Below are positions 1-41,598 of a stretch of 41,598 bases of DNA, piece after piece; the stretch's first letter is position 1, and each line of letters starts with the position of its first letter. Location: positions 1 to 41,598 of the forward strand of contig JAKIWD010000003.1 in assembly GCA_022750205.1 (NCBI GenBank). Reading direction: 5' to 3'. A program made the position numbers and the translations under genes. Below the pieces are notes generated by a model that worked only from the letters and a program-made list of their open reading frames with translations, was not told the DNA's origin and did no database searches. Origin of the DNA: Thermoplasmata archaeon. GTDB taxonomy: Archaea; Thermoplasmatota; Thermoplasmata; Lutacidiplasmatales; UBA184.

Positions 1-928
1 CGCCTACGGGATCCAGTTGCACTGCGCCCCGGCGAGCGTGGCGGTCTGCTTCGACCACCCGGCGACCATCAACGTCCCGGGCCTCGGCGTGGTCCCGCTG
101 CCCGGCCACGACCACCTAATCTCGACCACGGCGGACGACCACGACATCTGGTGGAACGTCGCGGTGGACCTGGTCTTCAACCAGTCGGTGTTCCCCGACT
201 ACAACGGCACCACGGGTATCAACTCGCTGAACGCACTGCTCCACTACCAGTCGACGGGCGCCGTATCGCCGGACCTGAACACCAATCTGTTCCTCAACTT
301 CCGGGTCCTGCCCCAGGTCGCGGGCCACCACGTGACCCCTGGCCCGGTCGCCTCGACCGGCGCGCTGAACATGAGCGTGCAGATGCCGGTGTTCTACAAC
401 GGCAAGGTCTACCCCAGCTTCTACGGGAACGGCTACTTCACTGGCGGGAACGTCACGTACAACAGCTCGTACGGCTCCCAGCCGCTGCAGGCCGCGCCAG
501 AACTCGGGGTCGGCCCGTCGACGTGGCCGGCGAACCCGGCGACGATCGCGCCGTTCTACGTGCTGGTACCCTGGTGGGGCCCGTCCTCGGCCCCCTACGA
601 CCCGGCATACAGTCCGGCGTCGTACGGGATACAGATGCACTGCGCTCCGGCGTCGATCGCCGTCTGCTGGGACCACCCGGCAACGATCAACGTGCCCGGA
701 CTCGGCGTCGTGCCCCTCCCCGGTCACGACCACCTGATCGGAACGTTGGCCGGCGGCAGGGACATCTGGTGGAACGTCGTCGTCGTCCTGGTCCTGAACC
801 AGAGCGCGTGGCCGTCGCTGAACGCCACGTCCGGCATCGTCTCGACATCGGACCTTGCCGCCGCTCAGCTGGCGGGCACTGCGTCGGCGGACCAGCCGAC
901 GAACGTCTTCCTGAACTTCTGGGTCTGA
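1..928 (+). CDS. 5'-truncated protein with internally duplicated His/Cys-rich domain; probably secreted or cell-surface
   Basis: The frame is open from the window edge (AYGIQLHCAP... from nt 2), so the TTG at 17 is not the real start. It holds two aligned copies, 206 aa apart, of YGIQxHCAPASxAVCxDHPATINVPGLGVVPLPGHDHLI...DIWWNV...TNxFLNFxV. Several N-x-S/T sequons. Stop TGA at 926-928. Confidence 0.8.
   Translation, partial: AYGIQLHCAPASVAVCFDHPATINVPGLGVVPLPGHDHLISTTADDHDIWWNVAVDLVFNQSVFPDYNGTTGINSLNALLHYQSTGAVSPDLNTNLFLNFRVLPQVAGHHVTPGPVASTGALNMSVQMPVFYNGKVYPSFYGNGYFTGGNVTYNSSYGSQPLQAAPELGVGPSTWPANPATIAPFYVLVPWWGPSSAPYDPAYSPASYGIQMHCAPASIAVCWDHPATINVPGLGVVPLPGHDHLIGTLAGGRDIWWNVVVVLVLNQSAWPSLNATSGIVSTSDLAAAQLAGTASADQPTNVFLNFWV
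17..925 (+). repeat. Intragenic duplication: aligned 97-codon segments at 17-307 and 635-925 (618-nt period)
   Basis: Visible in protein and DNA, e.g. cactgcgccccggcg vs cactgcgctccggcg and atcaacgtcccgggcctcggcgtggtc vs atcaacgtgcccggactcggcgtcgtg. Differences in this core are mostly synonymous. Confidence 0.9.
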
Positions 929-1056
929 GGAGGAGAGGGAGGCGCCGCGACCAACCCTTTCCTGCCCTCGTTTTCCGAAAACATGATAGCGGGCGACTCG
1001 ACCATGACCGCCCGGGGCCCGGCTCGGTGAACCGGCCCACGGGCGTGGGAGCGAAC

Positions 1057-1896
1057 ATGGAGTGGGCCGAACTCATCGTCACCCTCGCCCGGTTCGGGCT
1101 CCCCGAGCGTGAGGCCAAGCTCTACCTCGCCGCGCTGCGTCGCGGACGGGCGACGGCGCGCGAGCTGACGCGAGATGCGGCGGTCGATCGCGTCCTCGGA
1201 TATCGGCTCCTGGACGCGATGCGCGTCCAGGGCCTGATGGAGGTCACCGCCGAGCGACCTCGCCGCTACGCTCCCGTACCGCCCGCCCAACTGCTCGAAC
1301 GCGACCTGCGCAATCGTCGGGCCGTCCTGCAGGAGGACGAGCGCGTGGCCGAAGAACTGCGGGGCCACCTCGCCCGCCTCGCCGCACCCTCCAGCGACAC
1401 GCCCCGCTACCAGCTCCTGGTCGGATCGCCGCGCGTCTACGATTACCTCCAGGAGATGATCGGACGCGCGACCGAAAGCATCGACGTGATGCTCACCTTC
1501 CGGTCCCTGCGCGAGTCGCTCGAGCACGGCCTCCAAACGAGGATCGCCCCCTTCGTCGCCGGCGGCGGCACGGTCCGGATGTTGGTCGAGGCGGACCCAC
1601 GGCTGCGTCCCACGCTCCTCCGGCTCCGCCGGGCAACGCGCCGCTACCGCAAGGCCCAGATCCGGGAGCGGATGCCCCAACCGACCCGCCTGACGATCGT
1701 CGACCGGAAAGAAGCGCTCGTGTTCCTGGTCTCGGAGGCGAAGGACCGCCACGTCGACGAGGTCGCGGTGTGGACCGACCACCCGAGCTTCGTCGCCGGC
1801 CAACAGCTGTTCTTCGACCAGATCTGGTCCGAGTCGCCCCGCTCGGAACCCCCGGCCGGTGTCCCGAAGCCGGCGAGGGACGCGGGGAGGGCGTGA
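1057..1896 (+). CDS. TrmB-family transcriptional regulator (N-terminal wHTH plus PLD-like effector domain)
   Basis: The ATG at 1057 gives MEWAELIVTLARFGLPEREAKLYLAALRRGRATARELTRDA...YRLLDAM...ERPRRYAPVPP, a TrmB HTH pattern. The C-terminal RLTIVDRKEALV...AVWTDHP...FFDQIW fits the effector domain. The 151-1056 extension in the ORF track overlaps the upstream gene and is spurious. Confidence 0.9.
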   Translation: MEWAELIVTLARFGLPEREAKLYLAALRRGRATARELTRDAAVDRVLGYRLLDAMRVQGLMEVTAERPRRYAPVPPAQLLERDLRNRRAVLQEDERVAEELRGHLARLAAPSSDTPRYQLLVGSPRVYDYLQEMIGRATESIDVMLTFRSLRESLEHGLQTRIAPFVAGGGTVRMLVEADPRLRPTLLRLRRATRRYRKAQIRERMPQPTRLTIVDRKEALVFLVSEAKDRHVDEVAVWTDHPSFVAGQQLFFDQIWSESPRSEPPAGVPKPARDAGRA

Positions 1897-1907
1897 GCTG
1901 ACCCGGC

Positions 1908-2999
1908 TCACCCCGAGGTCGCCGTCGCACGCTCGGGTACTTCGGGAGGCGAGGTGCCAGCCCTGCTCTGGCGATTTTCGTGGTCCGCGGATGTCAGACC
2001 TACCGATCCCTCGGCGAGCGCCGCCACGCCGGCCCATCCCTGCATCGACCGAACGGTCTCCTCGAAGGGCGCGCCGCCAAAATCGAAGATGCCGGCGATC
2101 TCGGTCACTCCGATCTCTTCGAGCCAATGCACTCGCTCGCGCAGCTCGGCGGGAGCGCCGATCAACGTGAGACCGCGATCGGCGAGCGTTCCCGCAACTC
2201 CCAGGTCCGGGTGCTGGGATCGGTGGGCCGCGAGGCGGGCGTCCTCCGGATCCAAGCGTGAGTCGAGGAACCGTTGGAGGCGTCGGACCGGTCGATCCCG
2301 ATCACCCACCGCCACATGGAACGCCGCGAGGACTCGCGGTTCGACGTCCCGTGGGAGCGAGCGGCGATACGATCGGACCGTCTCCGGGAGTTCATCGATA
2401 TCGCTGAGCGTGGCGTACGGGATCAACGCGATCCCGTGGCCGCGTCGACCGACGTCGCGGATCGACGCCGGTCGGCCCGCGGCTACCCACAGCGGGGGGT
2501 GGGGCCGCTGCACCGGGTCGACGTTGAGCGAAACGGGAGGGGCGGTGGGACGCGTTTGAACGGGCTCGCCCCGGAGCGCCGCAACCAGCCGAGGTAACCG
2601 CTCTGCGAAGTCGACGGATCGAGCAGCGGGATCCAAACCGAACCCACGGAATTCCCGGCCCATGTACCCGCTCCCGACCGCAAGCTCCAGGCGACCGTTC
2701 GAAAGCCGGTCCAGGGTCGCGTACGCTTCGGCGAGACGGATCGGGTCGTGGAACGGTAGGACCGCAACGAGCGGGCCGAGTCGGATCCGACGGGTCCGGG
2801 CCGCGGCCGCCGCAAGCACGACTGCGGGAGAGGCGATCGCTCCCGAACGGTGGAAGTGGTGTTCCCCGACCCAGAACTGGTCGAAACCCAGGCGCTCGGA
2901 GTGTACCGCGAGCTCGACCGCCTCCCGTACCGGGTCCCGGTCGAACGAACGGGGGTCCGTCGGGTAGGTGTCCGCGATGGTGAAGGCCCCGAACCTCAC
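1908..2999 (-). CDS. LLM-class (luciferase-like) flavin-dependent oxidoreductase
   Basis: Family motifs: GFDQFWVGEHHF, SPAVVLAAAAARTRRIRLG, HDPIRLAEAYATLDRLSNGRLELAVGSGY, PVQRPHPPLWVA. Confidence 0.92.
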   Translation of the reverse strand: MRFGAFTIADTYPTDPRSFDRDPVREAVELAVHSERLGFDQFWVGEHHFHRSGAIASPAVVLAAAAARTRRIRLGPLVAVLPFHDPIRLAEAYATLDRLSNGRLELAVGSGYMGREFRGFGLDPAARSVDFAERLPRLVAALRGEPVQTRPTAPPVSLNVDPVQRPHPPLWVAAGRPASIRDVGRRGHGIALIPYATLSDIDELPETVRSYRRSLPRDVEPRVLAAFHVAVGDRDRPVRRLQRFLDSRLDPEDARLAAHRSQHPDLGVAGTLADRGLTLIGAPAELRERVHWLEEIGVTEIAGIFDFGGAPFEETVRSMQGWAGVAALAEGSVGLTSADHENRQSRAGTSPPEVPERATATSG

Positions 3000-3115
3000 G
3001 GGGATTCGATTCGGGACGACGGGGTTAGGTTGTTTGTGATTGCGCGGAAGACAACACGGCTTGATTCCCCCACCCCGTGTCGGTCGGTCGTGGCGGCCCT
3101 CCCCTGCACGGAGTC

Positions 3116-3772
3116 ATGGTGACCGAGGGAGAACGCTCCGCACGCCGCATTCCCGCGGGCTCACCTCCCCGGGCGCTCGCGCTCGTTCGGGTCGGGCTCG
3201 GGGTCGTGTGGGCGCTGAATCTGATCTTCATCCTCGACCCGGCGAACCAATTCTTTTCCAGTTTCTCGGACACCGCCCAGTCCTACGCCCCCACTACGCT
3301 CGGCGGGCCGGCACTGGCGACGTTTGTCTCCTCGCAGGGCGATCTCTTCAGTGCCGCCATCGCCGCCACCACCGCCTACCTCGCGGTGGCGTTCCTGATC
3401 GGACTGACGACGCGACTCGCCGCACTGGTGGGCCTCGCCTTCAATGCGTCCCTACTCATCTCCCAATTCGGCAGCATCGTCGTGATCCCGGGGGGGACCG
3501 ACGTCGGCCCGATGCCGTTGTACCTCGTACTCTACCTCGCCCTATTGGCGGCCGGGGGGCCGACCCTCTTGTCGGTCGACGGGTGGTGGCTCCGACGTCC
3601 GGACGATACGGCGTCCGAGGGTCGGCCGGAGTCGCTCGATCGGCTCCGCCGATCATGGAGGTGGGCTTGGTCCGTTGCCCGGCGCCCGGCTCGGGTAACG
3701 AGCGCCGACGTCGGTCTTTCCGGTCTGCCCCGCGGTCGACCGAGGAGCGCGGCGGAAAAGACCAACCTCTAG
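3116..3772 (+). CDS. DoxX/DoxD-like membrane protein
   Basis: About four hydrophobic segments, with LVRVGLGVVW, FLIGLTTRLAALVG, PGGTDVGP and AAGGPTLLSVDGW. The last resembles the DoxX GxGxxSLD end motif. Start placed at ATG 3116; the ORF track uses 3077. Confidence 0.65.
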   Translation: MVTEGERSARRIPAGSPPRALALVRVGLGVVWALNLIFILDPANQFFSSFSDTAQSYAPTTLGGPALATFVSSQGDLFSAAIAATTAYLAVAFLIGLTTRLAALVGLAFNASLLISQFGSIVVIPGGTDVGPMPLYLVLYLALLAAGGPTLLSVDGWWLRRPDDTASEGRPESLDRLRRSWRWAWSVARRPARVTSADVGLSGLPRGRPRSAAEKTNL

Positions 3773-4059
3773 CTGCTGCCCGTTCGGTCAACCTCCGTGA
3801 GGCCTTCGTGGGGGGAGCCTCGGGTCGCGACGTCGCCCACTTCAACTCGACTCGCTCGATCCCCCACTCAGTCACGGTTCGGACCGGGGTCGCCGGCCAA
3901 ATGACCACCGTGTCGACCCCTCGCGCGAAGGGTCGGTCGGGGTGGCTGGTTCCCCTCCGTCCGAACGCCTAAATATGGCGCGCTCGCCGTTGCCATCTCG
4001 GAGCAGTCGGTGGGAGTGGCCAGGACAACCTCCCCGATCGACCGCCCGGGCCCAGCCCC

Positions 4060-5331
4060 TTGATCTCGGAAGCGCTCGTCAACAACCTCTGGGTCCTGCT
4101 CGCGGGCCTCCTGGTCTTCACCATGACCATCGCGGTCGGCCTCCTCGAGGTCGGCGAGCTCGGCGAAGGATTCGACTTCAGTCTGCTCAAGACCCTGCTC
4201 ATGACGGTCGCCGCGATCGTCGTGATGGGGGTCGTCGGGTTCAATACCGCGTTCGCCCCGACCTGGAACGGCATCATCGGCAACCCGTTCTACGGCCCGG
4301 GCTTTTTCCTGGGGGCCTTCAGCTCCACCCCGGTCGACCCGGTCCGGGACGTCTGGTGGTCGGTCAGTAGCCAAGGACTCACGCTCGGCACGTACTTCCT
4401 GTTCGAGACGGCGTTCGCCGCGGTCACCCTGGCGCTGGTCGGGGTTGTCTTCCTGCGGAAGGTCAAGTTCTCGGCGATCGCCGGGTTCAGCCTGGTCTAC
4501 TTCGTCCTCATCTGGAACCTTCCGGCCGCATGGATCTGGAACCCCTCCGGCTGGCTCGCGAAGATGGGGATGTTCGATTTCGCCGGTGGCCTGGTGGTCC
4601 ACGGGGCAGCCGGAGCGGCCGGTCTCGGCGTGCTCTACCAGATATGGCGCGAGGAGCGCGCGCGCGGTGCCACGGAGAGCCCCCAGGTGGCGATCAAGGT
4701 CAGTCCGGGGTGGCTGACGCTCGCGATCCTGCTCCTGTGGGTCGGCTGGTTCGGATTCAATCCCGGCAGCGTGCTGCAGTTCAATGACGAGGCCATCGTC
4801 GTCGTTCTCACGACCTTCCTAGCCGCCTCCGCGAGCGCGCTCTCTCTGCTCGCCCTCGGGGCGATCTACGACCGCCAGAATCCTCCCTTGCTGGAGGGTG
4901 TCAACGGGGTCCTCATGGGGCTGATCGTGATCACCCCATTGGCCGGCTTCGTCAGTCCGGGTAGCGCGCTGATACTCGGGTTCCTCGCGGGACCCGTATT
5001 CCTGATCGGGGAGCGGATCTTCGGCCGCTTCCACTGGTACACCGACCCCGTTGGCCTGATGCCGGGCCACCTGCTCGGCGGGCTGTTCGGGATCAGCATG
5101 ATCGCATTCTTCTCCCAGACGGCGTTCGCGTCGCCCGCGGGCGCGCCCGGGCTGCCCAACGGGCTGCTGTTCGGCGGCGGCATGTCCGCCGCCCATCAGC
5201 TCGGCATCGAGCTGTTCGGGGTCGTGGTCGTCATCGTCGTCGTGTTCATCCTGTCCTTCGCGACGATGGCGATCCTTGCCCGGGTCCTGGGTGGGATCGT
5301 GCCCGCCCCGGATCGACCCGCGGTCCCTTAG
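4060..5331 (+). CDS. amt: Ammonium transporter (Amt family)
   Basis: Amt motifs: FETAFAAVT, WIWNPSGWLAKMGMFDFAGGLVVHGAAG (first pore His), LLWVGWFGFNPGS, NGVLMGLIVITPLAG and DPVGLMPGHLLGG (second pore His). Roughly 11 hydrophobic segments. TTG start. Confidence 0.95.
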   Translation: MISEALVNNLWVLLAGLLVFTMTIAVGLLEVGELGEGFDFSLLKTLLMTVAAIVVMGVVGFNTAFAPTWNGIIGNPFYGPGFFLGAFSSTPVDPVRDVWWSVSSQGLTLGTYFLFETAFAAVTLALVGVVFLRKVKFSAIAGFSLVYFVLIWNLPAAWIWNPSGWLAKMGMFDFAGGLVVHGAAGAAGLGVLYQIWREERARGATESPQVAIKVSPGWLTLAILLLWVGWFGFNPGSVLQFNDEAIVVVLTTFLAASASALSLLALGAIYDRQNPPLLEGVNGVLMGLIVITPLAGFVSPGSALILGFLAGPVFLIGERIFGRFHWYTDPVGLMPGHLLGGLFGISMIAFFSQTAFASPAGAPGLPNGLLFGGGMSAAHQLGIELFGVVVVIVVVFILSFATMAILARVLGGIVPAPDRPAVP

Positions 5332-5404
5332 CGAGCGCATCGAGGCCGAGTCGCGCCCCCCGCCTGCGGGTGACGGCGTGCGCTCGCCCCCGACGAGGGC
5401 GGGC

Positions 5405-7024
5405 TCACGGGCGGGGGGCGGTCGTGGCGACGGGGTGCGGCGCCGAGATAGCATGGGACGTCTCCGCCGGTCCCGAGGCGGTCGTCCGACTTCCGTCCTG
5501 TAGATACCGGAAGTTGCGCATCGCCAGGGTGAAGATGACGCCGACCACGGCCAGCGCTGCCGTCAGCGCGTAGACGACCTCGAAGCCGGTCAGGTCGTAC
5601 CCTCGGAACGGAACGGAGATCGGGCCGCTCGGGCCGGCGACCGTCAGGTAGTACGTGCCGAGGTAGCTCGCGAGGATGGACGTCACGAGCACCGGGGCGA
5701 CCGCGCTGCCCAGGTTACGGAACGTCTGATTCATCCCGGTCTGGATGCCCAGCTCCCGCCGGTCGGCGGAGAGGACGATGGTGTTGCTCATCGAGATCAG
5801 CACGCCAACGTTGCCCACCATCAGGAAGATCGGGAGCACCGCCATATCCAGCAGGCTGCGGTTGAAGGCGATCAGCGACGTCGCGCCGACGGCGCACAGG
5901 GCAAAGCCCAACGTCATGATCGGCTTGGGGCCGAATCGCGCGACGGCACGGCCCAGGAACGGCCCGAAGGCGAGCATCGAGAGCGACCACGGGAGCGCGA
6001 TCAGGCCGGCTTGAAGCTCCCCCTGGTTGAACCCAGGCCCGAACGGCAGCTCGATGAGGACGATCTCCGTCGTGAAGACGAGGAACATCAGCAGACCGGC
6101 GACGACCCCCGTCACGTTGGAGACCCAGATGTTCCGCGCGCGGAGCGCCGCGAAGCTGATCACCGGGCTCTTGGCGCGTTGCTCCCAGAACGCGAAGAAC
6201 GCAAAGCCGACGACCGCCAGCAGGATGAACTGAGGGACGCCCCAGGGTACCCCGTCCCAGGTGACCGCGGAGAACGACGTCCAACCCCAGGCGCTGCCTT
6301 CGCTGATGGCGAACATCAGCGTGGCGAGGCCGAAGCCGAGGCTGGCGACACCGGGGAAGTCGAGCGAGGGGTTGGCCGTGCGCGTCGACTCCTTGAGCAG
6401 CAGCCACGCGGCGATCAGCAGGGCGATGGCGATCGGGATCACGGTGTGGTACGTGGCGGGCCAGCCGTACGTCTGGGCGAGGTAGCCGCCCCCCACGAGG
6501 CCCATCGACGCCCCAGCGGCGAACATGCCGCTGAGGATCCCTTGTGCCTGACCCACGCGGCGGCCGGGGAACACTTCGGGGATCATCGCGAAGCCGAGCG
6601 GGAACATCGCCATCCCCGTCCCCTGGAGGGCCCGGACGGCGATCAAGAGGTACAGCTGGTTGGGGCGGCTCACGCCGAAGAACGACCCGATGTTCGGCGT
6701 GAATCCGGCGAGCGAGACCGCGATGCCATAGACCGTCATCGCGACGAGGAGCATGCGCTTCTTCCCGTAGAGGTCGCCGAGCTTGCCGAAGATCGGCGTG
6801 ACGACCACCCCTACGAGCAGGTAGGCCGAGAGGATCCAGGCTATGTTCGAGAACGATCCGCCGGTCTGGTCGAAGAAGGTGTAGAACTGGCTGAAGGCGG
6901 GCAGGACCATCGTCTCGACGTAGGTGACCATCAGCGCCATGCCGGCCAGGATGCCGAGCACGATCCGCGCCTGACGGACGTCGTAGGGCCGCCCGTCCAT
7001 CAGCGTCTCGGGCGCGCCGCTCAT
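5405..7024 (-). CDS. MFS transporter, 14-TMS drug:H+ antiporter (DHA2)-like
   Basis: WILSAYLL, MFS motif A (GKLGDLYGKKR), RALQGTG, LDFPG and second-half GRAVARFGPK. The start overlaps the MarR stop (ATGA, 7021-7024). Confidence 0.92.
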   Translation of the reverse strand: MSGAPETLMDGRPYDVRQARIVLGILAGMALMVTYVETMVLPAFSQFYTFFDQTGGSFSNIAWILSAYLLVGVVVTPIFGKLGDLYGKKRMLLVAMTVYGIAVSLAGFTPNIGSFFGVSRPNQLYLLIAVRALQGTGMAMFPLGFAMIPEVFPGRRVGQAQGILSGMFAAGASMGLVGGGYLAQTYGWPATYHTVIPIAIALLIAAWLLLKESTRTANPSLDFPGVASLGFGLATLMFAISEGSAWGWTSFSAVTWDGVPWGVPQFILLAVVGFAFFAFWEQRAKSPVISFAALRARNIWVSNVTGVVAGLLMFLVFTTEIVLIELPFGPGFNQGELQAGLIALPWSLSMLAFGPFLGRAVARFGPKPIMTLGFALCAVGATSLIAFNRSLLDMAVLPIFLMVGNVGVLISMSNTIVLSADRRELGIQTGMNQTFRNLGSAVAPVLVTSILASYLGTYYLTVAGPSGPISVPFRGYDLTGFEVVYALTAALAVVGVIFTLAMRNFRYLQDGSRTTASGPAETSHAISAPHPVATTAPRP

Positions 7025-7518
7025 GCGGCGCCCCCGGGCGCCGCCAGGACAACGGGACCGAGGGTCCTGGGTCCGATGGCGCGAAGGACTCGCGCAGCGG
7101 CCTCGAGGTCGCTCGCCGGCAGGCGAGAGGTGCGCTCGGCCATCCGGCTCCCGAGCTCCCGCCAGATCTCGGTGAGGGTCTTGCGACCCTGAGGCGTGGC
7201 CGAGACGAGCACTACGCGGCGATCCTCGCTCGAACGGTTCCGCACGACCAGGCCCGCGTCAACGAGATCGTCGACCGCGACCGTGATGCTCGGGGGGGTG
7301 ACGGCGAGCTCGTCCGCGATGTGGACGCCGTTGACCGGTCCACGCTCGACGATGTAATTCAGTGCCCAAAATTGGCAGACCGCGAGCCCCATCGGTCGGA
7401 CGGTCTCTGCCAGGACGGCACGGATCCCGACCGTCGCGCCGTGAAAGGCGTCCAGCAGATCCTGTTGGGTTCCCGGGCGGGCGGCATCCGAGGACGACGA
7501 GCGGGGATTGGGGACCAT
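7021..7518 (-). CDS. MarR-family transcriptional regulator
   Basis: GLAVCQFWAL...IADELAVTPPSITVAVDDLVDAGLVVRNRSSEDRRVVLVSATPQGR is a MarR wHTH with the DRR wing motif. Translationally coupled to the MFS gene. Confidence 0.93.
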   Translation of the reverse strand: MVPNPRSSSSDAARPGTQQDLLDAFHGATVGIRAVLAETVRPMGLAVCQFWALNYIVERGPVNGVHIADELAVTPPSITVAVDDLVDAGLVVRNRSSEDRRVVLVSATPQGRKTLTEIWRELGSRMAERTSRLPASDLEAAARVLRAIGPRTLGPVVLAAPGGAA

Positions 7519-7542
7519 GGGGGCGACCCATTTCGTGTGGTG

Positions 7543-7571
7543 TATAAATAATTAGCTTATCTAATCATTTA
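7543..7571 (-). promoter_or_regulatory. TATA box with overlapping palindromic operator for the marR-MFS operon
   Basis: Inverted repeat TAAATAATTAG-cttat-CTAATCATTTA at 7545-7571 (11-bp arms, one mismatch, 5-bp spacer). Minus-strand TTTATA at 7548-7543 lies 25-30 nt upstream of the marR ATG. The stretch is a striking AT island in GC-rich DNA. Confidence 0.75.
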
Positions 7572-7658
7572 GGAGAGAGTCCGGTCTCGGCGGGCTCCTC
7601 CCCTCGGCGGTGGCGGCGTTGTGCCAAGGTTGAAGAGGGGGGGGCCGGTCCCCGGTTA

Positions 7659-8102
7659 ATGGTCCAATACGCCGAGCAAGACATCGTACCGCTCGACCGC
7701 GCCCGGCTCTGGAAGTTCCTGGACCTCCACCTCGACAACTCGGTCATCGTCCAGATCCATCCCGACATCGTCGGGCAGACCCTGCTCAGCTCCCGGGGCA
7801 ACGAGACGACCGTCGAACGGCAGATCCGATTCCTGGGATCCACGAGGCGGTCAGTTTGGAAGCTTACGTACGACCGCCCGGACCGCGCACGGTGGGAGAT
7901 CATCGAGAGCAAGGGCCCGATGGCTCAAGGGAGCTACCTGGAGAACACCTATTCCGATGACCCGGGAGGGACCCTGATCCAATCCGAAGGGGACATACGG
8001 GTCACCACGCTCCCGGGATTCATGCAACGCGGCGTCGTCAATGGGGCGATGAACTCCATCGGCAAGCAGGACCTTGCGTACCTCAAAGCCCACCCGATCT
8101 GA
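7659..8102 (+). CDS. SRPBCC/START-fold (polyketide cyclase-like) protein
   Basis: 147 aa. The pattern LDRARLWKFL...IHP...RWEIIESKGPMAQGS...YSDDPGGTLI plus a C-terminal helix is typical of the SRPBCC topology. Confidence 0.6.
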   Translation: MVQYAEQDIVPLDRARLWKFLDLHLDNSVIVQIHPDIVGQTLLSSRGNETTVERQIRFLGSTRRSVWKLTYDRPDRARWEIIESKGPMAQGSYLENTYSDDPGGTLIQSEGDIRVTTLPGFMQRGVVNGAMNSIGKQDLAYLKAHPI

Positions 8103-8144
8103 GCCCGACGGCCGCCGATCGACCGGCGTCGCGCTTCCGTTTGC

Positions 8145-8999
8145 ATGACCTCCGGTTCCTTTCCGCTCTCCTCGGCGTCGGCTTCCCCCGCCCCGATCCC
8201 CGTGAGCGAGCTGCACGCCGGTATTCAGCGCGCCCTGCGGGGAGCCCTCAAGGGGGACCCCCCCCACGGAGGGGCGGAAGCGTACCTCGGGTCGCCCGTT
8301 CCGGTTCTGGGCCTGCGGGTCCCCGAACTCAATATCCTCGTCCGAACGTTTCGCCAAGCAAACCCCAAGCTCTCTCCGGCCGCCTACCGGCAACTGGCCC
8401 GCCAGCTGTGGAACGGGCCGACGTTCGAGGAAAGGGCCGTGGGCATCATGCTCCTCGCCCACCGGCCCCTGGTCACCGACCCTGTGACCTGGCGGCTCGT
8501 CCGAGGGTGGCCGGATGCGGCGACCGGGTGGGGGCTGAGCGACACGGTCTCCCTGCAGCTCATCTCCCCCGCGGTCGCGGCCTCTTCCGAGCGGTTTCGG
8601 GAAGTGCAGGGATGGACCACCGCGCCCAGTCTGTGGCGGAGGAGAGCCTCCCTGTATGCGATGGCCGGTCTCGTACGCTCCGGGGAGGTAGGCAGGCCGC
8701 TCGCCCAGATCCACCGACTGCGCCGCGATCCAGAGCGGTGGGTCCAACGCGCCGTAGGAACCTGGTTGCGCGAGTGTTGGAAGCAAGATGCTGATCGGAC
8801 CGAGCGCTACATGCTCGCGAACGCGAAGAACCTCACCCCGACAGCGATCACCGTCGGCACAGAGCGCGCGAGCCGAACCTACCGAGAGCGGCTTCGGGCG
8901 GTGGCGAGCTTGGCCCGTGAGACCGGCTCCTTGCGGAGCCGCCAGATACACTCCATCGGCCACCGTCGCGCCCAACGCTCCTCTTCCCGGCTCAAGTAG
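8145..8999 (+). CDS. DNA alkylation repair protein (AlkD-like, HEAT repeat)
   Basis: YLGSPVPVLGLRVPEL, LWNGPTFEER, WGLSDTVS, WTTAPSLWRRRAS and DPERWVQRAVGTWLRE match AlkD-family motifs. Confidence 0.85.
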   Translation: MTSGSFPLSSASASPAPIPVSELHAGIQRALRGALKGDPPHGGAEAYLGSPVPVLGLRVPELNILVRTFRQANPKLSPAAYRQLARQLWNGPTFEERAVGIMLLAHRPLVTDPVTWRLVRGWPDAATGWGLSDTVSLQLISPAVAASSERFREVQGWTTAPSLWRRRASLYAMAGLVRSGEVGRPLAQIHRLRRDPERWVQRAVGTWLRECWKQDADRTERYMLANAKNLTPTAITVGTERASRTYRERLRAVASLARETGSLRSRQIHSIGHRRAQRSSSRLK

Positions 9000-9694
9000 G
9001 TGGAGCGACCGCCGACGCGGGGTTGGGTCTCCTCGAGTCGCTCGATCACGAGCCCCTGGCTCCGGAAAAGGCCGACCCATTCGCCGTACGGGAGCTGGAA
9101 GTCGACCTCGTTCCCGTAGTCGACCGCGCGCATCCCGAAGTACGGGGTCGTCAGTCTCGCTCGCATCCGATCCGCGCGCCGGTCCCGAAAGAGAACGGAG
9201 ATCGGGCTGGCCGTGCTGAACACGAGGTGTCCACCCTCTCGAAGCACCCGGGCGCACTCGGGTATGGAGCGGTACGGATCGGCGAAGGTCAGTGCGCCCC
9301 AATCACAGAACACCAGGTCAAACCGCGCGTCCGGGAACGGCAGAACTTCCGCCGATCCCTGCACGAGTCGCACGCGCGATCGCGCCTCCCGGAGCTCGCG
9401 ACGGGCATGCGCGAGCTGGGTCCGAGAGAAATCGAGACCCAGGGCGTGCGCACCCCGCCGTGCCAAGGCGATCGACCAGCGCGCCGCACCGCACCCCACC
9501 TCGAGCGTGTCCCGGCCGCGCACGGGAGGGAGGAGCCGCAGCGACGATTCGGGGACTCGCCACAACCCCCAGGACATTGCTAAGCGGCCCCGGAGGGCTG
9601 CCCGGTGTTTCCGATCGTACGAATCGCTCGTGGCCTCCCAGCAACGGCGATTCGTTCGGATGTGGCGGTCCGCGCGCCTTGGGGACCTCGTCAC
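8879..9694 (-). CDS. Class I SAM-dependent methyltransferase
   Basis: Motif I LEVGCGAA, then GLDFSRTQL, GSAEVLPFPDARFDLVF and ARVLREGGHLVF. Confidence 0.92.
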   Translation of the reverse strand: MTRSPRRADRHIRTNRRCWEATSDSYDRKHRAALRGRLAMSWGLWRVPESSLRLLPPVRGRDTLEVGCGAARWSIALARRGAHALGLDFSRTQLAHARRELREARSRVRLVQGSAEVLPFPDARFDLVFCDWGALTFADPYRSIPECARVLREGGHLVFSTASPISVLFRDRRADRMRARLTTPYFGMRAVDYGNEVDFQLPYGEWVGLFRSQGLVIERLEETQPRVGGRSTYLSREEERWARRWPMECIWRLRKEPVSRAKLATARSRSR

Positions 9695-9781
9695 TCGCCG
9701 TCCCGTTTCCTCCGCGCGGCGAAGACCACGAGCCGGCTCACGTTCGTGCCCGCGGGGCCCTGCGACCGGTGTCGAGCTGCC

Positions 9782-12700
9782 TCAGGCCGGAGGGGCCGGG
9801 GGTTCACCCGGCTCGGGCCCCACGGCGAACGACCCATCGGAAGGGGTCTCGATCGGGGTTTCCAGCTCACGAGGACCGGTGTCGGCCGGCTCGAGCGGGC
9901 CGGGGCCTCCGTCCTTGGGCGGGTGGCGCCGCATGACCAACAGCGCCGCCAAGGCGAGAACCACGATCAAGGCTGCGACGACTCCCGCGTAGAGCTCCCA
10001 GGGCACCGCCGTCGACGACGGCGTCGTGGGGGTGGGGGTCGGTGGGGGCGTTGTGCTGTTGTTGCCGGGGGGCTTGCCGCCTCCGCCGCCACCACCGCCT
10101 CCGCCACCGCCGCCTCCCCCGCCGCCGCCCCCTCCACCACCGCCGCCCCCGCCTCCGGTCGAGGAGTTATGGGCGACAAAGGTCGACGAGGTCCCCAGCC
10201 ATTGGCCACCGGCGGGGTCGTAGACCGCCAACGTCAGGGTGTACGTGCCGTTGGTCGGAGCCTCTACGACAAGCGAACCTCCGCCGAGCTGCAGGTCACC
10301 GAGAACATTGCTCGAGGTGGTGGCGGGCGCGGGAGTGGTGAAGTTCAGCCACGCCGCATTGATCGACGCCGGTCCGCTCAAAGAGAACGTGACGGTGATC
10401 GGTCCGACGGGCAACGTCATGCCGCCGGCCGGGCCGGTGATCGCCAGCGCCACGACCGAGAACGGCAAGATGGTCGTGTTCAGCGTGTAGATAGGGAACC
10501 CTCCGCTGCCCAGGAACTGCGTGCTGAACAGCGTGACTTCGAGCTCGTAGGCTCCGCCTGCGAGATCGTTGCCCGACACGAAGTCGCTCGCCACGATCCC
10601 GACAGAACCGCTCGAGGTCCCGGGGAGCCAGAGACGGGCGTCCCCCGGCAGGTTCGTGGCGGAAGGCGTGTCGGTCAGGACCGCTTCGGTCGTCGGGTCG
10701 ACGACGCTGAGGGTCTCGCTGTAGGCTGAGGCGTTTGCGGCGATCGTCGTCGTGAAGGCGGCCGCCACGGTCGTCGCCGGCGCGCCCATGAGGTCCTCCC
10801 CCGGCGTCGGGCTGGTGATCGTCGCGGTCGGATTCGCCTCGACGGAGAACGTGAGGTTGGTCTGGTTCGCCACGTTGATCAGCCCGTCGGACGCCGAGAA
10901 GTCGAGCTGGTAGGTCCCGGCGCTCGGCACGGTGCAGGTCGCCGAGGCATCCACCGCGCCCGACAGGACCGAGCTAGGGCAGCTCAGCGTCGGGGACGAA
11001 GCGTCGGCGTGTAGCGTCCAGTTGATCGGGGTCGCCGGGTCCGCGGCATGCAGCGCAATGGGGAAGGGGACGGTGGGTTGGACCAAGCCGGCGATCGAGG
11101 CCGCCACGACGAACGTGCCCGGTCCCTTCAGGAGGTAGAACGAGCCCGAGCCGCCGACGGTCAGCGCCGTGACGGTGGCCGACGAAGCGCTCGCCGTGAG
11201 GTTGGAGGTGACGACGACCGTCGGACTCCCGTACCCGGCACCGACCAGCGAGACATTGTACGCGCCGGCGGGGAGGTTAGCGCTCGCCCCGGCAGCGACC
11301 GTCCAGGTTCCCGAGGTGCCTTGGACGTCCAACGCCACGGGGGCGTAGGGGTCGACCAAGAAGGAAACGGGGTAGGTCTGCGCGCCGAACGACGCCGTCA
11401 CGCTTCCGCCTCCCGCGACCTGGAGTGCGTACGAGGCCAGCCAGTCGCCGGCGGCGTTCTGGTTGTACTGCGTGAGCACCGTGACCGATCCGCTCGTGCT
11501 CCACCCGGTGAACATCATCCCGATGGCGGGTTCCGGCGCGAGCGCGTACACTCCGGCCGCGACGGAGCCGTTGGAGGCAGTACCCGAGTAGGAGGTCGCT
11601 TCGTTGAATACGATGGAACCTCCCGATGCGGTGAAGTTCACCGTCGAAACGCCCGCGGCGACATGGAAGCTCGCGTTGAGCTGGATCGCGGATCGCAAGG
11701 TGAGGGTCGTCAGCGAGGAGGTCAGGTTCCCGATGATCGCCCCGACGGCCGGGCTGATCGACCAGCCGAGGAAGTAGTCCCCCGGCGCAGGGACCGCGGC
11801 GATCGAATGCGTGGCGCGGGCGATCTGCGATTCCGTGATCGAGCCGGTGACGACCGCCCCGTCGAGGGCGATATGGCCGCCGACCCCACCGCGGATGGTG
11901 AGGTTGATGGTCGGGCTCGCATTGAATTCGGCCGTGAGCATCGACGTCCCATTCTGGAGCTCGAGGTTCGTCACGCGGCTGTAGTTCGAGAGCGTGCCCT
12001 CGCCCGTCGCATGCCACGCCGCGAAGGTGAACGAGGCGTTCGGGCTCGCGGAGATCGAGTACGTCCCGGAAACGAGGACGAGAACGGTGCCCGGATTGTG
12101 GGCAATGCCGTTGACGACGATCTTACCGCCGTCGATCGGGGTCGCCTCCAGCACGAGCGTGTCGTTCAAGGTCGTCGGCAGGTAGTGCGCGTCCAGCGAC
12201 GTCCCCGTGCCGCCCGTGAAGTTGATCCAGGTGTAGTTGGCGATCGGCGTGAACACGTAGACGCTACCGGTCGATGTCCAACCGTTGAACTTGAAGCCGG
12301 GCTGGGGCAGGGCTTGGACCGAGTAGATGCCCGGCGTCAGCGAAAAGCTCCGGTTGCCCACGACGGTCACGGCGCTGGTCAGCAACTGCCCATCGAACGG
12401 AATGCCCGGGTTGATCCCCGTCGGGAGCGGAGAAGGGGCCCACGAGAATCCCGGGACCAAACTGAGGTTCCCCTCGTGGTTCTCCTCGGTGATCAGCAGG
12501 TGGGTGACAGGTGCGAGGCCGGGGGCGAACGTGACCGTGATCGTCGCGGACGACGTGAGAGTGAAGCTGCTCCACCCCGTCGTCGCGGAGTCCAGCGTGG
12601 CCCCGGTCGTGGAACTGTAGCTCGTGAAGGACGAACCGGTAGCGGGGATCGCGTTGAGCGAGTAGGACCCGGGATCCAAGTGCTGGATCGTGGTCGTCCC

Positions 12701-14263
12701 GTGGAGCGTGTAGTTGAGGAAGTGGACCACGCCCGAGCCCGCTCCCGCCCACTGGAGTGTGAGGGAGCCCCCACCCGAGGTGGGGACGCTGAAGTTCTGG
12801 ACCGCGTAGAACGGGAGCCCGGCGGAATCGAACGCATACGACGTCAGATACTGGTTGTACTGCCCAAAGTCCCGGGTAACGCCCTGGAAGTCCGTGGCTC
12901 CGAATTCGTAGGCGTTCTGGTTGGCCGCGAAACTGTACCAGGGGTAGCTGCAGAAGTCGCTCCCGTCCCGGCCGAGGCAGGCGCCGCCGCTCAGGGAGTC
13001 GATCCACGAGATCCCGCCGAAGTCCTGGATGAAGCCGACCTGGCTCGCGGTCTGCCGGGATTTGGCGTTGAAGAAGACCGTCGGGTAGATGTGCCACGGG
13101 ACGAGCGTGTTGTTGATCCACCGCGACGGGATGTACGAGCCGCACGGGGCGGCGGGATTGTACTGGGTTGGAGGTGGAGCGCCGGCGTTGCAGCCCCCGA
13201 AGGAGTCGTTGCCCGGGTCGACCGTCGTATGTCCGGCTTCGAACGAGAACGATACCGGTAGGTCGCCGCCGGGGCTCCAGGGGAGCGCGTCGTCCACGTT
13301 GTTGGCGAGGTAGGCCGGGTTCAGGGGGTAGCGGCCCGAGTTGTTGTAGAGCGTGAGGTCCGAGGTGATCCCCGTCGACTGGTCGGCGACGACGATCGCC
13401 TCACCGGTCCGAGACCCTTCCCAGCCGGTCATGGTGATGAGGACACGATCGCCCTGGTTCATCTGGAACGGCGCGTTCGTGCCCGTGTCATTGAGGGCCG
13501 ACTGGTAGCACGGGTCTTCCTGCCCGTCCGACAGTTCGATCTGCCACGCTACCGCGTAGGCGCCCCACACGCCGGGCTGGGAGAATCCGGCCCCGTTCGT
13601 GTCCGGGTAGAATTGGAGTTCGAGGAAGCACTGGCCCATGTAGCCGAACGGGTCGTACAGGTTCATGCCGAACCAGACCGCGATGTACAGCGCCGATTGA
13701 TTCTGCGCCGCGCTCGTCTCGATCGGGAGCGAGACGTTCCACGTGACGTTCCCACCGCTCCCCGGAAGGTTGGAGAACGGCTCGAGTCCCGGCTCGTCGT
13801 GCCCGTAGCAGTTGTCCGCGTACGCCCACTGCCCGGCGTCGGGCCAGCGCCCGAAACACTCGTTGGTGAGCGACGGGAACGTCGGCGTCAACCCGGTGGG
13901 GGCCCTCGACGGGGACGCCGTGACCGGCGCTCCGGGCGGGACGGCGTCCGGGCCCCAGGCGCCGGGGTGGTAGCCGGGGTTGATGCTGTGGAATGCGAGA
14001 CCGGGCGCTCGCGCCGACGGCACGTGTCCGACAGCGGGCGTCGGAATGGAGGTCGAGCTAATGGCCCGGGGAGGGCTGGCGGTGGAGGGGGCGACCCCGA
14101 TCCCAACGTGCGGGACGTTTGCGGGGGCCGCGGCGGACGCCGGGGACGGCATCGAGCCGAGGATCGCGACGAGGGTGATCAGGACCATGAGCGATCCCGT
14201 GCGTAGTCGTCGACCCCGAGTCCCGATTTGCCTCACGTTCCGTTTCCTCCGCGCGAGGGCCAC
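9782..14263 (-). CDS. Large (1493 aa) membrane-anchored surface protein: signal peptide, Cys-rich N-terminal domain, beta-rich repeat stalk, poly-Gly/Pro-Thr linker, C-terminal TM helix
   Basis: Basic N-terminus plus hydrophobic LMVLITLVAILG...ASA. About five repeats of GxYSxxAxPxxGxxFxxWxxT (InlB B-repeat-like). A Gly27 run, then TPPPTPTPTTP, then TM helix LYAGVVAALIVVLALAALLVM followed by RRH and an acidic Pro-rich tail. Confidence 0.88.
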   Translation of the reverse strand: MALARRKRNVRQIGTRGRRLRTGSLMVLITLVAILGSMPSPASAAAPANVPHVGIGVAPSTASPPRAISSTSIPTPAVGHVPSARAPGLAFHSINPGYHPGAWGPDAVPPGAPVTASPSRAPTGLTPTFPSLTNECFGRWPDAGQWAYADNCYGHDEPGLEPFSNLPGSGGNVTWNVSLPIETSAAQNQSALYIAVWFGMNLYDPFGYMGQCFLELQFYPDTNGAGFSQPGVWGAYAVAWQIELSDGQEDPCYQSALNDTGTNAPFQMNQGDRVLITMTGWEGSRTGEAIVVADQSTGITSDLTLYNNSGRYPLNPAYLANNVDDALPWSPGGDLPVSFSFEAGHTTVDPGNDSFGGCNAGAPPPTQYNPAAPCGSYIPSRWINNTLVPWHIYPTVFFNAKSRQTASQVGFIQDFGGISWIDSLSGGACLGRDGSDFCSYPWYSFAANQNAYEFGATDFQGVTRDFGQYNQYLTSYAFDSAGLPFYAVQNFSVPTSGGGSLTLQWAGAGSGVVHFLNYTLHGTTTIQHLDPGSYSLNAIPATGSSFTSYSSTTGATLDSATTGWSSFTLTSSATITVTFAPGLAPVTHLLITEENHEGNLSLVPGFSWAPSPLPTGINPGIPFDGQLLTSAVTVVGNRSFSLTPGIYSVQALPQPGFKFNGWTSTGSVYVFTPIANYTWINFTGGTGTSLDAHYLPTTLNDTLVLEATPIDGGKIVVNGIAHNPGTVLVLVSGTYSISASPNASFTFAAWHATGEGTLSNYSRVTNLELQNGTSMLTAEFNASPTINLTIRGGVGGHIALDGAVVTGSITESQIARATHSIAAVPAPGDYFLGWSISPAVGAIIGNLTSSLTTLTLRSAIQLNASFHVAAGVSTVNFTASGGSIVFNEATSYSGTASNGSVAAGVYALAPEPAIGMMFTGWSTSGSVTVLTQYNQNAAGDWLASYALQVAGGGSVTASFGAQTYPVSFLVDPYAPVALDVQGTSGTWTVAAGASANLPAGAYNVSLVGAGYGSPTVVVTSNLTASASSATVTALTVGGSGSFYLLKGPGTFVVAASIAGLVQPTVPFPIALHAADPATPINWTLHADASSPTLSCPSSVLSGAVDASATCTVPSAGTYQLDFSASDGLINVANQTNLTFSVEANPTATITSPTPGEDLMGAPATTVAAAFTTTIAANASAYSETLSVVDPTTEAVLTDTPSATNLPGDARLWLPGTSSGSVGIVASDFVSGNDLAGGAYELEVTLFSTQFLGSGGFPIYTLNTTILPFSVVALAITGPAGGMTLPVGPITVTFSLSGPASINAAWLNFTTPAPATTSSNVLGDLQLGGGSLVVEAPTNGTYTLTLAVYDPAGGQWLGTSSTFVAHNSSTGGGGGGGGGGGGGGGGGGGGGGGGGGGKPPGNNSTTPPPTPTPTTPSSTAVPWELYAGVVAALIVVLALAALLVMRRHPPKDGGPGPLEPADTGPRELETPIETPSDGSFAVGPEPGEPPAPPA
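10076..10156 (-). repeat. Poly-glycine tract of 27 codons inside the large surface protein
   Basis: 81 nt of NCC triplets on the + strand, read as GGN x27 on the minus strand. All four Gly codons are used. Confidence 0.95.
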
Positions 14264-14466
14264 GGTTCGCCGCAGTGGTCCCTCTTCCGCGTCTGCACGA
14301 TCGCAGCCGCGGCGAGAGCCTCAGCGGCCCACCCCGGATGGCCCAGATTCCGTTCGAATAAGAGGGGGTATAAGAAACCGTGCCAAATCAGACGCCGCAG
14401 CCCCGAAATGGGGACTCTCACGCCGGCCCGGCAGGTTGCGATATCGTCCCTCGAGAGTCAGGGCAC

Positions 14467-16866
14467 ATGACGTATAACTCGAGGGAATCCGCCGCCCGAA
14501 TATGGGCGGCGACCGGGGTGGCACTCCTCCTAGCGATGTGCCTCCCGCTGAACTCGGAGAATCAATCGGCGGGCCAGCTCCGAATCGCGGTGTCGTCGGA
14601 CAGCGCGGCCCGTCCCGCGGGGTCGTCGCTCCTCTCCCAGCCCGCGCCGGACCCGCCGGGGAGCAGCCTGCGAGAGGAGGGAGGGAATCCGCGTCCGGCG
14701 GCCACGGGGGTCGACCCCTACCTGACGTTCACCCAGCAACCGGCGCCGGTGGGAGAGGCGGATTTTGGCCTCGGCCCGGGGGGTGCACCTCTCGGCTATG
14801 CCACCTCGATCTTCCTCGGTCAGATCGACCTGACGAACCTCTCGGTGCTGAACTCGAGCTTGCCGAGCCCCGGCGCGCTGACCTTTCAGCTGAACGTCAA
14901 CCTCGAGTTCTCCGAGGGCCCGAAAACGTACGTCTACTGGGCCCAGGACCTGTTCCAGTTCAATACCCAGGGTGGGGAGGCCCAGTTCGCCGACGCTGTC
15001 TGGAACGCTTCGGGCGTCGGCGACCAGCTGACCCCCTCCTCGCTCGTCGGGAACGGCAATCTGACCTCGTCTCCGGCCGGGAAGTTCTATTCCTACGCCG
15101 CCGGCCCGAACGCGACGGGAAATGGGATATTCTTCCCGCTGCCCGCCGAGGTTCAACTGCAGGTCACCTCCCTCGACGTCCAGGGCGTCCCCGGTCTCGA
15201 TTTCCAATTTGAGGACGGCTTCGGCTGGAACACCTACGACGTGGTACGATTCCCGTTTGCAGCAGGGGCCTTGGTCTCGGGTTTTGTCGTGAACGGGTCG
15301 GCCTATCGCCCGGACGGAAAGTACCTCGACGCCGAGCTAGTGTTGGGGGGCCCCAGCCCCGGCGCCAGCACCGTTGCGCGGACACTCGGCGCCCGCCTCG
15401 CCCTCCTCTACTGGAACGGGCACAACCTCCAGTCGATCCTCGACTCCTACAACTTCGGGGGAGACTCGACGGCCTCGATCGGCCATGTCGAGAGTTCCCC
15501 GGCCTTCGACCCCACCGACGGATCGGTGACCGCGGGCTTGAACGCAAGCGCCTCCGGCCCCCTCGGCCCGCTGTTCAATCGCTCGGACCTGGGTGTCGTC
15601 AACATCTCGACCTCCGTCGCCGCTGGCTCCGTCGCCATCAACGCTGCCGTCAACGAGACCTTTCAGGGCGGCGGCGCGAACTTCACCGTTCCGCCCGGCA
15701 ACTACACCTTCGCGATCTACGCCGACGGTCTGCGTCAGGGAGCGGCCCGAGCTGCCGTCAACGCGGGGTCGTACCTCGGGCTCGCCATCGCGTGGCACGT
15801 TGTCTACTCCCTCACGTTCCTCAGCGCTGGCCTCCCCACCGGTGTCACCTGGTCTGTCACCGTGAACGGTTCGACGGAGTCGTCGGACACCAGCACGATC
15901 TCCTTCGTGGCGTCGACCGGGAACTATTCGTTCCAGGTAGGACCGCAATCCGGCTTCGTGGCTTCTCCCGCTTCGGGATCGATCCCCGTCACGACGGAAG
16001 CCGTGATCGAGGACCTCGATTGGACGCTGCAGCTCGTGGCGCTGTCGTTTGTCGAGGTAGGGCTCCCGATTGCGACGCCCTGGTCCGTGACGGTCCAAGG
16101 CGTGGTGTACTCGGGAACGAGTTCGGCCATTTCCGTCACCGTACCTCCCGGAACGGTCGCCTACTCGGTAGGGGACGTCCCGGGGTACCGCTCCACCCCA
16201 CGCGTTGGGCTGCTTCAGGTGAATGCGGACAACCTCACGGTGAACTTGACATGGGTGCCGTTCACGTATCTGGTGAACTTCGTCGCCAACGGGCTCCCCG
16301 CGTCCGCGATCTGGTCGGTTAACCTGAGCACGGGCGGGGACGGGACGACGCTGACCGGCGACACGCCGGTCCAGTCGACGGAACTCCCGAATGGGAGCTT
16401 CGCGTTCCGCGTCGTCGGTCCGGCGGGATATACCCCGACCCTCCCGGGTTCTTCACTCGTCGTCGCCGGGCGCGACATCGAGGTCGCGATCCCGTTCGAG
16501 TTGGTCGTCGGGTTCATCCTGGGAAATCTCCTCCCCACGGATGTTTCCGTTTGGGTCGACAACCTGAGCCTCAACGTTTCCAATGGCAGTTTCAATTTCT
16601 CGGTCGTCCCGGGGATCCACGACGTCCGAGCGTCGGCGCCCGGGTACGCCTCGATCGAGCGCCTGGTCATCGTGGAGGCCAACCGCACCACGATCGTCGA
16701 CTGGCAGCTCTCGAGCGACGAGGCCGGCTCGACGTTCCTCTCCCCGACCGTCGGGGCGATCCTTGGGCTCGTTGGGGCGGCCGCGATGGTGGGATGGTTT
16801 GCGTTCCGTCGACGGAGATCGAAACGATCGCATGCACGAATTCGAGGCACAAATGACGACGTTTAG
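14467..16866 (+). CDS. Thermopsin-family (peptidase A5) membrane-anchored protein, paralog 1, with divergent motifs
   Basis: Signal peptide, then PAPVGEADFG, FQLNVNL, YVYWAQD, DAELVLGGP and LLYWNGHN. Three F-x3-GLP-x4-WSV stalk repeats, a PEGA-like domain, and a TM helix followed by RRRR. Start placed at ATG 14467; the ORF track uses 14380. Confidence 0.88.
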   Translation: MTYNSRESAARIWAATGVALLLAMCLPLNSENQSAGQLRIAVSSDSAARPAGSSLLSQPAPDPPGSSLREEGGNPRPAATGVDPYLTFTQQPAPVGEADFGLGPGGAPLGYATSIFLGQIDLTNLSVLNSSLPSPGALTFQLNVNLEFSEGPKTYVYWAQDLFQFNTQGGEAQFADAVWNASGVGDQLTPSSLVGNGNLTSSPAGKFYSYAAGPNATGNGIFFPLPAEVQLQVTSLDVQGVPGLDFQFEDGFGWNTYDVVRFPFAAGALVSGFVVNGSAYRPDGKYLDAELVLGGPSPGASTVARTLGARLALLYWNGHNLQSILDSYNFGGDSTASIGHVESSPAFDPTDGSVTAGLNASASGPLGPLFNRSDLGVVNISTSVAAGSVAINAAVNETFQGGGANFTVPPGNYTFAIYADGLRQGAARAAVNAGSYLGLAIAWHVVYSLTFLSAGLPTGVTWSVTVNGSTESSDTSTISFVASTGNYSFQVGPQSGFVASPASGSIPVTTEAVIEDLDWTLQLVALSFVEVGLPIATPWSVTVQGVVYSGTSSAISVTVPPGTVAYSVGDVPGYRSTPRVGLLQVNADNLTVNLTWVPFTYLVNFVANGLPASAIWSVNLSTGGDGTTLTGDTPVQSTELPNGSFAFRVVGPAGYTPTLPGSSLVVAGRDIEVAIPFELVVGFILGNLLPTDVSVWVDNLSLNVSNGSFNFSVVPGIHDVRASAPGYASIERLVIVEANRTTIVDWQLSSDEAGSTFLSPTVGAILGLVGAAAMVGWFAFRRRRSKRSHARIRGTNDDV

Positions 16867-19288
16867 GGAGCCCGATCGAGCCGTCTCGGCGAGCGAAGGT
16901 TCGAAGGCCTGCCAGTCCCGCTCGGCCGTCGCGAGCGCGCTCGCAATCCTGTTGATCGTCGGGATCCCCTCGGGCTTCGGCCCCACCTTCTTCCCGCATG
17001 GGCCCACGGTCGTCCCCTCGACTCCTCCAATGGTCCCCATTGCGACCCCCGCACATCGAGCCGAGGGCACCCCCGAACTGGATCGAGTCGCCTCGGCACA
17101 CGCTCCCCCGACCCCCACCGTGGGCGGGGGCGTCAACCCGTACCGCTTCTACAACCGGGAACCGGCTCCCGTCGGGGAAGCCGACTACGGGATCGACGCC
17201 GCCGACACACCCTCCAGCTACTCGACTCCGATCTTCTATGCCCGGTTGTTCCTCGACAACATCGCCACGCAGAACGCGAGCCTATCGGAGCCTCGGATCG
17301 CAACGTTCCAGCTGAACGTGAATCTGTACTTCACCCAGAACTCGACGGTCTACGTCTATTGGATCCAGGACGTCCTCGAGTACAACACCTCGAGCGGGAT
17401 CACTCACTTCTTGGACAACGTCTGGAACGCGTCCGGGCTCGGTACCCAGATGCTGAACTCCTCGATCACCGGCCTCGGCACCGTGACCGGATCGCCGGCG
17501 GGTGCCTACTACTTCGCCAACGCCGGTGCGCAGGCCGGCAATGTCGTGACCTTACAACTCCCGACCGAGGTCGATCTCCAGGTGGTCTCGGAGACCGTCG
17601 GGGGGGCCCCCGGCATTGCGTTCGAATTCCAGGACGGGTTCGGTTGGCAAGGGTTCGACACGGTCTCCTTCCCCTTCGCCGTCGGCGCGGTCGACTCCGG
17701 ATTCGTCGTCGATGGATTCCAATACCGGCCGGACGGCGCCTATCTCGATGCCGAGGTGACGATCGGAGGCCCGGGAGGGGGAAGCCAGACCAAGGTCGAT
17801 GCGTCGAGCGTGAACGTCGAGCTTCTTTACTGGAACGGCCACAACCTGCAGGCGATCGTCAACGCCTACAATTTCGGGAGCGATACGGCGGAGGGGGTCA
17901 CGAACCTTGCCTCGACCGTGCAGTACTCCGGTGAGAACGGCACGCCCGCGGCGGCGCTTCGCATCAACGCGTCGGCCAAGCTGGGGCCGCTCTTCGACCG
18001 CGCCGACGTCGGAATCGTGAACATCAGTACGTCGGTGCCGGCCGGCGCCCTCTTCGTCAACGGCACGTTCTATGGAGCGTACCAGGGCGGGCAAGCGAAC
18101 CTAACGGTCGGCCCGGGGAACTACACGTTCTCGATCTACGACGCCGGGTTCCTCGAGGGGTCGGTGGCCGCTCGGGTGACCGCAGGGGCCTACGTGCCGT
18201 TGCAGGTCGCATGGCACGACGTCTACTTCGCGAGCTTCATCACCGCGGGTCTTCCCTCGGGGATCATCTGGTCCGTCACGCTCAATGGTACGCCCCAGGA
18301 GTCCGATGTCGGGGTCATCTCCTACCTGGTCCCGCCCGGCAGTTATGGGTACATCATCAACCCGCTCTCCGGATTTGTACCTTCCCCGGCGTCGGGTACC
18401 GTAAACATCACGAACGCGGGTCGGAACGTCACCATTAGCTGGTCGGTGCGGGAGTTCCAGGTGTCGTTCATCGCGCTCGGACTCCCGAGCGCTCTTGAGT
18501 GGTCCGTCGTGGTCGCCGGGACGCTGTACGCGAGCCCCACCGCCGTGATCGTGGTCGCCGAGGCGCCTGGAACCTACGCGTACTCGTTCGGCGAGGTGGC
18601 CGGATTCCACACCAACCCGACCGAGGGTTCCGTGGACGTGATCGCCACGAACTTGACCCTCAATGTAACCTGGACCCGATTCACCTATGTGGTCGACTTC
18701 GTGGCGCAAGGGTTGTCGAGCGGGCTCGCGTGGGGCCTGGCCGTCGAGTCCAACGGGGTCTGGGTCAACAGCTCGGGGGTCGCCGCGATCGTCGGGGTGC
18801 CGCTCCCGAACGGCAGCTTCGAGTACGCCGTCACCGCGCCGGCTGCCGCGGTCGTGTACCCTCCGCAAGGCGCAGGGACGGTCGTCGGGAAGGCGCTGGA
18901 CGTGGTACTCGTCTTCTCGGCGGCGAACGGGTACCTCGCCGGGACGATCACGCCGGTGACGGCATCCCTTTGGGTCGACAACGTCAGCGTCCCCCTGGTG
19001 AACGGCTCGTTCAACACCTCGGTCTCCCCCGGTGAACACGAGGTACGGGCCTCCGCCGCGGGCTACGAGTCCGCGGATCAGCTTCTCCTGGTGGCGGCGG
19101 GTACGGTGACCCCCGTGCATTGGGACCTTGCCAGCCAAGTCGCGGCCCCCACCTCGCTCTTCAGCAACCCGGCCGTGCTCGGGGCGGTCGTCGGGCTCGG
19201 GGCTATCGCGGTCGCAGGGCTCTGGTTCTGGAGACGACGGCGGACCCGGGTCGCTTCGGAACGACCGGTCGTTCTCGACGAGCCGTGA
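16853..19288 (+). CDS. Thermopsin-family membrane-anchored protease, paralog 2
   Basis: PAPVGEADYG, FQLNVNL, YVYWIQDV, FLDNVWNAS, DAEVTIGGPGGGS and AYNFGSDTAEG. Three stalk repeats, a PEGA-like domain, and a TM helix followed by RRRR. The ATG at 16853 overlaps the paralog 1 end by 14 nt and precedes a signal-like hydrophobic stretch. Confidence 0.9.
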   Translation: MTTFREPDRAVSASEGSKACQSRSAVASALAILLIVGIPSGFGPTFFPHGPTVVPSTPPMVPIATPAHRAEGTPELDRVASAHAPPTPTVGGGVNPYRFYNREPAPVGEADYGIDAADTPSSYSTPIFYARLFLDNIATQNASLSEPRIATFQLNVNLYFTQNSTVYVYWIQDVLEYNTSSGITHFLDNVWNASGLGTQMLNSSITGLGTVTGSPAGAYYFANAGAQAGNVVTLQLPTEVDLQVVSETVGGAPGIAFEFQDGFGWQGFDTVSFPFAVGAVDSGFVVDGFQYRPDGAYLDAEVTIGGPGGGSQTKVDASSVNVELLYWNGHNLQAIVNAYNFGSDTAEGVTNLASTVQYSGENGTPAAALRINASAKLGPLFDRADVGIVNISTSVPAGALFVNGTFYGAYQGGQANLTVGPGNYTFSIYDAGFLEGSVAARVTAGAYVPLQVAWHDVYFASFITAGLPSGIIWSVTLNGTPQESDVGVISYLVPPGSYGYIINPLSGFVPSPASGTVNITNAGRNVTISWSVREFQVSFIALGLPSALEWSVVVAGTLYASPTAVIVVAEAPGTYAYSFGEVAGFHTNPTEGSVDVIATNLTLNVTWTRFTYVVDFVAQGLSSGLAWGLAVESNGVWVNSSGVAAIVGVPLPNGSFEYAVTAPAAAVVYPPQGAGTVVGKALDVVLVFSAANGYLAGTITPVTASLWVDNVSVPLVNGSFNTSVSPGEHEVRASAAGYESADQLLLVAAGTVTPVHWDLASQVAAPTSLFSNPAVLGAVVGLGAIAVAGLWFWRRRRTRVASERPVVLDEP

Positions 19289-19348
19289 CATTTCTCCCGC
19301 GGGCCTCGCGGCGCTCGGGAGGAAGATCCAACCTGAGGCCGAAGAGGC

Positions 19349-19576
19349 CTAGCGACTATGTTCCGCCCGATTATGATCCGAGAGCGCGGGGATCGAGTGG
19401 AATTTCTGACGGCAGACGGCGCAGCGGAACTTGGCGTTCCCCGGACGGGGCGATACCGCCCGGGCCGTCGAGGTGTGGACTTCGCCCCGGTGAGACTGCA
19501 GTAACTCTTGCGACGGGAAGTTCCGCCCGCAGTCCGCGCAGACCACGCCCAGCTCGTCGTATTCGACAAACGGCAC
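19349..19576 (-). CDS. Small protein with two C2H2 zinc fingers
   Basis: CADCGRNFPSQELLQSHRGEVH and CAVCRQKFHSIPALSDHNRAEH both fit C-x2-C-x3-F-x5-L-x2-H-x4-H. The ORF fills the gap between convergent genes. Confidence 0.85.
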   Translation of the reverse strand: MPFVEYDELGVVCADCGRNFPSQELLQSHRGEVHTSTARAVSPRPGNAKFRCAVCRQKFHSIPALSDHNRAEHSR

Positions 19577-19655
19577 AGGCGCGCCAATGCAGCGGTCCTA
19601 TTGGGGGTTGTCGCACCGCCGCGAGATCGCCCGGCGCGTTGAGTGGGGGACGGAT

Positions 19656-20339
19656 CTACCGCTCGAGCTCGGAATACCGCCACGCCCCGATGGCGAGCGC
19701 GGCGGCCCCGGCGACCGCGAGCCCGGCCGGGAACCTGAACGAAATCTGGTGCTGGAAAACGAGAAGACCGACGACGCCGGCGACCACTACTCCGGCGAGG
19801 ACACCGGCGACCAGCGCTTGGGCGGCCGAACGGGTGACCGCGGCGGCCGCTGCGGCCGCTCCCCCCAAGAAAAGGAGGAGGGCCAGGATCGCGAGAGCGA
19901 GCGCCGCCGGTGCGAACAGCGGTGCCGGGGGGATCCCCGAGGGAGTCACGAGCCCGGGCGTGACCCGCAGCACCAAGAGGGCGCCCAGCGCGTACATCGC
20001 CACCGGCCCGCCGACGCTCAGCGCCAGCCGGCCGACGACCGCGGCGCTACGCGACTGCGGCAGCGCGAACGAGGTGAGGTGTGCGCGGAGGCCGATCTCC
20101 TCCCCTACGGCGAGCGCGGTCAGGTCGAGCACGATCATGCCGCCGAGCCCGCCCGTGATCAACAGACCGAGGATCTCGGCGGTCGCCACCGACGGGATCT
20201 TGAGGTAAAGGTCCGCGATTGCGCTCCCCACGGGTCCGGCGATCGGTGGGATCAGGAGCAGCCAGCCCCGTTGGGAGCGACGCCAGCGGCGAAACTCCCA
20301 GCGAGCGTTCGCGCGGAAGGTGGCGACGGCGCCGCTCAT
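19656..20339 (-). CDS. ABC-2 type exporter permease
   Basis: About six hydrophobic segments, with an N-terminal ARWEFRRWRRS and a GEEIGLRAHLTSFALPQSRS loop resembling the ABC-2 ExxxGTxxxLLxxPxSR motif. The ATG at 20339 overlaps the ATPase stop (ATGA). Confidence 0.8.
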   Translation of the reverse strand: MSGAVATFRANARWEFRRWRRSQRGWLLLIPPIAGPVGSAIADLYLKIPSVATAEILGLLITGGLGGMIVLDLTALAVGEEIGLRAHLTSFALPQSRSAAVVGRLALSVGGPVAMYALGALLVLRVTPGLVTPSGIPPAPLFAPAALALAILALLLFLGGAAAAAAAVTRSAAQALVAGVLAGVVVAGVVGLLVFQHQISFRFPAGLAVAGAAALAIGAWRYSELER

Positions 20340-21280
20340 CCCTCCTCCCGGCCGACGAGCTCGAGGTAGCGGCGGGCCAGGTCGGACTCCGGCACGCTCG
20401 CTCGAGAAAGTGGGAGCCGGGCGGCGACGATCTGGCCGATCAGTTCGGATTGTCGTCGCTCGTCCCCGACGAACTCCAGCCGCCAATCGCGGTCACCCTC
20501 CGCGGTCAGCGCTGCCCCTGACCCTACCGCGGCCCGAAGGCGGTCCGCCTCGATCTCCCCGGCGAACCGCAGGAGGAGGCACCGTTCGCCGTGCTCGGCC
20601 TCGACCTTGACATCGCGACGCACCGGCTCGTCGCCGACGAGTCGACCATCGCGCAGGAACAACACCCTCTCGCAGACCGCTTCGACATCGTCCAAGAGAT
20701 GGGTAGACATCAGCAGGGTCCGGCCCTCGCGACGCAGTCCCCGGAGGAGCTCGCGCAGGTCCCGCCGGCCGGCCGGATCGAGGCCCAGTGTCGGCTCGTC
20801 GAGCAGGATCACCGACGGTTCCCCCACGAGGGCCGCGGCCAAGAGGAGCCGCCGGCCGAGTCCGGTCGAGAGCGTGCCCATCGGGCGCCCGAGATGCCCG
20901 TCGACGCCGGTCGCCGTAGCGGCCGCGACCGCGGCGCGATGCCATTCGCGCGACGGCAATCCGCGGATCTCGGCGACGTGCTCTAGGAGATCCTCCCCGT
21001 GCATGTAGGGGAGCGAGCCGGGGCTCTCGACCAGCGCACCCACGCGGGCGAGCGCGGCGATCCGGTGGTGGACCGGGTCGAGACCGTCCACCTCCAACCT
21101 CCCGGAGTCGGGGCGGAGGAGCCCGATGAGCAGCTTCATCGTCGTGGACTTCCCGGCGCCATTGGGCCCGAGGTACCCCACCGACTCTCCGGACCGCACC
21201 GTGAAGTCGACCGAGTCGAGGGCGGTGCGGTCACCGAACTTCTTGGTGACTTCAGAAAGCGCGATCGCGGGCGCGGCCAA
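20336..21280 (-). CDS. ABC transporter ATP-binding protein (exporter type)
   Basis: Walker A GPNGAGKST, signature LSTGL, Walker B ILLDEP and H-loop STH. Probable TTG start at 21280, preceded by GGAGGT and by TTAA at 21307-21304. Confidence 0.92.
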   Translation of the reverse strand: MAAPAIALSEVTKKFGDRTALDSVDFTVRSGESVGYLGPNGAGKSTTMKLLIGLLRPDSGRLEVDGLDPVHHRIAALARVGALVESPGSLPYMHGEDLLEHVAEIRGLPSREWHRAAVAAATATGVDGHLGRPMGTLSTGLGRRLLLAAALVGEPSVILLDEPTLGLDPAGRRDLRELLRGLRREGRTLLMSTHLLDDVEAVCERVLFLRDGRLVGDEPVRRDVKVEAEHGERCLLLRFAGEIEADRLRAAVGSGAALTAEGDRDWRLEFVGDERRQSELIGQIVAARLPLSRASVPESDLARRYLELVGREEG

Positions 21281-21435
21281 CGTACCTCCGACCTCGCTCG
21301 GGGTTAAGATGCTCGCGGCGGACGGGTGCGCCGCGAGCCCGCTCCCGCGCGAGGTCGAACGGATCCCGTGCCCAAGGGTGGAGAATATAGGCCCCACCGG
21401 TGTGGGCGCGCGAGACACAATCCGCGGACAGTTCC

Positions 21436-22869
21436 ATGTGCGCATTTCGATACGAGCGACGTCCGATCCCCGAGGAGAACCGGGAGGAGCGCGTCGAGGG
21501 GTTCGGCGAGATCCTCCACAGCTACACGCCCGAGGAAGCGGTGCTCGAGGCCCAGCGGTGCCTGCAATGCGCCATGCCATTCTGCGTGCAAGCCTGTCCG
21601 ATCACGCAGGATTGTCGGGGGTACCTCTTGGCGGTCGCCCAAGGGGATTTTGACGGGGCCGCCCGGATCACGTTGATGGACAACCCGCTCGCGACGGTCC
21701 TGTGCAAGACCTGCTATCACTACTGCGAGGAGGACTGCGTGATGGGCGGGAAGGGAGTGCCCATCGCAATCCGACATATCAAGCGGGCCGCGCTCGAGTT
21801 CGGGAAATCGGATACGCTCTACGTTCCAAGCACGCCCCGCCACGAACGGATCGCCATCATCGGCGGCGGTCCCACCGGCATCCAGGCGATGTGGGAACTG
21901 TGCCTCCGGGGGTACGCCGTCACCCTGTTCGAGGCCGAACCCTTCCTGGGGGGGCAGGTCGAGACGATCCCCAAGTACCACCTCGCCGGCAACGAGCTCG
22001 ACCTTGACCTCGCCCGGTTCAAGGACCTGGACTGCACCGTCGTGACGGGAAAGAAGGCGGGCGTCGACTTCACCCCCGAGACACTGATCGCCGAGGGGTA
22101 CCTGGCGGTCCTCGTCGCCATCGGCGCCTCGGACCCGCGCGCTCTCGGCATTCCCGGAGAGCACTTGCCCGGCGTCTTCACCGCCCTTCAATTCCTCCTG
22201 GCGATGAACAAGGGCCCCGACGTGCTCCTCGGACGCCAGGGGCGGCGCGTGGTGGTCGTGGGGGGTGGGGATGTCGCGCTCGACGCGGCCCGCTCCTGCG
22301 TACGCTTGCCGGAGGTGGCCGGGGTGACCGTCGTGTACCGCAGGGGCCGCACCGACATGCCGGCCGGGGACGAGGAGGTCGAAGGGGGCGAGATCGAGGG
22401 GGCGACGTTCCTCTTCCAACGAAACCCCGTCCGGATCCTCGGGACCGCTCGGGTCGAGGGGATGGTCGTCCAGACGATGCAACCCGGTCCTCCGGACGCG
22501 ACCGGGCGACCGACGCAGGTCCCCGTGCCGGGATCGGAGACCACGCTCGACTGCGACACGATCGTGATCGCCGCCGGGGAGACCGCGGAGATCGCCGCGC
22601 TCCCCAAGGAACTCGACTTCAACCTCTCCTCCCACCCGTGGCCTCAGGGGAAGAAGGAGGATTGGATGACCGACGTCGAAGGGGTGTTCGCCGGCGGCGG
22701 AAAGTCCGTGGTCTACGCCATGGGCGCCGGAACGCGGGTAGCGATCGCCATCGATGCGTTCATCGCCCGAAAGAAGGGACGTAGCCCCACCCCGCGACCG
22801 AATCCGCTCGGGGGGCCGGACGCGCCGAAGCTCCCCGCCGGGTACGGCGGACCGACCTGGCACCTCTGA
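21436..22869 (+). CDS. GltD/SudA/NfnB-like Fe-S flavoprotein (NAD(P)H-dependent oxidoreductase)
   Basis: EAQRCLQCAMPFCVQACP and CKTCYHYCEEDC (Fe-S), IAIIGGGPTG (FAD), VVVVGGGDVALD and VYRR (NADPH), TDVEGVFAGG. Start placed at ATG 21436. Confidence 0.9.
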   Translation: MCAFRYERRPIPEENREERVEGFGEILHSYTPEEAVLEAQRCLQCAMPFCVQACPITQDCRGYLLAVAQGDFDGAARITLMDNPLATVLCKTCYHYCEEDCVMGGKGVPIAIRHIKRAALEFGKSDTLYVPSTPRHERIAIIGGGPTGIQAMWELCLRGYAVTLFEAEPFLGGQVETIPKYHLAGNELDLDLARFKDLDCTVVTGKKAGVDFTPETLIAEGYLAVLVAIGASDPRALGIPGEHLPGVFTALQFLLAMNKGPDVLLGRQGRRVVVVGGGDVALDAARSCVRLPEVAGVTVVYRRGRTDMPAGDEEVEGGEIEGATFLFQRNPVRILGTARVEGMVVQTMQPGPPDATGRPTQVPVPGSETTLDCDTIVIAAGETAEIAALPKELDFNLSSHPWPQGKKEDWMTDVEGVFAGGGKSVVYAMGAGTRVAIAIDAFIARKKGRSPTPRPNPLGGPDAPKLPAGYGGPTWHL

Positions 22870-22918
22870 TCCCGCGGGGACCGGAGAGCGCCGCCGCGAG
22901 CTCGGTGCTCCGGGCCGT

Positions 22919-23311
22919 TCACTTCGAGAAGTGGCGAACGAGGGCCTTCCAGTAGTACTCCTTCCAACCCTCGCTGATGCTCGCGAACGACGAGGCCGGA
23001 ATTCCGTACTGGGCGAATTCGATCCGCGTCCCCTTCCCGGCCTTGGTCAACTTGAAACGCGCGATCGAGTAGTGCCGCTCGGGCCAGGAATCCGCCCGCC
23101 ACGCCCAGACGATCTCCTTGGGCTTGTGATGCGCGAGGATGAACCCCTCCAGACTCCCGTCGTACATCGAGAAGGGCGCCCCTGGTTTCTTGCCGATCTT
23201 CGCCGAGCCGCCGCTGAACGCCGCGTGCTCGCCGGCGTTGACGAGCGCGTGGTAGACCGCGCTGGGGGCCGCCGGGATCGTTGCGTGCTGGCTGAGGTTC
23301 TTGACCTTCAT
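22919..23311 (-). CDS. SRPBCC domain protein (Aha1/AHSA1-like)
   Basis: IPAAPSAVYHAL, GAPFSMYDG, IVWAWRADSWP, GTRIEFAQYGIP and EGWKEYYW. ATG at 23311. Confidence 0.88.
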   Translation of the reverse strand: MKVKNLSQHATIPAAPSAVYHALVNAGEHAAFSGGSAKIGKKPGAPFSMYDGSLEGFILAHHKPKEIVWAWRADSWPERHYSIARFKLTKAGKGTRIEFAQYGIPASSFASISEGWKEYYWKALVRHFSK

Positions 23312-23610
23312 CGTCAGGATGGCTCCTCGCCCGAGGGGAGGCCGCAACGCTACATAGGGGGTTCTGACGCGGCTCGGAGCGGGGGACGCCCGCGGACAGG
23401 GCGGCATTCGGATGGCGCAGTGTGGTTCTCCGGTCGGTGGCGGGCCACGCGCTTCGAAGAAATAGGTCGTAGACCTCGTGGCTCGGTCGACGGAACTCGG
23501 TCTGGGCTGAACTCGGAACGACGGGCCAAGTGACGTGGTGGGGGTCCGCCCACCCTCGCTATGGCGACGGAGTTCGATACGGGGAGTGCTGGCGCTGGCC
23601 GCCGAAACAC

Positions 23611-25101
23611 CTAGCGTGCGAAGAGGGAGCGGAACCAGCTCCCGATCTCATCGAGCGCTTCCCAGCCCTCGTCGACGAGGCCCCGATAATCGATGAAGCC
23701 ATGCGGCATGCCCGGGTATCGGGTGGCGCGGACCGGAACCAAGGCATCGTGCAGCCGTCGCGCGTACGCCTCCCCCTCGTCGCGCAATAGGTCGTACTGG
23801 GCGGTGATGACCAGCGCCGGGGGAAGTCCGGAGAGTTCCGTGGCGTTGAGCGGGGCGACACGGGGGTCCTTCCCCTCCTCGGCGTTCGTGAGGTATTGCT
23901 CCCACATCCACGGCATGAACGCCGTCTCGAAGCCGTACCCTTTCGCATTCTCGGTGTACGATTCCGTGAGGGGCATGTAAGCCGTGATCGGGCAGATCAA
24001 TACCTGGCCGGCGATCTTCGGTCCGTTGCGTTCGCGGGCCAGCAGGCAGACCACCGCGGCCATGTTCCCCCCGGCGCTATCTCCGGCGACCGCGACCCGG
24101 GCCGGATCGGTCCCGAGGCGAGCGGACACCGCCTCCTCAGAGAGCCAACGGACGGCCGCGAAACAGTCCTCGACCGCCGTCGGGAACTTGTGCTCGGGCG
24201 CCCGGCGGTATCCGACGGATGCGACCACGCATTGGGAGCGGTTGGCGATCTCCCGGCAGACGGTATCGTGCGTGTCGAGGTCGCCGAACACCCACCCGCC
24301 CCCGTGGAAGTAGGCGATGACCGGGAACGGCGACTCCCCGTCCTTGGGGGTGTAGACGCGGACCGGGACTCGGTGGCCCGACGGCCCGAAGCTCGTGGTC
24401 TTGAGCTGAGAGACCGCGGGGGCCGTACCAATGTACCCATCGGTTTCCCGCGACATCTGGCGCGCGATCTTTCGACCCTCTTCCGGTGACAGCGAAGTGA
24501 GGTCGGGGTAGGTCCCGGCCTCGTGCTCGAGCTGGGCCCGGATCTCGGGGTGGAACTCGGCCGATCGCGGCGGGGTCGGCGGCAACGGAGCGGCCTCCGG
24601 AGGCGGCAACTCCGCGGGCGGCTGGGCGCTCTCGTCCGTGGGAATGAGGTCGGCGAACGCGGGAGCCGGTGGGTCTTCGTGATCGGCGGCGGTCTCGATC
24701 GCCTCCGAGGGCGCTACTGCCTCGATCGGTTCGGGTGGGGGGGTGGAGAGGACCTCGACCGGCGGTTCAGGGGTCGCGAGGGCGGGCATGTCCGGCGGCG
24801 GGGCAACGGAGACCGGAAGCGCCTCGAAACGGCGTAGACGACCTTCGGGGGTGAAGGCGACCGCGAAACGGAACGATGCCCCCGCGTGCTGCGCCTCTCC
24901 GGTGCGGCCCCACCGATTGCCGTCGACACGTACCGCGTCGAGGTTCGGCCACGCGGTCCGTCGGCCGATCTCCTCGAGGAGCAGGACCCACTCCTGGGCG
25001 CAGAGCTTGCAGCAGAAGTAGGTCGACCGGCCCTGGACCTCCTGCCACCAGTCACCCCAGGTCGACCCGCAGAGCGGGCAGCCCTCAGGCGGGGGGTCCA
25101 T
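23611..25101 (-). CDS. Fusion protein: TA0938-like Cys4 zinc-binding domain, Pro/Glu-rich linker, HSL-family (family IV) alpha/beta-hydrolase
   Basis: The N-terminus GCPLCGSTWGDWWQEVQGRSTYFCCKLCA...RRTAWPNLD...GNRWGR resembles Thermoplasma TA0938 (recalled from memory). The C-terminus has HGGGW, GDSAGG, YDLLRDEG and MPHGF, giving an oxyanion motif and an intact Ser-Asp-His triad. One uninterrupted ORF. Confidence 0.88.
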   Translation of the reverse strand: MDPPPEGCPLCGSTWGDWWQEVQGRSTYFCCKLCAQEWVLLLEEIGRRTAWPNLDAVRVDGNRWGRTGEAQHAGASFRFAVAFTPEGRLRRFEALPVSVAPPPDMPALATPEPPVEVLSTPPPEPIEAVAPSEAIETAADHEDPPAPAFADLIPTDESAQPPAELPPPEAAPLPPTPPRSAEFHPEIRAQLEHEAGTYPDLTSLSPEEGRKIARQMSRETDGYIGTAPAVSQLKTTSFGPSGHRVPVRVYTPKDGESPFPVIAYFHGGGWVFGDLDTHDTVCREIANRSQCVVASVGYRRAPEHKFPTAVEDCFAAVRWLSEEAVSARLGTDPARVAVAGDSAGGNMAAVVCLLARERNGPKIAGQVLICPITAYMPLTESYTENAKGYGFETAFMPWMWEQYLTNAEEGKDPRVAPLNATELSGLPPALVITAQYDLLRDEGEAYARRLHDALVPVRATRYPGMPHGFIDYRGLVDEGWEALDEIGSWFRSLFAR

Positions 25102-25987
25102 ACATCTCCGCACGCTCCAGGCGTGCCCCGAGGTAATCGTCGAACAGGTCGATCGATCGGAGGAACACGCTCTGGACGTCCTCTACGAGGTTGAGCGCCT
25201 GCGCGTGGCGCTCGACAAGGGCCAATGCAGCGTCGGCATGACCCAGGTCGACCTCGTAGCCTTCCCGCAGGAACGCCTTGGTTTCGGGCGAGATCGCCAT
25301 CCCATCGAGGATGGCCGGATCAAAGTAGTGCACCGTCGCTCCGGCCGGAAGGAGGTTGCGGTGGGCGATCAGCTCCAGCGAGTGCATCGCGGCCATCGCC
25401 GAGACCCAGTGCTCCTGCTCGCAGATCCGGTGCCACTCCTTGAGCACGCGCTCGGTGGTCGGCAGGCCCGGAGTCGCCAGGATGATCGCGCGGGAAAGTC
25501 CGACGCTCTCCCCCATCCGCAGCAGGAGCTCGTAGTGCGACGGCAGTCCGGGTCCCCTTCCGCCGAACTCGGTGTCGATGTTGTCGATCTCGTAGAGCAC
25601 GACGTCGGGCTGGCCCGACCGCGCGAGAATGAAGGCGCAGCAACGGACCCACTGGCGCAGAAAGTGCTGGTGCTCGACCGCGTACCCCAACAACACAGAC
25701 CGCTCGGGATGTTGTAACGCGACCACGAACGGGTGGGGTCGCTCGCCGAAAAAACGCCGAATGAACCTCCGCTTGATCCAGTGGGCGAGCCCCTCCGGTG
25801 GGAGCAGAAAGATATCGCGCAGCTGCTCCGTCAGCGTATCACGCTCGACACGTCGAAGGGAAATCGATTGGTTCAGCCAGCGGACGTGGCTCGGTTCGCT
25901 CTGCGATGCCTGGTCGAGCAGATGCGTCGCGAGCGCGGGGAAGTCTCCGACGGGGAACCCCTGGAGACACACCGGGCACTTCGTCAC
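25085..25987 (-). CDS. N-terminal C2H2-like zinc finger plus heme-oxygenase-like domain (CADD/PqqC/TenA superfamily); putative iron redox enzyme
   Basis: CPVC-x14-H-x11-H, then HPFV, NIDTEFGG...SHYELLLRMGESVGL, AAMHSLE and EGYEVDLGH. The helix and ligand order matches HO-like diiron proteins. Confidence 0.78.
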   Translation of the reverse strand: MTKCPVCLQGFPVGDFPALATHLLDQASQSEPSHVRWLNQSISLRRVERDTLTEQLRDIFLLPPEGLAHWIKRRFIRRFFGERPHPFVVALQHPERSVLLGYAVEHQHFLRQWVRCCAFILARSGQPDVVLYEIDNIDTEFGGRGPGLPSHYELLLRMGESVGLSRAIILATPGLPTTERVLKEWHRICEQEHWVSAMAAMHSLELIAHRNLLPAGATVHYFDPAILDGMAISPETKAFLREGYEVDLGHADAALALVERHAQALNLVEDVQSVFLRSIDLFDDYLGARLERAEMYGPPA

Positions 25988-25999
25988 TCGACCCTCATC

Positions 26000-26215
26000 C
26001 TAGAACGGAAACTCCGCCGGGAGCCGCTCTCGAAGTTGTCGGTACTCCGGATCGTCGCCGTGCCGGGTCCTCAGGTCGAGTAGGAACTCGCGGACCTGGG
26101 CCGCAGTCAGCTTCCGGTAGCCTCCGACCATCTCGATCGTGCCCTCGAAGTCCGAGTGGCATGCCTCGAAGCAATTGCCCATTCCGGTCAGCAGCTCGCG
26201 CTCTCGGGGGGTCAC
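26000..26215 (-). CDS. Small (71 aa) hypothetical protein, first gene of the three-gene operon
   Basis: The GTG at 26215 gives MTPRERELLTGMGNCFEACHSDFEGTIEMVGGYRKLTAAQVREFLLDLRTRHGDDPEYRQLRERLPAEFPF, which has a helical, protein-like composition. A TATA-like GATATAG lies 23-29 nt upstream. The stop is 12 nt before the next start. Confidence 0.75.
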   Translation of the reverse strand: MTPRERELLTGMGNCFEACHSDFEGTIEMVGGYRKLTAAQVREFLLDLRTRHGDDPEYRQLRERLPAEFPF

Positions 26216-26301
26216 GTCTGGACTTAGGCGGGTGGGCCTATATCGGCGTATTCCCGATGCGGGGGCGGTCGCCCGCCCCGGCCGAACCGGGGACCAGGCC
26301 C

Positions 26302-26835
26302 TCACGAAAGCGGCGCCCCACCGGGGGGAGGGTAGACGGCGACGAGAGAGGTCGTGAACTCAACCATCGTCGACCCCTGTGGGTTGGCTGACGTGAAGGC
26401 GACGTACCAGGTCCCCGCCGGGACCGTGAGCTCGATCCCCCCGCTGTCCACGGGCCCGACGGACCAGAGGGAGCCGGGGGCCGATTGATCGGTCTCCAGG
26501 GACTCGAAGGCCGCCGGGGTCAGCAGGTAGGCGGTCACCGGGGCATTCGACATGAACGTCCCGCTCACCGAGGCGCCCATGGCCAGTCCGAACACCACGT
26601 CGTTGAAGGCCCCGGAATCGATGTTGAGGTTGGTCCCGCTCGGCACGAGGACCTGGGCGCGGGAAGTCGTGAGATTGGAGGGTAGGGATGGTTGGCTGAC
26701 GAGCGGCGTCCCGAACGCTTGGGGATGGGAGGTCGGAAACGCGTAGTCCACGACCACCAGCACCAGGAGCAGCCCTGCGGCGATGCTCACGACCAGGAGC
26801 GGAAGGTTGCCGCGACCCGAGGGTCGGCGATGCAC
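26302..26835 (-). CDS. N-terminally anchored membrane protein with a beta-sandwich (GOLD/PPC-like) extracellular domain
   Basis: Basic N-terminus, TM helix LLVVSIAAGLLLVLVVV, then VSGTF...VTAYLLTPAAF...VPAGTWYVAF. Similar to 32091-32615. Confidence 0.7.
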   Translation of the reverse strand: MHRRPSGRGNLPLLVVSIAAGLLLVLVVVDYAFPTSHPQAFGTPLVSQPSLPSNLTTSRAQVLVPSGTNLNIDSGAFNDVVFGLAMGASVSGTFMSNAPVTAYLLTPAAFESLETDQSAPGSLWSVGPVDSGGIELTVPAGTWYVAFTSANPQGSTMVEFTTSLVAVYPPPGGAPLS

Positions 26836-26973
26836 GTCAAGGGCAACGCGCGCAGCTATTTCTGCCGTCCGCAGGTCCCGTGACCGGGAGAAATTGCGGG
26901 AAGAATCGAGTGGTGGCGCATCGGCATCCTCCGGGTGACATGGGCAAAGAGTGGCCCTCGGTGCTGGTCCGGC

Positions 26974-27420
26974 CTACGGAGCACCGGGGGGCAACGGGCC
27001 GCCCTCCCACGTGGGGCCCAACGGTGCGCCGCATGCCCGGCAGAACCTAAACCTCGGCCCGTTGCGCGCGTTGCAGCGCGGGCAGAATTTCGGCCCAAAC
27101 CCGAGTCCATCCGGGTAGCCTCCTCCCGGACCGCCGAATCCCTGCGGCCCCCCGGCTTGGAAGCCGTAGCCAGCGCGGTACCCGCCGTACAGCCTCATCC
27201 GAGAACCCCGGACGATCATCAGTGCACCGAACAGGATCAGTACCACCCCGAAGACACTCCAGATGGCAACGCGCAATTCGAACCAACCGGGGTAGGCCCC
27301 CGAACACCCCCGGCTGCCGACGCAGTCAGTGCTGATCGCCGAGTAGGCGAAGAGGGCGAACACGAGCCCGAGGAGGCCGAACAGTACCAGGACGAACCCG
27401 AACACCGCGAACGGGCGCAC
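26974..27420 (-). CDS. Two-TM membrane protein with Gly-rich linker and C-terminal zinc ribbon
   Basis: Two hydrophobic helices, a GGY/GGP-rich segment, and FCPRCNARNGPRFRFCRACGAPL. Confidence 0.78.
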   Translation of the reverse strand: MRPFAVFGFVLVLFGLLGLVFALFAYSAISTDCVGSRGCSGAYPGWFELRVAIWSVFGVVLILFGALMIVRGSRMRLYGGYRAGYGFQAGGPQGFGGPGGGYPDGLGFGPKFCPRCNARNGPRFRFCRACGAPLGPTWEGGPLPPGAP

Positions 27421-27563
27421 CTGGTTGCCGAGGTCGCCGCTCCCCTATCAACCTCGCGTCGGGGTGGGGTCGCGGGAGGTCCACAGTTCGGGGTGGGAGA
27501 GGGCGTCCGTCCCGATAACCGCCGATAGCCTCATCAACCCACCCATGTATTGATACGCATACT

Positions 27564-30185
27564 GTGCGGCCTTCGTCACTGCTTCTCCGGGTGGGTATCC
27601 CCGTACTGATCTGGGGACTCCTGGTGATCCCCGGCCTACCCGGCCTCCCCGTCTCGCCGTCTGCGGGGGTCCCCAGCGGGGGGGCCCCGTACGAGGAGAC
27701 CGCCCCCGCGCTGGCCGGGCCCCACGGCCACCCCGTCCCCACCGAGTTCCCCCCGACGCGGAGCCTCGGGGTACCCTCCACCAGATTCGCCGTCGACCCG
27801 ACCGCGTACTACACCTCCGAACCGGCACCGATGGGCATCGCCGATTTCGGCGTCAACCCCGCGAGCGGCGCCGGGTACCGCTACGCGACGACCGAGTTCT
27901 GGGGGGTGACGGATATCTCGTCCCTCTCGACGAAGAACAGCTCGTTGTCAGACTCCCACGACCTGTCCATCCAGCTCAACATCAACTTTCAGGTCACGAG
28001 CGGCTCGAACTCGTACACGTACTGGGTACAGGACGTGGCGTTCCTGAACTCTTCCGACCGGCTCATCGAGTTCATCGACAACGTCTGGAACATGTCGAGC
28101 TCCGGCGCCAGCATGTACAATTCCACCATCGTCGGGAACGGGTCGATCGGTCTGGCCGGGTCGCTGTACTATTACTACGCCATCGCGAACGGAGCGCTCG
28201 CCGGAAACGATGTCTTCCTGACCTATCCAAGCCAGATCGAGCTCGCGATGGTCTCAACCCCGCACGGCGGACGGCCCGGCGTGGCGTTCGAGTACAACGA
28301 CGGGAGCGGGTGGGTCACCTACGACAACATCGGCTTGCGGTTCGCGAGCGGCTACACGGTCACGGGATTCGTCGTCGACGGGACGAGCTACAACTCGGCG
28401 GGCCTGTTCGACGACGCCGAGATGACCCTTGGAGGGCCCGGCGGGGGCACGTCGATCAAGGACGTCCAGTCGAACCTGACGATGACCCTCTCCTACTGGA
28501 ACGGCCACAACTTCCAGCAGGTGACCAATGCCTACGGCTTCGGGAGCGATACGGCGGAGTCGATCAGCAACGTCGTCGCGACGGGGGAGTACTGGCGGTC
28601 GAACGGCACGCTGTTCGCCTCCGAGGCCAACGGCTCAGGGTCGCTCGGCGAGCTGTACGATCGTTCGTTCGTCGGCATCCTGAACGTCACGTCGCTGCTC
28701 CCGGCGGGCTCCCTCTCCCTCAACGGAACCTCCTACGGAACGTTTGCGGGACGTGACATGAACATCACCGTCGCCCCCGGCACGTACGCCCTGCAACTAT
28801 TCGCCGCGAACGGATCTCTCGACGCCTCCCAGATGGTCACGATCGCCGATGGCGCGTATGTCGCGCTGCGGTTCGGCGCGGCGCCCTCGTACCGCGTCAA
28901 CTTCCTGGAGTCCGGACTTCCACCCCTCGCGAGCTGGTCCGTCACGTTCAACGGGCAGACGCTCTCCACCACAAACAGCTCTCTCTCCTTCCTGGCGACC
29001 AACGGTACCTATGGGTTCCGCACGGGCCTCGTGCCCGGCTTCGCGTCAACGCCGACGACGGGAGTGCTCACCGTCAACGGAACCGCGTTCAGCCAGCCGC
29101 TGGTGTGGGCGCCGGTCACCTACGCGCTGACGTTCACGGAAACCGGGCTGCCGGCGGGCGCCGTCTGGGGCGTCCAGCTCAACGCCGTTGCCCATTTCAC
29201 GTCCAACGCTTCGCTCTTCCTTCGAGAGGTCAACGGCTCGTACTCGTACTCCTACCTGGTCGTGCCCGGCTACCTCCCGACCCCCGCTGTGGGCCAGGTC
29301 AACCTCACGGGCGCCGGGGCCACGATCCCCGTCCAGTGGGGATTGGCGTCGTACGGGATCACCGTCCAAGAGTCGGGCCTCCCGCTCGGCACGATCTGGT
29401 CGGCGACGCTCGATGGGATCACGCATTCCTCGAGCGCCGCCGTATTGGCCTTCGGCCTGGCGAACGGCAGCTACGCCTACTCGATCACATCGATCGCCGG
29501 CTACTCGGTCCAACCCCGGGTCGGGACGCTCAACATCTCCGGCCAGCCGCAGGCCCTTTCGGTGACCTTCAGCCCGGTGGTGTACACGCTCACCTTCACC
29601 GAGAGCGGGTTGCCGGCGGGCGCGGAATGGTCCGTCACGATCGGGGCGCTCGCGGCGGTGTCCACGGGCACCATCATCTCATTCTCGCTACCCAACGGGA
29701 CCTACTCCTTCGAGATCGCCACCGGTGCCTCGGACGTCGCGTCGATCCCCGGTAGCACGATCACGATCGACGGGCAAGGGGGCGATCTAGCGGTCCCGTT
29801 CCTAGCGGTCAACGGATTCCTTCAGGGCACGATCCTCCCGGCGAACGCTTCGGTCTATCTCAACGGCAGCCTGGTTCGGTCCGCGGGAGGATGGGTCAAC
29901 CTCACCCTGCTCCCCGGGTCCTACGTCGTCACGGTTTCCTTGGCCGGATTCCAACAGTACACTACCACGCTCGAGGTGCGCGCCGGTACCGTGACGCCGC
30001 TCAATGTCACGCTCACCGCCATCCCCGCCACCCCGCCGCCCAGTCCACGGGGCGCCGTCGGTCCCGGGGGCCTGACGACCCTCGAGCTCGGGGGGCTCCT
30101 GGCCGCGATCGCCGTGGCACTCGCCCTCGTTGCGGGCGCGTGGTGGGTCGGGCGCCAACGGCGTCGCCCACGTCGGTGGCGGTAG
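27564..30185 (+). CDS. Thermopsin-family membrane-anchored protease, paralog 3 (canonical motifs)
   Basis: Signal peptide, then PAPMGIADFG, SIQLNIN, YWVQDV, FIDNVWNMS, DAEMTLGGPGGG and AYGFGSDTAESI. Four Y-x3-(F/V)-x-E(S/T)GLP-x4-W repeats, a PEGA-like domain, and a TM helix followed by RQRRRPRRWR. Confidence 0.92.
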   Translation: MRPSSLLLRVGIPVLIWGLLVIPGLPGLPVSPSAGVPSGGAPYEETAPALAGPHGHPVPTEFPPTRSLGVPSTRFAVDPTAYYTSEPAPMGIADFGVNPASGAGYRYATTEFWGVTDISSLSTKNSSLSDSHDLSIQLNINFQVTSGSNSYTYWVQDVAFLNSSDRLIEFIDNVWNMSSSGASMYNSTIVGNGSIGLAGSLYYYYAIANGALAGNDVFLTYPSQIELAMVSTPHGGRPGVAFEYNDGSGWVTYDNIGLRFASGYTVTGFVVDGTSYNSAGLFDDAEMTLGGPGGGTSIKDVQSNLTMTLSYWNGHNFQQVTNAYGFGSDTAESISNVVATGEYWRSNGTLFASEANGSGSLGELYDRSFVGILNVTSLLPAGSLSLNGTSYGTFAGRDMNITVAPGTYALQLFAANGSLDASQMVTIADGAYVALRFGAAPSYRVNFLESGLPPLASWSVTFNGQTLSTTNSSLSFLATNGTYGFRTGLVPGFASTPTTGVLTVNGTAFSQPLVWAPVTYALTFTETGLPAGAVWGVQLNAVAHFTSNASLFLREVNGSYSYSYLVVPGYLPTPAVGQVNLTGAGATIPVQWGLASYGITVQESGLPLGTIWSATLDGITHSSSAAVLAFGLANGSYAYSITSIAGYSVQPRVGTLNISGQPQALSVTFSPVVYTLTFTESGLPAGAEWSVTIGALAAVSTGTIISFSLPNGTYSFEIATGASDVASIPGSTITIDGQGGDLAVPFLAVNGFLQGTILPANASVYLNGSLVRSAGGWVNLTLLPGSYVVTVSLAGFQQYTTTLEVRAGTVTPLNVTLTAIPATPPPSPRGAVGPGGLTTLELGGLLAAIAVALALVAGAWWVGRQRRRPRRWR

Positions 30186-30349
30186 CCGTCCGAAGCGGCC
30201 GTCGCAGACCCGGCCGGCGGCGACGGTCGCTCCCGCGGCGGGGCGTCTAACGATTTTTCTTGCTCCAACTTCCACGGTCGGGAGGGATTCCGACCGCAGG
30301 TGCTTCGGTGCCCGTCGGACCGCGAGGGCACCCACGGGCTTGGCGGCCG

Positions 30350-31192
30350 TCAACCCTCCGAGTCGGGGATGTCGAGGTAGCCCCGGAGCACGATGCGGGA
30401 AGCGCCGCTCAGCCCGACGCGCCCGTCGGAGCCGACCTCCACCTCCAGTTCTCCTCCCCGCGCGGAGGCTTGGAACGCCCGGAGCCGGTCCTTGCCGAGC
30501 TTCGCGGCCCAGTAGGGGCCGAGGGTCGTGTGGGCCACCCCCGTCACCGGGTCCTCATCGATGCCGCTGACGGGCGCAAAGCACCGGGAAACGAAGTCGT
30601 ACGGAGGGTCTCCGGGGGCCGTGGCCACGACCAACGGTGCCTGCGGAAGCTCCCGCCGCATCCGTGCGAAGTCCGGCCGAAGGGCGCGGATCCCCGCAAG
30701 CCCGCCGAATCGCGCGACGATCAGGCCGGACGTCGGTGAAACAAGGGTCTCCTCAATGGGGCCACCCCCCAGGATGCCGGCGAGGCCCGCGATCGGAGGC
30801 GTCAGAACCGGCGGGTGCGCCGGGAAGTCGAGCCGGATGCGGTGCCCCCGGGCCTCGGCCCGTAGCGTTCCGCTCAGGGTTTGGAACGTCAACGCTCCGG
30901 AGCCGAGCCCGAGCTCGTCGAAGAGCACCTTGGCCGTCGCCAGCGTCGCGTGGCCGCACAACGGGACCTCGATGGTCGGCGTGAACCAACGCAGCCGAAA
31001 GTCCGAGGAGTCGAACAGGTCCCCGTTGACCGGCCGCAGGAACGCGGTCTCCGCGAGGTTCATTTCGGCCGCGATCGCTTGGAGCGTCCCGTCCGGACAG
31101 TCGTGGCGTAGGAGGCAGACGGCCGCGGGATTCCCGCGGAACGGCTGGTCGGTGAACGCGTCGACGATGTAGAGGGGGTGTCGTCGGGTCAC
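30350..31192 (-). CDS. PhzF-family isomerase/epimerase
   Basis: VDAFTDQPFRGNPAAV, EMNLAETAF, LRWFTPTIEVPLCGHATLA and EDPVTGVAH. Confidence 0.95.
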   Translation of the reverse strand: MTRRHPLYIVDAFTDQPFRGNPAAVCLLRHDCPDGTLQAIAAEMNLAETAFLRPVNGDLFDSSDFRLRWFTPTIEVPLCGHATLATAKVLFDELGLGSGALTFQTLSGTLRAEARGHRIRLDFPAHPPVLTPPIAGLAGILGGGPIEETLVSPTSGLIVARFGGLAGIRALRPDFARMRRELPQAPLVVATAPGDPPYDFVSRCFAPVSGIDEDPVTGVAHTTLGPYWAAKLGKDRLRAFQASARGGELEVEVGSDGRVGLSGASRIVLRGYLDIPDSEG

Positions 31193-31216
31193 GCGCAGGC
31201 CAAGCGGCGCGGCGAC

Positions 31217-32002
31217 CTATGGCTTTGCCTCCAATCCGGGGGCGCGCTCCACCGGCAGGCTCGTCACCCGCCGAGCGTCCAGTAGCACTGTCTCCCGGAA
31301 CCACCCGCTCGCCTCAGAGACGTCCTTCGGTGACGGGAGGCAGAACCCGAACTGAGAGTCGGAACGGAACAGCCGATCGCAGGGCGAGCAGGCCGCGCGG
31401 CCCGCGTCGGTCAGCAACTCTCCCACCACATGAAGGTCACCCCCCGCGGCGTCGACGAAGCACGCGAGCTGGGCGACGCTCGACCCAGGGAGCGAACTCC
31501 GCACGCCGGTCAACAGGGACCGGAACGGCGCACCCTTGAGCGGCCAGAGTTCGAGATACGGGCCTTCGGGCCCGGATCCCACACGCGTCACCAGATATTG
31601 CCACGGTACGCAGTTGGGGACCCGTAGCTTCGCGAGTGGGAGCCGCAACACCCGGCTCCGGAGCCCGACACCGAGGGCGATCGGCCGGTAGTCGGAGAAC
31701 CGAAAGAACGGTGCGGCGAAACCCACGTCCGTCAGCTCGGCGGGCCCTTGCCGCTGAAGGGTAAAGTTCAGGCCGGAAACGTCCGCCGTGATGAGGAACA
31801 CGAGCCCCGCACCCGCCCATAGCCCCACGGCTGACCACCCATCCCCGGTGGGGAAGATCACGTCGAAGCCGGCCACGGCAAATAGTACCACGGCGAAGCC
31901 GGCGAGTAGGTAGGCGACTCGCCGCCCGCCGGTGTACCCCGTCGCCAGGATGGTCACCCGGATCGGGCCGGGTGAGGGGACCGGTGGCGGGTCCCTGGAC
32001 AA
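31217..32002 (-). CDS. Hypothetical membrane protein (two N-terminal TM helices)
   Basis: Hydrophobic VAYLLAGFAVVLFAVAGF and WSAVGLWAGAGLVFLI, then a soluble region. It fills the gap between same-strand genes. The start is uncertain (TTG 32002 chosen; the ORF track uses 32110). Confidence 0.55.
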   Translation of the reverse strand: MSRDPPPVPSPGPIRVTILATGYTGGRRVAYLLAGFAVVLFAVAGFDVIFPTGDGWSAVGLWAGAGLVFLITADVSGLNFTLQRQGPAELTDVGFAAPFFRFSDYRPIALGVGLRSRVLRLPLAKLRVPNCVPWQYLVTRVGSGPEGPYLELWPLKGAPFRSLLTGVRSSLPGSSVAQLACFVDAAGGDLHVVGELLTDAGRAACSPCDRLFRSDSQFGFCLPSPKDVSEASGWFRETVLLDARRVTSLPVERAPGLEAKP

Positions 32003-32090
32003 CGACAGTCTTTGCGCCCCTGCGGCAGAGACCGGCGACCCCTCATGTACATTGTTGGCGGCCGCACCGTACCCAGTCGGGGGTGGTCGG

Positions 32091-32615
32091 CTAGCCCGAC
32101 GCCGTGGCAAGGATGGTGCTGGTCACCGTCACTTCGGTGGTCGTCGTGGCGTTCTGGTTGGAGATCACCAGGTACCAGCTCCCCGCCGATAGGGTCAGGT
32201 CGAGCTTGACCGTCTGTAGGCTTCCCGACGAGTACACGTGCGAGGTGGAATTCCCCGTCGTGTTGAACGTTTGGAACTCGCTTTGATTGAGGATGAGCAC
32301 GACCGCGGCCTGACTGGCGAACAGGCCCCCGGTCACGGTGGCGGCGATCCGGAGGTCGAAGCTGATCTCCTCATAGTAGCCGGCAGGGAGCGACCACTTC
32401 GTTCCGGCGGCAGCGAGCACCGTCGGGGCGGCGGAGGCACCGCCGGAAGAAGTGGTGGCCTGCTCTTGGCGGACCACGACGACGGCCGCCCCCACGATCA
32501 CGGCGATGACGACCGCCGCGAGGGCGATGCGTCGATCGCGCCGGGACAACCGATTCTTCCGGGGGGGCGGGGGCCCGGGCTTCTCGACCTTGTCCGGCAA
32601 GGTCCCGGCGGCCAT
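32091..32615 (-). CDS. N-terminally anchored membrane protein with beta-sandwich domain (paralog of 26302-26835)
   Basis: RRDRR plus TM helix IALAAVVIAVIVGAAVVVV, then VTGGLF...VLILNQSEF...LSAGSWYLVISN. TTAA lies 22-25 nt upstream. Confidence 0.75.
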   Translation of the reverse strand: MAAGTLPDKVEKPGPPPPRKNRLSRRDRRIALAAVVIAVIVGAAVVVVRQEQATTSSGGASAAPTVLAAAGTKWSLPAGYYEEISFDLRIAATVTGGLFASQAAVVLILNQSEFQTFNTTGNSTSHVYSSGSLQTVKLDLTLSAGSWYLVISNQNATTTTEVTVTSTILATASG

Positions 32616-32673
32616 GCCCCGCGAACGTCTGCCGGGTTAAGGCGCGCGCGGCACGGGGCGGCGACCTTGCGAT

Positions 32674-33291
32674 CTAGTAGATTCCGGGGATGAGCCGCCA
32701 GGTCTTTCCGGAGTACTCTCGGTAGGACTCCCCGAAGCGTGCCACTAGCGCGGCCTCCTCGATCCGGATCCGGTAAACGTAGGCCGTAGCGCAGGCCAAC
32801 ACGGTGATTACCAACCCCATGGGCGTACCGAGCACGAGGGGCATTCCGACCGCGGTGAGGAATCCACCGGAGTAGGAAGGGTGGCGCAACCATCGGTACG
32901 GACCATCCCGGACGATCCGGTGATCGGCCGAGAGCGTGATCGGCATGGTGAAGAATCGGCCCAAGGTCGTCAACGCCCAGAGACGGGTCGCCAGGCCGAT
33001 GACCATGAGGGCCACTCCGACGGCCGTCGTCCAGAGGGGAAAATACCCGCCGATCCCGAGGAAGAACGAGAACATGGTCGACACCATGCCGATCGCGAGC
33101 GCCACCGCGATGAACGGATAGGTCCCGCGATCGATCGTGGACGGCGGCCGACGGGGAGCTCCCTGACGCCACGTCGAGCTACGGCCCACGTACTCGGCGA
33201 CGATCCAGGCCAGGCCGAGGGCGATCGCGAGCACGACGGGGAGCGGGTGGGCGCCCAGGGTGTTCAGTGCGTTCTCGACCACGGAGCTCAC
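32674..33291 (-). CDS. Isoprenylcysteine carboxyl methyltransferase (ICMT/PEMT) family membrane protein
   Basis: LGRFFT, HRIVRDGPYRWLRHPSYSG, RIRIEEAALVARFGESYREY and RLIPGIY. Confidence 0.93.
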   Translation of the reverse strand: MSSVVENALNTLGAHPLPVVLAIALGLAWIVAEYVGRSSTWRQGAPRRPPSTIDRGTYPFIAVALAIGMVSTMFSFFLGIGGYFPLWTTAVGVALMVIGLATRLWALTTLGRFFTMPITLSADHRIVRDGPYRWLRHPSYSGGFLTAVGMPLVLGTPMGLVITVLACATAYVYRIRIEEAALVARFGESYREYSGKTWRLIPGIY

Positions 33292-33388
33292 CCCGCCGAC
33301 TCCCTCAGGGATTTAGCCACGAGGGTGGAGACCGGCCGAGCGTCGGGCCCGGCCGGCAGGGCGGGTGCGGGTCGCTAGAAGCGCGAGC

Positions 33389-33616
33389 CTACTTTCCGCT
33401 GTAGCGGGCGACGTAGCCCTCGATGCGCTGGAGGAGCTCGCTGAGCGGCATGTTCGTGTCCTCGCGCGTCCACTCGAGCGTGATCGTGGGGCGAGCGGAG
33501 CCCTCGCTGATGGGGAGAGTGAGTCCGACGGTCACGCGGTGCGGCTGCATCTCGACGATGTCGGCGATCGCCTGGTCGGCGGGGGTGGTCGTTTCCTTCG
33601 CAGTGCCCTGGGCCAT
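33389..33616 (-). CDS. Small hypothetical protein (75 aa)
   Basis: MAQGTAKETTTPADQAIADIVEMQPHRVTVGLTLPISEGSARPTITLEWTREDTNMPLSELLQRIEGYVARYSGK has a normal composition and fills an intergenic gap on the strand of its neighbours. Confidence 0.6.
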   Translation of the reverse strand: MAQGTAKETTTPADQAIADIVEMQPHRVTVGLTLPISEGSARPTITLEWTREDTNMPLSELLQRIEGYVARYSGK

Positions 33617-33709
33617 GGGTCGGGCGAACAGTGGAACCATTACTTCATGGATTCGACGCGCCGGCGCCTGTCCACGCCAACCGGCCCTGAGGGCGCGCGT
33701 CGCCGCGGA

Positions 33710-35002
33710 TCAGTTGCGGCGCCGGCGGGAGGACCCCCCGTATCGGGGACCCCCCCCGCGGCCCGCCGGACGCGACGGGGGACGACGGGAGTAGCCGTGT
33801 CCGTAACCTCCCGAGGCGCGGCCGGAGGGTGCGGGCGGCGAAGGGGCATCGTAGTCGAAGCCGGGAATGCGCGCGCGATCGATGGTGAATCCGAGGAGCC
33901 GTTCGATCTGGCTCCAGTCGTCCTCCTCCTCGTGACCGAGGAGCGTGAGGGCGTCCCCCTGGCGCTGGGCCCGGGCCGTGCGGCCGACGCGGTGAATGTA
34001 CACCTCGGCTTCGTGGGGCACATCGAGGTTGATGACGTGACTGACGCCTTCGACGTCGATGCCCCGGGCCGCGATGTCGGTGGCCACGAGGACCCGGTGA
34101 TGCCCCTCCCGGAACCCCTCGAGGGCCCGGACGCGCTGGGCTTGGCTGCGGTCCCCATGGATCGCCGTCGCGGAGAGCCCGGCGTGGCTGAGCTCTCGGG
34201 CCACGCGGTCCGCCCGCCGCTTGGTCCGTGCGAAGACCAGGACGCTCGTCATGGTTTCGTCGCGCAGCAGCTCGATCAGCAACGCCACCTTGCGGTGCGA
34301 CGCGACAGGGAGCGCCAGATGATGGACCCCGATCGCGGCGGCCGTGGTGGAGCCGACCTGAACGGTCTTGGGGTCATGCAGGAAATCGCGGGAGAGGCGA
34401 ACGACCTCGACCGGCATCGTGGCGGAGAAGAGCATCGTCTGGCGCTGACGAGGCAGTGCGCTCAGGATGCGACGGACGTCGGGGAGAAAGCCCATGTCGA
34501 GCATCCGATCGGCCTCGTCCAGCACCAGGATCCGCAGGTGCGAGAAGTCGACGTACCCGCGGCTCATGTGGTCGAGGAGGCGCCCGGGTGTGGCGATGAT
34601 GATCTCGACGCCGTGCCGCAGCGCCTTCTCCTGATCCCCCATGCCGACGCCGCCGTAGACGGCCGCCGCCCGCAATCGGGTGTGCCGGCCGAGCTGGCGG
34701 ACGAAACCCTCGGCCTGGAGCGCGAGCTCGCGGGTCGGGGTGAGCACCAGCGCCAGGAGCCGCCCGCCGGGCACGGCCATGAGCCGCTCCAGGATCGGCA
34801 GCAGGAACGCCGCCGTCTTCCCCGTACCGGTCTGCGCCGTACCCACCATGTCCCGGCCGCCGACGGCGTCGGGGATCGCCGCGACTTGGATCGGCGTGGG
34901 AGAGATGTATCCGAGGTCGCGGATACCGCGGCGCAGCTCTGAGCTGAGTGGGAGTTCGTCGAAAGTTCGGTCTCGCGCTTTGGCTTTCTCGGGCTCGGTC
35001 AC
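33710..35002 (-). CDS. DEAD-box RNA helicase (RhlE-like)
   Basis: Q motif GYISPTPIQ, AQTGTGKT, PTRELA, TPGRLLD, DEAD, SAT, ATDIAARGID and HRVGRTAR, with a basic Gly/Arg-rich tail. Confidence 0.96.
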   Translation of the reverse strand: MTEPEKAKARDRTFDELPLSSELRRGIRDLGYISPTPIQVAAIPDAVGGRDMVGTAQTGTGKTAAFLLPILERLMAVPGGRLLALVLTPTRELALQAEGFVRQLGRHTRLRAAAVYGGVGMGDQEKALRHGVEIIIATPGRLLDHMSRGYVDFSHLRILVLDEADRMLDMGFLPDVRRILSALPRQRQTMLFSATMPVEVVRLSRDFLHDPKTVQVGSTTAAAIGVHHLALPVASHRKVALLIELLRDETMTSVLVFARTKRRADRVARELSHAGLSATAIHGDRSQAQRVRALEGFREGHHRVLVATDIAARGIDVEGVSHVINLDVPHEAEVYIHRVGRTARAQRQGDALTLLGHEEEDDWSQIERLLGFTIDRARIPGFDYDAPSPPAPSGRASGGYGHGYSRRPPSRPAGRGGGPRYGGSSRRRRN

Positions 35003-35180
35003 AGGGAAATCGGTCTAACGCCGGCTTCCCCGGGGGACCTTAACTTCTGCGGCCGCCGGGTGACACGGGGACACGGGGCGCCAGTCGGACCCGAGGGGCG
35101 ATGAGCGACCGGGTGCGCGGATCTCCTCGGTCTCGGGCGGGCACAACGCTCATGCACCACATTTCGGTGCCTCGGATCGA

Positions 35181-35489
35181 ATGCCGATCGACCGGCCCGA
35201 GTTCGACGCGGGCGAAAAGCGTCACCCGGTCCAGCGGCAGATCGAGGAATTCCTGGCGGACCACCCGACGATGGCGTTCTCCGCGGAGGAGATCGCCGTC
35301 GCCATCGGGCATCCGGCTGGATCACCGATCGGCGGCGCGAACGAGGTGGTGTCGGCCAGTCACCTTGTCCTTCGACTTGCGTTCATTTCGGAATTGGACT
35401 GGATGGCCCTCGAGGGCAAGATCGAGCGCCGCGTGGTCCGCACCCCCTCGGGGCACCTGACGTTCTACGCACCGAGGTCGGTTTCGTAG
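35181..35489 (+). CDS. Small hypothetical protein, probable winged-helix fold
   Basis: IEEFLADHPTMAFSAEEIAVAIG...LDWMALEGKIERRVV...LTFYA follows a wHTH helix-and-wing pattern. Confidence 0.6.
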   Translation: MPIDRPEFDAGEKRHPVQRQIEEFLADHPTMAFSAEEIAVAIGHPAGSPIGGANEVVSASHLVLRLAFISELDWMALEGKIERRVVRTPSGHLTFYAPRSVS

Positions 35490-35555
35490 GTGACCGCCCG
35501 TCCGTCGGGACAGTAGCGCCGTCAGCGCTTTAGCGGCCGGGGACTCGCAGGACGT

Positions 35556-35894
35556 ATGCTGCATTTCGGGGACGTAGCCATCGTGGTCGCGGACGCGAAG
35601 AAGGCGCACCGCTGGTACACCCAGAAGCTCGGGTTCACCTCCGGTGACCGAGAGGGACACTGGGTCACCGTCATGCCCCCGCGGTCAAAAGTCGTGTTGC
35701 ACCTGTGCGAGATGGACAAGCTCGAGCCCGGCAACACCGGTATCGGGTTCACCGTGCGTGACGTGCCGGCGACGGAAAAGGAACTCCGCCGAAAGGGCGT
35801 CAAGTTCACGCGCAAGAGCACGAAGACCGAGTGGGGCACTTACGCGATGTTCCGGGACCCCGACGGCAATGAGTTCTGGCTGACCGAGGGGTAA
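35556..35894 (+). CDS. VOC/glyoxalase-family protein
   Basis: VAIVVADAKKAHRWYTQKLGF and TEWGTYAMFRDPDGNEFWL. Confidence 0.92.
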   Translation: MLHFGDVAIVVADAKKAHRWYTQKLGFTSGDREGHWVTVMPPRSKVVLHLCEMDKLEPGNTGIGFTVRDVPATEKELRRKGVKFTRKSTKTEWGTYAMFRDPDGNEFWLTEG

Positions 35895-36070
35895 GGGCTA
35901 GATCGACCCTCGAACTCGGGGTCAAACCAACGGGGCGGGCGGCGGAACCGGAATTGCCTTGGGCCGCGGGCGCCCGAGGCGGACGAGCCGTGCCGGATCG
36001 GTCCGAAGGACTCCGCCCGATCCCGCTCAGCACGAAGATCGGCGGAACTCTCGCGGGCCGATCAGCCGGC

Positions 36071-36856
36071 CTAGCGTCCCGGTGGTCGTGAGACGATCGA
36101 ACCGGCTCGGTGAACGCTAGGGGGGACGGGGATATCCGCGGTCAGCCGCTCCCGTCGACGTGGGGCCGGCGGCCCGCTCGAGCTTGGACGGGGAGGAGAG
36201 CCAGGGTGAAGCATCCCCGAGGCCCGAATGACCTGATCGACAAAGGCGGGCTCGGCGAGGGCGCCTTCGAACTGGACCGAGCCGTCGTTGACCACGACCG
36301 TGGGGAGCGACTCGACCTTGAAGCGGTCCGCGAGCTCCGGGAATTCGACGACCGACACCATCTCGGCCTCCACGAGCGGCGAGGCGAACGCCAGCTGGTG
36401 CGCGAGCCGGACCGTCCTCGGCGAGTACGGGCAATCGGCGCTGGCGAAGACCTGGATGTTCAGGGGGCCCCGCAGCGCCCCGAGCTGGTGGAGCGTGGAC
36501 GGGAGGAGCTGACTGGTCCGCGACGCGGATTCGGCGAGGTCCTCGAGGAGGACGTCGAACTGGTGACCCAGCGGGACCCCGCGGAACCGGACGCGTCCCG
36601 TGCCGTCCCCGCTGGGGACGACGGAAGGGATCGCCGTGACCCCGAAGCGTCGCGCGGTGGCCCGTTCCGATTGGAAATCGTGTACGGTCAGCGCGGTCCG
36701 CCCCTCCAGCGAGACCAGCTCCTCGCAAAGTTCTCGGGCGAGGCGGCACGTATCCCATTCGAGCGGCTGAATGAACAGGTGCAGTTCCGGGCCCCGAGGC
36801 TGGCGTCCCAATGTCGCGCGAACCGTCGTTCGCTCCGCTTGGGTCAGGACACGCAT
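36071..36856 (-). CDS. Two-domain thioredoxin-fold protein (archaeal PDO / AhpF N-terminal-like) with degenerate CXXC motifs
   Basis: FGVTAIPS, VRFRGVPLGHQF, IQVFASADCPYSP, EFPELADRFKVESLPTVVVN and FEGALAE. The two active-site positions read WDTC and CPYS. ATG at 36856. Confidence 0.85.
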   Translation of the reverse strand: MRVLTQAERTTVRATLGRQPRGPELHLFIQPLEWDTCRLARELCEELVSLEGRTALTVHDFQSERATARRFGVTAIPSVVPSGDGTGRVRFRGVPLGHQFDVLLEDLAESASRTSQLLPSTLHQLGALRGPLNIQVFASADCPYSPRTVRLAHQLAFASPLVEAEMVSVVEFPELADRFKVESLPTVVVNDGSVQFEGALAEPAFVDQVIRASGMLHPGSPPRPSSSGPPAPRRRERLTADIPVPPSVHRAGSIVSRPPGR

Positions 36857-37045
36857 CGCGTTCGCCGGCCCATCAGGCACGTCCGTCGGGCCGGTGGGCC
36901 AGAATAGGGAGCACTGGAGGTAAACCTTCCTTGCCTCGGCGGCCACTTCGTCCTTCTTTGGTCTCGCGCCACCACAGGCCAGCGGAGACCGGACCGTGGC
37001 GCGCGGTGAAAGGGCACGTCGGAGCCCCCCGACGGGGGCCGCGTC

Positions 37046-37498
37046 TCACTTCTTGACGGTGAACTGGACCTCGGTATGGGCCCAGGCTTTCGGATCCTTC
37101 CACGGGTTCCCCGGGTAGACCTCTCGACTCGCCCCGACGATCCGGATATCGCCGTCCTTGCGGCGCCAGCGCAGCCAATCGTTGAGCCCGTGGTACACCA
37201 CACGGGGAGAGACCACTTCGGGGTCGAACGTCACGGACGCGACCCTGCCGGCGGGAAGTGTCCGAACGCGCACACGCCGATCGCCGCGCACCTTGCCGGC
37301 CACTTCGACGGCCACGGTCCACTTCTTGTCACCGGGCTCCATGAATATCCAGTGGGAGGAGCGCAACTGGTGCGACGTCGCCCACGCCGCGAGGTTCTCG
37401 AACTCCTTGCGGATCCGGCTGTCGTTCCACGGTCCCTTCCACGAGTACGAGATCACGCGATACGACGGTACCTTTCGGAAGACAAAATCTACGGTCAT
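37046..37498 (-). CDS. GyrI-like small-molecule-binding domain protein
   Basis: WKGPW, VRTLPAGRVAS, VYHGLNDWL, REVYPGNP and TEVQFTV. ATG at 37498. Confidence 0.82.
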   Translation of the reverse strand: MTVDFVFRKVPSYRVISYSWKGPWNDSRIRKEFENLAAWATSHQLRSSHWIFMEPGDKKWTVAVEVAGKVRGDRRVRVRTLPAGRVASVTFDPEVVSPRVVYHGLNDWLRWRRKDGDIRIVGASREVYPGNPWKDPKAWAHTEVQFTVKK

Positions 37499-37611
37499 GG
37501 TTCTCTGGCAGGTCAAGCAACCCAAGCGACGAGACTACATCACTGCGCTTCCGAGAGTCGACCGCGCCGCGGCGCCGCTCCGCTTATGCCGATGCGCCGC
37601 TCGGTGCGGCC

Positions 37612-38385
37612 ATGTCGGTGCGCCGGCCTAGACCACGCTGGCACGACTGGGTGGAACGCTGGGACCGCCAGCAGACCGCGTACATCCCCCACCGGGAACA
37701 GCGATTCGAGACGATGTGCGATATCGTCGCGGCGCTCGGCCCGAAGGACCCGAAGGTACTCGACCTGGCCTGCGGACCCGGTTCGATCAGCCGACGCGTG
37801 CTGGATCGCTTCCCCCGCGGTCGCTCGGTCGCCGTCGATTTCGACCCGGTGCTGCTCGAGCTCGGGCGACGAACGCTTAAGCGATTCGGCGAGCGGATCC
37901 GATGGGTCGAGGCCGACCTGCGGGACGCCACGTGGACCAACCGACTTACCTCGCGCCGGTTTGACGCGGTACTCAGCACGACGGCCCTCCACTGGCTCAC
38001 TCCGGCGGAACTGACCCGGACCTACCGCCAACTCCGCACGCTTCTCCGGCGGGGCGGCGTCGTCATGAACGGCGACAGCATGGCGTTCGAGCGGCGGATG
38101 TTGGCGTTCCGGCAGCTCGCCCGTGACGTCAATCACACCCGAACCCGGGCGGCCCGCATCGAGACCAACGCCGAGGACTGGGACACGTGGTGGCGCCGGC
38201 TGCGCGCGGAACCGACCCTCGCCCCGCTCTTCGCGCTCCGGGATGAGCGCTTTCCGAAGGAGCACCACACCGAGCACGATCTCTTGGAAGGCTTCCACGA
38301 GACCGCGCTCAAGGAAGCGGGCTTCCGTGAGGTCGGCGTGATCTGGCAGGACATCGACAATCGGATCCTGCTCGGCATCGCCTGA
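37612..38385 (+). CDS. Class I SAM-dependent methyltransferase
   Basis: WDRQQTAYIPHREQRF, VLDLACGPGS, AVDFDPVLL and FDAVLSTTALHWL. Confidence 0.92.
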   Translation: MSVRRPRPRWHDWVERWDRQQTAYIPHREQRFETMCDIVAALGPKDPKVLDLACGPGSISRRVLDRFPRGRSVAVDFDPVLLELGRRTLKRFGERIRWVEADLRDATWTNRLTSRRFDAVLSTTALHWLTPAELTRTYRQLRTLLRRGGVVMNGDSMAFERRMLAFRQLARDVNHTRTRAARIETNAEDWDTWWRRLRAEPTLAPLFALRDERFPKEHHTEHDLLEGFHETALKEAGFREVGVIWQDIDNRILLGIA

Positions 38386-38442
38386 GGCGGTCCGGTGGCG
38401 GCCCCGCAACCCTCAATCCCCAAATCTCGTTGGGGGTGAATC

Positions 38443-39426
38443 ATGGACGTGGGAGCATCCCCCGGGGGCGGATCGGCCGGTTCGCGCGGCGTCGTCGGGT
38501 TCGTTGGGCTCGGGATGATGGGCAGCCGGGTCGCGGGCACGTTGCTCGCCAAGGGTGTTCCGCTGATCGTGCACAATCGGGACAGGACCAAGGCCGAACC
38601 CCTCCTCGCGAGAGGAGCGATCTGGGCAAACCGGCCCGGGCAGGTTGGTCGCGGCGCGTCGGCCGGGGTGGTCTTCCTCATGCTCACGGACGGTCGCGCG
38701 GTGGCGCGCGTGCTCTTCGGGCGAGGGGGCCTGGCCGCCGGACTGGCCGAGGGGTCCTCGATCGTCGACCTCTCCACGATCGCGCCCGAGGAGAGTCGGA
38801 AATTCGCTACCCGCCTCGGGAAGCGCGGCGTCGCCTACCTGGATGCGCCCGTGGGCGGGAGCATCGGACCCGCCGAGCGGGGGGAGCTGGTGATCTTCGC
38901 CGGCGGCGACACCGTCCCCCTCGACCGGGTGCAGCCCCTCCTGGAAAAGATCTCGCGACGGGTCGAACGGATGGGGCCGGTCGGAAGCGGGACGAGCATG
39001 AAGCTCGTCAACAATCTGCTGACCGTCGGTACCATCGGCCTGGTGAGCGAGGCCGTATCGCTCGGCGAGGCGTTCGGTCTCGATCGTTCGCGTCTGATCT
39101 CGCTCCTCCGCGTAGGCGGCGGGGCGAGCGCTATGCTGGAGGCAAAGCACGCGAACCTCGAGACGAGGACGTACCCACCTGCCTTCCTGTTGCCCCACGC
39201 GCGCAAGGATCTCAAGCTCGTCGAGCGAGCGGCCCGGCGCGCTGGACGACCCGCGGGGCTGGCCCGGGAGGCCCGTCGGATGTACGATGAGGCCTTGGCG
39301 CTGGGGCACGAGCGGGAGGACTTCTCGAGCGTGTTCGAAGCCGCGCGGCTGAGATCGGCCCCTGCGCGCCGACCCCGCTCCTCCCCCGTCTCTCCAGACG
39401 GGAGCGGCACCCCGGCACCCGGCTGA
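38443..39426 (+). CDS. Beta-hydroxyacid dehydrogenase (3-hydroxyisobutyrate dehydrogenase family)
   Basis: GFVGLGMMG, HNRDRTK, VDLSTIAP, DAPVGG, catalytic-Lys motif MKLVNN and KDLKL. An SD-like GGGGTGA lies just upstream. Confidence 0.92.
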   Translation: MDVGASPGGGSAGSRGVVGFVGLGMMGSRVAGTLLAKGVPLIVHNRDRTKAEPLLARGAIWANRPGQVGRGASAGVVFLMLTDGRAVARVLFGRGGLAAGLAEGSSIVDLSTIAPEESRKFATRLGKRGVAYLDAPVGGSIGPAERGELVIFAGGDTVPLDRVQPLLEKISRRVERMGPVGSGTSMKLVNNLLTVGTIGLVSEAVSLGEAFGLDRSRLISLLRVGGGASAMLEAKHANLETRTYPPAFLLPHARKDLKLVERAARRAGRPAGLAREARRMYDEALALGHEREDFSSVFEAARLRSAPARRPRSSPVSPDGSGTPAPG

Positions 39427-39463
39427 TCTTCGCGCGGTCCTGCTCGGCTGTCTCGGGGCGGGG

Positions 39464-40051
39464 ATGGGAGAGCCGTTGCCCGTGCTGTCGGACCGTTCCT
39501 GCTCGCCGCGGGCGCTGAACAACCCGTTGCGACGCTGGCTGGCCCCCCCTTCCCGGGAGATCGAACTTATCGCACTGTCGGAGGGCGATCGAGTCGCCGA
39601 CCTGGGCGCGGGCGTCGGGTACTACGTGGCGGAGATACTTCGGCGCATCGGGCCCGCGGGCCGGCTCATCCTGGTCGAACCGGACGGGGAGAACTTGGCG
39701 ATCGCGACGCGCGGAGTCCGCGCGGCCGACCCACTCCTTCCCATCCTGGCCTCCGCTACCGACGTCTCCGCGGTCGGAGATGCGAGCGTGGACCGGGTCC
39801 TCCTCTCCCTCGTCCTGTGCTGCCTCGTGGACAAGGAGGGCGCCATGGACGAGGCTTGGAGGATCCTCACCCCAGGCGGCCTCGCCTTGATCACCTACCC
39901 CCGGCTCGGGCCGATCCTTCGGCGACGGCGCGCTTCGCTGCGCGTGACGCCGGATCGCTGGGCACGGCTTCTCGACCGGCGACCCTGGAAGGTCCAGGCC
40001 ACGCGTCGGGGTCGCGTGGTCCGACGCCACCTGCTGCAGAAGCCTCTCTGA
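39464..40051 (+). CDS. Class I SAM-dependent methyltransferase
   Basis: LNNPLRRWL, VADLGAGVGYY, SVDRVLLSLVL and EAWRILTPGG. Confidence 0.85.
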   Translation: MGEPLPVLSDRSCSPRALNNPLRRWLAPPSREIELIALSEGDRVADLGAGVGYYVAEILRRIGPAGRLILVEPDGENLAIATRGVRAADPLLPILASATDVSAVGDASVDRVLLSLVLCCLVDKEGAMDEAWRILTPGGLALITYPRLGPILRRRRASLRVTPDRWARLLDRRPWKVQATRRGRVVRRHLLQKPL

Positions 40052-40081
40052 CGACCTCCGCAAGGCTGCCTGATCGGCCCG

Positions 40082-41188
40082 CTATCCTGCAGTGGCTCCC
40101 CACGGAATGACGGGAGCTCTGAGCGGCGCGGACGGGTAGGCTCGCCAGAGCTTTCGGAGCAGGAGGAACGCGAGCAAGTCGGCCACGAGGACCAACGGAA
40201 CCGGGAGGCCGCCGAGGACGCCGATCGCCATGATCGGAGCGAGGAGGCCCGCCGTGAGCATTACGAACGACCGTTCCGAACCCTGAGACCCGATGTGGGA
40301 GAGCATCATCCAGACCCACGCGACGTAGTATCCCCCGAGGACCACGAAGGTCCCGGCGGCCGGAAATCTCCAGTACCCGAGGAACCCTTCGACCAAGATC
40401 GTCCCCGGGAAGAGGGCCAGACCGAGGAGAAGGAATCGCGTCGGCGTCCAGCTGGGGCGCGTCCCCGGACGGGGCCACGACGGCATCCCCACCCGGACCC
40501 CTGCGTAGACCAGGAGAGCGATTGTGGCGATCGCGCCCACGAACACCGCATCGCCCATCCAGAAGTGAGCTCCCCGAAGGATGGCGAACGCCAGTACGGT
40601 AACGTCGAGCAGTAAGAGGGACGCGGTGATCACGATCTGCCGCTCGGTGAGCAGCGGCTTTCCGCGCGTCGCGGGGATGGCGAGGCCGAGGAGGAGGATC
40701 GGTAGGGAGATGCTGAAGACGACGTGCACCATGAGTACGCCCAGCGCCCAGACCCAGCTTACGCCGAGGAAATGTCCGTAGAACCCGAGCGAACCCACCA
40801 CGCTCGCGTGGGGATTGAACAGCGTGCTGAGGGCGATCCCCTCCTCCAGGATACCATACGCCGCCCCGAGGAGGAGGAGCGTCGGCCAGCCTTTACCGCG
40901 ACGGACCATCACCTCCCGGATGAGGAGGGCCCCCGGGCCGTACAGGCCGAGGTTGGCCGCCAGGAAGAGCAAGAACACGATCGGGGACGCCACGATCAGG
41001 TCGATCGAGCTCGAACCGGAAAGGTACTCGGGGATTCCGGGGGTCAGCAGGAGGAGGCAGACGACCGGATGGCGCCGGAGGAACGCCGTCAGCCGGGCGA
41101 TCGCACTCGCTGGGTTCTCCGGCCGAGTGATCGGTGCCGCCGTAGGGGGCGAAGGGGATCGGACGAGCGCGGGTCCCAGGCTTCCCAC
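40082..41188 (-). CDS. Polytopic membrane protein of unknown function
   Basis: About nine hydrophobic segments with conserved-looking motifs LTPGIPEYLSGSS, LYGPGALLIRE, LGAAYGILEEG and HVVFSISLP. The start is uncertain. Confidence 0.8.
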   Translation of the reverse strand: MGSLGPALVRSPSPPTAAPITRPENPASAIARLTAFLRRHPVVCLLLLTPGIPEYLSGSSSIDLIVASPIVFLLFLAANLGLYGPGALLIREVMVRRGKGWPTLLLLGAAYGILEEGIALSTLFNPHASVVGSLGFYGHFLGVSWVWALGVLMVHVVFSISLPILLLGLAIPATRGKPLLTERQIVITASLLLLDVTVLAFAILRGAHFWMGDAVFVGAIATIALLVYAGVRVGMPSWPRPGTRPSWTPTRFLLLGLALFPGTILVEGFLGYWRFPAAGTFVVLGGYYVAWVWMMLSHIGSQGSERSFVMLTAGLLAPIMAIGVLGGLPVPLVLVADLLAFLLLRKLWRAYPSAPLRAPVIPWGATAG

Positions 41189-41314
41189 GGGCCCAGAATA
41201 GGTCCGGTCGGACTACATCAAGCCGCCAGAACCATTCGGCCGGCCGAGATGGTTGCCCCGGGGTGCGGGGGAGGTTAAACACCCCCCCGTCGTCTTCGGG
41301 GCGGTATCCACCCC

Positions 41315-41598
41315 ATGAGCGAGTCCACCCGAACGGTCGTGCGCGCGTTCCAAGGACGCGAGACGATGGAAGGCGCCGGGGTCAAGCTCCACCGACTTTT
41401 CGGCAATTCCCACGTACCCCTCTTCGACCCGTTCCTTCTGCTGGACAATTTCAGTTCGACCGACCCGGCGGATTACCTTCCCGGGTTCCCGTGGCATCCT
41501 CACCGGGGGATCGAAACGGTCACGTACATGCTCCAGGGCCGCGTCGCCCACGGCGACTCTCTCGGGAACGAAGGCGTCATCGACGCCGGCGACGTGCA
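41315..41598 (+). CDS. Pirin-family protein (3'-truncated; absent from the ORF track)
   Basis: Manual translation from ATG 41315: MSESTRTVVRAFQGRETMEGAGVKLHRLFGNSHVPLFDPFLLLDNF...GFPWHPHRGIETVTYMLQGRVAHGDSLGNEGVIDAGDV. It contains the pirin HPHRG-x-ETVTY motif. Confidence 0.95.
   Translation, partial: MSESTRTVVRAFQGRETMEGAGVKLHRLFGNSHVPLFDPFLLLDNFSSTDPADYLPGFPWHPHRGIETVTYMLQGRVAHGDSLGNEGVIDAGDV

Follow-up and report, generated by a model that had tools for sequence, protein, structure and literature searches.

The window (the whole stretch of DNA analysed, 41,598 nucleotides) comes from a soil Thermoplasmata archaeon and contains three tightly packed genes on the minus strand, which encode proteins of 71, 300 and 496-500 amino acids (Table 1). 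ORF coordinates and sequence bear out the arrangement given in a preliminary description of this DNA, namely three minus-strand genes, a TATA-like element, a 12-nt gap with the word GAGGGT between genes 1 and 2, and a 17-nt overlap between genes 2 and 3, the latter with the ATG start of gene 3. The position of the TATA-like element is conserved among related loci: in 73 related upstream regions, A+T reaches 0.84-0.89 at positions -27 to -25, against a background of about 0.33. With this element about 26 nt from the small-gene GTG, the transcript is predicted to be leaderless or nearly so. Further downstream, the ORFs of gene 2, for a heme-oxygenase-like (HO-like) protein, and of gene 3, which begins with a Ta0938 domain, overlap in 75 of 78 loci, and an SD-like word stands ahead of the HO start in 53/78 loci compared with 33% of 20-nt windows drawn at random from these loci. 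The packing, promoter and coupling features of the locus exceed chance. Among the 33 window ORFs scanned with Pfam and NCBIfam, none belongs to a pqq or thiamine family, as had been claimed before.

Table 1. Coordinates of the features of the locus within the window
Feature	Position	Strand	Details
TATA-like promoter element	26238..26244	(-)	ATATA at 26239-26243, i.e., -28 to -24 from the small-gene GTG
Gene 1, 71-aa protein	26000..26215	(-)	GTG start; ORF 26003-26215, stop 26000-26002
Gene 1-gene 2 spacer, 12 nt	25988..25999	(-)	SD-like GAGGGT ahead of the gene 2 GTG
Gene 2, 300-aa HO-like protein	25085..25987	(-)	GTG start; ORF 25088-25987, stop 25085-25087
Gene 3, whole ORF	23614-25101	(-)	ATG start gives 496 aa; GTG at 25113 gives 500 aa
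Gene 3, Ta0938 domain	24802..25101	(-)	N-terminal; CxxC...CCxxC, five invariant Cys; PF11494
Gene 3, linker	24544..24801	(-)	Pro/Glu/Ala-rich, ~86 residues, from Ta0938 domain to esterase
Gene 3, family IV (hormone-sensitive-lipase type) carboxylesterase domain (by sequence)	23611..24543	(-)	C-terminal; HGGG and GDSAG

Conservation and distribution of the gene order

Across several archaeal phyla, the three genes are conserved as a unit with a common orientation, so that the synteny proposed as a test in the preliminary description is strongly supported. In all 80 named loci, which come from several archaeal phyla, the Ta0938 gene directly follows the HO-like gene, and the two are neighbours in all 10 genus and class loci that were fetched. 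The class sample comprised 301 genomes, 45 of which bear Ta0938; in 40 of the 45, the same strand carries a gene for the zinc-finger HO-like protein (zf-HO) at a distance of 883-922 nt upstream. Three of the remaining five have an HO-like gene that is devoid of the zinc finger directly upstream of Ta0938, and the other two have the HO-like and Ta0938 genes on different contigs. The gene for the 71-aa protein is found directly upstream of the HO-like gene in 78/80 named loci and beside the zinc-finger hit in 15 of the 16 strong class hits. Genes flanking the module show no conservation: the most frequent flank cluster is present in 5/31 loci. Within the genus of the window, 9 of 28 genomes carry the module, a patchy distribution that marks its function as accessory rather than core. 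Search controls showed that the genetically tractable Sulfolobus acidocaldarius carries both the zf-HO and Ta0938 families, and a table published in 2007 places Ta0938 and Ta0939 side by side among the proteins common to Thermoplasma and Sulfolobus (PMC1852104).

Gene 2 combines a zinc finger with an HO-like domain

Annotation of gene 2 with Pfam and NCBIfam identified zf-C2H2_9 (PF16293) at residues 1-60, with 49.6 bits against a cut-off of 29, together with TENA/THI-4/PQQC (PF03070, 86.7 bits) and Haem_oxygenas_2 (PF14518, 45 bits against a cut-off of 28.9). The closest solved structure is 4LQX (SSO2700 from Sulfolobus solfataricus, named 'TENA/THI-4 domain-containing protein'), which matches over the full length with a profile E of 2.7e-125 and 46% identity. 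The AF2 model (pLDDT 95.4) has a Foldseek TM of 0.92 to 4LQX, which is followed, at probability 1.00, by PqqC, CADD, TenA, HrmI and BesC. Judged by sequence, gene 2 is the ortholog of SSO2700/Ta0939, with which it has the two-domain architecture and the Cys2His2 and Glu/His/Asp residues in common; its predicted structure is the all-helical heme-oxygenase-like fold. A small CxxxC gene accompanies the window copy upstream, whereas the genomes searched from two families of the class that have the HO-Ta0938 pair yielded none. The match to SSO2700 names the family of gene 2 and not its chemistry.

In 24 HO-like sequences, the zinc-finger ligands C4, C7, H22 and H34 are invariant, and so are E105, H106, E133, E140, H151, E153, H202, E205, E242, D247 and H250. 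The ligands previously proposed for this protein, CxxC/H/H and E/H/E/D/H, hold as far as invariance is concerned; that the predicted metal ligands cluster in space is what we infer from the alignment. In the profile alignment, E140, H151, E205, D247 and H250 fall on E81, H88, E142, D178 and H181 of CADD. Five of six CADD metal ligands are accordingly kept and invariant in the gene 2 family, while the sixth, H174, corresponds to an invariant Gly (G243). The CADD ligand numbers are consistent with the residue letters in the profile alignment. In HO-like dimetal oxidases/oxygenases (HDOs), the ligand set consists of three His and three (or four) carboxylates on core helices, according to a review (PMC13108848). 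E242 and H202, close in sequence, might substitute for the H174 equivalent. Gene 2 probably carries a CADD-like dimetal site, although the Gly at this position means that the metal site is possibly non-canonical or even mononuclear.

Gene 3 fuses a Ta0938 domain to an esterase

Gene 3 contains two Pfam domains, PF11494 (83.5 bits against a cut-off of 27) and PF07859 (Abhydrolase_3, 261.4 bits). The N-terminal 100 residues match PDB 2FQH, the structure of Ta0938 from Thermoplasma acidophilum, with a profile E of 2.6e-29, which places the N-terminus in the family of that protein with all five of its Cys kept. All of 85 Ta0938 sequences have C8, C11, C30, C31 and C34, so the CxxC...CCxxC motif pointed out earlier in the third protein is sound. 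Sub-threshold matches to TRASH_HVO_1752_C were obtained for 81/85 members (best E 8.6e-6), to YHS for 34/85 and to Arc_trans_TRASH for 6/85; the window member itself scores 10.9 bits, with a cut-off of 27. These matches suggest a weak resemblance of the Ta0938 domain to TRASH/YHS metal-binding domains. Ta0938 was solved as a zinc protein, with which a purely structural role would be compatible.

Unlike Ta0938, the window protein continues into a Pro-rich linker leading to an esterase. The linker appears as genuine coding sequence in its properties, with an in-frame GC3 of 0.7-0.9 throughout and stops in both other frames, and the Ta0938-linker-esterase architecture recurs in 16 other, independent public database proteins. 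HGGG marks the oxyanion hole and GDSAG the nucleophile elbow of such esterases, and the translation contains FHGGGW and AGDSAGG. The C-terminal 310 residues also match NF058653 (LipP1) with 358.8 bits against a cut-off of 350, and from these motifs and profiles the C-terminal domain is assigned as a family IV (HSL) carboxylesterase. Family IV/HSL esterases are standalone as a rule; the window esterase, in contrast, stands where the Ta0938 protein of the module would otherwise have a free C-terminus. The inclusion of the esterase in a conserved system, as first suggested, is not sustained by the wider comparison: it is fused in only 3/80 named loci and was not detected in 10/10 genus and class loci, and four related module-bearing genomes contain no esterase homolog at E<=1e-20. 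The fusion is a feature of a subclade, and its absence from most loci argues that the esterase is not essential to the core chemistry.

Gene 1 encodes a small CxxxC protein

The small ORF has 71 codons in 71 of 78 loci. Its product has no match in Pfam, NCBIfam, the PDB or the Atlas, and the AF2 model of the gene 1 product (pLDDT 96) predicts four helices. Across 73 sequences, invariance is confined to C15 and C19 (CxxxC, at the end of helix 1); Y58 is nearly invariant and an RLPxxFP tail is conserved at the C-terminus. From the C-x3-CH motif read earlier as a set of metal ligands, the two Cys are retained and the His is not: the residue after the second Cys is Gly in 9/9 genus relatives, with His found again in scattered lineages only. 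Among the class families that keep the HO-Ta0938 pair are two for which the small protein was found in 0/33 and 0/10 of the genomes searched (0/43 in all). It can therefore be neither a universal substrate or carrier nor essential to the core chemistry.

Proposed working of the module

On balance we favour, with modest confidence, an HDO core with an obligate TRASH-like Cys5 partner, an accessory 71-aa subunit and, in one subclade, an esterase. While the data show the gene order, its coupling and conservation, the fold and the conserved ligands, we infer metal content, O2 use, complex formation and the role of every part as follows. The window would hold one copy of an archaeal module that has spread horizontally. 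The invariant core of this module is the zf-C2H2_9 and HO-like protein, a putative HDO, which is translationally coupled to the Ta0938 protein of ~100 aa. The HO-like subunit would bind two metals (Fe/Fe or Fe/Mn) via Glu/His/Asp residues of the core helices, activate O2 and oxidise a substrate. Ta0938 would sit in a 1:1 complex with this subunit, its TRASH-like Cys site either delivering or holding metal for a labile cofactor or passing electrons to re-reduce it, by analogy with other diiron enzymes, which have rubredoxin-type partners. The 71-aa CxxxC protein would be an accessory subunit that one large branch of the family, the window's own, has gained. For the window's subclade only, the Ta0938-esterase fusion suggests an ester or acyl substrate or product. 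A more specific version is put forward tentatively, as we consider it doubtful in its entirety: Ta0938 would be the obligate metal-loading or electron-gating effector of a new type of multi-protein HDO system, the 71-aa protein, in the window's branch, a dedicated protein substrate or carrier on or from which the product forms, and the fused esterase the part that frees this product. Gene transfer would have distributed the whole system among archaea of acid soils and thermoacidophilic habitats.

Several other explanations bear on one or more of the three proteins. We regard it as unlikely that the 71-aa protein is a small HTH-like operon regulator, perhaps thiol- or metal-sensing via CxxxC. 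Its four-helix model matches almost only DNA-binding HTH domains, with VIA matches at Z 4.5-6.4 to MntR/DtxR/IdeR N-domains, sigma region 4, LuxR/GerE, LysR and MarR, and a similar list from Foldseek; however, these matches are weak (Z <8, Foldseek E >=1), at values common for helical proteins. The protein is also acidic (13 Asp/Glu against 10 Lys/Arg), conservation resides in helix 1 with its Cys pair and in the C-terminal tail rather than in the would-be recognition helix, and the fixed place of the gene, directly ahead of the enzyme within one transcription unit, suits a subunit equally well. The Cys residues also admit another role, which we judge improbable: Ta0938, the small protein or both could be substrates whose Cys, for example the invariant vicinal CC, are oxidised by the HO-like enzyme, by analogy with diiron enzymes that modify Cys-containing peptides. 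Invariant Cys in both proteins, including the Ta0938 vicinal pair, the obligate co-encoding of the HO-like enzyme with Ta0938 and the precedent of CADD for a protein-derived substrate in the HDO family would agree with this, but the CxxC...CxxxC spacing in Ta0938 suits a TRASH-type metal site, and Ta0938, whose structure has been solved, is a folded domain, unlike typical peptide substrates. Least probable by far is that the HO-like protein is an ordinary TenA thiaminase II or PqqC with its pathway elsewhere in the genome. The broad PF03070 match and the automatic JGI name of relatives ("pyrroloquinoline-quinone synthase") are what speaks for it; yet the NCBIfam models for PqqC and TenA give no match at E<=0.01, PqqE scores at best 61.9 bits in the genome (88.6% complete) where the cut-off is 381, PqqB has no match there, and PqqC and TenA are distant structural matches (TMq 0.50-0.61; TenA 0.50-0.57). 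PF03070 and the HO-like fold are common to gene 2 and PqqC/TenA, but gene 2 conserves a Glu/His/Asp set that aligns with the CADD metal site, and we know of no such site in the cofactor-less PqqC or the hydrolytic TenA. Both assignments were rejected, in keeping with the earlier view of the protein.

CADD itself suggests one more possibility, to which we give a small chance, namely that a Tyr ring is given up to make p-aminobenzoate (pABA) for a dihydropteroate-synthase-like (DHPS-like) enzyme of the organism, either by the HO-like protein itself or by the small protein acting as a sacrificial substrate in its own right. After 4LQX, CADD and 4-aminobenzoate synthases are the best solved-structure sequence matches (E about 4e-6), and CADD/CT610 and NePabS (1RCW, 8VA9, 9PJ4), which have the same HO-like fold, are the nearest functionally characterised sequence relatives of gene 2. 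A Pterin_bind (DHPS-like) gene is present in the genome (252 bits), which yields no PabB/TrpE-family match, and a canonical PabB exceeds the cut-off in only 7 of the 301 class genomes. The nearly invariant Y58 of the small protein and the five shared ligands also speak for this possibility. According to PMC9522330, CADD works for a single turnover and cleaves Tyr27 of its own chain. Nevertheless, the HO-like protein reaches only 15.7 bits against the cut-off of 200 of the CADD family model TIGR04305, and membership of that family was rejected. The N-terminal region of CADD that bears Tyr27 lies outside the alignment, and the region of the HO-like family aligned with CADD K152 has no invariant Lys. 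Furthermore, the DHPS-like gene is present in 293/301 class genomes and the module in 45/301, so the module cannot be a general source of pABA. Chorismate-binding-family matches show no complementarity (33/45 module genomes against 115/256 others), and no folate genes occur in the module flanks or, for this copy, in the context of the window. To our knowledge, CADD has no zinc finger, Ta0938 partner or small protein.

Relation to known HDO systems

For the favoured reading of an HDO with an obligate partner, a parallel is MboA-MboB, an HDO acetylenase and its reductase from the mangotoxin pathway, which is possibly the first dedicated HDO-redox partner pair according to PMC13185094. As there, the proposed HO-Ta0938 pair would be an HDO depending on a dedicated co-encoded partner. 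The partners differ: MboB is an NAD(P)H/flavin/Fe2S2 reductase, whereas Ta0938, a TRASH-like Cys5 domain of ~100 aa, lacks a nucleotide-binding domain, and the two have no sequence relation. Only about a dozen HDOs have been characterised, their cofactors are described as labile, and a 2026 review states that the HDOs studied need no protein effector (PMC13108848). The zf-HO family breaks this pattern at the genomic level, with a Cys5 protein kept beside it across several archaeal phyla.

The three-gene system had been called undescribed. This does not apply to the families, which are in Pfam with the structures 4LQX and 2FQH solved, but does apply at the operon level, for which no description was found in the literature searched. 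These two orphan crystal/NMR structures are already at hand. Once worked out, the substrate of the module would give a function to hundreds of archaeal genes (715 relatives were obtained at E<=1e-5), and the module could show how an HDO cofactor may be assembled or gated in a novel manner. For the chemistry, the fusion to an esterase in the window's subclade may serve as a Rosetta-stone clue. Finally, the small gene presents an annotation problem. Its start is usually GTG or TTG, and public sets often list the protein as a 43-aa piece starting at the internal Met29; we take these entries to be truncated gene calls.

Organization of the module in the window

Three open reading frames (ORFs) are tightly packed on the minus strand of the window, which has a G+C content of 65-71%, as the preliminary description had read them. 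The first encodes a 71-aa protein with no Pfam or NCBIfam family match. A 12-nt spacer containing GAGGGT separates it from the gene for a 300-aa heme-oxygenase-like (HO-like) protein, which overlaps the third ORF by 17 nt when the ATG start of the latter is used. The domain assignments of that description were confirmed by family scores: the 300-aa protein matches zf-C2H2_9 (49.6 bits), TENA/THI-4/PqqC (86.7 bits) and Haem_oxygenas_2 (45 bits), and the long third protein consists, from N- to C-terminus, of a Ta0938 domain (83.5 bits), a Pro/Glu/Ala-rich linker of about 86 residues and an Abhydrolase_3 esterase (261 bits) that also exceeds the NCBIfam cut-off for LipP1, a hormone-sensitive-lipase model (358.8 bits vs 350). 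Coordinates of the module and of related features are collected in the table.

Coordinates of the module genes, variant loci and neighboring genes
Feature	Sequence	Coordinates	Strand	Details
Small ORF	window	26003-26215	-	71 codons; GTG start
HO-like ORF	window	25088-25987	-	300 codons; GTG start
Third ORF (Ta0938-linker-esterase)	window	end 23614	-	496 codons from ATG 25101; 500 from GTG 25113
HO-like gene without zinc finger + Ta0938-like gene	L123	2138-3288		HO-like protein 243-282 aa
HO-like gene without zinc finger + Ta0938-like gene	L124	2259-3300		HO-like protein 243-282 aa
HO-like gene without zinc finger + Ta0938-like gene	L125	2965-4027		HO-like protein 243-282 aa
Small gene + shortened HO-like ORF	L041	5077-5829		HO-like ORF 250 aa; genome G120
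Rhodanese-domain gene	L024	3670-4281
Rhodanese-domain gene	L026	2591-2983
Rhodanese-domain gene	L034	3799-4338
GltD-like Fe-S flavoprotein	window	21400-22869	+	Fer4_20 + Pyr_redox_2
Relative of the GltD-like flavoprotein	L015	8303-9466		57% identity
AHSA1/SRPBCC-family gene	window	22919-23407	-	162 aa
Thermopsin-family protease	window	16583-19288	+
Thermopsin-family protease	window	27564-30185	+
InlB B-repeat protein	window	9782-14263	-	1493 aa

Gene order is conserved across archaea

The preliminary description had proposed that conserved synteny in other genomes would support the trio as a unit. In 41 related genomes, a search with the HO-like protein recovered full-length orthologs at 46-63% identity; leaving aside the window's own genome, 10 genomes carry one, and in an eleventh it is split across two contigs. 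The HO-like and Ta0938 genes are adjacent in all 10 of the ortholog loci compared, and the small gene lies directly upstream in nine; the sole locus without it, as an ORF listing confirms, is the one from another family. An esterase is found in none of these 10 loci, where Ta0938 stands alone as a protein of about 100 aa.

In a class sample of 301 genomes, Ta0938 was detected above cut-off in 45, one copy each, and zf-C2H2_9 matches in 46, 42 of them above cut-off (these counts include genome G128, flagged as unpublished, and each is one lower without it). Both families also occur in Sulfolobus acidocaldarius. For 40 of the 45 genomes with Ta0938, the zinc finger and Ta0938 share contig and strand and are 883-922 nt apart, the zinc finger upstream; this spacing implies that the HO-like and Ta0938 genes abut. 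Two of the remaining five carry the zinc finger and Ta0938 on different contigs; the other three, from sister genera, have an HO-like gene without a zinc finger followed at once by a Ta0938-like gene, so that the pairing is independent of the zinc finger. Four class genomes have a zinc-finger match but no Ta0938 match. In one of them, the genus relative G120, the HO-like ORF is shortened and the small gene is present, with Ta0938 undetected; this copy is possibly a decaying module.

For a wider view, the best 80 of 194 relatives from a one-genome-per-species scan across prokaryotes were taken as loci. These are labeled as Thermoplasmata-type metagenome-assembled genomes (about 53), Bathyarchaeia (10), Nitrososphaerales/Thaumarchaeota (6), Methanobacteriota (two), Heimdallarchaeota, Crenarchaeota and a bacterium (one each), the rest being unspecified archaeal. 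The HO-like gene is followed by Ta0938 in 80/80 of these best-scoring loci and preceded by the small gene in 78, and in the two others the HO-like gene starts no more than 20 nt from a contig end. The observation is thereby confirmed: the synteny test is passed, and the unit is real. The esterase, which the preliminary description had included in the system, is fused in only 3/80 loci and is the accessory of one branch.

No conserved neighbors of the module were found among the flanks of 31 loci, the commonest flank cluster being rhodanese (5/31 loci), with VOC/glyoxalase and DUF169 genes at three loci each. Unconserved flanks together with the spread across lineages indicate that the module is self-contained and has been transferred between lineages. 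The rhodanese-domain genes (three in the table, the others in two further loci) occur in at least three genera, up to about 2.5 kb away from the module and never as part of its operon. Given that these loci are themselves related, they are a weak lead toward sulfur chemistry.

Signals for co-expression

In the window, ATATA stands 24-28 nt upstream of the small-gene GTG, right behind the stop codon of an unrelated 177-aa upstream gene. The reading of this site as a TATA-like element is supported by its positional conservation: across 73 upstream regions, the A+T content peaks at 0.84-0.89 at positions -27 to -25, compared with about 0.33 in the background, with a purine-rich patch ahead of the peak. 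This is the position of an archaeal TATA site if the transcript starts at or near the start codon, and we infer that the mRNA may be leaderless. The small ORF has 71 codons in 71/78 loci. The gap between the small and HO-like genes is 5-28 nt in most loci, a Shine-Dalgarno-like word precedes the HO-like start in 53/78 (compared with 33% of random windows), and the HO-like and Ta0938 ORFs share 4-17 nt in 74/78 loci and 167 nt in another. A sequence-word search of public runs returned four DNA metagenome runs from one study, with shares of at most 0.22, and no RNA run.

The HO-like protein and its predicted metal site

The HO-like protein is an ortholog of SSO2700, solved as a structural-genomics entry (PDB 4LQX; profile E 2.7e-125). 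Its AF2 model (pLDDT 95.4) aligns to 4LQX with a TM score of 0.92, and more distant fold matches are PqqC, CADD, TenA, HrmI and BesC. By sequence, the next solved relatives are CADD/4-aminobenzoate synthases (E ~4e-6), then PqqC (2e-3). This protein passes none of the specific models for PqqC, TenA or CADD, and the window's genome (88.6% complete) contains no PqqE above cut-off and no PqqB, in keeping with the earlier view that neither PQQ synthesis nor TenA salvage accounts for the system locally. A search for longer fused forms (526-2000 aa) found none at E<=1e-10, which is weak evidence.

In a HMMER alignment of the family to CT610 (CADD), the invariant residues E140, H151, E205, D247 and H250 align with E81, H88, E142, D178 and H181, which together with H174 we take to be the CADD metal ligands; the residue letters at the counted positions of CT610 agree with all six. 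H174 itself faces an invariant glycine, G243, flanked by the invariant E242. The further invariant residues E105, H106, E133, E153 and H202 could complete a 3His/4carboxylate-type site, with a geometry suggested by the alignment. Such a site is a variant noted in passages of a 2026 review (PMC13108848) on heme-oxygenase-like dimetal oxidases/oxygenases (HDOs).

Ta0938 as a candidate partner

The Ta0938 domain matches PDB 2FQH (E 2.6e-29), and five cysteines, CxxC...CCxxC, are invariant across 85 Ta0938 sequences. Members show consistent sub-threshold matches to TRASH (81/85) and YHS (34/85), which are metal-binding modules of archaeal copper chaperones/regulators and of some diiron phenol hydroxylases. 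This pattern fits a metal-handling partner, an electron-transfer partner or merely a structural zinc module. HDO cofactors are described as labile, and the HDOs so far studied as needing no protein effector, in passages of the 2026 review (PMC13108848); a second paper describes MboA-MboB as perhaps the first case of an HDO with a redox partner of its own (PMC13185094). MboB is a flavin/Fe2S2 reductase, unrelated to Ta0938. An obligate small Cys5 partner for an HDO would therefore be a new arrangement. A three-chain complex prediction of the HO-like protein, the Ta0938 domain and the small protein scored 0.02 and 0.00 relative to a mark of 0.32, which speaks neither for nor against binding.

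The small protein is restricted to particular branches

A profile of the 71-aa protein searched in the class genomes matched 16 genomes at E<=2e-26, plus one marginal match. These 16 come from two families of the class, and the small gene adjoins a zinc-finger match in 15, the sixteenth being at a contig end. Two other families retain the HO-Ta0938 pair, and there the small protein was found in 0/33 and 0/10 genomes searched. Like the esterase, it is a branch accessory.

C15 and C19 are the only invariant cysteines among 73 sequences. The His after the second Cys, formerly suggested as a ligand, is Gly in 9/9 genus relatives and recurs in a few distant lineages; it is not a conserved ligand. 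In the confident model (pLDDT 96), the first of four helices ends with the Cys pair, and the conserved RLPxxFP tail is not helical. No PDB sequence match was better than E 0.43, the ESM Atlas gave no usable match, and a profile search of 1.84 billion representatives retrieved 66 relatives, which connect it to no larger family. About 30 of these 66 are 43 aa long and begin at the internal Met29 (among P0166-P0205). The aligned first codon is GTG in 50 loci, TTG in 17 and ATG in 6, that is, GTG or TTG in 67/78, and the 43-aa forms are taken as putative truncated gene calls caused by this start; if so, public protein sets often lack the half that bears the Cys pair. In one database protein, P0163 (104 aa), the N-terminal half of the small protein is continued by the C-terminal half of a Ta0938 protein, suggestive of a deletion of the HO-like gene or an error in contig assembly.

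Alternative roles

Fold searches with the small-protein model return almost solely helix-turn-helix DNA-binding domains, as might be expected of a small regulator, but these matches are weak (Z <=6.4, Foldseek E >=1), the protein is acidic and the would-be recognition helix is its least conserved part, making a regulatory role unlikely. For the module as a whole, the proximity to CADD raises the question of a p-aminobenzoate (pABA) source. The window's genome (G000, 88.6% complete) has a DHPS-like gene and no match to the chorismate-binding (PabB/TrpE) family, and canonical PabB is above cut-off in only 7/301 class genomes. The DHPS-like gene is, however, nearly universal in the class (293/301), the module is too scattered in its distribution to supply the class with pABA, and there is no phyletic complementarity: module-bearing genomes are not depleted in chorismate-binding enzymes, with matches in 33/45 compared with 115/256 of the others. 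We consider a CADD-type pABA source very improbable.

The esterase fusion

In-frame GC3 is 0.7-0.9 throughout the linker, with stops in both other frames, and the Ta0938 + Abhydrolase_3 architecture recurs in 16 further proteins of public databases, drawn from several sources and with Ta0938 parts at 57-68% identity. Several of the 16 are encoded on contigs that match in length those bearing the HO-like proteins closest to that of the window. The fusion is thus real but confined to a subclade. The window's genome has no Ta0938 copy other than the fused gene, and four related module-bearing genomes contain no homolog of the window esterase at E<=1e-20. For this subclade only, the fusion hints at ester/acyl chemistry.

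Previous knowledge and neighboring genes

Our literature search, which covered few subscription journals, found nothing on 4LQX or SSO2700, nor on heme oxygenase-like proteins with diiron and Sulfolobus; Ta0938 and Ta0939 appear in one paper, as entries of a table. The preliminary description had called the system undescribed: no description of the module as a system was found in print, although catalogues already list its component families and two structures. The overall interpretation of that description is partly supported: the unit is real and distinct from PqqC, TenA and CADD, but the esterase and the small protein accompany it only in certain branches, as accessories, and the roles proposed for each part are putative.

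The GltD-like flavoprotein gene, about 740 nt beyond it in the window, has a relative near the module in one genus relative (L015), and could be a redox supplier or mere leftover synteny. The AHSA1/SRPBCC-family gene, on the same strand and 203 nt downstream of the third ORF, is not kept beside the module at other loci, except for one weak match in L015. Thermopsins are acid proteases, and the two large thermopsin-family proteases in the window, one with a PEGA domain, thus fit an acid-adapted archaeon. The 1493-aa protein, whose sole Pfam match is a divergent InlB B-repeat, has relatives near the module at two other loci (L021 and L036) and is probably a surface protein.
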